Part shown: piece after piece, positions 1-64,000 of the stretch
How the letters are laid out: each line of letters begins with the position of its first letter
How positions within the stretch are numbered: the first letter of the stretch is position 1
IMG/VR virus record: IMGVR_UViG_3300020442_000017
Location: 1-64,000 of that record
Origin: a virus
DNA: 64,000 nucleotides
Strand: one strand, 5' to 3'
Program-made: the position numbers and the translations under genes
Notes under the pieces: generated by a model
The model's database searches: none
Told to the model about the DNA's origin: nothing
What the model saw: only the letters and a program-made list of their open reading frames with translations

Positions 1-3000
1 TCTACATGGGGTATTTGTGGTATCTGGGCAAATGGTTTGAAAGCCACTGGTTTCAAATCAATGGTTATCGCTCAGTACACTGGTGTATCTCTACAGAAAG
101 ACGATAGAGCATTCATCCGTTACGACGAGTTTACCAACACATTCAATCAAGCATCACTGAAGGATGCATTTGCTACTGTTCCTTATCATACTAAGGGTGA
201 TGCATTCTGGAAGGATGACTGGAGAAACTTCCACGTTCGTGCATCTGAAGACGCATTCATTCAGTGTGTTAGTATCTTCGCCGTTGGTTTCGCTGATCAC
301 TTCCTAATGGAAAGTGGTGGTGATATGTCAATCACCAACTCTAACTCTAACTTTGGTAACACATCCTTACATGCTATTGGTTTCAAAGGATTTGCATTCA
401 ACCAAGATAAGGGTGGTTATCTAACAGACATTATTCCTCCAAAGATTGTTGAGGAAGTAGGAAATAGTAAGAAACAAGCATACTATACTATTGACGTTCA
501 GGCATCTAACGATCAAGGAAACCACACCAAACTATATCTTGGTGATGATAATGCTTATGTCCCAACTGAAAGACCTGCTGCTACAATCGGTGGTTATCGT
601 ATTGGTGCGAAGTCTGATGAAAAAATCTATGTAAAACTATCACCAAGAACTACTGGTGGTAATAGTGAGTTCAATGCAACTCTAACTCCAAATGGATTTA
701 AGAAGTTTACTGCTACTCCAGATATTCTAAATCCTAATGCTGCACAGGTTAATAATAAAGCACAAGATGCTGCTAATCTGATTGAAGCAAACAAAGAATT
801 TATTGCTTATGAAGCATATGGTTACATCACTGCAAAGTATCCAGCACTTCTAGTCAAGCAAAGTATTCAGATTGTTAAGTGTCGTCGTGATATTGGTTAT
901 CTACTTGATGCTACTATCCAAGACTTGAGACTTGGTGGTAACATCAATACTATTCAAGCTGCTGAATCTTATTATGTTAAGAGTGGTGGTACTGATAGTC
1001 TCAGTTACATTAATAATGAACTGCAAGAAACTCTAGAAGGTTACTACTATGCTAGAGATCTAGCAATTGCTGCTCTTCGTAACTATTCATATAAGAGAAC
1101 TGGTGTAGAGACAACTGCTGGTAATTCTATCATCAAAGTTGGTGATAGCAGTGGTATTGTACCAGGCATGACTGTTGCTGACTACGCACCTAGTGAGTTT
1201 GAGAATGCACAAGGCACTCAAACAAATGATCTTAAGAATGGTGCTACCAGACCAGCACAACCTGTTATTCCTGACAATACATTTGTTAAGCGTATTGTTG
1301 ATGCTACCACAGTTGAACTTGGTCAGAGAGCAACAACTAGCGTCAAGCAAGTAGTAGCAGATCGTAATGGTGATGCAAGAGAGTTGATTCTTGCTAACAA
1401 GACATTTATTGCTACAGAAGCATATGAAAGAATGCTTCTTGATTATCCTAATTACACACCTTCTACTGGTTATAATGCAACCACAGGTAAGGCAAAGTGT
1501 ATTGATGACCTAGAGAAAGCAATTGAAGCAGTTGCAGAAAACACTGCTTTTGGTGGTAATGCTGATACATGGGATGCAGCATACTATTATGATAGTGGTG
1601 CTGTTCAAGATCTAGCAGCAAAGAAAGACGAAACTATTACAGCATTTAATTACTGTAAAGATATGGCCATTCAGGTCATGCGTAAAGAAGATGTGTTCAT
1701 CTTTGGTACTCATGGTCTAACACAGTCTACAGTTACACCTAATGACCCTGTTACTGAAGAACAGGGAGAACTAGTTAATGATAGAAATGGTGATGCTCGT
1801 AATCTAATCCTTGCTAACAAGAATCTAATTGCTCATGAAGCAGTTCAGAGAATGATTCTTGAATCATCAACAGATCAATTCACACCTACAGGTGCTGTAT
1901 ATGATCCTACTGCTGGTGATCTAACACTTACAATCTCTCAGCATGGTCTAACTGGTGCTGATTCTTATACTGTACAGAGTGCAGATTATGATCCTGTAAG
2001 TGGAAAACTAACAGTAACTATTCCTAACCATAGTTTTGGTAACGGTGAAAGAGTTAAGTTTGATGATAACTCTCTTACCTTTACATGCTCACAGGATAGT
2101 AATGCTACCAACCACACATATCCAAGAGTAAGCGACCCTGTAAGTAATAAGTGGTTGCAAATTTCTCACGTGACCACAAATACTTTTGAGGTCAATGTTG
2201 GTGATACTCTTGATGGTAACTACACTCATACATTTGTATCTGCCGTCACTAATGGTCTTAAGAGAGCAGCGGATAGTGTAAGATTTGATTACAATTCATT
2301 CACATTTACATGTGCGATGGATTCTTCTGAGCAGAAGACATATCCTCGTATTGGTGATCCTGCTGGTGGTAGAGTTCTTCCTATTAGTACAACAACTGCT
2401 GATACTATTACAGTTGCAGTTGGTAAATCACTACTAGTTGATCATGATGTAACCACTGCTGATTACGATCCAAATTCAGGTGAACTTACACTAGACATTG
2501 GTGCTCACAATCTTTCTGTAGGAACTAGCATCAAGATTCCTAATAACGCACTATCATTCAAGTGTGCTCAAGACAACTTCACTGCTGTTAAGACATATCC
2601 ACGTGCAGGTGTTGATCCTTATGCTGATAAGGCAATCAAGATTGAAAAGGTAGGATCTTCTTTCCATACAGCAACTGATGGTGCATACAACCCCACCACT
2701 GGTGATCTAACAATTACAATTCCTAATCATGGTTTTGCTAATGGTAGTAGAGTTAGATTGGCAGATAATTCATTCACATTTACATGTGCAATGGATAATT
2801 ATGCTACTGAGCATTCATATCCAAGAGAGGGAGATCCTGCAAGCGGTGAGTTCTTAGATGTTTCTAATGTAACTACCAATACATTCACAGTTAATGTTGG
2901 ACCTGCTGGTTCTACACAACAGTTCACACCTACAAATGCATCATATGATTCTGCAAGTGGTGAACTAACTCTTACCATTGCTGGTCATGGTTTAGGTATT

Positions 3001-6000
3001 GGTGAAGGTGTTGTCATTGCAGATAATGCACTATCATTTACCTGTAACATGGATGGTAATGATAGCACAAAGACATATCCACGTACCAACAAGGATAATG
3101 CATCTTCTAGATCTTTGTCTATTGTCAAGAAGACTACTGATACCATTACATTAAATGTTGGTAATGCTGGTAATAACAAGACATTTACTCCTACAACAGG
3201 TTCATATAATGAAACAACTGGTGCTTTAGATCTTAACATTGGTCAGCATGGTCTTGCTGTTGGATCTAACATTGTACTAAAAGATAATTCAATTAGATTT
3301 ACATGTGATAAGGATGGCAACCAGAGTGTTGAGAGTTATCCTCGTCCTCAGGTTGACCCATTTGCAGGTAAATCTATTGAGATTACTGATGTTGCATACA
3401 CAGAATCTACTGCTACTGGTGCAACATACAATCCTCACAATGGTGATCTAGAGATTACAGTTCCTAGTCATGGATTTACTGGTCCTCAAGAGTTCACACC
3501 TCTAGTTGGTCAAACTGCATACGATGCAGCGACTGGTGTTCTAACACTTCAGATTCCTAACCATGGTCTACAAAATGGTGAGTATATCAGAATTAAGGAT
3601 AATTCACTAACATTTACTTGCACCAAGGATAGTGATGCTACTAACCACACATATCCACGTGCTACTGATCCTGCTAGTAATAAGGATCTAGTTGTTAGCA
3701 ATGCAACTCAAAGCACATTTGAGGTCAATATTGGACCTGCTGGTGGTTATGGACAATATGTACACACATTCGTATCTGCTGCGACTGGTGCTGTTACTGC
3801 TGGTGGTGATTACATTCAGGTTGCAGATAACTCTCTATCATTCAAGTGTAGTCTAGATGGAGATACTAGTGCTAAAGCATATCCTCGTACTGGATTTGAT
3901 CTACCTAGTGGTAGATGGTTACAAATCAGATCTACAACTGCAAATACATTTGTTGTTAACGTAGGTAAGTCTTCTAATCTCTCTACTCATACATTTGATT
4001 CTGCTGTTGCTAATGGTATTAGAAAGCAGACTGGTGTTATCACAGTTAATGTTGGATTTGATAGCAATACTAACAACCAATACACTCATACATGGGATAG
4101 TGCTTTAGCTGATGCTGTTGAGTTTACTCCTCAGTCTACTCATACATTTGTATCTGCTGTTTCTAATTCTGTATCCCATGCTCCAGATGCAGCACATACA
4201 TTTAAGAGAGCAGCAACTGGTGGTGTTGCCAGACAGAATGGTACTATCACTGTTAATGTTGGTGCTGCTGCTCCAGCAGACAGATACATTCACGTCTGGG
4301 CAGGTGGAACTGCTACTGGTGCTGTCAAGTCTGGTGGTAATTACACTCATGCTTGGGTATCTTCTGGAAATGATTCTGTACATAAGGTATTCTCTATTGC
4401 TGGTAACAGAAACTATCACGACCAAGATTGTGTTGATGATGCTGTAGATGTACTAGAGGCAGTTGCAGATAACGTAGCGTTCGGTGGTAATGATAAGACA
4501 TGGGATGCTGCTTACTCATATAAGACTGGTGCTCACGTTGCTGGTGAGGAGACTGAAACTAATGAAGTCTTCCGTCATGCTAAAGAAATGGCTGGTCAGG
4601 TTATCAAGAACCAAAAGATTCTAAGAATTGGTAACCATGGTATTAGTCAGGTATATGATACTACTATTACTGAGGATGATCCTACTTCTGTAGATAATAA
4701 GAGTGGTGATGCATACAATCTATTGATTGATAATGCTGCATTCATTGCTTCAGAAGCATATGATAGAATGATCTTTGAGTTCCCAGACTTCACACCTCCA
4801 ACTGGTAACCCACAAGATTGTAAGGATGATATCAAAGACTTCGTTGTTGAGATTGCTCATAACGTAGGATTTGGTGGAAACGATAGAGTTTGGGATATGT
4901 CTAATCTCTATGTTTCTGGTGCTCATGTTGTAGGTGAAGAAGCACAAACTCTCAAGGCATTTGAAGATGCTAAAGAGATTATGGTTCAGGTTGCAAGAAA
5001 TGAAAAAGTTCTTGTGAGTGGATCACATGGTAAGACTCAGGCATTTGATAATACTATTACAGTAGATGCATCTACACCAGTTAATAATAAGGTTGCTGAT
5101 GCTAGAGATCTAATTCTTGCTAATAAAAACTTCATTGCTGAGATTGCACTAGGAAGAATGCTTGCACAGTATTCTAACTACATTCCAGCACAGGGTTATA
5201 CTACTAACGATTGTCTTGATGACCTCAAGGATGTTGTAGATGTTGTAGCACATAACCTAGCATATGGTGGCAATGATCGTGTATGGGATGCAGCACTTCT
5301 ATACAATGCAGGTGCTCATGCATCAGGCACTGAGAACGAAACTGTTTATGCATTCAATCAAGTTCGTGATATTATCAGACAGGTAATTGTTAATGATACA
5401 GTTACAGTTGATGGTCACACAGCACTAAGTCAGTCAACTGATACATCTATCACAAATGGTGTTGCTAATGGTGATTGTGATCAGGCAAAAGCAACTGTTA
5501 CTACACTCGTTAGCATTCTAACTAATGCTATCAATACACCATCTTCACTATATGGTATTACTCGCACTGAGTCTAGTTCTAAGTGTGTTGCTGTTGTATC
5601 TACAATCAATACACTATATGATATCGTCAAGAATTCTATCACAACACCTGAAAGTCTTCAGTCTGTAACTAGAACTGTTGGTGGTGGTAAGTGTGACAAC
5701 ATCAGATCTACTATCAATACACTATTTGGTATTGTTACATCTACTGTTGCTAATGGTTCTGCACTAAATTCTATTACAAGAAATATCTCTAACGGTCCTT
5801 GTCAGGAAGTTGCATCAACAGTTACCACACTATTTGGTATTATCACTAATAGTATTAGCACTGCTGGTTACCTAGACACCATTGATAAGACTGAGATTCC
5901 TCTTGGTCTAACATTGGGTCAATCTGTTAATGCTAATTCAACAACTACAGATACCTATCTATGGTTCCAATGGCCAACAACTGGTGGTGTAGCAGACGAT

Positions 6001-9000
6001 GGTATCTACACAGATAAGAAACCAGTTATTGATCCATTCTTTAACAATGATCCTGCCAACGTTGGCAATCAGGATACAAGTTATCCTGAATGTGCTAATG
6101 AAGCAAGTGCTGTTCGTCAGTACTTCACAAATATTGGTACAATCATTCAGTCTGGTTTGGGTAGTGTTGATAGGAATGAACCTACTTCTTCCTCTGCACT
6201 CTCAAGAAGAGCAACTATCTGGACATTAACAGATACATCTAAGGCACCTGCTAATCAATCTGATCCTCATAAATTTGAAACTGGAACACCAGTAAGACTT
6301 GTTCCACGTCCTAAAGCTGGTAAGACAGTTGATAAGCGTAATGTAAGACTACCAAATGGTTTTGATACTAATACTGAATACTATGTAATTGCACCAGGTA
6401 GAGAGACAAATCCACAAGATTTCTCTACAACAACATCATTTAATGGTCTTCAGCAAGACGTTCTAATGCTTGCAAGCAGCAAAGAGAATGCTGCCGCTGG
6501 TATCTATCTACACTCTCAGGAAGTTAATGGTATTCACCCTGACATTGAGATTGATCTGTATCAGTTCACTATTGATGATAGTTATGATCTACATCAATAT
6601 GTTTGTGTTCTTGTAAACAATGGTATTCAAACTGATGTATCTCACATCTTTGATCTACCTAAAGCAAATGTACCTGAAGGTCATCAAGTATTCTTCAGAG
6701 CAGCACCTGGCAAAGATATGCCTACGGTTGGTGGTACTGATGCTAATGACCCTGCTGTTGCAGAACAGTCTGGTGTAAACATTGGCAAACTTAGAGGAGA
6801 TGTATTCTTCTGGGCAAGATATATCACACCTAAGGTATTCAAGATCTATAGATCTCATGCTGATGCAATCAGTGATGTTAATTCTATTGATCTAACATCT
6901 TCTGCTAACATTGGTTTCAATGTATTTGCTAACAAGCGTACATCACCAATGCGTTATGATCCTTCATTCATTAACCCAGCGGTTAGTGATAAGGGTAAGT
7001 GGTTCCTACAAGTAGAACCAAATTCTTCTGGAGCACCTGCAACATCTCAAGAGATTCTTGCAAGACTTCATGACGCTGAATATAACGATGCATCTGGTAA
7101 CACCAAAACTAATGATACTTGGTACACACGTCTGAAGGATGATAGAGTTCCTGATGATCGTATCTATCGTCTACGTTATGTAATTCCTAGTTACCTCAAG
7201 TCTGTTCGTGATCCTCTAAATGGATTCACAATCAAGATGAGGAAGGATGAAACCAGAAAACTTCTTCCACAAAGAATTGTTCTGAAGCCTGCATCTGGAA
7301 ATGCTGTAACTAAGGCGGTCTTCAATAATACCACAGATAGTGGTCAGGCAAATGAAATCATCGGTATGACCGCTGCTCAGTTTGCTAATCCTGGTGGTAA
7401 TCAGAATGCACTTGATACATCTAAGAGATATGATCCTTATAGGAAGGATCTAACAGGTGGAGGTAAAGAGTATCAAGCATATATTAGAACTGACTCTACA
7501 ATTCAGGCAACAATCCAGTCTGGTAGATACTTTATTGATGGTGTAAGTGGTGATGAACTACTAGAACTAACTGTATTTGACCCTGAAATTGATTCTCAAG
7601 TTCCTGCACTTAAGAATGAAACTCTCACCAGTGTTAAGATTACTGCACCTCAGGGTGGTAGTTTTGTTTCTAATACTGCTAATCCTGTTAGTGGATACTT
7701 CCAGAATACTAAGGTTGAATGGGATGGTAATGATAAGGGTACTGGTTATATCCACGCTGCTCTAAATGTACCTGGTACTACAACATGGCACCTAATTCTT
7801 AAGGGTATCAGTGGTACTCTAGATTATAGTTCTACTGAAGACACTAGATTTACACAGGTTCAGGGTAGTACAGTTGTATTTGCTGATCAACTTCAGGATC
7901 CTGATGATGGTAAGTCACTAGAACTTAAGGAACTTATTCGCAAGGGTTATCCACAATATTATTATAAAGAGAAGTCATCTAACGTATACACACTAACTCC
8001 TGGTGATACTATTACTGACCAAGCAGGTAATCAATATTACATTGATTCTGTAAATGATATTGGTGAGATTGAAGACACCTTCTATATCTTTGATGTTGAA
8101 ACAATTCAAAGACGTATTTTTGAGCAGCAAGATGGTATCTATTATCTAACTGCTGTACGTGGTAATGTTTCTCCATTCCCAACTGGTGCTGGTAACTTAG
8201 GTAACTTTAGAAACTTCAAGTTCTCTCAACCAATCAGCAAACTATATCCACTAAACTATAAGAACGATCCAGTATGGTTCAAGCAATTAGATCCTAACTT
8301 CGTTGATCCTCCAGCAACATTCTCTGCTGCTGATAACTATGTTCATGGTCTAGTTACTGTCAATGACTTTAAAGGTTCTATCACCAAAGAATCTATCATT
8401 GATATCATTGAATCTCCTGCACTATCTAATAATACTTACACAGGATCTAATGTTGTTCAGGCACAAGCAGGTAATGCTGCTTCTGGATCTGAAGATCGTA
8501 AGATTCCTATTGCTGGTGACAATACAGTTGTTGTTGATCAAAGACTCTACGTTGAACTTCGTAGACCATCTATCGCTCGTGCTGGTAACCATACGTTTGA
8601 ATATCTTGGTTTTGGTCCAGGTAACTACTCCACTGGTCTACCTGCTAGACAGGATGTTATCCTTACCACAACTCAAGACTTCTATGCACAGTCTAAGAAG
8701 CAAGATGGTGGTCTTGTATTCTACACTGGTCTAAACTCTAATGGTGACCTATACATTGGTAACCGTAAGATTGACGCTATTACTGGTGAGGAAGTATTCC
8801 TAGAGTCTGCACAGTTAGTTGACTCTGAAGATCCTGATGATCTCATTGATAGCCTCGTCACAACATTTGACACTCCTGTAACATTCAACCAGAATATTAC
8901 AGTCAATGGTGGTGATGAAGGTAAGTTAGTCAATACATTCAACTCACCTGTAACAGTTAATGTTGCTAGTGGTTTGGGTCTAAATTCCCTCACCATTCTA

Positions 9001-12000
9001 TCAACTGTTAATCCTAATGCAACTCCAGTTGGAGATGATGAGACACTTGATAGATCTGCACAGCAGGGCAATCAAATGACCAACGGTGACATTGTTCTTA
9101 ATAAGAACATGATCGCTGCTTCTATCTTCCAGTTCAACCCACGTGGTTCTAATGGATTTGCACAAGGTTATAAGATTCAGAACCATGTTGTAGCATCAGA
9201 AGGTTCTAATGCTACTCCTTCACAAAGTGCAACCGATAAAGATTACTTTGATAATACTCAGGTAGTTCGTTATGGTACTAATGGTCCCCTACCTGTACCT
9301 GGCGACATCCTACTCAAGGGTGATAGTGTTGGTGCATCTGGTTCTATTGGTTGGATTTATGCTAACTCTTACTATGTACTAGGAGATCAAACTGCTAACA
9401 ATCCTGACCAAGTATTCAATGTTGTATTTGATGGTAGTAATCTAGTTAGAATTAACTGGAAGAATGCCAAACAGAATGATTCCTTCGGTCCTAAGATTAC
9501 ATCTGCCACTAAGATTAGAATTAAGAATTGCAGTGTACCACAACTCAATGGTGTATTCAGCGTTGATCCTAATACATTCAGTTCTACTAATGATTACATC
9601 AAGATTGTTATTGGTGCAAATGTTACTAACTCTCCAATTGTTTGGAACAATGAAGTTAATGCTTCTATGGAGTATGCTGATACTTCATGGAAAGAGTGGG
9701 GTGTTCTTGGTTCTGAGGCAATCAGAACAGAAACATCTACACTAACTGATTACAGAGTTGGTATTAACACTGTCGCTAGATCTAGCAACACAGATGCTTG
9801 GAAGACTTCATTCGTTAATACTTCTACTATACCTAAAGCTAACCTAGATGTTGAAGGTAATGGTATCATTACTGGTTACAGTATTGCATATGCAACTGGT
9901 AATCGTTCTGCCATGGAAAATGCATTCGTGGTTGGTACTGCAACACCTAATGATCTAACACAATCTTCTGTCTTCCGCATCAATGCTGCCACCAATCGTG
10001 TTGGTATTAATGTATCTGATGATGGAACTGGTTCTACACAACTTGATAGAACTCTTGTTGTTAATGGTAATGGTAGATTCACCAACGATGTTAAGTTTGA
10101 GCAAGACATTGATGTTAATGGTGGTGGTCCTGGTGCTGCTAATACTGCTGAGATCAGAACTTCTATCACTGATGGAACGTTTGAGTTCATCATGGACAAC
10201 ACATTTGTCGGTCAACATGATGCTTATGCTTCAAGTGTTGGTGGTAGTAATGGATTCAAGATGGCTGGTTATGCCAAGAACATTGAATTTGGTAATGAGC
10301 AATCAGCAATCCAAGAGTTTGAGATTGGTAACAAGGCAAATAAGAGTTTCGTTGATCTAGGTGCAACTCCTGATGGAGACGGTACTAACGCACACATTTC
10401 TAGAATTTCTATTGGTGGTGCATTTGATAGTACTGAAACAGATTCCTATACACAGATTAATAACAAGGAACTAAAAATTGCTGGTGACATTCTACTTGGT
10501 CAAGTTAAGGACAAAGCAACTGGCACTAACACAACCAGAAGAGGTGCTGGAGACACTGCGTTCTTCAGATCAACTGCATCTAAAGTCTCTCTACTAGGAG
10601 ACAACAGTGCAACAACAATCGTTGATTTTGCTACTAATGCATCACAGTTAACAATTGCTGGTCAAGGTGGTAGCACCAGAATTAGAAACAATACAACAGT
10701 TGATGCTACTTTAAGAGTAAACAGTGACATTATATTATGTGGTGGTCTCAACAACTTCTCATTCACTGCTGATAGAAAGCAAGCAGGTTCTAAATCTATT
10801 ATCGCACATACCAATGGTATTCTCGGTAATAATCTTTATAATAAGAATGTAGATATTCTTGATGTCCTAAGAGTTAATGCACCAACAACAACTCCTGTTG
10901 GTAACAAGTCTGCTTATAACAGAATTGATACTGGTGGTTCAGGTACATGGGGTGATGCGACATATAGTCAAGCAATTCCACAAGCAGGATTACCTGCTCT
11001 ACCTACTGGACAATATTACTTACCACTTAAGTTTAGTCCTTTCAATAATGTAACCACTGCTAATCCTGATGGAGATCAGTATTTTAATGAGAATGATATT
11101 CTTCTCATTGACAGTGCTGAGACAGCAACTGGTCATGCTGAATTTGTTAAGATCGTTTCTCTACCAAGAATCGTATCAACAAATGCACCTTACTACATTG
11201 TTGTAACCAGACAACCATTTGGTTCATTTACCAACATTTCCACAACACATGCTGATACAACACCAATTTATAAGGTAACTGTTCAGTTAGATTCTACTTG
11301 GATTACATCTGATATTGATCAGAGTGCTGGTAATAAGACAATCAATCTATCACAATTCGGTGGTAGTCTTGATGTTGCAGATTATGTAATCATCTCACGT
11401 GAAGATGGTACTCCTGCAAATGATGGTGTTGATGATGAAGGTGAAATCTTCAAATTGACAACTGTAATTAACGCAGTTGCGAAAAAATTATCCGTCAAAA
11501 AAGGGTGTGATTCTGCTTCAGAGAAAACAGTATTTGAAGTTGATTCAATTACTGGTAGTGTTACTATCGGTGATGGCACTGAGAATACAAATACTCTAAT
11601 CAACGGTTCACTAGCTATCAAGGGCAAGTGTTCTGCTTCTGATAATGTCTACCCATCTACTGATTTTGCTAACAATAGTAAGTTTACTCTTAGTAATCAA
11701 GAATTACCTGTATTCAGCGTTGATATTTGCACTGGTGATACTGTTGTAGGTCAAGCTGCTGGTACTGTATTTGTTGTTGGTCAATACTATGGATCAACTG
11801 CTGCTGCTCATGATGAAACAACAGTTGTTACATCATATGTTTATGATGCAACTTCACTACAAGCAAATGGTGCTATCACCACACTAGCAAATGCTGTTGG
11901 AACAGGTGACTATGACATTCCTATTTCTAGTAATGTAGATGCATTCCAGAAGGATGACATGATCGCTATTATTGATGGCGATAGTAATATTGAGATCCTT

Positions 12001-13386
12001 CTTATCACTGATGATCCTAGCACTAATGCACAAGGAACTTCAATCCTACCAACAATTTATAATTCTGCATATCCTGCTGGAACATATCCTAATGGTGGTA
12101 GAGGTCAGGAAGATACAGGAGTTGGTGGTGCCACTGGTGGAACATGGAACGCAGGTGCTGTTGTTGTTAAACTCAAGAAGTTTACTGAGACAACATCACT
12201 TATCAATCCAATTCCTGCAACTGGTAGAACCGCTGTTGAATCACCAAACCAAAATGGTAATAAGATCAGAGTAAGACTAAAGAATTCTAATCTTGTTTCT
12301 GACAAATTAGACTATGTTCAGTTCCTCAAGTTTAAGACTGGTACTGATGTTGAGTGGTTCTATCCTGATAGTATTGATGGCAATGCTGATCAACTATTTG
12401 GTGTAAGAACATCTAAGTCTACAAGACTTGATTCTAGTGGCAACTTCCTTGCTACTGGTACTCACACCAGATACTTTGGTGGTGGTGCTCTCAAGGTTCA
12501 TGATCATGTTGAAATGATTGGTGGTAACCTCAGAATGTATGGTTCTGATGGTGAAACTCTAGTCTTCAACGTATCTAACGATGATGACCACTTAGGTGAT
12601 GGTGCTGTCCTTGACGAAAAGACAGGCGTCATGGGTATGTACGTCAATGGTGGAGCAATGGTCGGTGGTGATCTTAAGGTCATCTATGAAAATTGTCAAA
12701 CCAATGGACAATGTAGCAAAGACATCAAATTCCAAGCATTTGGTTCTGATGGTTCTGTTAACATGGGTGAGAAACTTTACATCAAGGGTCAAGTTTCTGC
12801 TGGTGGTAACTCACAAGAACCAATCTTACATATTGATAACCTCGGTGCTGCTGGTAATGCTACAACAGGACCAAGAGACTTTAAGATTTATCAAGATTGT
12901 TCAATTGATGCCTTTGGAATCGCTCGTTACTTCACTAGAAACGGTGGTCGCAGATATACATATGTTGAGCAGTCACTTACTGGTATTGGTCAAACACAGG
13001 CAAACCCACTACAACCTAATAACAACTATCTAATTAATACAAGCACTGGTTCTAACATCGTAATGTATCTACCTGAATATGCAGAAACAGGTGACATGAT
13101 TAGATTCGTTGAGGTTAGTGGTAACCTAACATATAATACAAGTCTAGTAATCAGAGCACTTAAAGTGAACAACGTTCCAGTTGCAATCCAAGGTGATACA
13201 TCTGGTACTAAGATTCAAGCAGGTGCTGGTCAAATGACTACTGCATGGGACAGTGGTGAATTGGTCGTTCAAACTAGAAACGCATCCTTCGGTCTAATTT
13301 ATGTTGGTCCTACTGATGCCGCTGGTGATCCTAATGCATCTACAGTTCCATCCAATCTACGTGGATGGTGGTTAACCGAACTCTAA
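1..13386 (+). CDS. Giant virion structural/fibre protein (5'-truncated, >4460 aa) with 5 phycobiliprotein-like helical modules and 8 YPR-D-P beta modules
   Basis: Frame 1 is open from position 1 (STWGICGIWANGLKATGFKSMV...), so the TTG at 37 is not the true start. Thr/Gly/Asn/Asp-rich, with internal repeats and a C-terminal GWWLTEL typical of cyanomyovirus giant structural proteins. Followed by collar genes. Confidence 0.85.
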   Translation, partial: STWGICGIWANGLKATGFKSMVIAQYTGVSLQKDDRAFIRYDEFTNTFNQASLKDAFATVPYHTKGDAFWKDDWRNFHVRASEDAFIQCVSIFAVGFADHFLMESGGDMSITNSNSNFGNTSLHAIGFKGFAFNQDKGGYLTDIIPPKIVEEVGNSKKQAYYTIDVQASNDQGNHTKLYLGDDNAYVPTERPAATIGGYRIGAKSDEKIYVKLSPRTTGGNSEFNATLTPNGFKKFTATPDILNPNAAQVNNKAQDAANLIEANKEFIAYEAYGYITAKYPALLVKQSIQIVKCRRDIGYLLDATIQDLRLGGNINTIQAAESYYVKSGGTDSLSYINNELQETLEGYYYARDLAIAALRNYSYKRTGVETTAGNSIIKVGDSSGIVPGMTVADYAPSEFENAQGTQTNDLKNGATRPAQPVIPDNTFVKRIVDATTVELGQRATTSVKQVVADRNGDARELILANKTFIATEAYERMLLDYPNYTPSTGYNATTGKAKCIDDLEKAIEAVAENTAFGGNADTWDAAYYYDSGAVQDLAAKKDETITAFNYCKDMAIQVMRKEDVFIFGTHGLTQSTVTPNDPVTEEQGELVNDRNGDARNLILANKNLIAHEAVQRMILESSTDQFTPTGAVYDPTAGDLTLTISQHGLTGADSYTVQSADYDPVSGKLTVTIPNHSFGNGERVKFDDNSLTFTCSQDSNATNHTYPRVSDPVSNKWLQISHVTTNTFEVNVGDTLDGNYTHTFVSAVTNGLKRAADSVRFDYNSFTFTCAMDSSEQKTYPRIGDPAGGRVLPISTTTADTITVAVGKSLLVDHDVTTADYDPNSGELTLDIGAHNLSVGTSIKIPNNALSFKCAQDNFTAVKTYPRAGVDPYADKAIKIEKVGSSFHTATDGAYNPTTGDLTITIPNHGFANGSRVRLADNSFTFTCAMDNYATEHSYPREGDPASGEFLDVSNVTTNTFTVNVGPAGSTQQFTPTNASYDSASGELTLTIAGHGLGIGEGVVIADNALSFTCNMDGNDSTKTYPRTNKDNASSRSLSIVKKTTDTITLNVGNAGNNKTFTPTTGSYNETTGALDLNIGQHGLAVGSNIVLKDNSIRFTCDKDGNQSVESYPRPQVDPFAGKSIEITDVAYTESTATGATYNPHNGDLEITVPSHGFTGPQEFTPLVGQTAYDAATGVLTLQIPNHGLQNGEYIRIKDNSLTFTCTKDSDATNHTYPRATDPASNKDLVVSNATQSTFEVNIGPAGGYGQYVHTFVSAATGAVTAGGDYIQVADNSLSFKCSLDGDTSAKAYPRTGFDLPSGRWLQIRSTTANTFVVNVGKSSNLSTHTFDSAVANGIRKQTGVITVNVGFDSNTNNQYTHTWDSALADAVEFTPQSTHTFVSAVSNSVSHAPDAAHTFKRAATGGVARQNGTITVNVGAAAPADRYIHVWAGGTATGAVKSGGNYTHAWVSSGNDSVHKVFSIAGNRNYHDQDCVDDAVDVLEAVADNVAFGGNDKTWDAAYSYKTGAHVAGEETETNEVFRHAKEMAGQVIKNQKILRIGNHGISQVYDTTITEDDPTSVDNKSGDAYNLLIDNAAFIASEAYDRMIFEFPDFTPPTGNPQDCKDDIKDFVVEIAHNVGFGGNDRVWDMSNLYVSGAHVVGEEAQTLKAFEDAKEIMVQVARNEKVLVSGSHGKTQAFDNTITVDASTPVNNKVADARDLILANKNFIAEIALGRMLAQYSNYIPAQGYTTNDCLDDLKDVVDVVAHNLAYGGNDRVWDAALLYNAGAHASGTENETVYAFNQVRDIIRQVIVNDTVTVDGHTALSQSTDTSITNGVANGDCDQAKATVTTLVSILTNAINTPSSLYGITRTESSSKCVAVVSTINTLYDIVKNSITTPESLQSVTRTVGGGKCDNIRSTINTLFGIVTSTVANGSALNSITRNISNGPCQEVASTVTTLFGIITNSISTAGYLDTIDKTEIPLGLTLGQSVNANSTTTDTYLWFQWPTTGGVADDGIYTDKKPVIDPFFNNDPANVGNQDTSYPECANEASAVRQYFTNIGTIIQSGLGSVDRNEPTSSSALSRRATIWTLTDTSKAPANQSDPHKFETGTPVRLVPRPKAGKTVDKRNVRLPNGFDTNTEYYVIAPGRETNPQDFSTTTSFNGLQQDVLMLASSKENAAAGIYLHSQEVNGIHPDIEIDLYQFTIDDSYDLHQYVCVLVNNGIQTDVSHIFDLPKANVPEGHQVFFRAAPGKDMPTVGGTDANDPAVAEQSGVNIGKLRGDVFFWARYITPKVFKIYRSHADAISDVNSIDLTSSANIGFNVFANKRTSPMRYDPSFINPAVSDKGKWFLQVEPNSSGAPATSQEILARLHDAEYNDASGNTKTNDTWYTRLKDDRVPDDRIYRLRYVIPSYLKSVRDPLNGFTIKMRKDETRKLLPQRIVLKPASGNAVTKAVFNNTTDSGQANEIIGMTAAQFANPGGNQNALDTSKRYDPYRKDLTGGGKEYQAYIRTDSTIQATIQSGRYFIDGVSGDELLELTVFDPEIDSQVPALKNETLTSVKITAPQGGSFVSNTANPVSGYFQNTKVEWDGNDKGTGYIHAALNVPGTTTWHLILKGISGTLDYSSTEDTRFTQVQGSTVVFADQLQDPDDGKSLELKELIRKGYPQYYYKEKSSNVYTLTPGDTITDQAGNQYYIDSVNDIGEIEDTFYIFDVETIQRRIFEQQDGIYYLTAVRGNVSPFPTGAGNLGNFRNFKFSQPISKLYPLNYKNDPVWFKQLDPNFVDPPATFSAADNYVHGLVTVNDFKGSITKESIIDIIESPALSNNTYTGSNVVQAQAGNAASGSEDRKIPIAGDNTVVVDQRLYVELRRPSIARAGNHTFEYLGFGPGNYSTGLPARQDVILTTTQDFYAQSKKQDGGLVFYTGLNSNGDLYIGNRKIDAITGEEVFLESAQLVDSEDPDDLIDSLVTTFDTPVTFNQNITVNGGDEGKLVNTFNSPVTVNVASGLGLNSLTILSTVNPNATPVGDDETLDRSAQQGNQMTNGDIVLNKNMIAASIFQFNPRGSNGFAQGYKIQNHVVASEGSNATPSQSATDKDYFDNTQVVRYGTNGPLPVPGDILLKGDSVGASGSIGWIYANSYYVLGDQTANNPDQVFNVVFDGSNLVRINWKNAKQNDSFGPKITSATKIRIKNCSVPQLNGVFSVDPNTFSSTNDYIKIVIGANVTNSPIVWNNEVNASMEYADTSWKEWGVLGSEAIRTETSTLTDYRVGINTVARSSNTDAWKTSFVNTSTIPKANLDVEGNGIITGYSIAYATGNRSAMENAFVVGTATPNDLTQSSVFRINAATNRVGINVSDDGTGSTQLDRTLVVNGNGRFTNDVKFEQDIDVNGGGPGAANTAEIRTSITDGTFEFIMDNTFVGQHDAYASSVGGSNGFKMAGYAKNIEFGNEQSAIQEFEIGNKANKSFVDLGATPDGDGTNAHISRISIGGAFDSTETDSYTQINNKELKIAGDILLGQVKDKATGTNTTRRGAGDTAFFRSTASKVSLLGDNSATTIVDFATNASQLTIAGQGGSTRIRNNTTVDATLRVNSDIILCGGLNNFSFTADRKQAGSKSIIAHTNGILGNNLYNKNVDILDVLRVNAPTTTPVGNKSAYNRIDTGGSGTWGDATYSQAIPQAGLPALPTGQYYLPLKFSPFNNVTTANPDGDQYFNENDILLIDSAETATGHAEFVKIVSLPRIVSTNAPYYIVVTRQPFGSFTNISTTHADTTPIYKVTVQLDSTWITSDIDQSAGNKTINLSQFGGSLDVADYVIISREDGTPANDGVDDEGEIFKLTTVINAVAKKLSVKKGCDSASEKTVFEVDSITGSVTIGDGTENTNTLINGSLAIKGKCSASDNVYPSTDFANNSKFTLSNQELPVFSVDICTGDTVVGQAAGTVFVVGQYYGSTAAAHDETTVVTSYVYDATSLQANGAITTLANAVGTGDYDIPISSNVDAFQKDDMIAIIDGDSNIEILLITDDPSTNAQGTSILPTIYNSAYPAGTYPNGGRGQEDTGVGGATGGTWNAGAVVVKLKKFTETTSLINPIPATGRTAVESPNQNGNKIRVRLKNSNLVSDKLDYVQFLKFKTGTDVEWFYPDSIDGNADQLFGVRTSKSTRLDSSGNFLATGTHTRYFGGGALKVHDHVEMIGGNLRMYGSDGETLVFNVSNDDDHLGDGAVLDEKTGVMGMYVNGGAMVGGDLKVIYENCQTNGQCSKDIKFQAFGSDGSVNMGEKLYIKGQVSAGGNSQEPILHIDNLGAAGNATTGPRDFKIYQDCSIDAFGIARYFTRNGGRRYTYVEQSLTGIGQTQANPLQPNNNYLINTSTGSNIVMYLPEYAETGDMIRFVEVSGNLTYNTSLVIRALKVNNVPVAIQGDTSGTKIQAGAGQMTTAWDSGELVVQTRNASFGLIYVGPTDAAGDPNASTVPSNLRGWWLTEL

Positions 13387-13390
13387 AGAT

Positions 13391-15061
13391 ATGGCACAAT
13401 TCTACAATTCAATTAAGTCCATGAAATCCGCTCGCATCGGCACTATCATGCCGTGGGGCGGTGATGGTAACGAGGGATTTACTGCTGCTAACTTACCTAA
13501 AGGGTGGATTGTATGTGATGGTCAGTTAAAAGATGCAATTGATTTTCCTTTACTTGCATCTGAACTTGGCAACACTTATGGTGGGGATTTAAATGGAGAT
13601 TTCCCTAACTATTCTGGTCAATTTAAACTTCCTAGTATTGGAAATAAAGTTTTGATTGATCTAGAGAAAAGTTATCTAAATGACGTTAAGTATCAAAGTG
13701 GTCAAGCAAATGCTTCACAAGTAGTTGGTCATCTCATAGGGGATGGTAATGGTGATGATATAGCAACTGACTTTGGTCCTGATGCTGTTCCACCAACATA
13801 TAACGCATTTGCTGATATTGATTTTACTTTTAATAATCCAAATATTCTATTAGCAGGTAGATTTACAGGACAATCAATCAGTGCTCCAGACTTCTTTACT
13901 AGTATTAGTACAATTAATAGAAAATTAGGCATCAATCATACACCACAACACCAGCATACAGAAAATTTTGAAAGTGCTATTGCTGGATTTGTTGGACCTC
14001 AAGTTTTTGATACATCTGAAGTTGTTATTGGTGGTAGTGATAGTCACCCTAATGCATGTAGTAGTCAGATTAAATCTAGAAATAATGAATGTGAAATCTC
14101 AGGTGGTAACGCAAAAGCACCAAGTTGGCAAAATGGTATTACCTTTGTATCATACTACGGTGATGATGATCATGAACATACATTACCATTAGCGAGTAAA
14201 TTTCATGAATTTTTGAATGATCCTGGTACAGATTATTGGTCGGCAGTACCAGCACCATCATGGCATAGTGGCACTCCAACAAGAAATAGTCCTCAAGCAG
14301 CTACACAAACTGTAAATAGACCTGCTGTAGGATCTTACACTGACGCATTTACATATGAACCATTTGATAATGATCCTGCTACAAGCACAAAACCAAATCA
14401 TTATCATCCAGCATGGGGTGGTCACCATCCAAGACCAGCAATTAATAGTAATTTAAGAAATTATTACGGTGCTTCTACTGGAGTAACTTTAGGTGGTCTT
14501 CCTGATCATCCAGAGGGACCAGGTGGGCATTTCACTGTTACTGGTGTTGTACTCACTGCTAGTAGTGATGAAATTGTATTACCAGTAGGCACAGATATTA
14601 GAACTACTAAAGTAGAGGGATCAGAGACATATTATATTGAAGATAAAATTCGTGCCTTTAAAATGATTACTGGTCCAGGTATTGCACCAGGCACTCATGT
14701 TACCAAAGTTACCAGAACAGGTAGTGATGTCTCAAATTATATTTACACACTTGATTTGAGTGAAAATACATTAGATACAGTTCCTGCTACTAGTACTCTT
14801 GTTTTTAAAGAAGGAACATTCCCATCTACTGTGAATAATATTGGATCTATGGATCCTAATGATTCAACATTCAATTCACATAATCATGGAACAATTGATT
14901 TACAAATGTCTGGTGGATCTCTAAAACCACCACCAACATTTGCTGTTGGTAACGTTGGACTAGGTAATGTTGTACCACAGAGCGAGGACAATGCACTAAA
15001 TATTACAGTTACTGTCTCACAACCAGCAATGGCAACAGTGTATATAATTAAGGCATATTAA
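13391..15061 (+). CDS. Tail-collar domain fibre protein 1
   Basis: IGTIMPW..LPKGWIVCDG..FPLLASELGNTYGG..FKLP collar motif; HTPQHQH and HNH triplets; C-terminal QP..VYIIKAY. Confidence 0.85.
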   Translation: MAQFYNSIKSMKSARIGTIMPWGGDGNEGFTAANLPKGWIVCDGQLKDAIDFPLLASELGNTYGGDLNGDFPNYSGQFKLPSIGNKVLIDLEKSYLNDVKYQSGQANASQVVGHLIGDGNGDDIATDFGPDAVPPTYNAFADIDFTFNNPNILLAGRFTGQSISAPDFFTSISTINRKLGINHTPQHQHTENFESAIAGFVGPQVFDTSEVVIGGSDSHPNACSSQIKSRNNECEISGGNAKAPSWQNGITFVSYYGDDDHEHTLPLASKFHEFLNDPGTDYWSAVPAPSWHSGTPTRNSPQAATQTVNRPAVGSYTDAFTYEPFDNDPATSTKPNHYHPAWGGHHPRPAINSNLRNYYGASTGVTLGGLPDHPEGPGGHFTVTGVVLTASSDEIVLPVGTDIRTTKVEGSETYYIEDKIRAFKMITGPGIAPGTHVTKVTRTGSDVSNYIYTLDLSENTLDTVPATSTLVFKEGTFPSTVNNIGSMDPNDSTFNSHNHGTIDLQMSGGSLKPPPTFAVGNVGLGNVVPQSEDNALNITVTVSQPAMATVYIIKAY

Positions 15062-15062
15062 T

Positions 15063-16568
15063 ATGGCATCTTTATATTCAAAGGAAAGAGGTAAGTATGG
15101 TAATATTTCAGGGCAGATAATTATTTGGCCTGTTGAGATTTCTGGATCAATTGATGCATCAGATGCAAAAAGAGATTTACCAGGTGGATATTTAAGATGT
15201 GATGGTAGCATTTATAATGCTGTTGATTTTCCACAACTTGCTGCAATTTGTGGCACAGGAGAAACTGGTAAATTTGTCAGAAGAAATCTTGCTGGTGAAG
15301 CATTACAATCAGTGAGTGATGAACAATTTGTAGTACCAGATCTAGGATCTAAATATCCAAAACCAACTGGTAGTGCAGGTGGTGGTGGAGTATATCAAAA
15401 TATTAGAGTTGTTACAGCATCTAACGTTGAAAAAAGTCGTTCTGGCATTGGTATTGAAGCAGAAGCAATTGCTGCTCAAGATGGTATAATTAATGTTGAA
15501 TATACTGGTAGTTTTGTTGTCCCATCTGCTGAAATGCCGATGAGAGGGAGACCAATATGGACTGTTGGTACAACATCTGGTAATAAGAGAACGGAAAGTG
15601 AAACAGTTGATTCTAGTGCATTGCATGGACATATGCACTTTCATACTGGTGTTAGAACCAGATTGAAAGCTAGAGCAGAAGTTGATGAAAATAGTCCTAG
15701 CACAGTCTTAGATCCAGCACCACAAGGTCCAGTTGGATTGCAGAATGCTTCAACAATTCCTTTACATAAATGGATTGTTGCTACTTCAGATCCAACTACA
15801 AATAATTGGCCAGGTAATAAACAGAAACCATGTAAAGCGATTGCATCAAACAAAAGACAATCAAAAGCTCATGGTGGAGAGGGTAAGTTTGGTTACACTA
15901 ACTTTAACACAACTCCTCTTGCTTGGAGTAATGCATGTATTAATAATAACCAATCTATTGTAGATACTTGGAAATATTATTGTTTATTACCAAACGAAGA
16001 TTATCTTGAAGCAAATTTTGTGAATACAGAAGGTGGTGGTGATCCAAAACGGGCATGGAAAAATTATCCAATCAGTAGTAATACAGGTGCATATAATTTA
16101 TCAGGTGATACTTCAACTCAATTTTCTCTTGATGTGGCATTAAATCTTGTTCTTGGTTGTCTAATGACAACGACGGATGATAAGAAACAGAAATCGGTAG
16201 ATATTGATGCTGCTTATATACCTAATGGTCCTGGTGTTCCAGATGACTGGAAAGACACTAGTTGGGCAGATTCAATGCCATTCCAGATGAATGATCTTCA
16301 TCAATTTGCTGGTCAAGATGTATCTCCTGCTACGATTAATGAGTTTACTCAAACCAATCCATTATATGGAGGTGCAGAAGATCCAACAGAACATTTCCAC
16401 AAAGTTGATCTAGAAAAGGAAGATCATACATATGTTTTGAAAACAGATTCTACTGAAATTTCAGCAGATCTATTAAAAACACAATTACAGTTATCTACAG
16501 ACGATGCAAGGTCAGTAGATAATGTAGTGCAACCATTTATTGTTTTAGAATACTTAATTAAGATTTGA
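15063..16568 (+). CDS. Tail-collar domain fibre protein 2
   Basis: GQIIIWP..LPGGYLRCDGS.YNA.DFPQLA..FVVPDL; HGHMH; C-terminal VQPFIVLEYLIKI. Confidence 0.85.
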   Translation: MASLYSKERGKYGNISGQIIIWPVEISGSIDASDAKRDLPGGYLRCDGSIYNAVDFPQLAAICGTGETGKFVRRNLAGEALQSVSDEQFVVPDLGSKYPKPTGSAGGGGVYQNIRVVTASNVEKSRSGIGIEAEAIAAQDGIINVEYTGSFVVPSAEMPMRGRPIWTVGTTSGNKRTESETVDSSALHGHMHFHTGVRTRLKARAEVDENSPSTVLDPAPQGPVGLQNASTIPLHKWIVATSDPTTNNWPGNKQKPCKAIASNKRQSKAHGGEGKFGYTNFNTTPLAWSNACINNNQSIVDTWKYYCLLPNEDYLEANFVNTEGGGDPKRAWKNYPISSNTGAYNLSGDTSTQFSLDVALNLVLGCLMTTTDDKKQKSVDIDAAYIPNGPGVPDDWKDTSWADSMPFQMNDLHQFAGQDVSPATINEFTQTNPLYGGAEDPTEHFHKVDLEKEDHTYVLKTDSTEISADLLKTQLQLSTDDARSVDNVVQPFIVLEYLIKI

Positions 16569-16571
16569 TCA

Positions 16572-19500
16572 ATGACGATTTCACCTGCTCCATCATATAG
16601 AAATACCAGACAGAATTATTATACAGATAAAGCATCTGATAATCATCCTCTAGGTGCCATTGTCAATACATTCAAAGCAATTACTGATGTATATGATAAT
16701 CAATATACACCATTAACTGCTTATACTGCTGTTAGTGGCAATGCTAATACCCCTACAAATCCTGAGTACCAGTATCCTGGTTACTTATATTGTGATGGAT
16801 CTGAGTATGAAATTAGTGATTTCCCTGCATTATATTCTATCATTGGTAATGATTATGGTGGAACTCCAAGACCAGGTATTAACCTAATTAATGGTGGTAG
16901 TGGATATAGTAGTGGAAGTGGATCAACAATCTACACACAGATCGGTCTTGAGAGTTATACTCAAACACATAATGCACCAATTCTGTTTACTCAGACAGAA
17001 GATGATACAGTAGGCGGTGGTAATCAATTCACTTGGTTGACTGATTATCACAATGCTATTAATGCAATTTCTGCTAATGCTCCATCAACTCTAACATCAG
17101 TTCTATATGGAGGACACGAAGGGTTTACAAAACAAACAGCAGATGGTCAACTACTTCAGACTGCAATTAGATCTGCTCTTGGCAATTCAAATGCTGGAAC
17201 TACTGCTATTACTGCACCCACACCGTTTACTATCACTCCAGCAAATAATCAATCAGCTACTATAAATGGTACATCTTACCCAGTTATGGGTAGATTGTAT
17301 GTTCCTACAAGTCTAGGCAATTCACTTGATGTTGTAGTTGCATTCCATGGAACTCTTGAGGAGAATCCTAACGGTCCAGATATTATTGATGCAGCATTTA
17401 CAACGCTTCAGCAACTTACCAATCAAAATACTGTTAATCTAAGAGATAAGATTATCTTCTCAGTTGCATATCCTCAGGATCATATTTCCAACACAAGACA
17501 GTTTAATCTAGGTGGTGTTGGTACAGAGTCATCAACATTCTTGATGGGAGATAACTTACCTTGGGCAAGAGCAGCAGTTAAGTGGGTTCAGAATGATTTA
17601 AATGCTTATATTGCAGCACAGGGTGGTTCTGTAACTATCAACGATGTTTATCTCTTTGGTCACTCTCAAGGTGGTAAACTTGTCTCTAAGATTAACACCT
17701 TAGATACTGGCATTACTGGTGTAGTTGCAAATGCTCCTGGTCCTATTCAGTTTGATCAAACTTGCTCTGTAGCTGCAAATGCAGCAGGTACAACTTGCTC
17801 AAAAGTTTCTGCAATTCATGGTCCTGTTGGTACTGGTGGTACTGGCACTACAATTACATTTGATGCCGCACCAGCTGGTGGACAAACTATTCAAGCAACT
17901 TTAGTAGTTGATCCTAGTGGTACAGTTATTGGTGTAAATCCAACTAATTTAGGATCAGGTTACACTTCAGAACCATCATATACTATTAATAATGCAGGTG
18001 GTGGTTCTGGTCTTCAATTAGAAGTTAATCTTAATGATGATGGAGCAATTGAATCTATTAATCAGGAGAATGTATTTAATCATTGGGGTGAATCTAGAAG
18101 TTTAGGTACGTTTAAAGTACCTGATCTTAAGACTAGAAAAGTTGTTGGATATGGTAATGTTTATGGAGCTGGAACTCCTAGCATTGGTTTGATTACACTT
18201 GGTGCTGGTGGTAACAATGGTATCGTCAAGCAGGGTGGATCATGGTATTTTGATAAACAATCTCAAACAGGATATTTCTCTCTTGGTTCAATCACCACAA
18301 CTGGTTATAGTGACATTAAAGATGATGTATCAACACGTATAATTGGTAGTCAAAAGGTGCATGTCACAATGGAGCAAAGAAGAATTCAACGAGTACCCGA
18401 TCATACTCATTTCATTTATCATACAGCAGCAGATACAACTTTCCAGTTTCGTAGTGCTATCTCTGGTGATAGGTACTTAGTTGATTATAGTAATGCAAAT
18501 GCACGTTTATTAGGTTGGACACCTATTGGTGGATTACATTTCCGTCATAAACATGGTTTATCTAAATCACCTATCGCAGAAAGAGAAACTGCAACATATG
18601 ATGTATTTGACTGGAGAGGTGGTGCTGAAGGAACTGGTAGTCTTAAATTCACAGGACCAGATTATTATTTCGCATCGGGTGGTTCTTCATCTGGAACATG
18701 GGAAACAGTAACAGAAACTGCACCATCTATGTTCAGAACATTTGTTGGTAACCCACCACCAGGTACAGGTTCTGTTATTGGTAACAGAGAAATTAGAACT
18801 GGTGGTAAAGAAATTCTTACTTACGTTCAGGATAACGTATATACTGGTAATTCATCTATTTCATTCCCACCAGCTTATAAAGTCATGGAAGTTGAAATCC
18901 ATGGTGGTGGTGGATCTGGTAGTGATGGAACACAATCAGGTAATGATGGTAACCCTGTAAACTTTAAAGTTGTAGCAGGCAGCACATTAGTTGATATTAC
19001 TGCTAATGGTGGAGAAGGAGGAGGAAAATCCAATAATTATACAAGTGGTGGTGCTGCTGGTACTGTCACAAAGGCAGGTAGTAATGTAAATAAGGGAGAT
19101 TTCACCTTTGACCAAGGAGTGGATGGAACTGCTGGTCAAATTGGACCTGGTGCAAATGGTAAGTTTCCTGGCACACAATATCCAAATAATCCTGGCCAAG
19201 CAGGTACTGGTGGTGTTGGTTTACATGATAGTGGAAATTATGGTGGTGGTAGTGATGGTGTTCATACACAATTAGGTGGAACACCAACTTCAGGATCAGT
19301 GAATGTTCAAGCTGGAAGTCAGCAGACCGTAAATCTATCAACAACATCAGAATTTAGTGAAATTAAATTCATTATTAGAGGTGGTGGTGGTGCTGATTCT
19401 CAGCAAGGAACTAGTCCATCATTTACTACGTATAATAATGTGCGTGGTGGAGTTGGATCACCTGGCACAGTAATGACACTTGAATGGAAGAATCCTGAAG

Positions 19501-21335
19501 CAAATTCTAATTACCAGTTCTTAATCCAAGCAGGGGGCGTCGGATCACGCTCCTCTGGTTCTAATGGTGATGGGCAAGGTGGTGCTGGCGGTAATGGATA
19601 TAGTAATGCAGGTGGTAAGCGTGGTGGTGATGGTGCTACTGATGATGGTGGTGGCGGTGGAGGTGCTTCCGTTGTTCTTTATCAAGGATCAATCATCGCT
19701 GGAGCAGGCGGTGGAGGCGGCGGTGGCGGTCTTCAAAACCATCCAAATTATCCATATAATGGTCGTGATGGAAGAAGTGCTAGTACATTATATTCAACAA
19801 TTTCAGCAGGAAACCTATACACAGGTGGTGGATCCATTGGTGGTAACTACGGTTGCGTAGGCGGCGGTGGTGGTGGTGGAGGCGGTGGCGTCTCTAGCAG
19901 CACTGCTGGTGGTGGTGGATCAGGTGGTGTTGGTGGTGACCCTACTGGACAAGGTGGTGCTGGTGGTCACGGTGGTGGAGAAGGAGGCAGAGCAGGACAA
20001 TCTGCTGCTAACCTTACTCACTTTAACTTTATCAATGCTTCTTCAAGTAATAGTGGTAATGGTTCAGTAACAATTGAGTATACAGAAGACAATAGTGCAT
20101 GGTCACCTGGCGGTGGCGGTGGTGGCGGTGGAGCATATGTTCTTTATAAAATTGAAAAGGATGATATGCCAGGTGCATCTGGTGCTCAGATAACATTTAA
20201 TTCATCTGCTGCTTCTGGTGTTGGTGGTACAAGTAATGGTCAAGTCCCTTATGCAAGAGTTGGATTTGGTGAAGTCACTGGATATGAAGGTGGTCAAGTT
20301 ACCACATCAGTTGGTGATATTATTGTTGATGCAAATGATAGTACAGATATTTTTGCTTCTGGTGCAGGTAATGGTGCAGGTGGTGGATTCAAACTACCAA
20401 CTACACAAGTTCCTGAAGTTGAATTTGTAGGTGGTGGTGGAACAGGTGCTGCTGCTACTGCTGTTGTATCTGGAAATAAAGTTACATCTATCACATTAGA
20501 TAATGGTGGTTCTGGATATGACGCTGCACCAGTTGTTCGTATTAAACATGGTGCTGGTACTCGTGCATTTGCTACTGCTACTGTAGATGAAGCTACTAAA
20601 ATTATTACTTCCGTTGCATTATCTCCCCTATTAACACCTGAAGCATATAATGCTGGATGGGGATATGTTAAACTAAGTGGTAGTGATCTGGTAAGATATA
20701 TTGTTGTAAAAGAAGCAGATTGTACAAATGTAAAACGCTTTAATATTAAAGTAGCACGTGGTAATGGTCTCAATGGTGGTAATAGACCAGAAAATGGTGG
20801 TGATGAGTTAAAAATCTATTATAATACTGATGGAAGTCTTAACTTTACCTCATTCTTAGGTGTTATTGTTCCTATTCCAACAGCAGCAGAAATTAACACT
20901 CAATACGATGGCACTGGTAGTGGTAGTAATCCAACCAATTGGTATTGGTATGGTATTGATTTACCAACTGCTGCACAAAAACCAAATGTTCGGTTTAAAA
21001 TTGTACAAGACAGAAATCCTGCTGGTGCATCAAATGATAATACAGGTGATACTGATCATTATGGTATTTGTGACTTCATCTATGAATATAATGAGACCAC
21101 TGAACTAAAATTTATTGCTGCTGGTGGTAAGATGTCAACCAACGTTGATAGATTGTCATATGAAGTAGAGGGTGCTGCAAATGCATTCTATTCATCAGGT
21201 GCCACTGGTAATGATGCTACGTTTACACTATCATCACAGGTAGCACTTGTACCAGATGCAGCAATTGAACCTGACATCAATGTACCAGTGGTTGAATCAT
21301 ACCATTTATGCAAATATTTAATCAAAGCGTTCTAA
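16572..21335 (+). CDS. Tail-collar domain fibre protein 3, Gly-rich, with inserted alpha/beta-hydrolase domain
   Basis: YPGYLYCDGS..DFPALYSIIGNDYGG ... FKVPDL collar halves about 430 aa apart; GHSQGG nucleophile elbow between them; long poly-Gly tracts; C-terminal KYLIKAF. Confidence 0.85.
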   Translation: MTISPAPSYRNTRQNYYTDKASDNHPLGAIVNTFKAITDVYDNQYTPLTAYTAVSGNANTPTNPEYQYPGYLYCDGSEYEISDFPALYSIIGNDYGGTPRPGINLINGGSGYSSGSGSTIYTQIGLESYTQTHNAPILFTQTEDDTVGGGNQFTWLTDYHNAINAISANAPSTLTSVLYGGHEGFTKQTADGQLLQTAIRSALGNSNAGTTAITAPTPFTITPANNQSATINGTSYPVMGRLYVPTSLGNSLDVVVAFHGTLEENPNGPDIIDAAFTTLQQLTNQNTVNLRDKIIFSVAYPQDHISNTRQFNLGGVGTESSTFLMGDNLPWARAAVKWVQNDLNAYIAAQGGSVTINDVYLFGHSQGGKLVSKINTLDTGITGVVANAPGPIQFDQTCSVAANAAGTTCSKVSAIHGPVGTGGTGTTITFDAAPAGGQTIQATLVVDPSGTVIGVNPTNLGSGYTSEPSYTINNAGGGSGLQLEVNLNDDGAIESINQENVFNHWGESRSLGTFKVPDLKTRKVVGYGNVYGAGTPSIGLITLGAGGNNGIVKQGGSWYFDKQSQTGYFSLGSITTTGYSDIKDDVSTRIIGSQKVHVTMEQRRIQRVPDHTHFIYHTAADTTFQFRSAISGDRYLVDYSNANARLLGWTPIGGLHFRHKHGLSKSPIAERETATYDVFDWRGGAEGTGSLKFTGPDYYFASGGSSSGTWETVTETAPSMFRTFVGNPPPGTGSVIGNREIRTGGKEILTYVQDNVYTGNSSISFPPAYKVMEVEIHGGGGSGSDGTQSGNDGNPVNFKVVAGSTLVDITANGGEGGGKSNNYTSGGAAGTVTKAGSNVNKGDFTFDQGVDGTAGQIGPGANGKFPGTQYPNNPGQAGTGGVGLHDSGNYGGGSDGVHTQLGGTPTSGSVNVQAGSQQTVNLSTTSEFSEIKFIIRGGGGADSQQGTSPSFTTYNNVRGGVGSPGTVMTLEWKNPEANSNYQFLIQAGGVGSRSSGSNGDGQGGAGGNGYSNAGGKRGGDGATDDGGGGGGASVVLYQGSIIAGAGGGGGGGGLQNHPNYPYNGRDGRSASTLYSTISAGNLYTGGGSIGGNYGCVGGGGGGGGGGVSSSTAGGGGSGGVGGDPTGQGGAGGHGGGEGGRAGQSAANLTHFNFINASSSNSGNGSVTIEYTEDNSAWSPGGGGGGGGAYVLYKIEKDDMPGASGAQITFNSSAASGVGGTSNGQVPYARVGFGEVTGYEGGQVTTSVGDIIVDANDSTDIFASGAGNGAGGGFKLPTTQVPEVEFVGGGGTGAAATAVVSGNKVTSITLDNGGSGYDAAPVVRIKHGAGTRAFATATVDEATKIITSVALSPLLTPEAYNAGWGYVKLSGSDLVRYIVVKEADCTNVKRFNIKVARGNGLNGGNRPENGGDELKIYYNTDGSLNFTSFLGVIVPIPTAAEINTQYDGTGSGSNPTNWYWYGIDLPTAAQKPNVRFKIVQDRNPAGASNDNTGDTDHYGICDFIYEYNETTELKFIAAGGKMSTNVDRLSYEVEGAANAFYSSGATGNDATFTLSSQVALVPDAAIEPDINVPVVESYHLCKYLIKAF

Positions 21336-21338
21336 ATA
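21332..21338 (+). promoter_or_regulatory. T4-type late promoter-like motif (CTAAATA)
   Basis: Variant of TATAAATA about 20 nt upstream of the ATG at 21360. Confidence 0.5.
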
Positions 21339-21359
21339 CACAAGGAACATATATCTAAC

Positions 21360-22241
21360 ATGGCGACTACAGAACTATTATTGCAAGTAGATGCAATTCA
21401 GAGAACAGTTACATATAAGAATGTAACTAAAAACATCACAGATACATATTGGGCAGATGAGGTTGTTCCTACAATCTATCCTTTATGGGACAGTGATAAG
21501 GATAAACTGGTATTGTTTGCATACTACAATGGTGGCGAATATATGTGCCAGAAACGTAAGTATAGCAAAAATTTCAAAACTGGTGAATTCTTTTGGAATG
21601 ACTATGAGATGACTGAACTTGCTGATGCTGAAGCAACTAAGGTATATGATAAATTTAAAGAAGCATTCTTCATTGCTGATTCATTAGAGGAAGAAGAATA
21701 TCAATCAACTTTCACTAAGATCTATAATAGGACTGCTGGTGTTAGTTGGTTGTCTGTTAGATTAGCACGTAATTTCCTACTAAGTGAAACTGATTATGTT
21801 TTCATTGAAGATTCTCCTATCAGTGCTGATGATAAGGAACTATACAAGAAGTATAGAAAGAAATTAAGAGATGTTCCTAGTGATACTGGAACTACAGATC
21901 CTGTTGGAGTTAAGTTCCCCATCAATCCATCATATTATAAGAATGTTATCTTACAGAAGGATGCCAGTGCAGAATATTTAGAGACTAGTGATCAATTTGT
22001 AACATTAGCATCTGCATACTTTGCTACTTTCAAAGAAAAAATTGCATCTTATTTAATTGTATCTGAATTGACTGAAGGATTATATAATAAAACATTCCTT
22101 TCTGCATTAGAAGCAGAGGGTGTAGTTTATAAGAAAGATGATCCTAATAATGGAGCAATCGCTCCAATCAGTGCTGAGGATAAGAAGACTACTACTGATG
22201 TTTTAGAGCAGTTACTAAAACAAATTGAGGAGGAAGGTTAA
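21360..22241 (+). CDS. Tail-fibre assembly chaperone-like protein
   Basis: RLARNFLLSETDY....DSP......YKKYRKKLRDVP....VKFP matches the phage tail-assembly chaperone motif; follows the fibre genes. Confidence 0.7.
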   Translation: MATTELLLQVDAIQRTVTYKNVTKNITDTYWADEVVPTIYPLWDSDKDKLVLFAYYNGGEYMCQKRKYSKNFKTGEFFWNDYEMTELADAEATKVYDKFKEAFFIADSLEEEEYQSTFTKIYNRTAGVSWLSVRLARNFLLSETDYVFIEDSPISADDKELYKKYRKKLRDVPSDTGTTDPVGVKFPINPSYYKNVILQKDASAEYLETSDQFVTLASAYFATFKEKIASYLIVSELTEGLYNKTFLSALEAEGVVYKKDDPNNGAIAPISAEDKKTTTDVLEQLLKQIEEEG

Positions 22242-22594
22242 TGCAAGTACTTAATATTTGGGATACACTAGAGTGTTATTGTAAGACAAATAATACATGT
22301 GTAATCTATTTTACAAATGAAAAAATCAAGACTGCTGATGATGCTAAGAAAGCAGAAGTATGGACATGGTATGAAGAGTTTACAGAGACTGCCGTATTGG
22401 ATGCAATGAAAACACTTGGTGAATGGGATATGATTCCAGTCAGGAATGTTGACCAAGCAATTGCTAATGCTATTGCATGGTTCCCTAGTAAAGAAGATTG
22501 TCCAGATGAGTATCACCACTGGGTCTGTTATATTATGGGTACAGATGGTGATTTTGAGTGGAAAAATATGGACAGCGTACCATCCAATTCTTAA
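22241..22594 (+). CDS. Hypothetical protein (117 aa)
   Basis: TAATG stop/start coupling; GGAGG SD. Confidence 0.75.
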   Translation: MQVLNIWDTLECYCKTNNTCVIYFTNEKIKTADDAKKAEVWTWYEEFTETAVLDAMKTLGEWDMIPVRNVDQAIANAIAWFPSKEDCPDEYHHWVCYIMGTDGDFEWKNMDSVPSNS

Positions 22595-22638
22595 ACTGTC
22601 ACATAGGTAGTTGCATTGGTGCTTGCACTGGTTATAAT
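22581..22638 (+). promoter_or_regulatory. Early promoter cassette E1
   Basis: CATCCAATT-ctta-AACTGTCAC (22581-22602); TTGCAT 22611; TATAAT 22633. Confidence 0.7.
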
Positions 22639-22663
22639 AGCACCGTGTCTACAACATTACTAC

Positions 22664-22795
22664 ATGAAACTATCTCTTAAGAACACAAAGGCAGAATTAT
22701 TTGATGCCGTTCAAAAGAGTGATGATATTCGTCAGGAACGTAATTTCCTCGCATATACACTAGGTGCTGTATGGATCTGGGGGTTACTGTTCTAG
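22664..22795 (+). CDS. Small hypothetical membrane protein (43 aa, MKLSLKNTKAEL...WIWGLLF)
   Basis: Read manually; directly downstream of E1; hydrophobic C-terminus. Confidence 0.65.
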   Translation: MKLSLKNTKAELFDAVQKSDDIRQERNFLAYTLGAVWIWGLLF

Positions 22796-22850
22796 GACAG
22801 TTCAAAAAGTGTCACAGGGGTGCTCCAGCACCCCTTTTTTTGTGTATAAT
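22794..22850 (+). promoter_or_regulatory. Early promoter cassette E2 with terminator-like hairpin
   Basis: AGGACAGTT-caaa-AAGTGTCAC (22794-22815); AGGGGTGC/GCACCCCT hairpin + T-run; TATAAT 22845. Confidence 0.8.
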
Positions 22851-22873
22851 AGTAATGTATTCAACAAATCACC

Positions 22874-23119
22874 ATGATTTACGAACTCCAAGAAGACATT
22901 CTTTATTGCCAAGATGTTCTCGGTTGTGATGCTGAAGAGACTAACGATCTCATCACTGCTGCTGAACGTATTGGTACTCCCTCTGTTGAGTATTTTGCTG
23001 ATGAATTCATCTTCATCGCAGAGGGTTGTGATGATATCATCAAGTATCATACTGATGAGTATCTTAATCTCAATGCATTCAATGAATTGCATGGTATCTA
23101 TTTTGAGGAGGTTGAGTAA
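22874..23119 (+). CDS. Hypothetical acidic early protein
   Basis: First ORF after E2; coupled to the next gene. Confidence 0.7.
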   Translation: MIYELQEDILYCQDVLGCDAEETNDLITAAERIGTPSVEYFADEFIFIAEGCDDIIKYHTDEYLNLNAFNELHGIYFEEVE

Positions 23120-23322
23120 TGGTACACTCTGACTTCTTTGGTATGTCTTTCTGGTTGGATGACAACAATGATTTGATGTACTGTCCTACATTCAAAGGTA
23201 ACAAACCAGATCTTGACAATTCTGGTTACGTCTGCGAATGGGATGATTGGGAAGGGGTTGACTTTAATGAACTCTTTGCTATAGTATCAAAGTTAGTGAC
23301 ACTACAACAACTAGCAGCATGA
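23119..23322 (+). CDS. Hypothetical protein
   Basis: TAATG coupling; GAGGAGG SD. Confidence 0.7.
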   Translation: MVHSDFFGMSFWLDDNNDLMYCPTFKGNKPDLDNSGYVCEWDDWEGVDFNELFAIVSKLVTLQQLAA

Positions 23323-23561
23323 AAACTGTTACCATCCATGAACGTTTCCCGTATCGCTACGTACAATGTGGTACAATAGAACTGAACGGTATGCCTGACT
23401 ATCGTATTCAAAAGTATGATGAATGGACTAAGAGGTATAAAGACATGTATCTCTTAGATAATTCAGTTCAATTAGATTATGCTATGGAGGACTTTGAATA
23501 CACTAAATGGTTAGATCCTGCTCGTGTTCCCTGTTACATCAAAGATCGTGTTTTCAACTAA
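23319..23561 (+). CDS. Hypothetical protein
   Basis: ATGA overlap with the upstream stop. Confidence 0.7.
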   Translation: MKTVTIHERFPYRYVQCGTIELNGMPDYRIQKYDEWTKRYKDMYLLDNSVQLDYAMEDFEYTKWLDPARVPCYIKDRVFN

Positions 23562-24141
23562 ATTACTGAAACTTGCTGTTGATCGTGCGTTGGGTAAACC
23601 AACAAAAGATCAAGGTGAGATGTTTGAGGAACTGTATTCGCATTACATGAATGATGCGAACAGTTCCACTTTGCGTGAGCATATTACTGCTGCTGTTGCA
23701 GGGTGCAAGACTATTCCAGGAAAATTAGGTAGAGATGCCATTGATATCAATGGTGTTGAAAAAGAGATTAAACCTAAGAATTTTACAGGCAAACGTACTA
23801 ATGGTGGTGGTTGTTTCAACGACTACACTAGAGCACGATTTAATAAAGATTCTGATGTCAATCTACCTATCATATCTTCACTATTTGCTGAAGGTATGCT
23901 AATGTATGTTGTAGAGTTCAAGTTTGAAACTATTGCACATAGATTAGTTGAACAAATCATACGCATATGTGAGGAACAGGGCAACAGATATGTCCGCTCT
24001 TGCTCTTGGACATACGCACAATGGATTGATGATCCTGATCTAATAGTTCACTACATAAACAAGGATCTACTCAAAGAACATGCTCACTATGGTGAGGGTG
24101 TTGTTGTTGGTCCACTATACAAAAAACTCATGAAGTTGTAA
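23524..24141 (+). CDS. Putative PD-(D/E)XK restriction-like endonuclease (start may be GTG 23548)
   Basis: LREH...GRDAIDINGVEKEIK fits the E..(P)D-Xn-EXK core. Confidence 0.5.
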   Translation: MFPVTSKIVFSTKLLKLAVDRALGKPTKDQGEMFEELYSHYMNDANSSTLREHITAAVAGCKTIPGKLGRDAIDINGVEKEIKPKNFTGKRTNGGGCFNDYTRARFNKDSDVNLPIISSLFAEGMLMYVVEFKFETIAHRLVEQIIRICEEQGNRYVRSCSWTYAQWIDDPDLIVHYINKDLLKEHAHYGEGVVVGPLYKKLMKL

Positions 24142-24142
24142 A

Positions 24143-24406
24143 ATGCCAGTTTATAGAGACTATGAGATTAGAATTAATCTCAATGAATTGATTGAGCAGA
24201 GAATTCCTTGTTGTGATCTATTACATCCTGATCACTGCTTGACAGAATCTCAAATTGCAGATATTGCACATGATATTAACATGGATCTAAATTTGCATCC
24301 AATTTATCATCAAATTGATGATCATATCATGCGTTATGTAAATGCTGCACATATTGAAAACTCAGACCACTGGGTTGAAAACAGACTACCAGATCTAGAG
24401 GAATAA
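24143..24406 (+). CDS. Hypothetical protein
   Basis: Tightly packed ORF in the operon. Confidence 0.7.
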   Translation: MPVYRDYEIRINLNELIEQRIPCCDLLHPDHCLTESQIADIAHDINMDLNLHPIYHQIDDHIMRYVNAAHIENSDHWVENRLPDLEE

Positions 24407-24407
24407 C

Positions 24408-24752
24408 ATGTCATCTAAAGACCAAAGAACTGTTGATGATTTTGAATCAACATATGATAAATGGGAACGTGCTAAAGGTCTCTTTATTGAGTCATTGTAC
24501 AAACCTGATCATGAACTTCGTGGTTGTGCTCACAATCAGAAATGTTTCTATGAACTCATGGCAATTCGTGATGAGGTAGTAGAAGTGGCACGTGAAATGG
24601 TAAATCCACATAAAATAGTAAACAGTGGAATTCCAACACTACCAAGCACACAACTACCAGTAGATTCATTTGTTGAATCAAAATCATACGAATATGCTGC
24701 TGATATCACAATGCGTGATATTGTACGATTTCAACGTGGGAATTCTCTATGA
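24408..24752 (+). CDS. Hypothetical protein
   Basis: GAGGA SD; tightly packed. Confidence 0.7.
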   Translation: MSSKDQRTVDDFESTYDKWERAKGLFIESLYKPDHELRGCAHNQKCFYELMAIRDEVVEVAREMVNPHKIVNSGIPTLPSTQLPVDSFVESKSYEYAADITMRDIVRFQRGNSL

Positions 24753-24976
24753 GTCAATTCCCATTTGCAGTGGGTGATCATGTTGTAACCAAAGATAGCG
24801 AAGCAGGTTACATTGCATTCATAGATCACGCATATTTTACATTATGCATACATCAATGGGAAAATCCAGATGCCATGTGGGGATTTAATCAGGTAAAGTT
24901 GGTGGTGTTTAGGGAAGATTGGAAGCATGTCAGAAAAATATATAAAGGAACAGATACTGGAACAACTGAGAAATAA
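24749..24976 (+). CDS. Hypothetical protein (small SH3/KOW-like beta pattern)
   Basis: ATGA overlap; FAVGDHV...GYI.FI pattern. Confidence 0.6.
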   Translation: MSQFPFAVGDHVVTKDSEAGYIAFIDHAYFTLCIHQWENPDAMWGFNQVKLVVFREDWKHVRKIYKGTDTGTTEK

Positions 24977-25169
24977 TGAAGATGACTATTGGTGTCTTCC
25001 TCAGTATGGATTGATTGCTGATTGGTATCTTCGTTATTGGTATCTACATATTGCAGTTATGCAACTTTTGGAGATACAAGATGAATATCAAGGACCATGG
25101 CCCTTGAGAGATGAAGGTTATAAGACTGCTCGTCGTGGTGTTATGCCTGCAAAAGAGTGGTGGAAATAA
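24927..25169 (+). CDS. Hypothetical protein
   Basis: Trp/Tyr-rich ORF overlapping the upstream gene by 50 nt. Confidence 0.55.
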   Translation: MSEKYIKEQILEQLRNNEDDYWCLPQYGLIADWYLRYWYLHIAVMQLLEIQDEYQGPWPLRDEGYKTARRGVMPAKEWWK

Positions 25170-25229
25170 ATTGAATAATGTGTTAGAATACTTAGACTAA
25201 GACCCTTTTTGATTATAGGATTAGAGACA

Positions 25230-25913
25230 ATGAAAATGGCAATGAGTTTTATTGGTTTGTTTGCATCAATGCTTACAGTACCAGTGATGGCAGATCCAAT
25301 TGATAAAGAGAAACATTATTATACAAACCATGCTATGGGTTGTATGTTGCTTAGAGAATGCACAGACCATGTTGTAGAGATCAAAGATATCAATGACATC
25401 CGTAAAGAACTACCTGATAGTTATTATGATGATATTGCTAGTGAGTTTAATTCTCTCGTCCGATCACTTAATAAGGTCAGAGTTAAAGTTTTTCTAGCAG
25501 ATGAGAAGTATTTTCCAGTAGGACATCGTGGTGTGTATCATACTGTAGGTAATAACTTCTTCTTGAATAAGACATTCATGCATCGTCCACATGTACTCAT
25601 GAGTGTTATGCGTCATGAAGGATGGCACGCTGCACAAGACTGTATGGCAGGTACTGTTGAGAATAATTTGATTGCTATTATTCATAATGAAGAGGATGTA
25701 CCTCAGATCTGGCAAGACATTGCTACCAGAACATATCAATTCCAACCATCTGCTATTCCATGGGAGAAAGAAGCAACGTGGGCAGGAAAGACTGAAGGCA
25801 TGACTGCTAGAGCACTAGAAGTATGTGCTTCTGATACTCCTATGTGGGAAGTATATGAACCAACCCCACTAACACGTAAGTATCTCGTAGAAGAGGGATG
25901 GATGAAACCATGA
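25230..25913 (+). CDS. HEXXH zinc-metallopeptidase-like protein with signal-peptide-like N-terminus
   Basis: VMRHEGWHAAQDC plus downstream WEKEA (third ligand Glu); hydrophobic N-terminus ending PVMA-D; ATG 25230 preferred over TTG 25209. Confidence 0.65.
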   Translation: MKMAMSFIGLFASMLTVPVMADPIDKEKHYYTNHAMGCMLLRECTDHVVEIKDINDIRKELPDSYYDDIASEFNSLVRSLNKVRVKVFLADEKYFPVGHRGVYHTVGNNFFLNKTFMHRPHVLMSVMRHEGWHAAQDCMAGTVENNLIAIIHNEEDVPQIWQDIATRTYQFQPSAIPWEKEATWAGKTEGMTARALEVCASDTPMWEVYEPTPLTRKYLVEEGWMKP

Positions 25914-25914
25914 G

Positions 25915-25972
25915 TGGACACTTATCTTAGTGGCACAGAGGGGGTGGCAACACCCCCTTTTTCGTGTATTAT
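25915..25972 (+). promoter_or_regulatory. Early promoter cassette E3 with terminator-like GNRA hairpin
   Basis: TGGACACTT-atct-TAGTGGCAC (25915-25936); AGGGGGTG-GCAA-CACCCCCT-TTTT; TATTAT 25967. Confidence 0.8.
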
Positions 25973-26063
25973 TAAAGAGTGGAAGGCAAGAGTGAGCGAC
26001 CCCAGAGGAAAATGCTCTTTAATTTGAATCTCTTCCACACCCTATTCTTCATTTTTCATTGAA

Positions 26064-26336
26064 ATGCAACTCACCAATCAAGTCTGCATCGTTGATTTCT
26101 TCCCTGAAGCATTCATTGCTGAGGCAGATGAGGAGAGAGGCATGAAAGTTGTTGTCAAGCGATTCATCAAGCGTGTGACTTTCCCCTGTGATTATGGCAA
26201 AGACCAGCAATCATGGTCTGTTGTGACCGCATCAACCTATGCTAATGAGGTTGCTGAGCGTATTGCACACGGTGCTGAGGTAACTGCTTTCAACACTGAA
26301 AAGTGCCCTGACTCTTATACACCTTGTGCTTGTTAA
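26064..26336 (+). CDS. Hypothetical early protein
   Basis: First ORF after E3. Confidence 0.7.
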   Translation: MQLTNQVCIVDFFPEAFIAEADEERGMKVVVKRFIKRVTFPCDYGKDQQSWSVVTASTYANEVAERIAHGAEVTAFNTEKCPDSYTPCAC

Positions 26337-26338
26337 TT

Positions 26339-26467
26339 ATGTCATGTAACACAAATGAAGAGATCATGGAATATCTCTTTGAACAAGTTCAGGAAGAGTA
26401 TCCTGAACTGTCTGTAATAGAACAGGCAACCATCGCATCCCATCGCTTCTGGAATTTAGCACAATGA
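26339..26467 (+). CDS. Small hypothetical protein (42 aa, MSCNTNEEIMEYLFEQ...)
   Basis: Read manually; fills the gap; ATGA coupling to the next ORF. Confidence 0.6.
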   Translation: MSCNTNEEIMEYLFEQVQEEYPELSVIEQATIASHRFWNLAQ

Positions 26468-26628
26468 ATGATTCTCTGACATTTGATGACCTTATTGAAG
26501 GGATGGCATCTGATCCTGTTTTCATCAAACAATGCGAAGAAAACAATCGTAAGTGGGATGAAGAGGCAGCGGCAGAGCTAGAGGTGACAGTTGATGAACT
26601 GCACACTATGCTGGGCATCACTGCCTGA
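26464..26628 (+). CDS. Small acidic hypothetical protein (54 aa, MNDSLTFDDL...)
   Basis: Read manually; ATGA overlap. Confidence 0.6.
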   Translation: MNDSLTFDDLIEGMASDPVFIKQCEENNRKWDEEAAAELEVTVDELHTMLGITA

Positions 26629-26640
26629 CCACGCTATACT
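26584..26640 (+). promoter_or_regulatory. Early promoter cassette E4
   Basis: GTGACAGTT-gatg-AACTGCACA; TATACT 26635. Confidence 0.7.
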
Positions 26641-26666
26641 ATAGACATCAGCAAGGGACACCACCC

Positions 26667-26918
26667 ATGACCGTTCAAGTCGTCAAGCACTCCTTCTACA
26701 AGATTGAGATTGACACACATGAAGCACCACTGCACCCCATCGTGTACTTCCGTAAGGAAGGCAAGTGCAAGACTGCCAAGGGCATGGATCGTCAGCACAA
26801 CCGTATCGTGAACGAGACTGTAGAGGCATGGCGTCCATTCTCTCAGCAGATCCGTCGCTACACCATCTCTCGTGTGCCAGCTGACGTAGTGGTACAAGGG
26901 GACATCCGCAAGGCGTGA
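26667..26918 (+). CDS. Hypothetical basic early protein
   Basis: AAGGGA SD; GC-richer codons. Confidence 0.75.
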   Translation: MTVQVVKHSFYKIEIDTHEAPLHPIVYFRKEGKCKTAKGMDRQHNRIVNETVEAWRPFSQQIRRYTISRVPADVVVQGDIRKA

Positions 26919-26931
26919 TCCTTGCTATACT
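26874..26931 (+). promoter_or_regulatory. Early promoter cassette E5 (inside the upstream CDS)
   Basis: GTGCCAGCT-gacg-TAGTGGTAC (26874-26895); TATACT 26926. Confidence 0.7.
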
Positions 26932-26956
26932 AAGTTCATCAAACAAAGGACACCAC

Positions 26957-27421
26957 ATGACCGTAACCACCTTCGCTGACTTCGCTTCTGCTCAGGAAGC
27001 ACGTGAGGAGAATGCTCAAACCATCCTCAACTACACACAATGCCTCTGTGAGGCACTGGTTCGTAACTACGTTGAGTATAGCATTCGTGGTCTCAAGCGG
27101 TCTGCACTGCTTGCAGGAGACCAGCGTGAGGTCTGCTACTACAACCAGCGTATTGAGGAAGTGCTTCAGGAGACACCTGACGTTGACTTCTATATCAAGT
27201 CTGGTCGTAAGTACCACAAGATCATCCAGAAGGATCTTAAGTGTGGTAGTGGTGCTGAGAGCGTACATGCGTTCGTTGACAAGAAAACTGGTGACGTTTA
27301 CAAAGCAGCATCATGGAATGCACCTGCTAAGATTGTCCGCTTCAACCTTACCAGCGACAAGGATCGTGAATACCTGTTGGAGAAAGCAGATTGGGCAGGT
27401 GGTTACCTCTATGTCCGTTGA
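26957..27421 (+). CDS. Conserved phage early protein (GRKYHKI...SVHAFVD.KTG.VYK.ASW.APAK family)
   Basis: AAAGGA SD before ATG 26957; motif recognised as widespread in phages, function unknown. Confidence 0.75.
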   Translation: MTVTTFADFASAQEAREENAQTILNYTQCLCEALVRNYVEYSIRGLKRSALLAGDQREVCYYNQRIEEVLQETPDVDFYIKSGRKYHKIIQKDLKCGSGAESVHAFVDKKTGDVYKAASWNAPAKIVRFNLTSDKDREYLLEKADWAGGYLYVR

Positions 27422-27446
27422 CATCTGCGGAGTAATATGCTAAATT
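27418..27446 (+). promoter_or_regulatory. sigma70-type promoter
   Basis: TTGACA-17 nt-TAAATT with extended TG. Confidence 0.6.
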
Positions 27447-27484
27447 ATTGTACGTTACCAATTGTTCCGCACGGAGTGTCAACT

Positions 27485-27715
27485 ATGAGACAAACAAGTT
27501 ATCTTGTGCATGATGGTCATGCATACTATTTTGATCAACAGGGTTATCCTATGATTGCACCTCTTGATGAAGACGGTACTGTTTCATGGTTAGATGAGTG
27601 GTCTTTCTATTGGGAAGACCACACAGAAGAAGAAGGAGAATATCATGCCCATTTGTTCAATCAACTTCTAAACATCTCTAAACTGTCTCATGAAAAACTT
27701 ACCTGCTCTTACTAA
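27485..27715 (+). CDS. Hypothetical protein
   Basis: GGAG SD before ATG 27485. Confidence 0.65.
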   Translation: MRQTSYLVHDGHAYYFDQQGYPMIAPLDEDGTVSWLDEWSFYWEDHTEEEGEYHAHLFNQLLNISKLSHEKLTCSY

Positions 27716-28004
27716 ACTCAAAGTGCAAAAAGCAGCACCTATTATTGTTGAACATGTTCTAGAACTACTTGCACCATTTGATGTGCAACAAATTCTAGAA
27801 TCAACTGCTGATGAGATCATCATTAAACCAACTACTACTGCTGAAGTTGGTGATGATGATTGGAAGAAGTTCTGGCGTTATCAGTCACACTTCACTCTGG
27901 AGTTCTGCAAGGCACTTGTTCAATCAATTCCTGAAGGATATACCTTTTTGTCTTACAACCACCTTACAAACGATCTGAGCGTGGTTAGAGACAATGGAAA
28001 TTGA
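27690..28004 (+). CDS. Hypothetical protein
   Basis: ORF in the packed operon. Confidence 0.65.
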   Translation: MKNLPALTKLKVQKAAPIIVEHVLELLAPFDVQQILESTADEIIIKPTTTAEVGDDDWKKFWRYQSHFTLEFCKALVQSIPEGYTFLSYNHLTNDLSVVRDNGN

Positions 28005-28158
28005 TAAGAAGCGTATGGATGAACTTCTAGCAATGAAAGCGTTGCTAGAAGATACAGTAGAATACTATTGTGATGAATACATGGTATCAGGTGAAATTGC
28101 TTGGACTATGGTAGCATCACTTGCTGACGCTAAACTTAATGTTGATTTTCCTAAGTGA
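27994..28158 (+). CDS. Small hypothetical protein (54 aa, MEIDKKRMDELL...VEYYCDEYMVSGE)
   Basis: Read manually; GTGA coupling with the deaminase gene. Confidence 0.65.
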   Translation: MEIDKKRMDELLAMKALLEDTVEYYCDEYMVSGEIAWTMVASLADAKLNVDFPK

Positions 28159-28520
28159 CTCGTTCTACTGGTAGTATTCATGATTTCGCAGTGAGTATAG
28201 CAATGACCTCCACTTCACGTAGGAGAGTCGGTGCTGTACTCTACAATAAGAACAAAGTTGTAGCAACAGCAACAAATATAGAGACTAAATCACACCCATT
28301 GCAAGCATACTTTGCTGAACGTGTTGGTCTTGGTGAGAAGATATACCTTCATGCTGAGATTGCTGCGTTGATCAAGTGTAAGCAAGAGTGTGATACAATT
28401 GTAGTCGCACGTGTTAACTCACAAGATAGACTACGAATGGCAAAACCATGCCCAATTTGTGAACTTGCTCTTAAAGAAGCAGGTGTATCCAACATTTATT
28501 ACACCACAAATGAACACTGA
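28155..28520 (+). CDS. Zn-dependent cytidine/dCMP deaminase-superfamily protein
   Basis: VGAVL, LHAEIAAL and KPCPIC motifs. Confidence 0.85.
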   Translation: MTRSTGSIHDFAVSIAMTSTSRRRVGAVLYNKNKVVATATNIETKSHPLQAYFAERVGLGEKIYLHAEIAALIKCKQECDTIVVARVNSQDRLRMAKPCPICELALKEAGVSNIYYTTNEH

Positions 28521-28725
28521 CTCTATCAATGCCGCACGTGATGATCTCACAACGTGGATAAACAATCGTTTCCGCTACTTGTATGGCAATAAAAGGCATG
28601 ATGATGCTATTGAATTTGCAAACGAGTGGTTTGAATGGATGGATCCCAACAACTATATAAACGAGTCTACACTTTTTTACGACGAGAATGAACTCAGAGA
28701 ACTATACGAGTCTATCAAAACATGA
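28510..28725 (+). CDS. Hypothetical protein
   Basis: ATG 28510 overlaps the deaminase end. Confidence 0.65.
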   Translation: MNTDSINAARDDLTTWINNRFRYLYGNKRHDDAIEFANEWFEWMDPNNYINESTLFYDENELRELYESIKT

Positions 28726-28870
28726 ACATCTTGATGAACAGTTGAAAGCACTCGCATTAGCGTACATTGAAGCACACAATAGAAAGGACTTCACTGTTGC
28801 TGAAATGATTCGTCATGACATTGATCAATTGAAAACCCTTTCCAAACATGGCAAGAAAGTCAAAGACTGA
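28688..28870 (+). CDS. Hypothetical protein
   Basis: Short helical ORF in the operon. Confidence 0.55.
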   Translation: MNSENYTSLSKHEHLDEQLKALALAYIEAHNRKDFTVAEMIRHDIDQLKTLSKHGKKVKD

Positions 28871-29201
28871 ACAGTCACTCACTAAAAACCTATCTAAACT
28901 CACTACTACGAGTAAGAAGAAGGTAAAGAGTGTTAAATCCACTCCCAAACCATCACGTAAGACTAGAATTGATAAGAAACCAGTCTTTATTGATGTAAAA
29001 TCAGATGCTAAATGGGAACTATGCAATGGTAATGGTAACATAAAGAACACATCTCCGTGGTATCTACACCCAGTAAAGCAAAATCATTTTAATAGATCAT
29101 GGTTTAGAGACTATGATGACGCATGTAAACAAATTAAAAGGTTGAAACTACGACCTGAAGACTACACATTATGGCATTGGACGAATCAAAAATCATCGTA
29201 A
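28848..29201 (+). CDS. Hypothetical Lys-rich protein
   Basis: Very basic N-terminal half. Confidence 0.6.
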   Translation: MARKSKTEQSLTKNLSKLTTTSKKKVKSVKSTPKPSRKTRIDKKPVFIDVKSDAKWELCNGNGNIKNTSPWYLHPVKQNHFNRSWFRDYDDACKQIKRLKLRPEDYTLWHWTNQKSS

Positions 29202-29767
29202 GAGATGATTATCTACCACAACAGCAGTATGAACAACTAAAGGACTATTTCCTAGGTCCACGTTGTTATTGGTATTATTGTGGTAACTATAGTGGTGGAT
29301 ACCCACAGATGGAGCATGTATTCTATAATGAATTTGTAGGCACACAGTGTTATGCTGGTGTGCCATTTCAAGCAGGTGAGGGTATGGCATTGATGAAACC
29401 ATTGCTTAGTTCATTTAATCATTCAGCACTCCTTCGTATTCGTGCAATTTGTAATTGGAGGACTGGTACAATGACACAACGTGGATGGCATGTTGATGTA
29501 CCATTTGATTGTACCACTGCTATCTACTATCTACATGATAGTGATGCACTCACATTATTCAAAGATGGTGATGATGAACCATTGGAGTGTGAGACCAAGG
29601 GAAATAGATTGGTTGAGTTTCCATCACAGTATGAGCATACGGTAACACCAATGACCACACCAGAGCGTAGGATACTAATCAACTTTAATTTCATACGAGC
29701 ATTGCCTGTTAAAGATGGACAGACATTTGTCTCACATAGATTATCAACACAACATCCTATGTCTTGA
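29171..29767 (+). CDS. 2OG-Fe(II) oxygenase
   Basis: WHVD, TAIYYL, LVEFPS..EH, R.LINFN: HxD..H..R facial triad. Confidence 0.8.
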   Translation: MALDESKIIVRDDYLPQQQYEQLKDYFLGPRCYWYYCGNYSGGYPQMEHVFYNEFVGTQCYAGVPFQAGEGMALMKPLLSSFNHSALLRIRAICNWRTGTMTQRGWHVDVPFDCTTAIYYLHDSDALTLFKDGDDEPLECETKGNRLVEFPSQYEHTVTPMTTPERRILINFNFIRALPVKDGQTFVSHRLSTQHPMS

Positions 29768-29792
29768 CATAGATCAAAGTATACAGTATTAT
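29764..29792 (+). promoter_or_regulatory. sigma70-type promoter
   Basis: TTGACA-17 nt-TATTAT; AGGAG SD and ATG 29813 downstream. Confidence 0.7.
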
Positions 29793-29812
29793 TATTAAAG
29801 TCTAGGAGCATT

Positions 29813-30025
29813 ATGCCACTTTCAGATTCGGTACAGAACAGTCTAAACGAAGCAACAGGACACATTCGCAATGCATTGGCATTTGCTGCACGTCAAGAAC
29901 GACCAGTAACAGTGAGTGCAATTGCAAAATTGTTAAGTGATCTTGAGCATGTAGAGGCATTTGATGGTATCCTAGATAAAATAGATCACACATTAGAAAA
30001 ACATTTAGATGATGATAACATCTAG
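29813..30025 (+). CDS. Hypothetical helical protein
   Basis: AGGAG SD; own promoter. Confidence 0.75.
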   Translation: MPLSDSVQNSLNEATGHIRNALAFAARQERPVTVSAIAKLLSDLEHVEAFDGILDKIDHTLEKHLDDDNI

Positions 30026-30260
30026 TAAATACCTCGTATGTAATGGTGATGACATCATGATGACAGAACATTATGAACTCATGTCCAAGCGTTCTCGTGC
30101 TGGCAAGAATGGAAAGAACATCAAATGTCCTCATTGTCAATCAGTACATAAAATCTATCATCTGTCATGGTCATCATTGACATGTCATAAATGTCAGAAT
30201 GATATTGACAAATATGATTGGTTGATTGATCAATTAGACACATGGAGAACACCTAAATGA
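30009..30260 (+). CDS. Zinc-ribbon protein (true start possibly about 30057)
   Basis: CPHC...CHKC. Confidence 0.65.
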   Translation: MMITSSKYLVCNGDDIMMTEHYELMSKRSRAGKNGKNIKCPHCQSVHKIYHLSWSSLTCHKCQNDIDKYDWLIDQLDTWRTPK

Positions 30261-30385
30261 ATAAACTATTACAATGGGATAAGCGTTTAGCAATTAAATT
30301 TCAACAGAAGTTTGATCTATCCAATTATCAAATGCTATGGGTAGCATTTCTTAAAGGTTTACTAATTGGTGCTATTATTCTATGA
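30257..30385 (+). CDS. Small membrane protein (42 aa, MNKLLQWDKRLA...GLLIGAIIL)
   Basis: Read manually; ATGA overlaps at both ends; GGAG SD. Confidence 0.7.
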   Translation: MNKLLQWDKRLAIKFQQKFDLSNYQMLWVAFLKGLLIGAIIL

Positions 30386-30918
30386 GAGAACGTGTACTTG
30401 AACTATTACGTGAAAGATCGTATAGACTTGGTAACTATACACTATCATCTGGTATAGAGACCGATCATTATGTCAATTGTAAACCTGTCACATTAAATGG
30501 TGAAGGTTTATATCTAATTGCAAATATGATGCTAGATCATATTCATAAAGATACAACAGCAGTAGCAGGTTTAACACTTGGTGCTGATCCTCTTGTATCT
30601 GCGGTGGCAATGGCATGTCATCAACAATGGCGTCCTCTTGATGCTCTTATTATTCGTAAACAACCTAAAGGTCATGGTACTACATCTCAAATAGAAGGTC
30701 ACTTACCACCAGAAGGTGCTACAATTACTGTATTGGAAGATGTGACCACAACTGGTCAATCAGCACTTAATGCAGTACAAGTACTACGAAATGCCAATTA
30801 TAACGTAGATAAAGTTGTTACAATCGTAGATAGACAAGATTGTGATACTCATGCTATAATGTTGAATGAAGGACTTGAGTTCTTCTCCCTATTTTCACTT
30901 TCAGAATTATGCGAATGA
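30382..30918 (+). CDS. pyrE: Orotate phosphoribosyltransferase
   Basis: G.YTLSSG...HYVNCK, AVAGLTLGADP, IRKQPKGHG and PRPP motif VLEDVTTTGQS, VDRQ. Confidence 0.93.
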   Translation: MRERVLELLRERSYRLGNYTLSSGIETDHYVNCKPVTLNGEGLYLIANMMLDHIHKDTTAVAGLTLGADPLVSAVAMACHQQWRPLDALIIRKQPKGHGTTSQIEGHLPPEGATITVLEDVTTTGQSALNAVQVLRNANYNVDKVVTIVDRQDCDTHAIMLNEGLEFFSLFSLSELCE

Positions 30919-31142
30919 ACGACCAAACGAAACTAGTATTTGCACTTGAGCACGTTGCACACTTGTATGATCTCATTGATGGGAATGAATGGCAACAATA
31001 CTTGACTGAACATCTGGTTCAATTTGAATCTGAACTAGAACGTCAACTCTCCCTAGAATTGAAGCGTAAATCTAATCAACCATGCCCTCCACGTAAGTCG
31101 GCAGTAGAAGCACGTAAGGAACAAGCAAATGTCAACCGATAA
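30909..31142 (+). CDS. Hypothetical protein (start possibly 30915)
   Basis: Coupled to the pyrE stop. Confidence 0.65.
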   Translation: MRMNDQTKLVFALEHVAHLYDLIDGNEWQQYLTEHLVQFESELERQLSLELKRKSNQPCPPRKSAVEARKEQANVNR

Positions 31143-31461
31143 ACATAATGATTGTATGGATGAATACTTTGAGTGTTCATCCTCATGCCCCCCTGATGAT
31201 AATACATGCCATACTGATTGCGTAGAAGAAATGAAAGAATGTCAAGTACCAGGAATTGATGTGTCTGATTATTATCATGGTCTTATTCCATATAAGTCAT
31301 GGGATAACTCTCATGGTGATCTCATCGCTGAATTACTACAAATTGCAGCACAACTAGGTGGCACTATGGAAAGATCAACTAGAGTGACATCACAAGGTAC
31401 ATCATCACAAGTTATCACAATTGAATACAATGTACAAACTAACGATAAAAGAACACCTTAA
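31129..31461 (+). CDS. Cys-rich hypothetical protein
   Basis: N-terminal C-x6-C-x3-C-x6-C-x3-C-x6-C; AAGGA SD. Confidence 0.65.
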   Translation: MSTDKHNDCMDEYFECSSSCPPDDNTCHTDCVEEMKECQVPGIDVSDYYHGLIPYKSWDNSHGDLIAELLQIAAQLGGTMERSTRVTSQGTSSQVITIEYNVQTNDKRTP

Positions 31462-31517
31462 GTTCCTTAAACAACTCAAGAAAGATCTTAAAAAACCTGG
31501 TACACCACTAAGGAAAC

Positions 31518-32144
31518 GTGACAAAATCAAGAACATTCATTGAACAATACCCTAATACATTAACACAAGAACAGTGTAAAACCTTGATCTCCCTATACAA
31601 ACAAGATGATAGGAAAGTTCCTGGTACTATTTCACGTGGTATTGTAGATAAACGTATTAAACATAGTATGGATTTGCAATGCACATTCTCTGATAAGAAG
31701 AACTGGGCACAATACTCATCCATACTATATCAACCATTGAATGATGCCATCTTCAAATATGTAAATGAATACGACTATCTAATGGATCTTCCTCCATTTG
31801 AAGTACAAGACAACTATAATATTCAAGCATATAAAAATGGTGAAGGTTTTGGTAAACTACATTGTGAACTACAAGGTATGGGTAATAGACTACTTGCATG
31901 GATGATCTATCTTAATGATGCAGCATCTGGTACTGATTTCCCATGGCAAGATACAATAACACAAGCAGTAGAAGGTACATGTGTTATATGGCCAGCAGGT
32001 TTCACTCACCCACATAGAGGAGTAACACCTAATAAAGGATATAAAGTCATTGCTACTGGATGGTGTCAATACATACCCAGAGAAGAAGAATTACCACATC
32101 TCATGAGCACATACAAGAAGGCATTTCCACATAAGTTTGCTTGA
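31518..32144 (+). CDS. 2OG-Fe(II) oxygenase
   Basis: LHCE, LAWMIYLND, GTDF, IWPAGFTHPHRG, K.IATGW; AAGGA SD. Confidence 0.85.
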   Translation: MTKSRTFIEQYPNTLTQEQCKTLISLYKQDDRKVPGTISRGIVDKRIKHSMDLQCTFSDKKNWAQYSSILYQPLNDAIFKYVNEYDYLMDLPPFEVQDNYNIQAYKNGEGFGKLHCELQGMGNRLLAWMIYLNDAASGTDFPWQDTITQAVEGTCVIWPAGFTHPHRGVTPNKGYKVIATGWCQYIPREEELPHLMSTYKKAFPHKFA

Positions 32145-32596
32145 CACATCATACACATGGATACTATCCTTTCAACACATTTTACACACACCTCCGCACC
32201 TTGCAATGACTGGGTTTTCCACAGTTTTTGATGTGCTTGTGGAAAACTTTTAAAATCATTAAAAAAATATAGGTAACGTGCGGTGGAGAAGGTGTCTTAG
32301 CCTACCACCTAACGAAAGTCAAGTCAACCCTCAGAAACACTTTGAAACAATCACAGGGACACTTGGGGAACTGGCACACACCCCTTGACAATCCTCGGAA
32401 AACCGTGTATTATTAAAACATGGACAACCGAGGAATTTCAAAAACTTCAAAAACTCACTTTTTTACTTTTTTAAGTTTTTTACTTTTTTAAAAAAGTGAG
32501 ATTTATGACTTTTTTCGTTTAATTCAGAGGTATTTTCCACAAACCCTGTGGAAAACTCCATATATTCAATATAAATCAACAAAATCATTACAAAAC
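32145..32596. other. Candidate replication origin: DnaA boxes + promoter + AT-rich unwinding element
   Basis: TTTTCCACA at 32215 and 32533; reverse-complement TGTGGAAAA at 32238 and 32547; T-tract array 32454-32520; largest non-coding gap in the window. Confidence 0.55.
32356..32413 (+). promoter_or_regulatory. Early promoter cassette E6
   Basis: GGGACACTT-gggg-AACTGGCAC (32356-32377); TTGACA 32385-17 nt-TATTAT 32408. Confidence 0.85.
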
Positions 32597-32839
32597 ATGG
32601 CAATTTACTCAAATTTTGAATCAACTGCTGTAAAATCTATTGAAACTACTCCAAATCAAGTAAAAGTAGTGTATAATAGTAATGAAAGTAAAGAATATGC
32701 ATTTGATTGTGAAGATGTCCTAGAATTCGCCAACAATTTGTGTCAAGTTCTCATTGACGCTGAGTTGGATCGTCCCTCTGGAAGTGTCGGACGGTTTCTG
32801 TCACAATCAATCAAGGATCGTGTCCTTATCGCTCAATAA
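32597..32839 (+). CDS. KTSC-like small protein
   Basis: STAVKSI...V.Y.S...EY.F...SGSVGRFLSQSIK resembles the KTSC pattern. Confidence 0.55.
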   Translation: MAIYSNFESTAVKSIETTPNQVKVVYNSNESKEYAFDCEDVLEFANNLCQVLIDAELDRPSGSVGRFLSQSIKDRVLIAQ

Positions 32840-32876
32840 ATAACTGAACGTTTAGTAAAACCACTGCACATTAATC

Positions 32877-33032
32877 ATGTCCAGGCGTAATAGCAACAAT
32901 TCCTACAAGGATGTGCCCCAAGATGAATACTTTGAAGACTATGGTTATGAAATCAAAAATGTAAAACGAAGTAAGAAGAAGAAGGTAGCAAAGTTTAAGC
33001 AGTATGAGTCGTGGGAGGAGGACAGTTATTAA
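32877..33032 (+). CDS. Small charged protein (51 aa, MSRRNSNNSY...RSKKKKVAKFK)
   Basis: Read manually; preceded by late-like AATAAATA at 32835. Confidence 0.6.
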   Translation: MSRRNSNNSYKDVPQDEYFEDYGYEIKNVKRSKKKKVAKFKQYESWEEDSY

Positions 33033-33077
33033 AGTGGCATAGTATTAATTGACTTAAAGATCCTGTTCGTCTATTGT
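33019..33077 (+). promoter_or_regulatory. Early promoter cassette E7
   Basis: AGGACAGTT-atta-AAGTGGCAT (33019-33040); TTGACT-17 nt-TATTGT. Confidence 0.75.
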
Positions 33078-33104
33078 ATAGATGTACAGGATTTTTTATT
33101 GTCT

Positions 33105-33281
33105 ATGTTCTTCAAACACATTTCACTTCATGAATACGACCTCACTAACAAGGGCATCTCTCAAGCATGTTATGATGAACTTGTTGCCAGTGGTAACAAT
33201 TCAACCGAAGCACAGTTAAGAGTCCTAGCAGATAACATGCGTGAAGAGTTTAAAGACTACATGCGTCCATTATTTGCTTAG
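33105..33281 (+). CDS. Hypothetical early protein
   Basis: First ORF after E7. Confidence 0.65.
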   Translation: MFFKHISLHEYDLTNKGISQACYDELVASGNNSTEAQLRVLADNMREEFKDYMRPLFA

Positions 33282-33292
33282 GAGGAGATAAC

Positions 33293-33460
33293 ATGATGGA
33301 TAAAATTGATTTCCTTACTATAGTCTACGAAGACTATTGCACCAAGCATAGTTTACCTTTTGTCAGTGCAGATGAGCAGGACACGGTAGACATGGATGAG
33401 AAACATGTATCATGGTTGCACACATTCAACGAAATGTGGGACATTGCACAGGACAGTTAA
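33293..33460 (+). CDS. Small hypothetical protein (55 aa, MMDKIDFLTIVYEDYC...)
   Basis: Read manually; strong AGGAGGAG SD. Confidence 0.7.
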   Translation: MMDKIDFLTIVYEDYCTKHSLPFVSADEQDTVDMDEKHVSWLHTFNEMWDIAQDS

Positions 33461-33510
33461 GAAAGTGGCACAGGGGGTATTGCATTCCCCCTTTTTCTGT
33501 GTCATATTAT
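33450..33510 (+). promoter_or_regulatory. Early promoter cassette E8 with terminator-like hairpin
   Basis: AGGACAGTT-aaga-AAGTGGCAC (33450-33471); AGGGGG/CCCCCT+T-run; TTGCAT 33480; CATATT/TATTAT 33503-33510. Confidence 0.8.
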
Positions 33511-33536
33511 AAGAGTCAACCAATTCACAACATTTT

Positions 33537-33860
33537 ATGCGAAAGATTGAACAGCAAATGAACAACGCCATCTCTAACTGCAAAGACTGGAGATCTGGCA
33601 ACACTGAGGTAGTTAACTGCAACGGTGAATCTTTTGTTTATTTGCATGGCAATCACATCGCCACACTGGGTGATGATTTTGTGAGAATCTTTGATGGTGG
33701 ATGGCAATCCAACACCACTAAATCTCGTCTCAATGCAATCATCAACGGTTTCTGTAATGCATTCACTGATGGTGTATTTCAGAAAGATTTTGTGTGGTAT
33801 GTGATGGACGGAGGTGTACAACACCAGTTCGTCAATGGTTATGAATTTCAAGGTGCATAA
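33537..33860 (+). CDS. Conserved phage early protein (LHGN.IA...GGWQSNTTKSRLNA family)
   Basis: First ORF after E8; recognisable phage motif, function unknown. Confidence 0.75.
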   Translation: MRKIEQQMNNAISNCKDWRSGNTEVVNCNGESFVYLHGNHIATLGDDFVRIFDGGWQSNTTKSRLNAIINGFCNAFTDGVFQKDFVWYVMDGGVQHQFVNGYEFQGA

Positions 33861-33879
33861 TATCGGTTGAACATATACA

Positions 33880-33910
33880 CCACCTGCTTCAATTGCAGGT
33901 GGATTTTTAT
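33880..33910 (+). terminator. Intrinsic terminator
   Basis: CCACCTGC-7 nt-GCAGGTGG followed by ATTTTTAT. Confidence 0.7.
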
Positions 33911-34015
33911 TACCCATAGAGTGAAAACAATTCCAACGAGTTGTAACGATGAACTCCTATTGTGGGGTTTATATGTTATAATTACTTCTACGTTCTTTCG
34001 CACGAGGTCTCGCTC

Positions 34016-34141
34016 ATGACTTTCCAGGAGTATTTGGCAGAAGAATTAAAGTATTACGAGGAACACCCAGAGGAGCAAGATCCACTGGAGGCACACTCAA
34101 ACTGTTCTACATTTGAAATAGATTACACAGTACAATCATGA
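34016..34141 (+). CDS. Small acidic protein (41 aa, MTFQEYLAEEL...)
   Basis: Read manually; GAGGT SD; upstream TG-n-TATAAT at 33974-33982. Confidence 0.6.
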   Translation: MTFQEYLAEELKYYEEHPEEQDPLEAHSNCSTFEIDYTVQS

Positions 34142-34554
34142 TAGAAGATGTAACACATAGTCTACACGATTGGGAGGATTTTTGGTACAATTCAACCACT
34201 TCTACAAGTGGCACAGTTGTGCTTGATTCTCCAGTTGATGTGTGCCATAGTAACAACATGGAAAACAACCCAATGATTTCCCTTCCAAATCCAACTAAGA
34301 AAATTCTCATGGCAGACAACATTGTTGATCGTGATGAACTCCAACAGAATCTAATTGATCAGATTGTTGATGACATGGATCTGAAAACGTTGATGCAATT
34401 AGTTGCAGAACAGTTGGATCATAATTATGATTCGTATACAGTAGATGAACTGATTGCAGAAGCAGAGGAATACTATCCACATTTGCTAGAGAAGGAAGAA
34501 CATAATTTCTCTGAACTTGAGGCACAATGTAATGATTATGGTGTGGGCAAGTAA
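34138..34554 (+). CDS. Acidic hypothetical protein (probable internal start at ATG 34258 or later)
   Basis: ORF spans E9; C-terminal RDELQ..IVDDMDLKTL..YYPHLL segment looks like a stand-alone phage protein. Confidence 0.6.
   Translation: MIEDVTHSLHDWEDFWYNSTTSTSGTVVLDSPVDVCHSNNMENNPMISLPNPTKKILMADNIVDRDELQQNLIDQIVDDMDLKTLMQLVAEQLDHNYDSYTVDELIAEAEEYYPHLLEKEEHNFSELEAQCNDYGVGK
34193..34251 (+). promoter_or_regulatory. Early promoter cassette E9
   Basis: CAACCACTT-ctac-AAGTGGCAC (34193-34214); TTGATT-17 nt-CATAGT. Confidence 0.7.
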
Positions 34555-34579
34555 GTAACACAAACTGGTCAGCCGCTTC

Positions 34580-34638
34580 GCTCCAGTTGGCGAAGTGGCA
34601 CACCATCGCCCCATTCTCCCCCCACCTGTGTCTATAAT
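34580..34638 (+). promoter_or_regulatory. Early promoter cassette E10
   Basis: GCTCCAGTT-ggcg-AAGTGGCAC (34580-34601); TATAAT 34633. Confidence 0.75.
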
Positions 34639-34644
34639 GTCTGT

Positions 34645-34833
34645 ATGACATACGAAATCTTCTGCCCCGCTCTGGGCGAAACAGAGCACACCACTGATCT
34701 AGACCGTGCGATGGATCTGTGTTTCTCCATGCATGACGAGTCCAACTCCTATGCTTGCATCCGTGACGCCTTCGGTGATGTCGTTGGTGAATACGGTGAC
34801 ATCATGGAGGCAGTCGCTGAGGGTTTAGTCTGA
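34645..34833 (+). CDS. Hypothetical early protein (probably leaderless)
   Basis: ATG 6 nt after the -10 box; no SD. Confidence 0.7.
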   Translation: MTYEIFCPALGETEHTTDLDRAMDLCFSMHDESNSYACIRDAFGDVVGEYGDIMEAVAEGLV

Positions 34834-35024
34834 TGCATTTCAACGTACACTACATTGATTTTGATTTTGACGATGAGCACATCAGTAAGGATGAGCGAAT
34901 TGAAATCACCCAAGACCACATCGGTACATGGGAGGCATGTGACGAGGACGACCTCATAGAAGAGATTACCACATCCAGTGGATGGTGCATCAAAAAAATT
35001 GATTACGACATCCAGTTGAAGTAG
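34833..35024 (+). CDS. Hypothetical acidic protein
   Basis: TGATG coupling. Confidence 0.7.
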   Translation: MHFNVHYIDFDFDDEHISKDERIEITQDHIGTWEACDEDDLIEEITTSSGWCIKKIDYDIQLK

Positions 35025-35066
35025 TGGCACACAAGGGGTCGCATTGGTCACCCCTTGCCCTATAAT
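35009..35066 (+). promoter_or_regulatory. Early promoter cassette E11
   Basis: CATCCAGTT-gaag-TAGTGGCAC (35009-35030); CAAGGGGT/ACCCCTTG hairpin; TATAAT 35061. Confidence 0.8.
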
Positions 35067-35091
35067 AACTGTATACACAACAAAGGAGAAC

Positions 35092-35397
35092 ATGAAACGC
35101 CTTGAACTCATCATGGGTCGCAACATTCCAGACAATGGCATTGTGACCGATGCAATGATGAACGACTTCATCAAACGTGAAATCATGCCACATTTTGAGT
35201 ATGGCACTTTCATTGATGGCGAAGGTCTCTGGAAAGGTGAACTAGAACAGACAAAGATTTTCTACCTTGAGGTGCCTGACTCTGAGGTTGATGATCACAT
35301 GATCTCCCTTAATTGCATTGCTGCCATATATAAAAGGCAGTTCAGACAAGAGTCAGTTTTGATCTCTCAAGTGCAAACAAACGCCATTTTTAACTAA
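35092..35397 (+). CDS. DUF3574-like protein (possible SAM-lyase fold)
   Basis: L.MGRNIP..G.V....FI..EI.P.F..G.T.IDG.G.W.G..E.TK...YK.QF.QESVL; AAAGGAG SD before ATG 35092. Confidence 0.7.
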   Translation: MKRLELIMGRNIPDNGIVTDAMMNDFIKREIMPHFEYGTFIDGEGLWKGELEQTKIFYLEVPDSEVDDHMISLNCIAAIYKRQFRQESVLISQVQTNAIFN

Positions 35398-35567
35398 TGC
35401 CATCCATTCGCTATTGGGACGGGGTTGATCAACGTCACCCCCGTACAATTACATACAGAACAGACACCCAAGCAAGGGACGCCCATGCATACTATATCAG
35501 TTGTGGCATCCGATGCGAATTGATAGACAGTAGAGGAACTGTCACACGTGGTGTCGCCTTTGCTTGA
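35397..35567 (+). CDS. Small hypothetical protein (56 aa, MPSIRYWDG...)
   Basis: Read manually; TAATG coupling. Confidence 0.55.
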   Translation: MPSIRYWDGVDQRHPRTITYRTDTQARDAHAYYISCGIRCELIDSRGTVTRGVAFA

Positions 35568-35582
35568 TCGGTGCCCTATACT
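35524..35582 (+). promoter_or_regulatory. Early promoter cassette E12
   Basis: TAGACAGTA-gagg-AACTGTCAC (35524-35545); TATACT 35577. Confidence 0.75.
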
Positions 35583-35588
35583 AAGAGC

Positions 35589-35813
35589 ATGAACACAAAC
35601 GAACTTCCCAAGCACATGCAAGACCGTTACGAAGTCAGAGACGGTTTCATCATCAACAAAGGATGCACAGACCCTGTGATCTTCGCCGCCATGGAATCCA
35701 TTAAGGCAGACATGCTGAGAGAAGCACAGGAACGAAAGGAGATCCGTGAGGGTCGCCGTCCCCTCCCCCGATATGACAACTGGGGAGTCTGGAACATCAG
35801 CGACCGCCACTGA
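35589..35813 (+). CDS. Hypothetical early protein (probably leaderless)
   Basis: ATG 35589 is 6 nt after the -10 box. Confidence 0.7.
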   Translation: MNTNELPKHMQDRYEVRDGFIINKGCTDPVIFAAMESIKADMLREAQERKEIREGRRPLPRYDNWGVWNISDRH

Positions 35814-35832
35814 TACAAAACAACTACTCATC

Positions 35833-36054
35833 ATGATCAGCATTTCACCCATCTCCCCTACCGTCTCCCAGTCAGTATGGACGCTTAAGGTCAACCCCTT
35901 CACAGGGTCATGCCGTGTCCGTTGGTTTAAGGGGTGCTTGACTGAGTACACCTTCAAGACTCGCAAGCGTGACATCCTAGCACTGATGATGGCAGGCGAC
36001 AGGTCACTGGGTCAGTGGGTAAACTGGCACATGCGTAATGGCATTGCTGCCTGA
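35833..36054 (+). CDS. KTSC-like small protein
   Basis: SQSVW.L.V.P..G...V.WF.G..EY.F...IL.LM...SLGQWVN. Confidence 0.55.
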   Translation: MISISPISPTVSQSVWTLKVNPFTGSCRVRWFKGCLTEYTFKTRKRDILALMMAGDRSLGQWVNWHMRNGIAA

Positions 36055-36066
36055 TACCCCTATAAT
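36009..36066 (+). promoter_or_regulatory. Early promoter cassette E13
   Basis: GGGTCAGTG-ggta-AACTGGCAC (36009-36030); TATAAT 36061. Confidence 0.75.
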
Positions 36067-36093
36067 AAGAGAGTACACAACACAGGACACAGC

Positions 36094-36345
36094 ATGAACG
36101 GTTGGGCAAACTACGAAACATGGAATGCATCACTTTGGATCAACAATGATGAATTTCTCTATAACACTGCCAAGGCATGTGTACGGTTTGCAGTCAACGA
36201 AGAACCATGGACTAAGTTCGTTCGGTGCATGATGGATGGCGAAATCGGTCGCCATTTGTGTCAGACAGGCGACGGCGTTTCTTGGGATGATCCTAACATT
36301 GACGCTGACGAAATGAACGACATGATGCTAGAACTAGTCATGTGA
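36094..36345 (+). CDS. Conserved phage early protein (NGW.NYETW...LWI.NDE family)
   Basis: CAGGA SD; recognisable phage motif, function unknown. Confidence 0.75.
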   Translation: MNGWANYETWNASLWINNDEFLYNTAKACVRFAVNEEPWTKFVRCMMDGEIGRHLCQTGDGVSWDDPNIDADEMNDMMLELVM

Positions 36346-36355
36346 CAGTATACAC

Positions 36356-36385
36356 AGGGGGCAGTTATTTGCCCCCTTATTTGTT
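36356..36385 (+). terminator. Terminator closing the early island
   Basis: AGGGGGCA-6 nt-TGCCCCCT followed by TATTTGTT. Confidence 0.6.
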
Positions 36386-36551
36386 ACTAACGGGGTGCCG
36401 AGCGATGATGGGACTCCTAACCCTTCTCTAACCTACAAAAGTATCCAAACGAGTGATAAATATTCATCGTATATAAAAAAATTTCCTGGAAAATTTTAGG
36501 CGAAAAAAGTCGCCCATATGCTATAATCAAAATACCTGAGAACACCACAGT

Positions 36552-36902
36552 ATGACACACGAAGAAATGCTTGAAGAAGCAGCACGTAGGGAAGGAACGC
36601 CCGAAGCACCCGACGCAAACGTGATTATTACTCCTGACCTCCATAAGGATAGTCTAGACTATGAGGACATGTATTACGAGACAGCACACAAGGAGTTGCT
36701 AGAGAATCCACGGTATGCCGTCCATGTACACGAGACACAAATCAATAGGTTGATTGAAGTACTGGATGAAGTTGCAAAACGACTCATCTCTTTGGAAGAG
36801 ACTGTAAATCAAATGCAAGTTGAGATGCGATTCAGTAAACCAAAGAATGATGGTCCCCCAACACCACCATCAGAAGGTGCAGACGCATGGTCTTATGAGT
36901 AA
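36552..36902 (+). CDS. Hypothetical coiled-coil protein
   Basis: TG-n-TATAAT at 36519-36527 upstream; heptad segment. Confidence 0.7.
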   Translation: MTHEEMLEEAARREGTPEAPDANVIITPDLHKDSLDYEDMYYETAHKELLENPRYAVHVHETQINRLIEVLDEVAKRLISLEETVNQMQVEMRFSKPKNDGPPTPPSEGADAWSYE

Positions 36903-36907
36903 GAACA

Positions 36908-37180
36908 ATGGAAAAGCGTAAACTAACAGATTCACTGAACGGTGAGTTTGAACCAGAGGATATTGATAATATTCTAGATAACTTTGACCAGTTTTGCGAT
37001 GAATTTGAAAATGCAGCCGCAAAGCGATTTGCAGGAAGAGATAATGACTCCCGAACACCAATCACACATAGCAGCGTTGAATCAGTCACTCCAGTCGTTG
37101 TCCGAGAGGTTGAACCACTTGGAGCAGAGGATCTTATCGCTGGAGAGTCCCCAATTGATGTACAAGCGTCCGAACTCTGA
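36908..37180 (+). CDS. Hypothetical acidic protein
   Basis: Starts 5 nt after the upstream stop; 3' half overlaps the next gene. Confidence 0.6.
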   Translation: MEKRKLTDSLNGEFEPEDIDNILDNFDQFCDEFENAAAKRFAGRDNDSRTPITHSSVESVTPVVVREVEPLGAEDLIAGESPIDVQASEL

Positions 37181-37295
37181 GAAGTACGAGACTATTGCAA
37201 CGACACTAGACTACCTACATAAACATGTGGAAGCACTAGAAAACGTTCATAAGTACAGACTAAGATGGCAGCAACCGTCAGAACAGGAGACCTAG
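37044..37295 (+). CDS. Hypothetical coiled-coil protein
   Basis: ATG 37044; LNQSLQSLSERLNHLEQRILSLE heptads. Confidence 0.6.
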   Translation: MTPEHQSHIAALNQSLQSLSERLNHLEQRILSLESPQLMYKRPNSEKYETIATTLDYLHKHVEALENVHKYRLRWQQPSEQET

Positions 37296-37612
37296 TAAAG
37301 ACAACCGAACCATGTCATGCACCTGGTACCATTCCAATAGCACCGAGACCTGAGGGTACAGTACTAATTAATGGTAAGGCAGCGGCAAGGTTGGGAGATC
37401 TCACATTGCCATATGGCGAAGGGTTTCCACCTGTCTGTGTATCCAACGCAGGCAGACCGATCACTGGACCATGTGTTCCAACAGTTCTCGTGGAAGGTAA
37501 ACCACTATCAGTGTTTGGTGATGTGGTTGATGGTAAGAATCCAATATTGGAATATTCTCCAAATGTTTTTGCGAATACAGCAGGAGATGACATTGAGGTT
37601 GCAGAAGAATAG
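37265..37612 (+). CDS. PAAR-repeat spike-tip protein (T4 gp5.4-like)
   Basis: RTGD..., VLINGKAAARLGD, VLVEGKPLS.FGD, SPNVF. Confidence 0.85.
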   Translation: MAATVRTGDLVKTTEPCHAPGTIPIAPRPEGTVLINGKAAARLGDLTLPYGEGFPPVCVSNAGRPITGPCVPTVLVEGKPLSVFGDVVDGKNPILEYSPNVFANTAGDDIEVAEE

Positions 37613-37653
37613 TCTGCATGTTATAATAGTATTAAACCAACTGGTATTGAATT

Positions 37654-37785
37654 ATGATGATGAAAGGTGGAACCTATGTTCCTTCAACCCCTAAGACGAC
37701 ACGTCAGGGTAACTCAAAGAATACGAAACTATCTGCGACTAGTCGTAACGGTAAGAAGAAGCGTTACAGAGGTCAAGGCAAGTAA
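37654..37785 (+). CDS. Very basic 43-aa peptide (MMMKGG...KTTRQGNSKNTKLSATSRNGKKKRYRGQGK)
   Basis: Read manually; own promoter TTGCAG-17 nt-TATAAT (37599-37627); coupled to the next ORF. Confidence 0.7.
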   Translation: MMMKGGTYVPSTPKTTRQGNSKNTKLSATSRNGKKKRYRGQGK

Positions 37786-37961
37786 TGGAATGGATTTACA
37801 AGATTTGGATGGACATCGGATATTGGGAAGGTGCCGTCCTTACACTATGGCTTGTCGGTCTGTACTGGGGTAAGAAGAGACTAGATTTTCATTTTGCCCG
37901 ACGTACTCAACGTGTTATGGAGAAAAGTATCTACAAGGTGAAACTTGTAGAGGACATTTAG
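37785..37961 (+). CDS. Small membrane protein (58 aa, MEWIYKIW...)
   Basis: Read manually; TAATG coupling; one TM segment followed by basic residues. Confidence 0.65.
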   Translation: MEWIYKIWMDIGYWEGAVLTLWLVGLYWGKKRLDFHFARRTQRVMEKSIYKVKLVEDI

Positions 37962-38005
37962 GAGCGTGGTCTCCGAGCGAAAACACCGAAAAACTCTAAA
38001 GGATT

Positions 38006-38728
38006 ATGAAAATCAATAAGATTGACGTAGATGAAGATAGAAGTATTACTATTATAGATGATGCTTTTACCGCTGGCGAGATGGATGCATTGTATTCGTA
38101 TTGCATTAGTTTGCAGTACAAGGTATGTAATGTAAGTAATTTTGATATTCAAAATATTACTGATCGTCGTCTACGTGCCGATCTCCCACAAATTAATATG
38201 ACTAAGTTAATTGCACAGGATCAGGAGGGTGCAGCACTCCGAAGATCTTTGTGTCCTGATTGTGGAAGGAAAGAAACTCTTGATACAGAAGGAGTAGCAA
38301 ATATTCCTGATGATAATATCTTGAAGTGTATTTTTCATGATAATGATCGTGTAGCAAACTTCAATCAAATCATTGATCCTGAAGAGCATGAATTTGATAA
38401 TGCATATGTTAACCTAGGACTAGTTAATGATTCCCATGAGATCCACGTGGATGGTCCTAGACCAAAGCAAGTGGTCACCATGCTAGTTTATCCCAATCGT
38501 CATTGGGAACCCAACTGGGGCGGCGAGACAGCGTTCTACGAAGAGGATCAATCTGAACTGGTATACTTGAATCCATATGTACCTGGTCGTATTTGTATTT
38601 TTGATGGAAGTATTCCTCATTGTGCAAAACCACAGGCATTGATTGGAGACAAGTATCGTTATACAGTTGCAGTTAAGTTTTCACGTATTGAAGCAGGAAC
38701 TAACGATTTAGATTATTTTAGTAATTGA
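38006..38728 (+). CDS. 2OG-Fe(II) oxygenase (prolyl-hydroxylase-like)
   Basis: IHVD, TMLVYPN..W...WGGET.F, GRICIFDGSIPH, RYTVA.K. Confidence 0.85.
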   Translation: MKINKIDVDEDRSITIIDDAFTAGEMDALYSYCISLQYKVCNVSNFDIQNITDRRLRADLPQINMTKLIAQDQEGAALRRSLCPDCGRKETLDTEGVANIPDDNILKCIFHDNDRVANFNQIIDPEEHEFDNAYVNLGLVNDSHEIHVDGPRPKQVVTMLVYPNRHWEPNWGGETAFYEEDQSELVYLNPYVPGRICIFDGSIPHCAKPQALIGDKYRYTVAVKFSRIEAGTNDLDYFSN

Positions 38729-38729
38729 A

Positions 38730-39014
38730 ATGTATCAAGCATTACCAAGTAGACTACATGTAAAAGATAGTATGGTTGCAGGGCAGGGTATTTTCGCTAA
38801 AGAGAATATCCCTGCTGGTGATGTACTGGGTATGTCACATGTAATTGTAGATGAAGTGATCTATAGAACTCCTCTAGGTGGGTTCCTTAATCACTCAGAT
38901 GATCCAAATTGCGTGAAATATTGCGAGGAGAACTTTTACTTTGTGAAGACAACACGTCCTATTCGCAAGGGAGAAGAGTTATTCTTAAAGTACACGTTCT
39001 ATTCAGTTAAGTAA
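38730..39014 (+). CDS. Minimal SET-domain lysine methyltransferase
   Basis: S...GQGIFAKENI..G, FLNHS.DPNC, RPIRKGEELFLKY: all SET signature motifs. Confidence 0.88.
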   Translation: MYQALPSRLHVKDSMVAGQGIFAKENIPAGDVLGMSHVIVDEVIYRTPLGGFLNHSDDPNCVKYCEENFYFVKTTRPIRKGEELFLKYTFYSVK

Positions 39015-39020
39015 AAGACG

Positions 39021-39027
39021 CTAAATA
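39021..39027 (+). promoter_or_regulatory. T4-type late promoter-like motif (CTAAATA)
   Basis: Upstream of the baseplate operon. Confidence 0.55.
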
Positions 39028-39054
39028 ACTACTGACTTCGTATATTGTCGGTAA

Positions 39055-39447
39055 ATGGCGAGCAGATTGTCTTTCAAAGACATTAATATTAATTTCAAGA
39101 AGCATCCTGTTACTAATGACTTAGTTGTTAGTAGGGATGCTTCTGCTGTTAAGCAAGCAATTATTAATCTTTTACTGACAAATAAAGGAGAGCGTCTGTT
39201 TCAACCAGACTATGGTTCTGATATTAGAAGTCAATTATTTGAACCTTTAGATTTTGCAACGTGTGCTGTCATCAAGAACTCAATTCTATATACATTGAAT
39301 ACATTTGAACCACGTATTGCAGTATCTAAACTTGATGTAAAACCAAATTTTCAAGATAATGGTTTCATGGTAACCATGGAATATGGAATCACAGGTTCTG
39401 ATGTATTACCCACCAACATAGAATTCTTCCTTGCAAGGACGAGATAA
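39055..39447 (+). CDS. gp25: Baseplate wedge subunit gp25
   Basis: FKDI...HPVT.D...AVKQAI.NLLLT.KGERLFQPDYGS.I...LFEP...FEPRI. Confidence 0.93.
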   Translation: MASRLSFKDININFKKHPVTNDLVVSRDASAVKQAIINLLLTNKGERLFQPDYGSDIRSQLFEPLDFATCAVIKNSILYTLNTFEPRIAVSKLDVKPNFQDNGFMVTMEYGITGSDVLPTNIEFFLARTR

Positions 39448-41249
39448 TGCCATATACCCAAGTAAATAACTTAGACTTCGCTGATATTAAAACTGCTCTC
39501 AAAGAATACATGAGGGCAGAGACAGAATTTACTGACTATGACTTTGAAGGATCGGTCATCAGTCAATTAATTGATGTATTGGCATATAATACGTACTACA
39601 CGGCGTTTAACGCCAACATGGTAGTCAATGAACTGTTTCTAGATTCATCCACATTACGAGACAATGTGGTAGCACTAGCGAAACAGTTAGGATATGCACC
39701 AAAATCAATAACCTCTCCAAAAGCAGAAGTTGATTTACAGTTATTTTTTCCTAATAATTCACCTAGTAATGTAATTATTAAGAGAGGTGGTGGTTTTGTT
39801 ACAAATTATGATGGTTCTCTGTATCAATACGTAGTAAAAGAAGATTATAAACAACCAGTTGTCAACGGCACTGCTACTTTTGAGGATCTTCCCATCTATG
39901 AGGGTACTCTTATTACTACAAAAACACTTGTAGATACCTCACTTAAGAATCAAAGATTTATTATTGAGAACAATGGTGCTGATACTAGCACACTTACTGT
40001 TAAGGTATTTGAAAATGCAAATTCCACAGCAGAGACTATTTTTAGTAAAGCAGAAAATATCTTAGAAGTAGGTGCAGATGATACTGTATACTTCATCAGT
40101 GAAATTGAAGATGAGAGATATGAGATCTTTTTTGGTGATGGCGTACTAGGAAAGAAACTTGGCAATCAAAATATAGTAGAAATTTCATATGTTGCTACTA
40201 ATGGACCTGTTACTAATGGTGCTAACAACTTCATTTTTAATGGATCTGTTGTAGATGGTGATGGAAATTCACTAGGAGTTCCGTTTTCCGTATCAGATTT
40301 AACAACATCTTCCGCAGCAAGCGGAGGTGCAACTATAGAATCAGTCTCTAAAATTAAATATAATGCACCAAAATACTTTGGATCACAAAATAGAGCAGTT
40401 ACAAGTAATGATTATTCTGCAATTGTGCGGAAGATCTATCCTGCTATTAGCGATATTATTGTATTTGGAGGAGAAGATCAAGAACCACCTGCATATGGTA
40501 AAGTCTTTATTTCAGTAAAACCATCAGAAGCGGCAGCTCTTTCAACTTTTACAAAGAATCAACTAAAAACTGAACTTAAGAAGTACACTGTTGCCTCTAT
40601 TAGACCAGAATTTGTTGATCCTTCTATTCTTTACGTAGAATTGAATACAAGTGTATACTTTGATGGCACTAAAACTCAGTTACTATCTACAGATATTGCT
40701 TCAAAGGTATCAACTGCTGTACAAAATTATTTGACTACCTCAGGAACAGAAAAGTTCAATGGTAAGTTTAGATATTCAAAATTTGTTGGTGTCATTGATG
40801 GTTCCGAACGTGCTATCAATTCAAATGATACCACTGTTACTATGAGGAAAGATTTTATTGCACAAATAAATGCATCCACATACTATGAAATTTGTTATAA
40901 GAATGCATTCCTAAAAGATTGTGATGATCCTGTAGTTTCATCTACTGGTATGACTGTCTTTGAGCATCCTACTTATACTTCATATCTTGAAGATAGAAGT
41001 GGCAAATTAGTCCTATATAGACTAGATTCTATCACTGGCGACAAAATTGTCTTAAATGATTCTGTTGGTGATGTTAATTATGACACAGGTGAAATTAAAA
41101 TTTATGACTTTACTATCCTAAAAGGTAGTTTTACTGACAATCGTATTGAATTGCGTGTAAAACCTGCTAATAAGGATATTGAAGTAAAGCGTGAGATGTA
41201 TCTATCTGTAGATGTATCAAACAGTAAATTCGTTGCGTATAAAGAGTAG
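39447..41249 (+). CDS. gp6: Baseplate wedge subunit gp6
   Basis: LDF..IK..LK..FTDYDFEGS...LAYNT.Y...NE.FLDS; Y.IFFGDG.LG; QNRAVT..DY; PP.YGKVFIS.KP. Confidence 0.95.
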   Translation: MPYTQVNNLDFADIKTALKEYMRAETEFTDYDFEGSVISQLIDVLAYNTYYTAFNANMVVNELFLDSSTLRDNVVALAKQLGYAPKSITSPKAEVDLQLFFPNNSPSNVIIKRGGGFVTNYDGSLYQYVVKEDYKQPVVNGTATFEDLPIYEGTLITTKTLVDTSLKNQRFIIENNGADTSTLTVKVFENANSTAETIFSKAENILEVGADDTVYFISEIEDERYEIFFGDGVLGKKLGNQNIVEISYVATNGPVTNGANNFIFNGSVVDGDGNSLGVPFSVSDLTTSSAASGGATIESVSKIKYNAPKYFGSQNRAVTSNDYSAIVRKIYPAISDIIVFGGEDQEPPAYGKVFISVKPSEAAALSTFTKNQLKTELKKYTVASIRPEFVDPSILYVELNTSVYFDGTKTQLLSTDIASKVSTAVQNYLTTSGTEKFNGKFRYSKFVGVIDGSERAINSNDTTVTMRKDFIAQINASTYYEICYKNAFLKDCDDPVVSSTGMTVFEHPTYTSYLEDRSGKLVLYRLDSITGDKIVLNDSVGDVNYDTGEIKIYDFTILKGSFTDNRIELRVKPANKDIEVKREMYLSVDVSNSKFVAYKE

Positions 41250-44200
41250 TGCCTAAAACTGCGAATAAAATCTCATTCTTAATTGAGTCACAATTACCTG
41301 ATTTCATCAACGAAGAGTATGAACTTTTTACTAAGTTCATACAAAAGTACTATGAGCAGATTGAAATTCAAGGTCAACCGTTGGATATTATCAGTAATCT
41401 CCAACAGTATCGTGATATTGATTTTTATGAGAAGAATGTATTACAACAGTCAACTACTACATCTGCATATGTCCAAAATGTAGACACTACAATTAGTGTT
41501 GTTGATGCGACTTCATTCCCCAAGAATGGTGGTTATATCAAAATTGATGATGAGATTTGTTTTTATAGAGAAAGAACTGATAATCAGTTTTTAGAAGTAA
41601 GTCGTGGTGTTAGTGGAAACACGACCATTGGTGATTTATACGAGAAGAGTACTTTTGTAACTACTCAAGCAGACAATCATATTTCTGGTTCTACTGTACA
41701 GAATATCAGTAATCTTTTCTTATATTCTCTAGTAAAAAGTTTTGAAAAGGAATATCTAGATAATTTTCCTGAAGAGTATTTAAAAAATGATGTTGATAAG
41801 AGAACACTTATCAAAAACATTACTTCTTTCTATAAAGCGAAAGGTACTGATCAATCAATTAAGTTCTTATTCAAATGTCTTGTTGACAATGATCCAGAAC
41901 CACAAGTTTTATATCCAAGAGAACATACCTTAAAACCATCAGATTCTAATTGGATTAGTAACTATTCAATCAAGGCAAAAGTTTTATCAGGTAACGTTAA
42001 CGATCTCATTGGTAGAAAGATCACACAAACTACTGGTGAATATGCTTCTGCTATTGTAGATAACGTTCAGTATTCTGGTAAGTTTGATGGTGAAGATTTA
42101 TATGAACTAATTTTAGCAGAAGGAAGTATTAATGGTTCATTTTCAGTTGCTGCTAGAACTAAATTAACCAAAAATATTTCACCAGGATTAGGTGTTGGTG
42201 ATAGAGTTGATGTGTTTTCCACAATGGGTTGGGAAAATGAAGGTACGTTTACTGTTGGTAATGAAGTATTTTCTTATGAAGACAAGAATGTAAATCAATT
42301 TGTTATTAAATCTAGGACTAGTAATGGTGTATACAGTGATGGAGATCCTGTATTCTTTGGTTCTAATGTAAGTGGTAATGGTGTAGAGTTATTAGTATAC
42401 GGTATTGTATACAACCTAGAAGCAGAAACTAAGTTTCCATATTCATCTACAGGTGATTCTGTAGATATTTCTGATGCAGGATTCCTCACAGATGATATTA
42501 GAATCTTTGATTCTCAAAATAATCTTAGATGGACTATTGGTGGACTTCCACCTGCTGTAAGTGATTTAGTTTCTAATGTATCTGCAATCTTTGAGGATGC
42601 TGACACTTATTACATTGCTTCTTCAGGATTCCCATCTCATAGTATTGGCACACTCCCTGCTGATGCGGCAGATCAAAAGCATCTTAAGATCTTAAGAAAA
42701 AGACCTATCTCAACTACTGAGTCTTATGAGACTCAATTTAGAGACGTTGGTATTGCCACAAATGGAGTTCCTTTCCTAAGTTACAAAGATGAAGATGTGA
42801 TTCTCAATGGACCTCTTCAAAATATTGTTGTTAACAAGAGAGGTAATGGTTATAAGAAACCACCATTCATTCTTGTTAATGGTGTTGCTAATCAAGCAAT
42901 TGCAAATCTTGCTGGTGAAGTAGTTGAATCAATTAGTATTACTACAGCAGGAAGTTATATTGATACACCTATAGTTGAAGTTGTATCTGGCAGAAATGGC
43001 ACAGTAACTCCAATTGTTACTAATGGTGAGGTTACCAGTATTAGTATTGATAATGCTGGTGAATATTATTCTTCACCACCAGAAGTAAGGATTGCTGATC
43101 TTGCAGGCAAAGGACAATTTGCTGTGTTTAAAGCAGAAGTGTCAACTGCTGGTGAATTGACTGGTTTTGTTAAAGTAAATGGTGGTAAAGGATACACTCA
43201 AGGAAATATACTAGTAGATATCATTCCTGTTGGATCTGGTGCTGTTGCTACTGCCAATATCAAAGAATGGAGAAAAGACAGATTTGTAAAGACAAACGTA
43301 GATTCTGAGAATGGTACATTCTTTACCAATTACGTAAGTTCTAATGGTCAGGGATATGCATATCTAGCATCTCCTGCTACTTTGAGAGCAAATGATAATG
43401 GAGTAAATCATTCTCCTATTCTTGGATTTGCTTATGACGGAAATCCCATTTATGGTCCATATGGATACAGAGATAAATTAGATGCAAATTCACCAATCAT
43501 TAGAATGACATCTAGTTATGGTCCATCATCTACAAGAGTTGATGGTCCTGATGTAACTACATATCCAATCGGAACGTTCATTCAAGATTGGAATTATATC
43601 CATGAAAGAGGAACATTAGATAAAAATAATGGTCGTTATTGTGTCACACCAGAATTCCCAGAAGGTACATATGCATACTTCATCACGGTGGATGATCAGA
43701 ATGCTCCTGTATTCCCTTATGTTATCGGCAAGTGTTATTATTCATTACCTGTTGACTCCAACTACAACTCTGAATTAAATCAGTATGATTTACCAAAGAG
43801 TGCAAGAAGATTAAGAACTAGTGATATTGAAAATAATGGTGGTGGTACATCATTACTAATAAAAGATGTAATTAGTGGAAATATTTCATCTGCAACTGTA
43901 GAATCTTCTTCTGACAACTTTAGAGTTGGTTCTAAGTTAGTTATTGATAATAGTGGAACTGATGGAACTGGTATTGATGCGGAAGTTGAATCTGTAACAG
44001 GAAAGTCGGTACTCTCAATTGAGTCTCAAACTGATAAAGTATTATTTGTATCTCTAAAAGAATCTGCATATCTATTTGATGGTGATAGAGTCACACAAGG
44101 AGCAGCAACAGGTCGTGTTGTGGGTAATGTGTTCTCTGGTACTACATTTGCAATTAAGTCGGTCACAGGGTCTTGGAGTGCTTCTGGAACGCTAACTTCC

Positions 44201-47200
44201 GATACATCAGTACTAACACTACTGCTTGATCGTAATGCATCATACACAAAAGGTGCAATTTTATCTTTAGGTGATGGTGTTGCACTTCCTGTTGCCAAAG
44301 GTGAGGTGTTAGAAGCTACTGCTTCACAAAATAGTGTAAAAGTAAAAGTTACTCAAGCAGGTTTTACAGTTTCCTCTTCTCTATTCATTTCTAGTTCTGA
44401 TTTACTTAACACACCAGGTGCACAAATTATCTCAATTAAGTCTTTAAGTGAGAATTTGTCTATTTCTAATATTCAAGACAATGTTGCTCTTGTTACTACA
44501 GGAACAAATCACGGTGTAGCAGAAGGAGAAAAAATTGTAGTTGATATTAATCCTGATGACAGCACAACTACTACTACCTTTAGTGTAAAATCTGCTGTAT
44601 ATCAAGAAGTAATCATTGAAACCCCAGTCATAGCAACGACTCTCAATGACACTGGTATCGGAAGAATTGAAATTTTAAATGGTGGTAATAACTACACAGT
44701 CGGACAGTATAATGATATTGCTTTATCTGGTGGCAAAGGATCTGGTGCTAAAGCATCTATTAAGGTAGAGCAAATTGGTAATAATAAACCTGTAACAGAA
44801 ATTGTTATTACTGATAGAGGAACTGGTTATGAAAAGTTTGATATTCTTACTGTTGGTGACAGTGATTTAAATAAAACTGACAATCTTGAACCAAGATTGC
44901 AAGTTCGTGTTGATCATGCTGGATTCTCTAGTGATAGAACAGATCTTATTGTAACAAGTGCTTCTAATTTTAGTGTAAACGATCAACTTACTCTTGGTAG
45001 CGAAACATTAACAGTATCAAATATTAGTGGCAACACTATTACTGTTGTAAGAGGATCAAATCCTGTAGATCATTTCAGTGGATCTACTGTTAGCGTAAAA
45101 GACGCAGGATTTACTCTGAATAGTGGATATCAAATTAATCAAGAAACTAATGATCCTGCACAACCATATGTTGTGTCTTATGATTCAAATACCCAAAAAG
45201 TTGTATTTAAATATGGATATGGAGTAACACCAACATATCTTACACTAAGTTCTGTTTTCAGAGATCAGAGTCAACCATCTACTAGACTAGTTAATGTTTT
45301 TAGTGTTGGTGATCCATTTACTGCTTTTGAAATTGATGGAGAAAGAAACAAAGTAATTGATATTAAAAAATCCTATAAGTACGTATTTGATATTAGTCAT
45401 ACATCAATGACTGGTACAAAATTTGATATATCACCAAGTAGTAATTTTAATCTTATTGCTGGTGAGGTAGATAAACCTAATCTTTTTGAAGTTAATATCA
45501 AGACTGGTTTTGGACCTAGACTTGCAACAAATGCATATGATACTAGGGTAGATAGTCCATACAATAAGTATTACTATTTTGATCATAACAATGTAGTAAA
45601 TGCAGAAGGTGCATATCTGAATGTCATTGATGATCCTTTACAAGGTGAAAAGGATGTGTTGTATGTTACACCTACTGAGATTGTTTATTCTACTGGGAAT
45701 GTTGCCAGTCATGATGGAACAGGATCAATTTCATATACAACAAAGTCTTCTTTTGCTGTTGGTGCAATTAATTCAATTGCAATTAAGAACACAGGAGATG
45801 ACTATAAAAAACTTCCTATCGTAACTGGTATTATTGATGCCGATGGTGAAGTTGATAATACTGTAAAGTGTTATCTACAAAGTAATAATATTGGTTCACC
45901 TAAAAATATTAAAATTATTAATAATGGTGGAGCATTTCATAACGATACAACGTTACAGTCTACATTCAGATCAAATTACATATTTACATTATCAAACTTC
46001 AATATTAAACCTTTTAGTGTAGGTGAAACTATCATTCAAAAGTCTGGTTCTGTGGAGGTTGCTAGAGCAAGAGTGACTTCTTGGACAGAAGGGACAAATA
46101 TTCTTGTAGTTGATAGAGTAACTGGTATTTTCAGAAAAGGACAAGATATCATTGGTCTTTCTAGAAATCAAAAGGCAAAATTAGAAAATATTAATTTTAC
46201 TGAGTTTTCTCCTGTAATTCAAACTAACTTTGATAACATTGGTTCTTATTCATCTGATTCTGGAAAAGTCAGTGATGCCAATCAGAGAATTCATGATTCT
46301 TATTATTACCAAGATTATTCTTATACTATTAAATCAAAGACTCCAATAGAAACTTGGAGAAAACTCATCAAGGACACAACCCACCCAGCTGGTTTCCAGT
46401 TATTTGGTGAAGTCTTAATTGAGTCTAATATTGATTCACGAATGACAGAGAATACTTCTGTCAGTAGAGTTAGTGTAATCCAAGCATGGGATTCAACTAA
46501 GAATAAAATTACTGTTGAAAGTGTAACTAAACAGATCAGGCAGAATATTGTCCTAATGGATAATATGAATGTAGAAAGTGGTGTTGGTGCAATTTCACTT
46601 GATACAACAAATACCAGTGAAATTGTTGCTCAAGATGTAAAACTAAATGATGTATTTAATGGTGCATTTGGAAATAAAGGCAATCGTGAGGGTAAGAAAC
46701 AATTTACTCTAGTAGATAAAAATAACAATGCTATTACTCCAGTTAATGAACAAGCATTGATTATTACTTTAGATGGTATTTTACAAGAACCAGGTAAAGC
46801 ATATACTGTTAGTGGTGATAACATTGTATTTGCAGAAGCACCATTAGAAGGTGTTTCTTTCTCAGGAAGGAAGTTCCAATTCAAGACAAGTGCTTTAAAT
46901 AATTACTACCTTAAAAAAATTAGAAATATTTTCCAGCGTAATGGTAGGTGGTTAGACGCTGCAAATCAAATTGAAAGAAATAAAGAGTTTATTCAAGAGT
47001 CAACTCTAGAGCATATTCAAACGGTCCATCCTACTCTAGCATGGAATCGTTTAAGTAATAAATGTTTTAGAGACATTGGATTTATTGTTGATGCATTAGC
47101 ACATGACATCAGATTTGGTGGCAATGAAAAAACAAAGGTTTCTTTAGAGAAATATTTTAACAATGGTATTTTGGATTACATTGATGGTGAACTAGAACCA

Positions 47201-49657
47201 ACCATTGAAGCATTCCAGTATGCTGTTACTCTTGCAAAGAAAGCAATTAATAATGAACTATCAGGTGGATTTGTTGATCCTGACATTTTAACTGACAGTG
47301 GACCTGTTAAATGTGAGGATGTTCTTGCTGCATTAGATACTCTATCTGAAGTTATAAGAGTTATCCTAACTACAGGTCCAGGTTCTGTTGCTGTTGGATA
47401 TCCAGACTATTTCAATGGCAAGAATACTATTTTTGATTTGTATTATACTGATGGTACACCAGTTGATACAGAAGAAAATGAAGATCTATGGATTGCCTTA
47501 AGTGGAGTATTGCAAGTTGGTGATGCTTATACTATTGATAGAACAACTATTCCTAATAAAGTTGTATTTGCAGAACCTCCTATTTGGGGTCAGTCAGAAA
47601 ACACAAAAACTGTGTATGAACCATTAGCAGTTGAAAGATTCTTCGGTCAAGGGATTGGATCATACAAAAAATATACTATCAGTATCAATACTGCTGGCAC
47701 AGGACCATTCTTGATTATTGATGAAGAGAATAAGATCAAATCTATTGACAATAGCAATTTTGCTTATGTTTTTGTAGATGGTGTTTTACAGAAAGAATAT
47801 AAGTCATATACAATTAGTGGTTCTACTATTAAATTCCACACCAAGATTTCTCCTGAAAACAAAATTAATATTATTAGTCTTTACGGTAGAGAAACTGATA
47901 CAACAGTAACACTATATGATTATGAGAGAAATCAATATTACAACGAACTTAAATTAAGTTGTGATGCAGGTTCTCCAAATGATTTTATTGATTGGATCTC
48001 TTGGTATAACCTATCTTATAATGATCATCAAGTTGCATATCAAAAAGTTGGTGGTGTTAAAAAGTTTATTGGTAATGTAAAAGTATATAATGCCTCTCCA
48101 AACGTATTGACTATCACAATTGCTGGTGGTAACTATGTTTTAGATAATTCTAGTATTTTCTTTGCTGGTAAAGCAGATTATAGTGATGAGTATGAATTAA
48201 GTGGTACAACAAATACACTATCTTCAGTAAAAGATGCATTCCTTGAAAATCAAATGCAAAGAAATGCAACTAGATGGTTGTATGGTTCACCCAAAGGTGA
48301 TAGTGCATTCTTTGAAAGAAATAGATTGGGTGCTAATATATCCAATGGTGATCTTATCAAAATTGATGGTGAGGATGAATTTAGAACTATTAATGAACTA
48401 CCACGTTATGTAACGCCAAAAAATTATAATGCAGATGCTGATGTATCAAATGATTTCCGTGGCAATGTATTAGTAACTAAGTATTCAGGTGAAACACGTG
48501 GAACTGGTCTTAGTGTTGAATGTTCTGTAACGAATGGTAAAGTAACTTCTATCACTTGGAATAAAAATTCTGGTGGTTACGATGGTACACCTGTACTACA
48601 ATTCATTCCAATTGATCAGAAAGGTGGTGGAGCAAGAGCAGAAGTGCTTATGCAAAATGGTTCTGTTGTTGATATTGTAATTACTGATGGTGGTTCTGGA
48701 TATGATACTGCTCCTGAAGTGGTTGTCTCCAGACAATTCAAAGTAATTAAAAAGAATGGCAGAAAGATTGATAGTCTAATTAAATTAGGTTTTGAGAATA
48801 AAGTTCTAGTTGACAACATTAATGTTGTCACTAGTACCTCAAGGTTCTCTGGTAAGGAATTTGGTTCTACTCTTTCAGAACCTCTTGGTCCTGTAATGCC
48901 AGATGCTCCTGTTGATCCATATACTATGATCACAAAGAATATTGATTTGACATTTACTTTGCCAGCACCAGTTGGAATCCCACAAGAATTGATGAGATAT
49001 TATCCAACTGTTATTGATTCCGTAAGTATGCCTGATGCTATCATGCCTACATCAGCGGCAATGAGTATTATAGAGTTGGCAACTCAAGTAACTACTGTAT
49101 CAACAGCAGAAGGAGAATCTTCTACTACCTATCAGACAGGATTTGTTGATCATCGTTTCTGGAATGCATCTTACAACTCCGCTCCTCCTTCACTACATAA
49201 TATGACGATGAGACCATCGTTCCTCCAGTGGGAAGGTGCTAAATTTATGAATACAGGTACTATTACGTCTGCTTCTGGACTAACTGTATCAGAGTACACC
49301 ATTGAGGAGTTTGCAAGGTATGGATTTACATTAAGTGATTTCAGTGACTTTGCTGGATCTGGATGGTCAAGTAGTGGTTATTCCATGAATGTTGGATATC
49401 CAACCATTAATAATTATCTAAGTCAACTAGATACTACAGATCTACCTGATGAAAATGGGGCAGGTTATCTTGCTACTGGTGCAGTTGTTTATTGCAACAC
49501 TACCAATTTCCCAGCATCTGGAAAGATTTTAATTGGTAAAGAAACTATTTCTTATACCAGTAAATTGAGTGATCGTTTCATTGGATGTACACGTGGTGTA
49601 GATGGTTCACCTATAGAGCAACACACCATTGGAGCATTCCTAAGGAACGCACAATAA
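41249..49657 (+). CDS. gp7: Baseplate wedge initiator gp7-like (2802 aa, YHYH-type domain, one phycobiliprotein-like module)
   Basis: Lies between gp6 and gp8; QLPDFI..Y..F..F...YY; FYKAKGT..SI.FLF; DSYYYQDYSY.IKS...HPAG..LFGE; GTG start overlapping the gp6 stop. Confidence 0.85.
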   Translation: MPKTANKISFLIESQLPDFINEEYELFTKFIQKYYEQIEIQGQPLDIISNLQQYRDIDFYEKNVLQQSTTTSAYVQNVDTTISVVDATSFPKNGGYIKIDDEICFYRERTDNQFLEVSRGVSGNTTIGDLYEKSTFVTTQADNHISGSTVQNISNLFLYSLVKSFEKEYLDNFPEEYLKNDVDKRTLIKNITSFYKAKGTDQSIKFLFKCLVDNDPEPQVLYPREHTLKPSDSNWISNYSIKAKVLSGNVNDLIGRKITQTTGEYASAIVDNVQYSGKFDGEDLYELILAEGSINGSFSVAARTKLTKNISPGLGVGDRVDVFSTMGWENEGTFTVGNEVFSYEDKNVNQFVIKSRTSNGVYSDGDPVFFGSNVSGNGVELLVYGIVYNLEAETKFPYSSTGDSVDISDAGFLTDDIRIFDSQNNLRWTIGGLPPAVSDLVSNVSAIFEDADTYYIASSGFPSHSIGTLPADAADQKHLKILRKRPISTTESYETQFRDVGIATNGVPFLSYKDEDVILNGPLQNIVVNKRGNGYKKPPFILVNGVANQAIANLAGEVVESISITTAGSYIDTPIVEVVSGRNGTVTPIVTNGEVTSISIDNAGEYYSSPPEVRIADLAGKGQFAVFKAEVSTAGELTGFVKVNGGKGYTQGNILVDIIPVGSGAVATANIKEWRKDRFVKTNVDSENGTFFTNYVSSNGQGYAYLASPATLRANDNGVNHSPILGFAYDGNPIYGPYGYRDKLDANSPIIRMTSSYGPSSTRVDGPDVTTYPIGTFIQDWNYIHERGTLDKNNGRYCVTPEFPEGTYAYFITVDDQNAPVFPYVIGKCYYSLPVDSNYNSELNQYDLPKSARRLRTSDIENNGGGTSLLIKDVISGNISSATVESSSDNFRVGSKLVIDNSGTDGTGIDAEVESVTGKSVLSIESQTDKVLFVSLKESAYLFDGDRVTQGAATGRVVGNVFSGTTFAIKSVTGSWSASGTLTSDTSVLTLLLDRNASYTKGAILSLGDGVALPVAKGEVLEATASQNSVKVKVTQAGFTVSSSLFISSSDLLNTPGAQIISIKSLSENLSISNIQDNVALVTTGTNHGVAEGEKIVVDINPDDSTTTTTFSVKSAVYQEVIIETPVIATTLNDTGIGRIEILNGGNNYTVGQYNDIALSGGKGSGAKASIKVEQIGNNKPVTEIVITDRGTGYEKFDILTVGDSDLNKTDNLEPRLQVRVDHAGFSSDRTDLIVTSASNFSVNDQLTLGSETLTVSNISGNTITVVRGSNPVDHFSGSTVSVKDAGFTLNSGYQINQETNDPAQPYVVSYDSNTQKVVFKYGYGVTPTYLTLSSVFRDQSQPSTRLVNVFSVGDPFTAFEIDGERNKVIDIKKSYKYVFDISHTSMTGTKFDISPSSNFNLIAGEVDKPNLFEVNIKTGFGPRLATNAYDTRVDSPYNKYYYFDHNNVVNAEGAYLNVIDDPLQGEKDVLYVTPTEIVYSTGNVASHDGTGSISYTTKSSFAVGAINSIAIKNTGDDYKKLPIVTGIIDADGEVDNTVKCYLQSNNIGSPKNIKIINNGGAFHNDTTLQSTFRSNYIFTLSNFNIKPFSVGETIIQKSGSVEVARARVTSWTEGTNILVVDRVTGIFRKGQDIIGLSRNQKAKLENINFTEFSPVIQTNFDNIGSYSSDSGKVSDANQRIHDSYYYQDYSYTIKSKTPIETWRKLIKDTTHPAGFQLFGEVLIESNIDSRMTENTSVSRVSVIQAWDSTKNKITVESVTKQIRQNIVLMDNMNVESGVGAISLDTTNTSEIVAQDVKLNDVFNGAFGNKGNREGKKQFTLVDKNNNAITPVNEQALIITLDGILQEPGKAYTVSGDNIVFAEAPLEGVSFSGRKFQFKTSALNNYYLKKIRNIFQRNGRWLDAANQIERNKEFIQESTLEHIQTVHPTLAWNRLSNKCFRDIGFIVDALAHDIRFGGNEKTKVSLEKYFNNGILDYIDGELEPTIEAFQYAVTLAKKAINNELSGGFVDPDILTDSGPVKCEDVLAALDTLSEVIRVILTTGPGSVAVGYPDYFNGKNTIFDLYYTDGTPVDTEENEDLWIALSGVLQVGDAYTIDRTTIPNKVVFAEPPIWGQSENTKTVYEPLAVERFFGQGIGSYKKYTISINTAGTGPFLIIDEENKIKSIDNSNFAYVFVDGVLQKEYKSYTISGSTIKFHTKISPENKINIISLYGRETDTTVTLYDYERNQYYNELKLSCDAGSPNDFIDWISWYNLSYNDHQVAYQKVGGVKKFIGNVKVYNASPNVLTITIAGGNYVLDNSSIFFAGKADYSDEYELSGTTNTLSSVKDAFLENQMQRNATRWLYGSPKGDSAFFERNRLGANISNGDLIKIDGEDEFRTINELPRYVTPKNYNADADVSNDFRGNVLVTKYSGETRGTGLSVECSVTNGKVTSITWNKNSGGYDGTPVLQFIPIDQKGGGARAEVLMQNGSVVDIVITDGGSGYDTAPEVVVSRQFKVIKKNGRKIDSLIKLGFENKVLVDNINVVTSTSRFSGKEFGSTLSEPLGPVMPDAPVDPYTMITKNIDLTFTLPAPVGIPQELMRYYPTVIDSVSMPDAIMPTSAAMSIIELATQVTTVSTAEGESSTTYQTGFVDHRFWNASYNSAPPSLHNMTMRPSFLQWEGAKFMNTGTITSASGLTVSEYTIEEFARYGFTLSDFSDFAGSGWSSSGYSMNVGYPTINNYLSQLDTTDLPDENGAGYLATGAVVYCNTTNFPASGKILIGKETISYTSKLSDRFIGCTRGVDGSPIEQHTIGAFLRNAQ

Positions 49658-49670
49658 ATAAGTATAAATA
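49653..49670 (+). promoter_or_regulatory. Tandem T4 late promoters (AATAAATA, TATAAATA)
   Basis: Perfect TATAAATA at 49663-49670 upstream of gp8. Confidence 0.8.
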
Positions 49671-49715
49671 GACCAGATTCGTCTATAATTAAAGAACTAA
49701 ACGAGACTCAGTGCT

Positions 49716-51509
49716 ATGGCAGCTATTATTTCAGAAAAATTTAGAATCTTCAATGCGAAGCAATTTCTAGAGTCGTTAGGTGAAGGTGCAAATGATGCCT
49801 CCGCTGATCGTACTAGAATGTATTTCTTCGTTGGAAGATCAGCAAAATGGAACGGTTACCTTGAAATTTTCAATGTAAGCGGAACTTTTGCAGTAAACGA
49901 CGTTGTATACGAAGGCAACGATCCTAACACCGCAACCTTTAAAGGAACTGTAGAGGCAGTTTACCCTAACAGTCTCCTTCTCAATACCATTCTCCCCACG
50001 GCATCTGCCACACCTTCCTTTGGTACATCCATTACTAATGGTACTGCTACTGCAAAGACAGGTGTATATAGATATGCCAACGAGGAAGTTCCCCCTATTC
50101 CTCTAGACAACGCTGAAGAAAAGGGTGAAGTATATAATGAAATTATTGCTGCCAAGCGTATTCTAAGTGACAATGCTCGTTTAGTTGTTCCTCGTTATAA
50201 CTGGAATACTCAGACGAATCCAAAGTTTGACATGTATCGTCCTAACTACTCACCCACACCAGGTGGCGGTGGTGCTATCGGTACACAGACTGCTCTAGGT
50301 TCAAGTTCTCTATCTGGATCTAAGTATTATGTAATGAATAGCAGCTATGAAGTCTTCAAGTGCATTTACAACGGACAAGATCCTGTAAACACTGCTGGTC
50401 AAAACGCAACTTACGAACCAAAATCACAACCTAGTGCTGGTCAAGGAACATTTGATTCTGCTACAGGTGTGTATACAGAACCTGCTGGCACTGCTGGTTA
50501 CATTTGGAAGCATATTTTCACCCTACCTACTGGTGATGTGCTTGCGTTCCTATCCACAGACTTTATGCCTGTTGTAGCAAAAACAGAGGCATCTAGAGTA
50601 GCAGTAGAAGCACTAGCAGTTGATGGTGCTATTCATGTTGCTGTAGTTAGAGATGCTGGAAGCAATCTCCCTGCTTCTGCCACACTATACACTCCAGTTA
50701 AGGGTGATGGTACAGGTGCCATCGTTAAGTTTGAAACCAATGCTTCTGGTGAAGTATCTTCTGCTTCTATGGAGGCAGTTGGTTCTGGTTACACTTATGG
50801 CAACCTTATCCTATCTACAACCACTGTATTTACAGATTCTGCACTAACAACTAATCCTGGTGCATTCACTGGTTCCGCATATATTGAAACCGTTATTTCA
50901 CCTGAAGGTGGTCATGGTTCCAATGCTGACGTAGAACTCTTTGCCAAGAGAGTAATGACTAACGTCCGTTTAACATATGCAGAAGGACAGGGTGATTTCC
51001 CTGTAGACAACGACTTCCGTCGTATTGGTATTATCCAAGATCCATATCAGTATGGTACTACAACATATGCTTCTGATAGCACATTGCGTGGTACACATGC
51101 ACTAAAAGTAAATGGAACTGGTGCTGATTATGTTGTTGATGAATTAATCTCACAGACTGTTACAGGTGGTACTGCTAAAGGAACCGTCGTTTCTTGGGAC
51201 TCAACTAATCAAATTCTTAAGTACTATCAGTCTCCTGCTGTACACACTGATGGTGGTGTTGTACTTGCATTTGAATCTAATGCTTCAAATGCTGTTGCTG
51301 GTGCTCTTACTGGTGCTTCAAGAAATGTTGTTACCACAGAAGGTACTTCAGGTACACCTTCAGTAGTTGCAGACGTTTCTTTCGTAGAAGGTCTTGCTTC
51401 TGCTGAACTTGAACCTAACTCTGGAGATATCGTATACATAGAGAACAGAAGACAAATTACAAGAGCTGCTGACCAAATTGAGGACATTAAGCTCGTAATT
51501 GAATTCTGA
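49716..51509 (+). CDS. gp8: Baseplate wedge subunit gp8
   Basis: MAAII..KFRIFNA..F; YYVMNS.YEVFKC; GYIWK; NDFRRIGII.DP; SGDI.YIENR..ITRA.DQ.EDIKLVIEF. Confidence 0.93.
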   Translation: MAAIISEKFRIFNAKQFLESLGEGANDASADRTRMYFFVGRSAKWNGYLEIFNVSGTFAVNDVVYEGNDPNTATFKGTVEAVYPNSLLLNTILPTASATPSFGTSITNGTATAKTGVYRYANEEVPPIPLDNAEEKGEVYNEIIAAKRILSDNARLVVPRYNWNTQTNPKFDMYRPNYSPTPGGGGAIGTQTALGSSSLSGSKYYVMNSSYEVFKCIYNGQDPVNTAGQNATYEPKSQPSAGQGTFDSATGVYTEPAGTAGYIWKHIFTLPTGDVLAFLSTDFMPVVAKTEASRVAVEALAVDGAIHVAVVRDAGSNLPASATLYTPVKGDGTGAIVKFETNASGEVSSASMEAVGSGYTYGNLILSTTTVFTDSALTTNPGAFTGSAYIETVISPEGGHGSNADVELFAKRVMTNVRLTYAEGQGDFPVDNDFRRIGIIQDPYQYGTTTYASDSTLRGTHALKVNGTGADYVVDELISQTVTGGTAKGTVVSWDSTNQILKYYQSPAVHTDGGVVLAFESNASNAVAGALTGASRNVVTTEGTSGTPSVVADVSFVEGLASAELEPNSGDIVYIENRRQITRAADQIEDIKLVIEF

Positions 51510-51540
51510 TTGATCCAATCCAAAGTTAGAGAAACGTGAG

Positions 51541-54500
51541 ATGCCTCAGAAGACGAACCTTAATGTAACTCCATATTACGACGATTTTTCGCAAACTAAA
51601 AACTTCTATAAAGTACTCTTTCGTCCTGGATATTCTATTCAGGCGAGAGAGTTAACTCAGTTACAGTCTGTTCTTCAGAATCAGATTGAAAGTTTTGGTA
51701 AGTATGCGTTCAAACAAGGAGAACTAGTTATTCCTGGCGAGGTTGGGATTAACACTAAACTCCCCTACGTTAAATTATCTTCGGTATCTGAGATTCCTAT
51801 TAATGTAGATGGTAAGATCGTATATAAAAAATATGATATTACTCAACTGAGAGGATTGGTTCTTAGAGGTAATACTTCTGGAGTAACAGCAACAGTTATT
51901 GATGCTAATGTAGCAACAGATACTGCTTCTGATGTTTTGTATGTAAACTACACTAACAGTGGTGATGCATCAAATGAAGTAACTTTTCGTCAAGGTGAAA
52001 CCCTAGAGGTAGTTGATGGTGTAAATACACCATTAATGGTTGTTGGAACTGATGGTAGCGTACTTCCTACTTCTATTTCTATTACTGATCCTGACACAGG
52101 TGCATCGTCAACCTTAGAAAGTACAGCGATGGGGTTTGCTTCTGCTGTTAAGGTAGAAGAAGGTATTTACTTTGTTAATGGATATTTTGTAAGGAATGCA
52201 GAACAACTATTAATTATTGATCCATATTATAACAAACCATCAGCAAAAGTTGGTTTTAAAATTATTGAAAGTGTCGTAACAGCAGAGGAAGATAATTCTC
52301 TATACGACAATGCTATTGGATCTAGTAATTTTTCTGCACCTGGTGCAAATAGATTAAGTATCACTCTTGATCTAGTAAAATATAATTTAGATGTAAGCAC
52401 TGATAAGAATTTTATTCAGATTCTTACTGTTAGAAAAGGTGCTGTACAAAGTCAAATTGTACAAACAGATTATAATCTATTAGAGCAGACTCTTGCTAGA
52501 AGAACTTATGATGAGTCTGGAGATTATGTTGTTGAAGATTTTTCATTAGATGTTAGAGAATATTATCAAGAAGATGGCAATCTTGGTGTTTATGGACAAG
52601 ATGAATTTGGTTTAGTTAACGGTTTATCTGTTAGTGATGCAAAAGATAAATTGATTGCAAGCGTAAGTTCTGGTAAGGCTTATGTAAAAGGATTTGAAAT
52701 TGTAAATAAAGAGACAAAATATCTTCCTGTATCCAAAGCAAGAGAAACACTTGATAGAGAAGACATCAGAAAGAAAACAACAGGTCTTCCTACTTATAGA
52801 ATTACAAATACATATGGAAGTACACCATTGAATGCAGATGGTGGAGATCTAACTGCATATCCAAATGTATTTCTTTCTTCCGTTTTCAATGATGGAAGTG
52901 TTGGTCTGAATGGATCAGAAGCAGATAATGACAGTAAGCAAACTACATCACGTAGAGGTCATTTCTTTGATCAAAATCAAGGTATTAAAACAGTTTATGT
53001 ACAAAAAGAACCTAACATAAATCTTAGCACATTGAATGGTGCTTCAAGTGGAGTTGGTACTTTTGCTAACAATGGTGTTGCTGATTCTAGCAGAACTGCT
53101 GGAACTTACACCAACGTTACTACAACCACAGCACAGAATGGAACTGGTGCAACATTTGATATTGTTGTAGCTGCTGATGGAACGCCTACAATCACGCTAA
53201 ATCAAGCAGGTACAGGTTATGCATCAACTGATACTTTAAGCATCATTGACGGCAATCTAGGTGGCGGTGGTGGTGCTGACATCACTATTACAGTATCTAC
53301 TATCTCTGGTGTAGATGCTACTGATACCTTTGATGAGAGATTGACAGCATTATCTACTTTATATTGGGTGCAGGGTAGAAACGTTTCTGGTGTACCAAAT
53401 ACAATCAGTCCTATTGATGTTATTGCTTATTCAGAAGTTTCTAGACCTGAACTTGATGATCCTGCAAGCACACCAGAAACATACTTAGAATTGACACTTG
53501 CTGGTGACAAGAATCTTCTTGATAAATTCTTTACAGAGTATGATGCAGAAAATTCTGGTGACAATGGTATTAGAGAACTCTTCAGAACTAAAGTAGATGG
53601 AGAGAATGACCAAAATAGATTTGGTATCATACGAGACTACAATGAGACTATTACACCAGTTATTGGTATTGCAAAACCTAGTAACTTTACATTAGTAGAG
53701 AAAGGAACAGGATTTAATACTGATACAGATATTATCCTTTCTAAGGGTAAACTTTCTGATGGAACGTCTGTTTATAATAGCATTTTTGGTCTATCTTACT
53801 TTGATCCCCAATTCTTCACTAAATTGCTCCTAGACGATTCAACTGAGACTACAGGAGGATTTACACCAGGTCAATATGTATACGGTGTTACAAGCGGTGC
53901 TTACGGTGTTGTAGAAGGTTCTTCAACTGGATCATTCAGTAAGAATAAAGTTTTGATGGTAAAAACTTTATTTGGAACATTTAAGTCAGGTGAGATTATT
54001 AGAGATGAGAATAACAATTCAGTAAGAATTGCACAAGACAATACTATTTCACATTTTATTGTTACTTTCCAAGGTGTTGGATACGAATCAACTGGATGTT
54101 CTTTAAAAATTGATGGTGTTGATTATGATTCATCCAAGATTGAATTGGATATTTCTACTAGTAAAAAGGTTCTACAAGCAAATATCATTAGTAGAGAATT
54201 TGTAAATGTAGAGTATTCAAAACCACCTACTGTTTTAGTAAATCAAAAAGCAGGTAATGCAGCACCATCAAAGGCAGCAAAAATTACACCAGTTCTTGTT
54301 AGAAATGCTGTAACGACATTCACACCACAGAATGTGAAGTCATTCTATGCTGAATTTGGTTCAGGAAACAGTAACGTATTTACTTCTGATATTGAAATTA
54401 ATAATGATCAATATGTGGAGTCTATTCCTGTAACAAACTTTACATTTGGTGGAGAGAAGGGAAATAAATTTATTGAGTGTAATGGATTTGGTGGTGATAG

Positions 54501-57500
54501 TACACGTGTACTACAACAGGGAGATATTGTACAATTCTCTGATACCGATGAAAATATTGTTCGCTGTATTGTTCAGTATCCAACAAAACCATCTGGTGTA
54601 TTGAAGTCAAGAATTTATTTTGACAGAGCACTTCCACAAAATGTCAGTAATACTAGTGTAGTTAGAATTCGTCCTAACATTAAAAACTTTAACCAAGGAA
54701 CTTTACTTTATAAGACAGGAACTAAACAAGTTTCTTCTATTGTAGCAACTAGTGAAGATTCTAAAATTACACATTATGTAAGAAGAGATTTTGTAAGCAC
54801 TGGTAGTTCTAGTGGTGGTAGTATTACATTTACCGCTCAACTTCCTTTTGGTACACAGAGATTTGTCTCCTTTAGTGAAAGTAATTTCCTAGTTACTATT
54901 CTAGAAAAAGGTAGTGCAACATCTATTGAAAAGGGAGATATCATTTACTTGACATCAGATCAAGTTAGTATTTCTGCATCTACTGATGCTGCGAGTGGAT
55001 TGACATCTGGTAGTGTTGTTTTAAGTCTCCCACAGACATTCTTTGGTGGAGATGCATCTAATTACACAGAGTTCCCTAAACTAAAATTAAGTGCCACACT
55101 TGAAGTATCAAAAGCAAAACCAAGACTTAAGACAGCAAAACTAAACACTAGAATTGTTATTGAATCTCCTGGCGATAGGGTTATTCCTTTCCGTGGAAAA
55201 AATTATGACACACAGAGTGTTGAGACATTTACATATGCTGATGCATTTAAGTTGAGATATGTATATGAAGGAACCACACAAGATCCACCAACTGTAGATG
55301 CAGGTGGTAATCTCGTCAGTGGAACTGATGTAACCAATAGATATACTTTTGACGATGGTCAAAGAGACACTGTATATGATGTTTCTAGAATTATCTTAAA
55401 GCCAGGCTTTGATGCACCTGTTGGTCAATTACTAATCGCATTTGATTATTTTGACCACACAACTGGTGATTTCTGTACTGTAGATTCTTATCTACATGAA
55501 GCAGGTGTTGGTGCTGATGAAATTCCATCATATAATTCACCTGCACTTGGTAAAGTATCTTTAGGTGATGTCTTAGACTTTAGACCTAAAGTAGATAATG
55601 ATGCTATTATTTCTGGTTATCAAGATAGTTCTCTACTAGGTTCAGTTAATACCAGATCATTTGCTGGTGGTGGTGGTATTGTTTCCAGCACCCCTGCACC
55701 TGATTCTAACCTAGAGTTTACATTCTCATTCTCTCAGACTCAATATCTCAGCAGAATTGATGGTCTTTTCTTAGATAAGAAAGGTAAGTTTTATGTTAAG
55801 GAAGGCAATTCTTCATTAAATCCAACTAGACCTGAATCTATTGAAGATTCAATTGCATTGTACTACATGTACATTCCTGCATTTACACAGAGTAGTAAAG
55901 ATGTAAGAATTGTACCAGTAGATCATAAACGCTATACAATGCGTGATATTGGTAAACTAGAGAAGAGAATTGAAAGATTAGAGTACTATACAACACTTAG
56001 TATTCTAGAGCAGCAAGCCTTGAATATGCAAGTTATTGATGGCAATGGTAATAATAGATTCAAGAGTGGTTTCATTGTAGACAATTATGAGACACACAAG
56101 ATTGGTAATCTAAAATCCATTGACTATAAGTGCTCTGTTGATACTCAACAGTCTGTAATGAGACCTCAGTCAAAAGAAGATTCTTTCATGTTGGAAGAGA
56201 TCAATACAAGAAATGATCAAAGAACTTCTGCTGGTTATGTTAGGAATGGTGATCGTGTTACATTACCATTTACTGAATTGGAAATGGTTAAGAATGAGTT
56301 TGCTACCAAGACAATTAATCCCAACCCATTTGTAGTTCTACAATATGCTGGTGATTCATTTATTGGACCCAATGTAGATTCTTGGTATGATACTAGTGTT
56401 GAACCACTAGTTACAGATAATAACACCAATCTATATTCTATCTTTATTGCAAAAGATAATATTAAAGATGCATTTTCAAGTCTTTACAATTCATATAAAG
56501 TAAATTGGTTGGGTGCAAATAGATCATTCTTTAACATTGAGTCTTTTGCGGATACAAATTCTGATCTATCAGGATCAAATGTTACTAGTGCTTCTGTTTC
56601 TAGTTCTTCTAACGTAAGTCCTGACAACAATGAGATTGGTAAGGGTATTTCAACTAAGGGTGTTGGTTCTAATGTTGTTGCAACATCACTATCATTCTTT
56701 GCTAGAAGTATTCCTCTTAAATTTGTAATCAATCGTTTAAAACCAAATACAACTGTATATCCTTTCATGGAAGGTCAGGATATCTCTCGTTGGGTCAATT
56801 CTGATTCTAAGTATACAGGTATTGCTGGCAATTCTTTGTCATCTTTCAATACTCCTATTAAAACTGATGCAAATGGTAATGCTAGTGGAATTATTCTAGT
56901 TCCTGCTGGTCAACCACCAAGAGAAAACAGTGTTTGGGGTGGTAGTGCTGAGAATTTAGATTACGATACAGATTCAGTTGAAGTTAGATTTACAACTGGT
57001 GTAAAAACTATTAGATTTACTTCTAGTAAAACTGATGCTCCCAAAGAGGATGTAGAGACATACGCAGAAGTTAAATTCTATGCAACTGGTCTTCTTCCTG
57101 AGAATCCTGCATCTATCGTTTCCACTGCACCTGCTTTCTTCAAAGCAAATGAGGGAACACAGACAACTGATAGCAATACAGAAAATCCAATCAAACCAAA
57201 TCCACTTGCTCAGACATTTACTGTTGATGGATTTGATGGTGGTATTTTTGCAACTAGTGTTGATCTATTCTTCTCAACTAAGAGTGAAAATATTCCAATT
57301 AGAGTATACCTAACAGATATTCAAAATGGTAAACCAGGTAAAAATATTCTACCTGGCACACAGAAAGTTCTTAATCCAGACACCTATCTAAGAGTTCTTG
57401 CCAGTGACACGCTTGAAGTAACTAAGGGAGAAAAAGTTACTGGTCAATCATCAAATGCTTCTGGTCCTATTTCAAAAGTATTTGATAAGAATAATATTGA

Positions 57501-60000
57501 ACTAACACCAACATCTACTGGTGTGTTCTCACTATCAAATGATCAGGTATTTACTTTAGTTCTTGATAATCATACTGGAACATCTTTTAAACAGGATGAA
57601 ACATTAACAATTCCTTCTGTTACTGCTGCTAATAATGCAAACAATACATCTTTATCACTAAAGATTGTTAAAGATTCTGGTAGAGTTACAGGTTTAACTG
57701 TCAAAGACACAGGAACTTCATATAATTCTGCAATTATTACTTTGGAAAGTCCACAGTTACCTGGTGGCGGTGGTGCTACTGCTACTGTTAGAGTTTCTAA
57801 TGGTAAAGTATATCATTCAGATATTGTCTTATCAGGTTCTGAGTATACAGAACCACCAGCAGTTATTATTAGAGGAACTGGAACAGGTAATTCTGGTGCT
57901 GTAATTGAGTCTTCAATTACTATTGATACACCAGCAGTTCGCATGGGTATTTCTATTGACCAAGATGGAACAACCAATTCTACAGTTCCAACTAACTTTA
58001 AATTTGATTACCCTGTATATCTACAAAATGACACTGAGTATGCTCTAGTTCTTGAAACAGATTCTATTGATTACAAAGTATGGGCATCTAAACTAAGTGA
58101 AACAGATGTTGCAACGAGTAAAACTGTTGCTGCTCAACCTGCACTAGGTTCTCTATTTAAGTCTCAGAATACTAATTCTTGGACTGAAGATCTCTTTGAG
58201 GATCTTAAGTTTACATTACACCGTGCTAAGTTTGATGTTTCTAGAACAGCAGAACTTCTACTCACAAATGAAGATCTTGGTTATGAATTGCTAGATGTCA
58301 ATCCTATTGAGACTAATTCAAATTCTCAATCTGGTGCAACATCTAATCTATTTAAAAATAACAGATCTGTTATTAAGGTTAATCATTTCAACAATGGATT
58401 TAGTGCTGATGGAGAATCTTACGTATTCTTTAAGGGCGGTCTTGATGTTGGTGGTATTGTTAAGTCTGAACTAAATGATACTTTATATCAAGTTACTAAT
58501 GTTGGTATTGATAGTTACAATATTATCTCTGTAAATAAAGCAACTAGCAGTGCATTTGGCGGTGGTTCTTCACTATTCGCTTCTTATAATAGAAAGTTTG
58601 AAAAATTACATGCTATTGTTCCTACATTAGAATTCGCTGATACAAAGATTGAGAGTTTTGTTAAGACAACTAACATTAAACCTATTGACGATAATGTAGG
58701 AACATTCGCTACATATAGTCAACCTGATTATGAGAAGACATTCTTGAATGAAGATTTCTTCTTTATTAATCAAAAGGTATTGGCATCTAGAGTTAATGAA
58801 AGTCTTAATAATGTTGATAGATCATTAACTTATAAAATTATGATTTCAAGTGAGCAAGATACTCTTTCTCCACTAGTTGATTTAAGTAGAGCATCACTAA
58901 AAACTATTAGTAATAGAATTGAGAATGCTGAGGGCAAAGAATCTAGATATGGTCGCAGAGATCAAGTACTAGAATTCTTCCCTGTTTGGAGTTTTGTTGT
59001 CACTAATACTTCAGGAGTTGCTATTACTGAAAATCAAAGAGTTTCAGGTTTAACTACAAATGCTTCTGGAACAATTCTAAAAGTAGATGGTTCTACTTTA
59101 ATTGTAAGAGTTGATACAGTCAATACTTTTGTACAAGGTGAAGGACTTAAATTTGCAGATTCTGCTTTAAATCCTGACACATCTGGTGCAAATGCAGGTA
59201 TTCCAAAAGTAACAGTAACACCATCTCAAGGTAATGTAACTGAAGTTGTCCCTGTCATTCCTAATGAGTCTTCTCCACAATCAACAGTGTTTGTTAGAGA
59301 TGCATCTCAGTTGAATGAAAATTACGATAATAAGATTAGTGGTACAGTTGTACTATGGAATCAGAATAATAAAATTCTAACTATTATCAATAATAAAAAA
59401 CCACTTGGTGATGACTACACATCTGCTAGTGGATCTGGACAGTTCTCCAGAGTTGCTGTTGGTGTATCACCAGCTCAAGAAAGTGATATCATTCGTGTTG
59501 GTGATATTATTGGTTGGACAAATCAAACTGCTGGTGAAGAAAATTATCTAATGGTTTCTAATGTATCTTATACTGATGGTATTGATTTTGTTTCTGATAT
59601 TCAATCTAAAGGAACTAGTAGTGCTGCTTCTTATGTTACCAAAGAAGTTTCTATCACAAATCCTGCAACAGGAATTGATGTTAGAATGACTGCTAACACT
59701 GTTGATATTGAAAATATTGAAGTTCTTTACAGGGTTAAAAAATCATCCTCTGAAGATAATTTTGAAGATCTTGAATGGGTATACTTCAACGAAACTGGTT
59801 TGCCAGATGTTGATCTAATTGCAACTGCTGAAAATTCAATCAGTGGTATCACTGAGAAACAAGAAGAATATCAAGAACTTTCTTATAGTGTTGATAACTT
59901 ACCTGAATTCTCATCGTTTGCTGTCAAAGTTGTTATGAAGACAAGCAATCCAGCGTTTGTACCAAAAGTACAAGATCTACGTGCAGTAGCATCATACTAA
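51541..60000 (+). CDS. Large virion structural protein (VrlC/DUF4815-like, 2819 aa)
   Basis: MPQ.TNLN..PYYDDF..KNFYKVLFRPG..QARELTQLQS.LQNQ; LARRTYDESGDY; RYTMRDIGKLEKRIERLEYYT; PLAQTF.V. Confidence 0.85.
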   Translation: MPQKTNLNVTPYYDDFSQTKNFYKVLFRPGYSIQARELTQLQSVLQNQIESFGKYAFKQGELVIPGEVGINTKLPYVKLSSVSEIPINVDGKIVYKKYDITQLRGLVLRGNTSGVTATVIDANVATDTASDVLYVNYTNSGDASNEVTFRQGETLEVVDGVNTPLMVVGTDGSVLPTSISITDPDTGASSTLESTAMGFASAVKVEEGIYFVNGYFVRNAEQLLIIDPYYNKPSAKVGFKIIESVVTAEEDNSLYDNAIGSSNFSAPGANRLSITLDLVKYNLDVSTDKNFIQILTVRKGAVQSQIVQTDYNLLEQTLARRTYDESGDYVVEDFSLDVREYYQEDGNLGVYGQDEFGLVNGLSVSDAKDKLIASVSSGKAYVKGFEIVNKETKYLPVSKARETLDREDIRKKTTGLPTYRITNTYGSTPLNADGGDLTAYPNVFLSSVFNDGSVGLNGSEADNDSKQTTSRRGHFFDQNQGIKTVYVQKEPNINLSTLNGASSGVGTFANNGVADSSRTAGTYTNVTTTTAQNGTGATFDIVVAADGTPTITLNQAGTGYASTDTLSIIDGNLGGGGGADITITVSTISGVDATDTFDERLTALSTLYWVQGRNVSGVPNTISPIDVIAYSEVSRPELDDPASTPETYLELTLAGDKNLLDKFFTEYDAENSGDNGIRELFRTKVDGENDQNRFGIIRDYNETITPVIGIAKPSNFTLVEKGTGFNTDTDIILSKGKLSDGTSVYNSIFGLSYFDPQFFTKLLLDDSTETTGGFTPGQYVYGVTSGAYGVVEGSSTGSFSKNKVLMVKTLFGTFKSGEIIRDENNNSVRIAQDNTISHFIVTFQGVGYESTGCSLKIDGVDYDSSKIELDISTSKKVLQANIISREFVNVEYSKPPTVLVNQKAGNAAPSKAAKITPVLVRNAVTTFTPQNVKSFYAEFGSGNSNVFTSDIEINNDQYVESIPVTNFTFGGEKGNKFIECNGFGGDSTRVLQQGDIVQFSDTDENIVRCIVQYPTKPSGVLKSRIYFDRALPQNVSNTSVVRIRPNIKNFNQGTLLYKTGTKQVSSIVATSEDSKITHYVRRDFVSTGSSSGGSITFTAQLPFGTQRFVSFSESNFLVTILEKGSATSIEKGDIIYLTSDQVSISASTDAASGLTSGSVVLSLPQTFFGGDASNYTEFPKLKLSATLEVSKAKPRLKTAKLNTRIVIESPGDRVIPFRGKNYDTQSVETFTYADAFKLRYVYEGTTQDPPTVDAGGNLVSGTDVTNRYTFDDGQRDTVYDVSRIILKPGFDAPVGQLLIAFDYFDHTTGDFCTVDSYLHEAGVGADEIPSYNSPALGKVSLGDVLDFRPKVDNDAIISGYQDSSLLGSVNTRSFAGGGGIVSSTPAPDSNLEFTFSFSQTQYLSRIDGLFLDKKGKFYVKEGNSSLNPTRPESIEDSIALYYMYIPAFTQSSKDVRIVPVDHKRYTMRDIGKLEKRIERLEYYTTLSILEQQALNMQVIDGNGNNRFKSGFIVDNYETHKIGNLKSIDYKCSVDTQQSVMRPQSKEDSFMLEEINTRNDQRTSAGYVRNGDRVTLPFTELEMVKNEFATKTINPNPFVVLQYAGDSFIGPNVDSWYDTSVEPLVTDNNTNLYSIFIAKDNIKDAFSSLYNSYKVNWLGANRSFFNIESFADTNSDLSGSNVTSASVSSSSNVSPDNNEIGKGISTKGVGSNVVATSLSFFARSIPLKFVINRLKPNTTVYPFMEGQDISRWVNSDSKYTGIAGNSLSSFNTPIKTDANGNASGIILVPAGQPPRENSVWGGSAENLDYDTDSVEVRFTTGVKTIRFTSSKTDAPKEDVETYAEVKFYATGLLPENPASIVSTAPAFFKANEGTQTTDSNTENPIKPNPLAQTFTVDGFDGGIFATSVDLFFSTKSENIPIRVYLTDIQNGKPGKNILPGTQKVLNPDTYLRVLASDTLEVTKGEKVTGQSSNASGPISKVFDKNNIELTPTSTGVFSLSNDQVFTLVLDNHTGTSFKQDETLTIPSVTAANNANNTSLSLKIVKDSGRVTGLTVKDTGTSYNSAIITLESPQLPGGGGATATVRVSNGKVYHSDIVLSGSEYTEPPAVIIRGTGTGNSGAVIESSITIDTPAVRMGISIDQDGTTNSTVPTNFKFDYPVYLQNDTEYALVLETDSIDYKVWASKLSETDVATSKTVAAQPALGSLFKSQNTNSWTEDLFEDLKFTLHRAKFDVSRTAELLLTNEDLGYELLDVNPIETNSNSQSGATSNLFKNNRSVIKVNHFNNGFSADGESYVFFKGGLDVGGIVKSELNDTLYQVTNVGIDSYNIISVNKATSSAFGGGSSLFASYNRKFEKLHAIVPTLEFADTKIESFVKTTNIKPIDDNVGTFATYSQPDYEKTFLNEDFFFINQKVLASRVNESLNNVDRSLTYKIMISSEQDTLSPLVDLSRASLKTISNRIENAEGKESRYGRRDQVLEFFPVWSFVVTNTSGVAITENQRVSGLTTNASGTILKVDGSTLIVRVDTVNTFVQGEGLKFADSALNPDTSGANAGIPKVTVTPSQGNVTEVVPVIPNESSPQSTVFVRDASQLNENYDNKISGTVVLWNQNNKILTIINNKKPLGDDYTSASGSGQFSRVAVGVSPAQESDIIRVGDIIGWTNQTAGEENYLMVSNVSYTDGIDFVSDIQSKGTSSAASYVTKEVSITNPATGIDVRMTANTVDIENIEVLYRVKKSSSEDNFEDLEWVYFNETGLPDVDLIATAENSISGITEKQEEYQELSYSVDNLPEFSSFAVKVVMKTSNPAFVPKVQDLRAVASY

Positions 60001-60209
60001 TGAAACATATAAAAGTGAAGAATGAAAACCACCTGTATCGTGATAGTGATACAGGTGCAATCATAAATACCGATAGGTCTTCGTTTGAGAAGTATAAGAG
60101 ATCTAAATTAAAGTTTCAAAGTATGGAACAAGAATTAGATCATCTTAAAAGTGAGATAAGCGAGATTAAATCACTATTAAAAGAGATAGTAAAGTCCAAT
60201 GGTACTTAG
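60000..60209 (+). CDS. Small coiled-coil protein
   Basis: LYRD..TGAIIN.D followed by heptads; typical neighbour of the VrlC-like gene. Confidence 0.75.
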   Translation: MKHIKVKNENHLYRDSDTGAIINTDRSSFEKYKRSKLKFQSMEQELDHLKSEISEIKSLLKEIVKSNGT

Positions 60210-61800
60210 AAATGTAGCCAAATCATTCTCATTTGAGGAACAGAGGCAAGAAATTAATTTACTTGCTGTAGATGTTGATAGCATCGCAACTAATATTGCT
60301 TCCATGACCTTGGTTAATGAGAGTAATCCTAAGTTGGGTGCAAATCTAGATCTCAATAATAATAGTATCACAGGTACTGGTGATATTAATCATAATGGAC
60401 AGTTAACTACTGGTAGCATCTTAACTTCTGCATCTCTCAATAATAAAGGATCCATTCAGTTTGGAACTGCGGATGCTTATTCTCTTGGGCACATGCCTAA
60501 CAATAGCAACTTTGCATTTTCACAACTACATGGCGGTAGTTACTTATTCTATACTAATGCTAGTACGATTCCACTTCAGATTGATCCAACATTAGTTGAT
60601 GTCAATGTAAACCTAGATGTTACTGGAACCATAACTGCATCTGGAACCATAACTGCATTGGGTGGTAATTCTACTTACTGGAATAATGCACATAGTTGGG
60701 GAGATCATTCTTTAGCAGGATATTTAACATCAGAAACTCAATCTGATTGGAATGAATCTGATACTAGCAATCCAGCACATATTTTAAATAAACCAAATCT
60801 CTTTGATGGTACTTGGGGATCACTTTCTGGTAAACCAACATTTGCAACTGTTGCTACTAGTGGAGATTATAACGATTTATCCAATACACCTACACAAGCT
60901 AGTCAAGTTCAATCTAATTGGGGAGAAACAGATTCTAATAACGTTGCATTTATTAAGAACAAACCTACTATCCCAACTATCCCATCAAATGTTAGTGCCT
61001 TTAATAATGATGTAGGATACAAAACCACAGATAACAACACAACATATACTTTAGATGCTGGAACGCATGGTGCTTCTGATGCAAAGTTAACGTTGCTTGG
61101 AAGTACTTCTACTATTGATAATGTTATCTTAACTGCTGGAACTGGTATTGCTTTTAGCTCAATTGGCAGTGGTGGATTTACAATTTCAACTTCTTTAAGT
61201 ATTGGAAATCTAACCGACGTTAATGTTTCTGGTGTCACCACAGGACAAGTATTGAAGTGGAGTGGAACTCAATGGGCTCCTGCTGATGACACTCAAGGAT
61301 CTGGGGGAGGTGGTTTCTCTGGAGATTATAACGATCTAACTAACAAACCTACACTTTATACTAATAGTGATGTTAATGCTCATTTAAACACATCTACTGC
61401 TGGTACAGGACAAATTTTAAGTTGGAATGGTAGTGATTATGACTGGGTAAATGATCAGCAAGGTGGTAGTGGTAGTGGTTCTAATTTAGAAAGTTTAAAC
61501 GATGTTGCTTGGAGTGGTTTAAATCCCAATCCTCAAAATGGTCAAGTATTACAACACAATGGATCTAACTGGACAAATAACACATTAGATTTACCAGATA
61601 AGATTGAAGATTTAAGTGATGTATCTAATGCAGCACCGCAGGATGGTCATATTTTGAGATGGGATGCTGGAAATAATGTTTGGTTACCAGGATCTGATGA
61701 TATTGATTCTCTCTACACAAAGTTAAACGCAATAGGAAATGATGCCAGCATTACTACTGTTGCTGGGCTTAAGTCTGCTCTTGCAGCATTGAGTCGTTAA
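60199..61800 (+). CDS. Tail/whisker fibre-like protein A
   Basis: LRNV.K.FSFEEQR.EIN N-terminus; QSDW..ILNKP, SGDYNDL.NKP and L.DV...GQVL.W.G..W repeats. Confidence 0.8.
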   Translation: MVLRNVAKSFSFEEQRQEINLLAVDVDSIATNIASMTLVNESNPKLGANLDLNNNSITGTGDINHNGQLTTGSILTSASLNNKGSIQFGTADAYSLGHMPNNSNFAFSQLHGGSYLFYTNASTIPLQIDPTLVDVNVNLDVTGTITASGTITALGGNSTYWNNAHSWGDHSLAGYLTSETQSDWNESDTSNPAHILNKPNLFDGTWGSLSGKPTFATVATSGDYNDLSNTPTQASQVQSNWGETDSNNVAFIKNKPTIPTIPSNVSAFNNDVGYKTTDNNTTYTLDAGTHGASDAKLTLLGSTSTIDNVILTAGTGIAFSSIGSGGFTISTSLSIGNLTDVNVSGVTTGQVLKWSGTQWAPADDTQGSGGGGFSGDYNDLTNKPTLYTNSDVNAHLNTSTAGTGQILSWNGSDYDWVNDQQGGSGSGSNLESLNDVAWSGLNPNPQNGQVLQHNGSNWTNNTLDLPDKIEDLSDVSNAAPQDGHILRWDAGNNVWLPGSDDIDSLYTKLNAIGNDASITTVAGLKSALAALSR

Positions 61801-61802
61801 AA

Positions 61803-61809
61803 CTAAATA
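61803..61809 (+). promoter_or_regulatory. T4-type late promoter-like motif (CTAAATA)
   Basis: Upstream of ATG 61835. Confidence 0.5.
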
Positions 61810-61834
61810 TAATGATAGGATGATATAGTATCAA

Positions 61835-64000
61835 ATGGCAGTACTCAGAAATGTACCAAAGACGTTTTCTTTTGAAGAACAACGCATAGAAATTAATGAG
61901 ATTGCACAAGATCTCTATTCACTTAGTAGTGGTAATTTAACACAGTTTTCTGTTACTGTTAGTGCTGCCAGTGGCAATGGTAATTTAACCTATGATAATA
62001 CTACTGGGGTATTTGATTACACGCCACCAAATATTTCATCTACTTTTTCTGGAGATTATAACGATCTAAGTAACAAACCTACACTATTCTCTGGAGATTA
62101 TAACGATCTAAGTAATAAACCTACACTATTCTCTGGATCCTATAATGATTTAAGTAACAAACCTACAATATTCTCTGGATCCTATAATGATTTAAGTAAC
62201 AAACCTACTATACCAATAACTTTAAATGATCTTAGTGATGTAGATGCAACAACTGGAGTAGCAAACGGTAAGATACTTAAGTATAATGGAAGTGGTTGGG
62301 AAGTAGCAGATGATCAATCAGGTGGTGGAGGATCTTCTTATACTAATTCTAATGTAGATACTCATCTGAATGTTAGTGGTGCTTCTTCAGGTCAAATCCT
62401 CAGTTGGAATGGATCTGACTATGTTTGGGTAGCAGATCAGACTGGTGGAGGTGGTAGTAGCAACGTATCAGCTATTAATGATCTAAGCGATGTTGTTATT
62501 AGCAATAGTCCCACTGCTGGTCATGTAATTAAATGGGATCAAACTACTAGTAAGTGGACCAACCAACCAGATATGACTGGGCAAGGTGGATCTGATTATC
62601 AAATTTATAATTTTACTGTAGATGTATCAAACTCATCATATTTTACGATAAGTGGTCATGATAGAGTGGGTGGTGTTAGTGGTAACAATCCTACTATCAC
62701 TATGAATGAAGGTGATAGAATCAGATTTGCTGTATACAATAGTGGAACAAATCACACATTTGAGATTAGAGTAAGTGCTGGTGGTGCCGAAGTTAGCAAT
62801 TCAGCTCCAACTAAAACTACTCATGGTGGGGGAGATTATATTGAATGGGCACCACAAGTTGCTAGTGGAGGATCTGCTGGATCATATGTTTATGAATGTG
62901 ATAACCACAGCAGTATGGTTGGGGTAATTACAGTTCGTCCTAGAAATACTATTAATGAATTTGATACTCTGCAAACTGTAACTGCGAGAGGTAGTACTAC
63001 AACTAATGGAATAACACTTAGTACAAGTAATCTTATTCTAGATTCTGCTAATGATCAACGTGTTCAACATAATGTTAGTGGAGTAGAAAAATCTAAGATC
63101 ATTTGGAGAAGCACTGGTGCTGTAGATTTCTATGCTTCAAATGGCATGAGTTTCTTTGCCACTAGTAATACATCTCCTAACAATAGAAGATTACAACTCC
63201 TTACTGGTGGTGGTGTAATACTTGAATGGCAGAATAATACACGACTTGAAACTACTTCTACTGGTGTAACTATTAGTGGTGTTCTAACTGCTGGTGGTCT
63301 TACCTATCCAAACTCCAACGGAACTAGCGGCCAGGTCTTGTCTAGTGATGGCACAGGAAATGTAGCATGGTCTACGGTGTCTATTCCTGCTGCACAAGTT
63401 AATTCTGACTGGAGTGCTACATCAGGTCTTGCTGAAATTCTTAACAAACCATACCTTCCTACATTTTCAACTACCAATCCCTCTGATGGTCAGATTCTAA
63501 CATGGAATGCAACCAGCAGTGAATGGCAACCTGATAATGTAAGTTCTGGTTCAGTCACTTCAATTAATGATATTGGTGATGTCAATGTTCCCAATCCTAC
63601 AGATGGACATGTTTTAAAGTGGAACGCTTCTACTAGTAAGTGGATTGCATCTGCTGATTTAACTGCAACTGGTGGTGCTGGTATTGCATTAGCAGATCTT
63701 TCTGTAACTACTAACTCAGCAGGTACAGCAGCATTAACATACAGTAATACAACTGGTGTATTCAGTTACACACCACCAGACCTTAGTGGATACTTAACAT
63801 CACTTGGAGACGCTGCTGGTGTTACTACTGCTAAAATTTCTAATTGGGATGATGCGTACAGTTGGGGTGATCATAGTTTATCTGGATATGCAACACAAAC
63901 CTTTGTCAACACTGCACTAACCAATTTAAACAATTGGGATACTGCATATGGTTGGGGTGATCATAGTGCTGCTGGATATCTAACATCATACACCGAAAAT
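61835..64000 (+). CDS. Tail/whisker fibre-like protein B (3'-truncated) with a cupredoxin-like domain
   Basis: Not in the ORF track because no stop falls in the window; read manually MAVLRNVPKTFSFEEQRIEIN...; paralogous to 60199-61800. Confidence 0.85.
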   Translation, partial: MAVLRNVPKTFSFEEQRIEINEIAQDLYSLSSGNLTQFSVTVSAASGNGNLTYDNTTGVFDYTPPNISSTFSGDYNDLSNKPTLFSGDYNDLSNKPTLFSGSYNDLSNKPTIFSGSYNDLSNKPTIPITLNDLSDVDATTGVANGKILKYNGSGWEVADDQSGGGGSSYTNSNVDTHLNVSGASSGQILSWNGSDYVWVADQTGGGGSSNVSAINDLSDVVISNSPTAGHVIKWDQTTSKWTNQPDMTGQGGSDYQIYNFTVDVSNSSYFTISGHDRVGGVSGNNPTITMNEGDRIRFAVYNSGTNHTFEIRVSAGGAEVSNSAPTKTTHGGGDYIEWAPQVASGGSAGSYVYECDNHSSMVGVITVRPRNTINEFDTLQTVTARGSTTTNGITLSTSNLILDSANDQRVQHNVSGVEKSKIIWRSTGAVDFYASNGMSFFATSNTSPNNRRLQLLTGGGVILEWQNNTRLETTSTGVTISGVLTAGGLTYPNSNGTSGQVLSSDGTGNVAWSTVSIPAAQVNSDWSATSGLAEILNKPYLPTFSTTNPSDGQILTWNATSSEWQPDNVSSGSVTSINDIGDVNVPNPTDGHVLKWNASTSKWIASADLTATGGAGIALADLSVTTNSAGTAALTYSNTTGVFSYTPPDLSGYLTSLGDAAGVTTAKISNWDDAYSWGDHSLSGYATQTFVNTALTNLNNWDTAYGWGDHSAAGYLTSYTEN
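62045..62212 (+). repeat. 4 x 42-bp in-frame tandem repeat (FSG[DS]YNDLSNKPT[LI])
   Basis: Units at 62045, 62087, 62129 and 62171; a near-identical unit at 61315-61356 in the upstream paralogue. Confidence 0.95.

What the first reader, a model, noticed from the sequence alone, without database searches (positions are those of the whole stretch)
766..6160. Phycobiliprotein-like domains with both bilin-type cysteines in a giant virion protein: a possibly pigmented phage particle
Seen: five helical modules start at 766, 1372, 1792, 4708 and 5098 (DAANLIEANKEFIAYEAYGYITAKYPAL..KCRRDIGYLL..LGGN; ..GKAKCIDDL..FGGN; DCVDD; DCKDD; DCLDD). Their Cys codons are at 880, 1498, 4429, 4819 and 5212. Five closing helices each start with a Cys (GDCDQAK 5476, KCVAVVS 5584, KCDNIRS 5692, PCQEVAS 5800, ECANEASAVRQYF 6091). 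Known (recalled from memory): phycocyanin alpha has GKDKCARDIGYYLR..LVAGGTG around bilin-binding Cys84/Asp87. Phycocyanin beta has D.VNRI..NA..IV..AA...FAEQPQL and KMKEAALDIVND..ITRGDCSAIVAEIAGYF around Cys153/155. Module 5 reads RQVIVND..SIT..NGDC. Inference: these are globin-core phycobiliprotein domains lacking the X/Y dimerisation helices but keeping both chromophore cysteines. Cyanophages are known to carry bilin-synthesis genes (ho1, pcyA, pebS) and a CpeT-like lyase without an established phage substrate. These domains could be that substrate, giving a bilin-decorated virion (photoprotection, light-gated adsorption, host mimicry).
Basis: partly seen in the sequence, partly recalled or inferred. 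Interest (0 to 1): 0.92.

Follow-up and report, generated by a model that had tools for sequence, protein, structure and literature searches.

The report
Phycobiliprotein-like domains in cyanophage fibre
A giant baseplate-fibre protein of a marine cyanobacterial virus contains five domains, apparently nested inside one another, that are true relatives of the host's light-harvesting pigment proteins and keep the pigment-attachment motif. It can now be tested whether the virus particle itself carries pigment and senses light; pigment binding has not been shown.

Summary
The window is a T4-like cyanomyovirus. Its 5'-truncated 4461-aa "short tail fibre" ORF carries five ~130-aa helical modules, one of them split by an 850-aa insert, and a sixth lies in a second giant ORF.

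The modules are homologous to phycobiliproteins. Pfam PF00502 scores above its cut-off. A 53-sequence profile hits only phycobiliproteins in the PDB, with the module Cys on Cys82. The ten best fold matches (Z 8.3-11.3) are all bilin-binding globins.

Across 1741 copies elsewhere the bilin motif C-x-R-D is 96/92/99% conserved. Five Cys-initiated helices follow the five modules. Counts and orders in relatives (5:5, 12:12, nnnMhchchch) point to nested domains, each closed by its own helix. Equivalence of that second Cys to beta-Cys153/155 is not shown.

Close relatives and S-PM2 have cpeT just upstream of this gene. Uncultured phages with tandem arrays carry heme oxygenase and bilin reductase (5 of 6 complete genomes). 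Light-dependent adsorbers (S-PM2, P-HM1, P-HM2) have the domain; dark adsorbers (P-SSM2, P-SSP7) lack it.

Counter-examples exist (Mosig, P-SSM2). Chromophore attachment is inferred, not shown.

This scan noted the same kind of domain in at least eight other cyanophage genomes. I found no published report.

The parts
1..13386 (+). Giant virion/baseplate-fibre ORF, 4461 aa, 5' end cut by the contig start (about 398 aa missing)
   Evidence: PHROG 4527 'short tail fiber protein', E=0, aa 1688-4461. Residue 1 aligns with residue 399 of the homologue in L154. It is followed by a gp12-like short tail fibre gene at 13391-15061.
736..1143 (+). Module 1 (helices A-G), canonical bilin motif K-C-R-R-D, Cys codon 880
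   Evidence: HMM i-E 6e-54. Broad-family HMM 111 bits. Alignment A3.
1345..1755 (+). Module 2, motif C-I-D-D, Cys codon 1498
   Evidence: Pfam PF00502 aa 458-564 matches profile positions 33-140. phmmer against phycoerythrin alpha, E 0.01, Cys on Cys82. AlphaFold model pLDDT 81.
1771..1869 (+). Module 3, N-terminal part (helices A-B)
   Evidence: HMM positions 4-36, i-E 7.5e-9.
1882..4407 (+). Insert of about 850 aa in the B-E loop of module 3: eight beta-type repeats of 75-105 aa, each with F-[TKS]-C ... Y-P-R
   Evidence: Motif positions. PHROG 5342/1276 repeats. No Pfam family.
4408..4680 (+). Module 3, C-terminal part (helices E-G), motif C-V-D-D, Cys codon 4429
   Evidence: HMM positions 42-134, i-E 1.1e-26.
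4678..5085 (+). Module 4, motif C-K-D-D, Cys codon 4819
   Evidence: HMM i-E 5.9e-61. PF00502 16.3 bits on its own.
5071..5478 (+). Module 5, motif C-L-D-D, Cys codon 5212
   Evidence: HMM i-E 5.1e-61.
5470..5892 (+). Four tandem 36-aa Cys-initiated helices (Cys codons 5476, 5584, 5692, 5800). Proposed helix H of modules 5, 4, 3 and 2, in that order.
   Evidence: Helix HMM i-E 3e-13 to 5e-14. Alignment. One helix per module in relatives.
6085..6177 (+). Fifth, most divergent Cys-initiated helix (Cys codon 6091). Proposed helix H of the divergent module 1.
   Evidence: Helix HMM i-E 3.2e-10.
46940..47380 (+). Sixth, contiguous complete module with both Cys (N-K-C-F-R-D and P-V-K-C-E-D-V), inside the baseplate-wedge-type giant ORF 41249..49657
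   Evidence: HMM i-E 2e-18 and 5e-33. PF00502 16.1 bits. Sequence read. PHROG 4406/2885 for the ORF.

Best explanation
The giant ORF encodes a baseplate-attached fibre protein of a T4-like cyanophage. Its N-terminal third is built from five domains homologous to phycobiliproteins, the bilin-binding globins. Each domain keeps helices A, B, E, F and G and the bilin-attachment Cys and Asp on helix E, and each lacks the X/Y dimerisation helices. This much is shown.

The domains appear to be nested. Each later module sits in the G-H loop of the one before it. Module 3 also carries an 850-aa beta-repeat insert in its B-E loop, the place where ApcE has its own loop insert. Five Cys-initiated helices then close the modules in reverse order. 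This is inferred from the order and counts of the pieces.

Most likely the helix-E Cys receives a covalently bound bilin, supplied by the host or by phage heme oxygenase and bilin reductase, either autocatalytically as in BBAGs and ApcE or with help from a lyase. The second Cys, before each closing helix, would be served by the phage's T-type lyase CpeT. The fibre would then carry about 5-10 bilins per chain. This step is inferred and not shown.

The most plausible use is as a light-responsive element that gates adsorption. That is speculative.
For: Homology to phycobiliproteins:
- PF00502 scores 31.7 bits against a cut-off of 22.2.
- Profiles A1, A2 and A5 hit almost only phycobiliprotein-family chains in the PDB. 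All alignments are in one register, query 5-65 to chain 35-100, with Cys on Cys82 and Asp on Asp85. The best E is 9e-5, with 98 chains at E<1.
- Foldseek's top ~47 ranks are all phycobiliproteins.
- The VIA-align top ten (Z 8.3-11.3) are phycoerythrin, allophycocyanin, the ApcE bilin domain and photocobilin globin domains. Ordinary globins score below 8.

Functional constraint:
- In 1741 copies from 165 proteins, Cys is 96%, Arg(+2) 92% and Asp(+3) 99% conserved, while the domains are otherwise only ~25-45% identical.
- The search profile had Asp, not Arg, at +2, so the Arg is an independent match to the phycobiliprotein C-X-R-D motif.
- PMC10151467 names C-X-R-D as the bilin-attachment signature and shows that BBAG globins attach bilin without a lyase.
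- The single Cys is kept in tandem arrays that have no second Cys (887 modules, 1 closing helix). An intradomain disulfide therefore cannot explain its conservation.

Nesting:
- Helix counts equal module counts in 19 of 39 proteins and are within one in 29.
- Piece orders include MMMMMhhhhh, nnnMhchchch and MhMhMh.

Gene association:
- cpeT lies upstream of the gene in 5 of 5 close relatives with enough upstream DNA and in S-PM2.
- In L151, two cpeT genes and a bilin reductase lie directly upstream.
- 5 of 6 complete genomes bearing the domain encode a bilin reductase. Three of them, which have no psbA, have adjacent heme oxygenase and bilin reductase genes. At least three phage lineages are involved.
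- 8 of 25 fragments bearing a bilin reductase carry the domain, against a summed CheckV completeness of 9.5.
- CpeT tracks the helix-bearing form: 5 of 5 T4-like carriers have it, and 0 of 4 tandem-array phages do.

Phenotype:
- S-PM2, P-HM1 and P-HM2, which adsorb only in light (PMC6628666), have 6-13 domain matches.
- P-SSM2 and P-SSP7, which adsorb in the dark, have none.
Against: - No chromophore has been observed on this protein or on any virion.
- Modules 2-5 of this window have Asp instead of the propionate-binding Arg84, a rare variant (51 of 1741 copies).
- Single modules score below Pfam's cut-off (20.8 and 16.3 bits; modules 1 and 5 have no hit). Foldseek E-values are weak (0.03). 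The model is of moderate confidence (pLDDT 81).
- The second Cys and closing helix find no phycobiliprotein by sequence, and I could not fold the nested arrangement.
- Counter-examples to an obligatory link exist. Pelagibacter phage Mosig (heme oxygenase plus bilin reductase) and P-SSM2 (known bilin genes) have no detectable domain. S-PM2 and G008 have the domain but no bilin reductase.
- This record's held 92 kb has no bilin gene.
- The co-occurrence and phenotype samples are small and phylogenetically clustered.
- A conserved lone Cys in an extracellular fibre could instead form inter-chain disulfides.
Confidence: 0.5

Rival explanations
1. Structural exaptation only. A host-derived or ancient bilin-binding globin domain was recruited as a compact helical building block or spacer of the fibre, carries no chromophore, and the C-x-R/D-D residues are kept for folding or for contacts between domains.
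For: Modules 2-5 have lost Arg84. The domain occurs in arrays of up to 23-35 copies in single proteins, as structural repeats do. Many carriers (S-PM2, G008) have no bilin reductase, and phages with bilin genes can lack the domain. No pigment has been reported for purified cyanophage (from my own knowledge; nothing found).
Against: Conservation of Cys, Arg and Asp at 96/92/99% across copies that are otherwise ~25-45% identical is hard to explain without the ligand these residues contact in phycobiliproteins. The association with cpeT, heme oxygenase and bilin reductase across at least three phage lineages also argues against it.
Confidence: 0.33
2. The conserved cysteines serve redox or cross-linking chemistry. 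Inter-chain or inter-module disulfides, or a metal site, stabilise an extracellular fibre, and the resemblance to the bilin site is historical.
For: Virions are extracellular, where free thiols are unusual. Each beta-repeat of the insert also has one conserved Cys. The closing-helix Cys is invariant in 171 copies.
Against: This does not explain the conserved Arg and Asp next to the Cys. One Cys per domain cannot pair fully within a trimer. It also does not explain the linkage with bilin synthesis and lyase genes.
Confidence: 0.1
3. The modules bind bilin non-covalently or transiently inside the infected cell, as a bilin sink, as a chaperone for PebS/CpeT, or to strip host phycobilisomes. They are not pigmented in the released virion.
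For: Photocobilin globin domains, which rank second and sixth among the fold matches, bind biliverdin (binding from my own knowledge). The role of phage bilin genes is still called enigmatic (PMC11480375).
Against: The host protein is a structural baseplate or fibre protein made late in infection. The conserved Cys argues for covalent attachment.
Confidence: 0.05
4. The resemblance to phycobiliproteins is a chance or compositional match between helical sequences.
For: Individual E-values are modest: 1e-2 to 9e-5 against the PDB, and Foldseek 0.03.
Against: All of the roughly 100 PDB hits belong to one family and align in one register. Pfam's cut-off is passed here and in other members (45.9 bits in P0117). 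An independent structural aligner ranks ten bilin-binding globins first.
Confidence: 0.02

Closest known systems
Phycobiliprotein subunits (Pfam PF00502; CpeA/B, CpcA/B, ApcA/B)
   Same: Same globin-like fold with helices A, B, E, F and G. The Cys and Asp on helix E are in register with Cys82/84 and Asp85/87. Module 1, the second-ORF copy and 92% of family members have the full K-C-x-R-D-[IV]-G-Y signature followed by G-G.
   Different: There are no X/Y helices, so no alpha-beta heterodimer or disc is expected. The domains are embedded, nested or tandem, in 3000-6000-aa virion proteins rather than being 160-180-aa soluble subunits. Modules 2-5 have C-x-D-D. Chromophore is unproven.
ApcE (core-membrane linker) bilin-binding PB domain
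   Same: A phycobiliprotein-type domain inside a very large multidomain protein, with an insert in the B-E loop. ApcE attaches its bilin autocatalytically (from my own knowledge). Fold match Z 9.7 to 4xxi_A, plus three more ApcE chains.
   Different: ApcE has one PB domain followed by REP linker domains. Here there are 5 or more domains, an 850-aa insert, and a phage fibre context.
BBAGs and photoglobin/photocobilin globin domains (bilin-binding globins of heterotrophic bacteria; PMC10151467)
   Same: C-X-R-D motif. Genetic association with heme oxygenase and ferredoxin-dependent bilin reductase. Lyase-independent bilin attachment in BBAG-1/3. Photocobilin chains rank 2 and 6 by fold, Z 10.8 and 9.5.
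   Different: BBAGs are small stand-alone or B12-fused cellular proteins. These are phage structural-protein domains. No phylogeny placing the phage clade relative to BBAGs and phycobiliproteins was made here.
Phage heme oxygenase plus PcyX/PcyA/PebS cassettes and cyanophage CpeT
   Same: These are the enzymes that would supply and attach the bilin. cpeT lies 1.5-4 kb upstream of the giant gene in S-PM2 and in metagenomic relatives. Heme oxygenase and bilin reductase genes are present in 5 of 6 complete genomes carrying the domain.
   Different: The literature explains these genes as supporting host phycobilisomes, or calls them enigmatic in phages of heterotrophs (PMC11480375). No virion acceptor has been proposed there. 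The link is not obligatory (Mosig, P-SSM2).
Giant 'short tail fibre / virion structural' proteins of T4-like cyanophages (e.g. S-PM2 gene at 165928-177267)
   Same: Orthologous gene: same position (gp5 hub ... cpeT ... 2OG-Fe(II) oxygenase, giant gene, gp12), same PHROG families, and it carries the same modules.
   Different: Database annotations give no domain content. The phycobiliprotein relationship is not in the records or in the papers I searched.

Membership tests
Phycobiliprotein (Pfam PF00502) | Sequence match to the family model above the curated cut-off | tested here: met
   The whole protein scores 31.7 bits against a cut-off of 22.2, E 1.8e-7. Single modules are below the cut-off: 20.8 and 16.3 bits, with no hit for modules 1 and 5. 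Other family members pass: 27.7, 27.7 and 45.9 bits.
Phycobiliprotein (Pfam PF00502) | Globin-like fold closest to solved phycobiliproteins | tested here: met
   Model of module 2: pLDDT 81, five helices. Foldseek top ~47 ranks are all phycobiliproteins, TM up to 0.67. VIA-align Z 11.3 to phycoerythrin beta over 129 residues; the top ten are all bilin-binding globins.
Phycobiliprotein (Pfam PF00502) | C-X-R-D chromophore motif on helix E (Cys82, Arg84, Asp85) | tested here: met
   Cys and Asp are aligned in all six modules. The full C-x-R-D motif is in module 1 and the second-ORF copy. Modules 2-5 have C-x-D-D, so the Arg is not met there. Family-wide conservation is 96/92/99%.
Phycobiliprotein (Pfam PF00502) | N-terminal X and Y helices that form the alpha-beta monomer and the (alpha-beta)3 disc | tested here: not met
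   All alignments begin at phycobiliprotein residue 31-39, Pfam profile position 33. Modules follow one another with no room for X/Y.
Phycobiliprotein (Pfam PF00502) | Second attachment Cys in the G-H loop (beta-153/155) followed by helix H | tested here: inconclusive
   One Cys-initiated helix per module. The module at 46940-47380 is contiguous and has both Cys. Some profile alignments run to the end of the phycoerythrin beta chain. The C-terminal half alone finds no phycobiliprotein, and no structure was obtained.
Phycobiliprotein (Pfam PF00502) | Covalently bound bilin | not testable with these tools
   Needs spectroscopy or mass spectrometry of recombinant modules or virions.
BBAG / photoglobin-type bilin-binding globins | Genomic association with heme oxygenase and a ferredoxin-dependent bilin reductase | tested here: inconclusive
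   Not in the held 92 kb of this 48%-complete record. Present in 5 of 6 complete genomes with the domain, and adjacent to the giant gene in several relatives. Counter-examples are Mosig and P-SSM2.
BBAG / photoglobin-type bilin-binding globins | Small stand-alone or B12-fused cellular globin | tested here: not met
   The domains sit in 1000-7000-aa phage proteins. The near-length search found only gene fragments. The only hits in cellular genome bins are marine MAG contigs 70-74% identical to the phage, probably mis-binned, and one weaker Chitinophagales MAG hit at 35%.
T4-like cyanophage giant short-tail-fibre / baseplate protein | Match to the phage structural family and position in the baseplate gene block | tested here: met
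   PHROG 4527, E=0. A gp12-like gene lies directly downstream, and gp25, gp6-like and gp8-like wedge genes are in the window. The S-PM2 orthologue lies between gp5 and gp12. Presence in the particle itself was not tested here.

The most novel reading that the evidence does not exclude
The virion is itself a photoreceptor. The nested phycobiliprotein-like modules of the baseplate fibres are loaded with bilin: at helix-E Cys autocatalytically, and at the closing-helix Cys by the phage T-type lyase CpeT. Light absorbed by these bilins changes fibre conformation and so gates adsorption. This would explain the photosynthesis-independent, light-dependent adsorption of S-PM2 and P-HM1/P-HM2. It would also give the 'enigmatic' phage heme oxygenase, bilin reductase and CpeT genes a phage-encoded acceptor, including in phages that lack psbA and may infect non-cyanobacteria.
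Probability: 0.22. Interest if true: 0.95.

Novelty: new variant of a known kind. Interest (0 to 1): 0.8.

Why it matters
Two open questions become directly testable.

1. Some cyanophages adsorb only in light, independently of host photosynthesis. [quoted passage not shown] 2010).
2. It is not known why phages, including ones thought to infect heterotrophs, carry heme oxygenase, bilin reductase and an orphan T-type lyase. PMC11480375 calls this 'still enigmatic'.

A bilin-binding-globin domain family of at least 1308 sequence clusters, sitting in fibre and baseplate proteins and keeping the C-X-R-D attachment motif, is an obvious candidate acceptor. Cultured phages that carry it (S-PM2, P-HM1, P-HM2) make the test simple.

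Even if the modules turn out to be unpigmented, the multi-level nested domain architecture and the spread of a phycobiliprotein-type fold into virion proteins matter. They bear on how bilin-binding globins evolved and on how giant phage fibres are built.

Tried and rejected
- The first AlphaFold run, with only the four window modules as alignment, was poor (pLDDT 59.9). It was replaced by the 53-sequence run.
- Pfam on modules 1, 3C and 5 and on the closing helices alone gave no phycobiliprotein hit.
- Single-sequence phmmer of the second-ORF module against the PDB gave only chance hits.
- A profile of the C-terminal half (helix G, loop and closing helix) found no phycobiliprotein. I therefore do not claim sequence-level equivalence of the second Cys.
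- The near-length homologue search found only seven gene fragments and no stand-alone globin.
- The genome-contig scan could not use alignment A2 because it is too diverse. With A3 it returned five loci: four marine MAG contigs 70-74% identical to the phage, probably mis-binned, and one Chitinophagales MAG contig at 35%.
- Cluster names gave no taxonomy.
- Tandem Repeats Finder found no DNA-level repeats, so the modules are old duplications.
- No tRNA genes are in the window.
- I considered and rejected the idea that the domain is the universal acceptor of phage bilin cassettes. Mosig and P-SSM2 lack it, and two 78-79%-complete contigs bearing a bilin reductase also lack it.
I therefore could not inspect the context of the 20-35-copy proteins through that route, and could not test docking of a closing helix onto its proposed module.
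- The Gasper et al. 2017 paper on phage CpeT was not held. What I say about that enzyme lacking a shown substrate is from memory.

Full report
**What the window is.** The window is the first 64 kb of a 92-kb, about 48% complete viral record. Its DNA and proteins match T4-like cyanomyoviruses of Synechococcus and Prochlorococcus.

Frame 1 is open from base 1 to 13386, giving 4461 aa with the 5' end cut by the contig start. PHROGs files the product under 'short tail fiber protein' and 'virion structural protein' families. A gp12-like short tail fibre gene follows directly. gp25, gp6-like and gp8-like wedge genes and two more giant ORFs lie downstream.

Residue 1 of the window protein aligns with residue 399 of a homologue in a related contig, so about 1.2 kb of the gene and everything upstream are missing here.

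**The observation.**
- The five modules are real repeats, 28-45% identical to each other.
- An HMM built from them finds them again and adds a sixth copy at nt 46940-47257 in the giant ORF 41249..49657.
- Module 3 is split. Helices A-B are at aa 591-623 and helices E-G at aa 1470-1560. Eight beta-type repeats of 75-105 aa, each with F-[TKS]-C ... Y-P-R, lie in between.
- The five Cys-initiated helices all come after module 5: four as 36-aa tandem units and one further on.

**Are they phycobiliprotein relatives?** Yes.
- Pfam's Phycobilisome family (PF00502) hits the protein above its curated cut-off (31.7 against 22.2 bits), matching aa 458-564 to profile positions 33-140. Single modules fall just below the cut-off.
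- Against all PDB sequences, module 2 alone finds phycoerythrin alpha at E 0.01, with its Cys on Cys82.
- A four-module profile finds 56 chains, all but one of the phycobiliprotein family.
- A 53-sequence profile from viral contigs finds 98 chains at E<1, best E 9e-5. The 60 shown are all phycobiliprotein-family chains in one register: query 5-65 to chain 35-100, Cys on Cys82, and the invariant Asp on Asp85.
- With that alignment AlphaFold gives a five-helix model at pLDDT 81.
- Foldseek's first ~47 ranks are all phycobiliproteins. The E-values are weak (0.03), with TM up to 0.67.
- An independent all-against-all structural aligner puts ten bilin-binding globins first: phycoerythrin beta at Z 11.3, photocobilin globin domains at 10.8 and 9.5, allophycocyanins, and four ApcE bilin domains. 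Colicins, RsbR and haem globins score below 8.

**The wider family.** The profile finds 1308 cluster representatives at E<=0.001 among 1.84 billion proteins. Most are 1000-7000-aa proteins with up to 35 copies.

The family consensus reads K-C-x-R-D-v-G-y-I-i-D-A ... y-G-G-N, which is nearly the phycobiliprotein helix-E signature.

The search profile itself had Asp, not Arg, at +2. The Arg is therefore an independent agreement with the C-X-R-D motif. Rockwell et al. describe that motif as the bilin-attachment signature of phycobiliproteins and of BBAG globins, which attach bilin without a lyase (PMC10151467).

In this window, module 1 and the second-ORF copy are canonical (C-R-R-D and C-F-R-D). 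Modules 2-5 are a rare C-x-D-D variant, seen in 51 of 1741 copies.

Among 50,697 isolated phage genomes the domain is found only in cyanophages or cyanobacterial single-cell viruses: 331 and 251 records with two different queries. Most hits in cellular genome bins look like mis-binned phage contigs.

**Architecture.** Two forms exist.
- Tandem arrays of ~107-112-aa modules without a closing helix: 126 of 165 proteins, and 887 modules with only 1 closing helix on the tandem-array loci.
- Forms with Cys-initiated helices.

In the 39 proteins that have such helices, the helix count equals the module count in 19 and is within one in 29. Examples are 5:5 here and in P0009, and 12:12, 7:7, 4:4 and 3:3 elsewhere.

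The order of the pieces is informative:
- MhMhMh is plain tandem.
- MMMMMhhhhh is the pattern here.
- nnnMhchchch has three N-terminal halves, then one whole module with its helix, then three C-terminal halves each followed by a helix.

The simplest reading is nested domain insertion at two loops, B-E and G-H. The trailing helices would close the modules in reverse order.

Two details of this protein fit that reading. The most divergent module (module 1) would pair with the most divergent helix (the fifth). The second-ORF module is contiguous and has the helix and its Cys directly after helix G.

The C-terminal half finds no phycobiliprotein by sequence. Calling the closing helix 'helix H' and its Cys 'beta-155-like' therefore remains an inference from position and stoichiometry. 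Some full-module alignments do run to the end of phycoerythrin beta chains.

**Gene associations.** The held part of this record has no heme oxygenase, bilin reductase or CpeT, but its upstream region is missing.

- Synteny in relatives. In all five close relatives whose contigs reach far enough upstream, a cpeT-like gene lies upstream in the same orientation. In L154 the order is cpeT, an unknown gene, a 2OG-Fe(II) oxygenase-like gene, then the giant gene. S-PM2 shows the same order between gp5 and gp12. In another relative, two cpeT-like genes and a ferredoxin-dependent bilin reductase sit directly before the giant gene.
- Forward test. Of six CheckV-complete (>=90%) records with the domain, five encode a bilin reductase. 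The three with tandem arrays have adjacent heme oxygenase and reductase genes, and have no psbA, no CpeT and no CpeS.
- Lineages. Judged by their capsid genes, the carriers belong to at least three lineages: canonical T4-like cyanophages, distant Gp23-type jumbo phages (one with flanks ~67% identical to Rak2/CBB-like phages), and phages without a Gp23-family capsid.
- Reverse test. 8 of 25 contigs bearing a bilin reductase also carry the domain. The summed completeness of those contigs is 9.5, so the yield is roughly what near-universal co-occurrence would give, but two contigs at 78-79% completeness lack it.
- CpeT and the helix-bearing form. P-HM1, P-HM2, S-PM2 and two complete metagenomic T4-like genomes have both. 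The four tandem-array phages, P-SSM2, P-SSP7 and Mosig have no CpeT. T-type lyases serve the Cys153/155 site (stated in PMC10452541), so this fits the idea that the closing-helix Cys is their target.

**Counter-evidence.**
- Pelagibacter phage Mosig has ferrochelatase, heme oxygenase and bilin reductase next to its neck genes but no detectable domain.
- P-SSM2 has no detectable domain either. It is known to carry ho1, pebS and pcyA (from my own knowledge).
- S-PM2 and one complete metagenomic genome have the domain without a reductase. They would have to use host bilin.
- All samples are small and phylogenetically clustered.

**Phenotype.** PMC6628666 reports that P-HM2 and P-HM1 do not adsorb in the dark. 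It reports that S-PM2's light-dependent adsorption does not depend on host photosynthesis, and that P-SSM2 (less well) and P-SSP7 adsorb in the dark. [quoted passage not shown]

The domain is present in P-HM2 (6 matches), P-HM1 (6) and S-PM2 (13), in two giant ORFs each. It is absent from P-SSM2 and P-SSP7. That amounts to two independent carriers against two non-carriers, which is suggestive only.

**Mechanism and rivals.**
- Shown: homology, the conserved attachment motif, and the fibre/baseplate context.
- Inferred: nesting; covalent bilin at helix-E Cys; CpeT acting on the second Cys.
- Speculative: light-gated adsorption.

The main rival is a chromophore-free structural domain. The loss of Arg in modules 2-5, the very large arrays and the counter-examples favour it. 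The extreme conservation of exactly the bilin-contacting residues and the gene associations argue against it. A disulfide role cannot explain the Arg and Asp, or the lone Cys in tandem arrays.

**Novelty.** Searches of 8.4 million papers and preprints found no report of phycobiliprotein-like domains in phage structural proteins. The two most relevant papers discuss phage bilin genes and BBAGs without mentioning such an acceptor.

Earlier AI notes of this scan describe the same kind of domain in at least eight other cyanophage genomes. One of them gave me the nesting idea, which I then tested here.

I class the finding as a new variant of a known kind: a bilin-binding globin domain in a new, nested, virion context. 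If pigment is found on virions it would be categorically new.

Noticed in passing
window 1882-4407: Eight beta-type repeats of 75-105 aa, each with one Cys in F-[TKS]-C and a Y-P-R motif about 13 residues later. They are inserted in the B-E loop of module 3. There is no Pfam family; PHROG 5342/1276 only.
   Followed up: partly
window 41249-49657 and 51541-60000: Two further giant ORFs (2802 and 2819 aa) lie in the baseplate-wedge block. The first carries one complete phycobiliprotein-like module. The HMMs found no module in the second.
   Followed up: partly
window 29171-29767, 31518-32144, 38006-38728: Three 2OG-Fe(II) oxygenase-superfamily genes lie between the fibre and wedge blocks. Relatives and S-PM2 have another directly upstream of the giant gene, and Pelagibacter phage Mosig has four next to its heme oxygenase and bilin reductase genes. 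This recurring neighbourhood is unexplained.
   Followed up: no
window 18001-20000 (in ORF 16572-21335): Local G+C of 0.43 and GC skew of 0.26, well above the flanks, inside a 1587-aa virion structural gene. This is possibly a Gly-rich repeat region.
   Followed up: no
window 26001-28000 and 34001-38000: G+C of 0.44-0.46 against a background of 0.33-0.39. The small ORFs there match DUF7717 and DUF7326. These may be islands of different origin.
   Followed up: no
L144 / G001 (IMG/VR contig of 322,512 bp with terminal repeats): A complete jumbo phage whose capsid and portal region is ~67% identical in DNA to Rak2/CBB-like phages of enterobacteria. It carries a phycobiliprotein-like array and an adjacent heme oxygenase plus bilin reductase pair, with no psbA. 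The host is unknown.
   Followed up: partly
L241 (Pelagibacter phage Mosig, MT647606.1 39650-43977): A cultured SAR11 phage has ferrochelatase, four 2OG-Fe(II) oxygenases, heme oxygenase and a bilin reductase immediately before its neck genes, but no detectable phycobiliprotein-like domain. Its bilin acceptor, if there is one, is something else.
   Followed up: partly
L156 (S-PM2 RefSeq NC_006820, 168556-173383): The RefSeq record lists 16 tRNA features inside the giant fibre CDS, all with the locus tag of that CDS. This looks like an annotation coordinate artefact, not real tRNA genes in the ORF.
   Followed up: no

Follow-up and report, generated by a model that had tools for sequence, protein, structure and literature searches.

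Residues 253–2063 of a giant protein encoded by an uncultured viral contig very probably make up a single tree of 14 domains, fully nested and at most 11 levels deep, that arose as entire domains were inserted, time after time, into surface loops of domains already present. The tree would be made from two building blocks, viz. a phycobiliprotein-like (PBP-like) globin, whose final helix starts with a conserved Cys and is separable from the body of the domain, and a beta barrel of ~103 amino acids (aa) with four or so permissive loops. On its outward path the chain would run from the first PBP-like module (PBP1) through a beta insert (X) to PBP2 and PBP3; within PBP3 it would pass through barrels A (with B inside it), C, D, E, F and G (with H inside it), and on the return from the barrels the missing strands would be supplied in reverse order. 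A second excursion, from PBP4 to PBP5, would then lead back through five closing helices, with the remainder of X closing ahead of the last of these. Every domain would be completed by sequence that returns later, and the entry and exit of the 1811-residue excursion would lie side by side.

The Protein and its Locus

The window (the whole stretch of 64,000 nucleotides that was analyzed) derives from a contig of 92 kb that is ~48% complete, and the contig begins at window position 1. The protein is encoded by a single 5'-truncated open reading frame (ORF), in which residue n corresponds to nucleotides 3n-2 to 3n and the reading frame is unbroken across 13.4 kb:

1..13386 (+): ORF of a giant structural or fibre protein, 4461 aa, with PHROG tail-fibre matches

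In HMM searches this ORF matches the PHROG tail-fibre families phrog_4527, 5342, and 529, and E-values for the matches to PHROG 4527, 5342, 529, 18802, and 701 range from 0 to 1e-129. The adjoining genes are short-tail-fibre-like, collar-like, and chaperone-like, and homologues of the ORF are found in 383 cyanophage records. The ORF is a giant structural or fibre protein of a T4-like cyanomyovirus, its function and its location in the virion being inferred. When the nested region was searched by megablast against a collection of 50,697 phage records no matches were obtained, and relatives in the same collection were found at the protein level only, all of them with less than 60% identity.

The Nested Beta Barrels

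Residues 627–1462 comprise eight beta-barrel domains of ~103 aa in seven nesting levels. The profile used to delineate them was built from 58 uninterrupted beta domains taken only from other contigs, and its application to the window is thus a non-circular test. This profile of uninterrupted copies matches the interrupted copies in exactly complementary pieces (aa 629–653, profile positions h5–29; 655–755, full domain; 757–810, h29–83; 814–885, h2–72; 889–974, h3–88; 976–1060, h4–87; 1064–1134, h5–74; 1135–1160, h2–27; 1168–1267, full domain; 1268–1343, h28–104; 1343–1374, h72–102; 1377–1393, h87–103; 1412–1440, h72–100). The closers HTF (aa 1399) and HAW (aa 1450) were detected by motif only and not by the profile. 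Splicing of the pieces on a last-in-first-out basis yields eight domains of 101–110 aa that align with nearly no gaps. The barrels and their closers are as follows, together with the ranges, in model numbering, over which single-domain structures align to a structure model (VIA; see below):

1879..1965 (+): beta domain A, piece a, level 5 (aa 627–655, profile h5–29)
1966..2268 (+): beta domain B, complete, inserted in A after the HG loop, level 6 (aa 656–756, h2–103; VIA range 58..162–165)
2269..2442 (+): beta domain A, pieces b–c (aa 757–814, h29–83)
2443..2661 (+): beta domain C, pieces a–b, without the VNVG strand, level 6 (aa 815–887, h2–72; VIA 217..852)
2662..2922 (+): beta domain D, pieces a–c, level 7 (aa 888–974, h3–88; VIA 292..819)
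2923..3180 (+): beta domain E, pieces a–c, level 8 (aa 975–1060, h4–87; VIA 376/378..801)
3181..3408 (+): beta domain F, pieces a–b, without the VNVG strand, level 9 (aa 1061–1136, h5–74; VIA 463..785)
3409..3492 (+): beta domain G, piece a, level 10 (aa 1137–1164, h2–27; VIA 539/542..749)
3493..3804 (+): beta domain H, complete, innermost, level 11 (aa 1165–1268, h4–103; VIA 568..675)
3805..4026 (+): beta domain G, pieces b–d, closing G (aa 1269–1342, h28–104)
4027..4125 (+): closer of F, pieces c–d, ITVNVG...HTW (aa 1343–1375, h72–102; pLDDT 83–94)
4126..4182 (+): closer of E, piece d, HTF (aa 1376–1394, h87–103)
4183..4227 (+): closer of D, piece d, HTF (aa 1395–1409, motif only; VIA range of D ends at model 818/819, aa 1412/1413)
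4228..4338 (+): closer of C, pieces c–d, TITVNVG...HVW (aa 1410–1446, h72–100; VIA range of C ends at model 850–852)
4339..4386 (+): closer of A, piece d, HAW (aa 1447–1462, motif only; modelled strand pLDDT ~87; partner not recovered by VIA)

Linkers of no more than a few residues join the domains where one is inserted in another, and the permissive loops lie at about profile positions 25–34, 45–64, 70–79, and 80–89. A stack parser run on the window gave no last-in-first-out violations, compared with two first-in-first-out violations, at a barrel depth of 7. The five closer groups could be ordered in 10 ways, of which only one fits, which is weak evidence taken alone; judged from sequence, chance is excluded once the closer order is combined with the exact complementarity of the profile hits and with the recurrence of the grammar on independent contigs. 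The paralogous domains are 32–56% identical as protein and 60–80% identical over short stretches of DNA, values on which a recent duplication was rejected. Pfam searches with single beta domains, closers, and helical module 1, each alone, gave no match.

The Nested Helical Modules

A helical-module HMM locates the five helical modules at aa 253–363, 455–577, 595–631 plus 1470–1552, 1567–1683, and 1697–1814, and the final helix is displaced in all but one of them. The Cys residues of four closing helices are found at aa 1826, 1862, 1898, and 1934 (nt 5476, 5584, 5692, and 5800), spaced exactly 108 nt, and that of the fifth at aa 2032 (nt 6094). The components of this nest are:

757..1089 (+): PBP-like module 1, helices A–C, motif KCRRDIGY, level 1 (aa 253–363, HMM; 40% identity to the contiguous unit of relative L066)
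1090..1344 (+): beta insert X, opening part, level 2 (aa 364–448; blastp, L066 query 7–145 against aa 293–441, E 8e-34)
1363..1731 (+): PBP-like module 2, level 3 (aa 455–577, HMM; Pfam PF00502 20.3 bits scored alone)
1783..1893 (+): PBP-like module 3, first helix only, level 4 (aa 595–631, HMM positions 1–35)
4408..4656 (+): PBP-like module 3, helices B–C (aa 1470–1552)
4699..5049 (+): PBP-like module 4, level 5 (aa 1567–1683, HMM; pLDDT 77–90)
5089..5442 (+): PBP-like module 5, level 6 (aa 1697–1814)
5464..5571 (+): closer helix 1, last helix of module 5 (aa 1822–1857, Cys1826; HMM and structure model)
5572..5679 (+): closer helix 2, assigned to module 4 (aa 1858–1893, Cys1862)
5680..5787 (+): closer helix 3, assigned to module 3 (aa 1894–1929, Cys1898; pLDDT 67–82)
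5788..5895 (+): closer helix 4, assigned to module 2 by elimination (aa 1930–1965, Cys1934; pLDDT 40–46 without module 2 in the construct)
5896..6081 (+): beta insert X, closing part (aa 1966–2027; blastp, L066 query 176–225 against aa 2001–2057, E 1e-8)
6082..6180 (+): closer helix 5, last helix of module 1 (aa 2028–2060, Cys2032; HMM and L066)

The pairing of module 2 with closer 4 is by elimination only. A preliminary description of this DNA had listed these modules and closers, including the exact 108-nt spacing of four Cys closers, and all of them were found where it had placed them. Its reading of the barrels also holds: the eight beta modules that it had seen inside helical module 3 are matched by the non-circular profile, the completeness of B within A and of H within G is borne out by complementary profile coordinates, and the return of the terminal strands in reverse order agrees with both the stack parse and the complementary pieces. 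The two modules that it had found to lack the VNVG strand are indeed those whose closers supply it (C, h2–72 plus h72–100; F, h5–74 plus h72–102).

Structure Models

An AlphaFold2 (AF2) monomer model of aa 595–1552, covering the beta nest, has a mean pLDDT of 83.7, and the returning strands are modelled as confident beta strands (pLDDT 81–94). The pairing of the pieces was tested by aligning single-domain PDB structures to the AF2 models (VIA), for which only the first and last aligned residues are available. Observed and predicted ranges, respectively, were 217..852 and 221..852 for C, 292..819 and 294..815 for D, 376/378..801 and 381..800 for E, 463..785 and 467..781 for F, and 539/542..749 and 543..748 for G. 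Modelling of this segment was the check that the preliminary description had suggested, and the outcome is the one it had predicted. The ranges of B (58..162) and H (568..675) are contiguous, and those of C, D, E, F, and G are discontinuous and mutually nested; no discontinuous range was clearly recovered for domain A, the rows 58..877–894 being ambiguous. Module 3 aligns with PBP-type globins across the 850-aa nest (range 1..941–945), as one globin-like unit consisting of aa 595–631 and 1470–1538.

In a second AF2 model, of the helical nest, closers 1–3 (pLDDT 67–92) are placed on modules 5, 4, and 3, and VIA ranges of 76..414 (module 4 with closer 2) and of 1–15 to 455–469 in eleven rows (module 3 with closer 3) were obtained. 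Closers 4 and 5, for which the construct did not include the partners, have pLDDT below 50. Since the pTM values of the two models are 0.52 and 0.60, the overall shape and the relative orientation of the domains are undetermined. That the partner pieces complete each other in three dimensions is predicted only, and there is no experimental structure.

Relatives and Variation of the Architecture

The same architecture is present on independent contigs from different samples, with identities of 98% (L059), 83% (L001/L060), 82% (L058), and 80% (L002), and the stack parse is free of last-in-first-out violations also in L059, L001, and L002. In relative L066, module 1, the beta insert that it hosts, and the final closer follow one another without interruption in a unit of 229 aa, which matches the window as two pieces ~1560 residues apart. 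Some relatives have each helical module followed directly by its own closer in tandem (HDHD), and others have three modules and three closers. Whole domains have been gained or lost at the same loops (L003/L020, L006, and L005/L004), and relatives reach about 28 barrels. It is inferred that the family grows by insertion and not by tandem duplication. A simple parser applied to 95 architectures counted 222 last-in-first-out vs. 325 first-in-first-out violations; many of these occur in the deepest relatives, where they probably represent missed short tokens. The apparent barrel depth in relatives is 13, counting barrels alone, the exact figure being unreliable with this crude regex/HMM parser.

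Alternative Explanations

The architecture could be an artefact of a mis-joined, repeat-rich metagenome contig, as the region is repetitive and the source is a partial assembly from an uncultured virus. However, its recurrence on independent contigs from different samples at 80–98% identity, the low identity of the paralogous domains (32–56%), and the uninterrupted frame over 13.4 kb allow this explanation to be practically dismissed. It is also highly improbable that the openers are degenerate, truncated domains and that the closers fold by themselves into a beta-meander and a bundle of five helices. Self-association is possible in principle for seven short strands and five amphipathic helices, but the pieces are exactly complementary to the full-length profile, the VIA domain ranges end within the predicted closers, closers 4 and 5 lose confidence despite the presence of closers 1–3 for bundling, and uninterrupted copies likewise have an invariant His91 in the closer strand. 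Folding of the closers among themselves, which the preliminary description had named as the outcome that would refute it, was not seen in the AF2 models.

Many tail fibres are trimers, and the ORF carries a PHROG tail-fibre label; closure might then take place between subunits, with the returning strands and helices completing domains left open in an adjacent chain, by donor-strand exchange or 3-D domain swapping, and the sequence grammar alone cannot tell this from closure within a chain. We consider such closure unlikely, in view of the AF2 monomer model, which closes the domains within the chain at pLDDT 81–94, of the few-residue linkers, which favour local closure, and of the uninterrupted copies in relatives, which require no partner chain. 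Nevertheless, the protein may be oligomeric, and interchain closure cannot be ruled out from the model of a monomer. The preferred explanation remains recursive domain insertion, as the preliminary description had proposed, and it is supported by the complementary pieces, by AF2 completion of C–G with VIA ranges that match the predicted partners, and by the contiguous L066 unit; the comparison of nesting among homologues that had been suggested likewise reveals gain and loss of whole domains. We also infer that folding proceeds inside-out as the closers emerge from the ribosome, and that the tree is a rigid side branch whose numerous divergent barrels are displayed to contact the surface of the host.

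Comparison with Known Systems and Significance

The principle of recursive insertion is already known from SI3, an insertion in the beta' subunit (RpoC2) of cyanobacterial RNA polymerase (RNAP), which in Prochlorococcus consists of eight domains with six-level recursive insertion (PMC13114784) and whose fold family has been described (PMC11515920). This six-level case was singled out in a survey from 2026 that covered 2.7 million classified domains (PMC13114784). SI3 and the phage protein have in common a small beta domain recursively inserted into copies of its own family, split host domains whose closure follows the reverse order, and hosts that bifurcate to hold more than one guest. They differ in fold (a sandwich-barrel hybrid motif, SBHM, in SI3 vs. 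an FNR/EF-Tu-domain-II-like barrel and a globin), in context (an enzyme trigger loop vs. a virion protein), and in depth (6 levels vs. 11 in the window), and only in the phage protein do two unrelated folds host each other. No RNAP/SBHM chains are among the structural matches listed; the nesting principle is the same, but membership in the same family is not shown. Neither the present family nor its pair of folds and nesting depth appear to have been described before, and no literature on this architecture or on phycobiliprotein-like domains in cyanophage virion proteins was found, subscription journals not being covered.

Domain insertion is common whereas deep recursion is rare, and the 11 levels exceed the surveyed six-level case. 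These proteins provide a natural series for studying the folding of discontinuous domains (viz. its inside-out order and the avoidance of misfolding between paralogous neighbours) and a direct view of insertion competing with tandem duplication in evolution. They also reveal guest-tolerant loops of a barrel and a globin, which is useful to protein designers and for benchmarking structure prediction. In the abundant marine cyanophages, a large block of sequence that is labelled "hypothetical" or "structural" is redefined, and our results suggest that the giant proteins of these phages are tree-like and branched, with many divergent modules on display, their three-dimensional shape being inferred.

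The helical modules have a globin-like phycobiliprotein fold, a feature absent from the preliminary description. The unit profile matches only phycobiliproteins in the PDB (best E 0.0015), and in its alignment the Cys of the module and an Asp at the third residue after it (C44 and D47, invariant in 22 units) fall on the KCxRD bilin site of PE and PC alpha (Cys82/84 position). With PF00502 the whole protein scores 31.7 bits (cut-off 22.2) and no single stretch passes, single modules scoring 20.3 and 16.0 bits. The comparators are the beta chains of phycocyanin and phycoerythrin (PF00502) and the bilin-binding globin domains of ApcE and photocobilin. Phycobiliproteins are free-standing ~17-kDa subunits that form alpha-beta monomers and discs, whereas the phage modules are parts of a 4461-aa chain with the last helix up to about 1700 residues away; the sequence similarity is marginal (E 0.0015; 16–20 bits per module) and bilin binding is not shown. 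CpeT and a ferredoxin-dependent bilin reductase were searched for and not found in the record of this virus, which is uninformative for a 92-kb, ~48% complete fragment.

The globin identity of these modules raises the question of bilins in the virion. It is conceivable, though doubtful, that the family grows mainly by self-insertion into the deepest natural domain nests known (at least 11 levels) and that each closure is actively clamped, the barrels by a possibly metal-binding His24-Cys43-His91 site, which would exist only after the returning strand docks, and the globin modules by two conserved Cys of phycobiliprotein type that may carry bilins. This would enforce inside-out folding and result in a pigmented, metal-stapled, branched appendage.

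Flagellin and the hook-associated proteins form a D0-D1-D2-D3 hairpin with 2–4 levels of unrelated domains and polymerise via D0/D1. They resemble the phage protein in their out-and-back chain, paired terminal helices, inserted outer domains, and basal position of both ends, with no homology shown. For the barrels, the comparators are the endosialidases of phi92 (4hiz) and K1F (endoNF, 3gvk), the lambda tail-tip protein (8k35, 9e7m), and E1 enzymes (4p22).

The giant reading frame and its source

Positions 1-13386 of the window (+ strand) form one open frame of 4461 codons that continues past its 5' end; amino acid (aa) numbers refer to this frame. The source is an uncultured viral contig (92 kb, ~48% complete) and the window begins at contig base 1, hence the N-terminus of the protein is missing. 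In the open frame of the related locus L002, the first helical module starts at residue 646, compared with residue 253 in the window, and, judged from sequence alone, several hundred N-terminal residues may have been cut off at the contig start (window 1-36). The protein is labelled tail fibre or virion structural by PHROG profiles, and its relatives, all at <60% identity (tblastn), are spread over 383 records of Synechococcus and Prochlorococcus myoviruses. Cultured relatives with a member of this family include Syn19, S-RIM2, S-P4 and phages of the ACG-2014d type. Its downstream neighbours are short-tail-fibre-, collar- and chaperone-like genes, followed farther downstream by genes for baseplate wedge subunits, among them one for a giant protein of 2802 aa that has wedge-subunit hits. 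The source virus is a T4-like marine cyanomyovirus.

Nested beta barrels

Every beta motif listed in the preliminary description is present at its position in the window. Our barrel profile was derived from 58 distinct uninterrupted copies (~103 aa) located on other contigs only, and the window was then scored with it, which avoids circularity. The interrupted barrels (aa 627-1462) were matched in pieces with exactly complementary coordinates, and splicing of these pieces in last-in-first-out order yields eight barrels of 101-110 aa each, whose alignment is nearly gapless. The closure of barrels in the reverse order of their opening, which had been read from the motifs, is borne out by a stack parser (0 violations for last-in-first-out versus 2 for first-in-first-out). 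An assembly artefact is excluded, because the independent contigs L059, L001 and L002 (98, 83 and 80% identity, respectively) also give a clean last-in-first-out parse.

Table. Barrel domains: pieces matched by the profile of uninterrupted copies (h, profile position); predicted range; observed range. Ranges are residues of the aa 595-1552 model (residue 1 = aa 595).
A: h5-29 + h29-83 + motif-only closer; discontinuous range not clearly recovered from the model
B: complete; 62..162; 58..162-165
C: h2-72 + h72-100; 221..852; 217-219..850-852
D: h3-88 + motif-only closer; 294..815; 292..818/819
E: h4-87 + h87-103; 381..800; 376/378..801
F: h5-74 + h72-102; 467..781; 463/464..784/785
G: h2-27 + h28-104; 543..748; 539/542..749
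H: complete; 571..674; 568-572..675

In an AlphaFold2 (AF2) model of aa 595-1552, seven of the eight domains (all except A) were recovered as units at the predicted boundaries, as expected if returning strands complete earlier barrels, and five of these seven are discontinuous and nested inside one another. The completion of the barrels rests on predicted structure, with no experimental structure. At the insertions in C and F, which precede the VNVG strand, the model has a strand of 11-12 residues both in the outgoing chain and in the returning one. These unusually long strands (window 2632-2667, 3373-3408, 4018-4050, and 4225-4257) may, if modelled correctly, represent a stalk of two strands that connects the guest to its host.

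Helical modules and the order of their closure

The helical modules show a weak Pfam match to PF00502, and in a wide structure search phycobiliproteins and ApcE rank top, followed by photocobilins and other globins. A profile built from 22 units in which module and closer are contiguous was searched against PDB and matched phycobiliproteins only (77 at E <= 1, best E 0.0015). The phycobiliprotein-like fold of the modules is confirmed, and the closer thus supplies the globin fold with its last helix.

Table. Helical modules (PBP1-PBP5) located by the helical-module HMM.
Module 1: aa 253-363
Module 2: aa 455-577
Module 3, first part: aa 595-631 (HMM positions 1-35)
Module 3, second part: aa 1470-1552 (HMM positions 35-117)
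Module 4: aa 1567-1683
Module 5: aa 1697-1814

Five closers come after module 5. The preliminary description had these modules bracketed by later closing helices, and their closure in reverse order is supported by the adjacency of modules and closers in relatives, by the confidence pattern of a second AF2 model and by a split match to a related locus. In other clades, each module has its own closer directly behind it (HDHD), or three modules precede a set of three closers, which indicates that the closer belongs to the module. The second AF2 model is confident for modules 4 and 5 and for closers 1-3 (pLDDT 67-94), and pLDDT falls to <50 exactly from closer 4; the predicted partners of closers 4 and 5 (modules 2 and 1) are absent from the modelled construct. 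If the closers instead paired in first-in-first-out order, the confidence pattern for closers 1-3 versus 4-5 would be reversed, the opposite of what is observed, whereas bundling of the closing helices with each other would give equal confidence across all closers and not the drop at closer 4. Reverse-order closure is further supported by L066, where a contiguous 229-aa unit consisting of helices B-C, X (the beta insert) and the final closer corresponds to two complementary pieces of the window ~1560 residues apart, one at aa 293-441 (E 8e-34), the other at aa 2001-2057 (E 1e-8). The pairing of module 2 with closer 4 is assigned by elimination.

Variation among relatives

Among 95 distinct architectures from 136 loci, 31 parse cleanly as last-in-first-out and 8 as first-in-first-out; at the level of sequence, the nesting grammar runs throughout the family. 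The relatives vary by whole domains inserted or missing at the same loops: L003 and L020 have one additional barrel in B and another in the F-equivalent, L005 and L004 lack H in G and carry a barrel in B, and L006 is nested more deeply than the window. The points at which new domains open lie at profile positions ~25-34, 45-64, 70-79, and 80-89 of the host, and some relatives contain ~28 barrels, apparently nested as deep as 13 levels (the parser is crude for these).

Relatives also carry single barrels within module 3, after its second long helix and before its third, and in the linker that joins closer 2 to closer 3 (L003 4747-7167, L006 5598-7739; alignment columns 53-157 and 640-745), hence the return path is permissive for insertion too. 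In distant relatives (L120 from 2590; L066; L065), globin modules are nested at another loop, after helix A, with two or three first helices opening consecutively and the helix B-C parts returning later; both folds thus use several insertion sites. In the window, FTP(T) marks the start of inserted domains (2923-2934, 3181-3192, and 3493-3501), and the host segment resuming after F opens with EFTPQS (4123-4131), so that a short direct repeat, perhaps left behind by the mechanism of insertion, flanks the inserted sequence.

The nested tree and its proposed working

The nested tree comprises fourteen domains and 1811 residues, and the entry and exit ends of this excursion adjoin.

Table. Nesting levels.
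PBP1: level 1, holds X
X: level 2, holds PBP2
PBP2: level 3, holds PBP3
PBP3: level 4, two branches
PBP3 branch after helix A: A (5), B + C (6), D (7), E (8), F (9), G (10), H (11)
PBP3 branch before last helix: PBP4 (5), then PBP5 (6)

The reading of this region as nested insertions in the preliminary description is upheld by the grammar, its conservation and the predicted intrachain completion, which are the demonstrated parts; its working is inferred. The innermost domains are made contiguously and would be able to fold first, each closer then completing the next shell, so that folding would be vectorial, from the inside out. The guests hang from loops and would hence be side branches rather than links of a load-bearing chain. 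The region would then be a branched appendage showing many divergent barrels (those of the window are pairwise 32-56% identical), an inference made without experimental data on shape, and the differing barrel number between phages would fit the expectation for host-surface contact.

The principle of recursive insertion is already known from the SI3 insertion of cyanobacterial RNA polymerase beta', where a small beta domain is recursively inserted into its own kind (PMC13114784; PMC11515920). SI3 has eight domains at six levels and was chosen as the complex example in a survey from 2026 that covered 2.7 million domains (PMC13114784). The cyanophage nest is a variant of this principle, with another fold, another context and a different depth, in which two unrelated folds host each other. 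The out-and-back hairpin chain of flagellin is a looser analogue. Our literature search, which left most subscription journals outside, found neither a description of the present architecture nor a report of phycobiliprotein-like modules in cyanophage virion proteins.

Conserved residues and a further module

His24, Cys43, Tyr-Pro-Arg 54-56, Asp59, and His91 (profile positions; window 1879-4386) are invariant in the 58 uninterrupted barrels. His91 is located on the returning HTF strand, hence a His24/Cys43/His91 site could exist only after closure; that such a site is formed, and possibly binds metal, is a hypothesis for which we have neither distances nor metal-binding data. In the alignment of the 22-unit profile with PDB, the invariant Cys of the modules and the Asp that lies three residues further on correspond to the KCxRD bilin site. 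This Cys-x-x-Asp is kept in all five modules (aa 293, 500, 1477, 1607, and 1738), and the closing helices begin with a nearly invariant second Cys (aa 1826, 1862, 1898, 1934, and 2032). The conserved cysteines of modules and closers could serve in bilin binding, for which there are no binding or pigmentation data. In the ORF at 41249-49657 (2802 aa; mixed PHROG hits, to virion structural protein as well as baseplate wedge subunit), the barrel and helical-module HMMs detected neither barrels nor a closer, and one phycobiliprotein-like module is present at aa 1905-2005 (window ~46955-47257; HMM positions 4-103).
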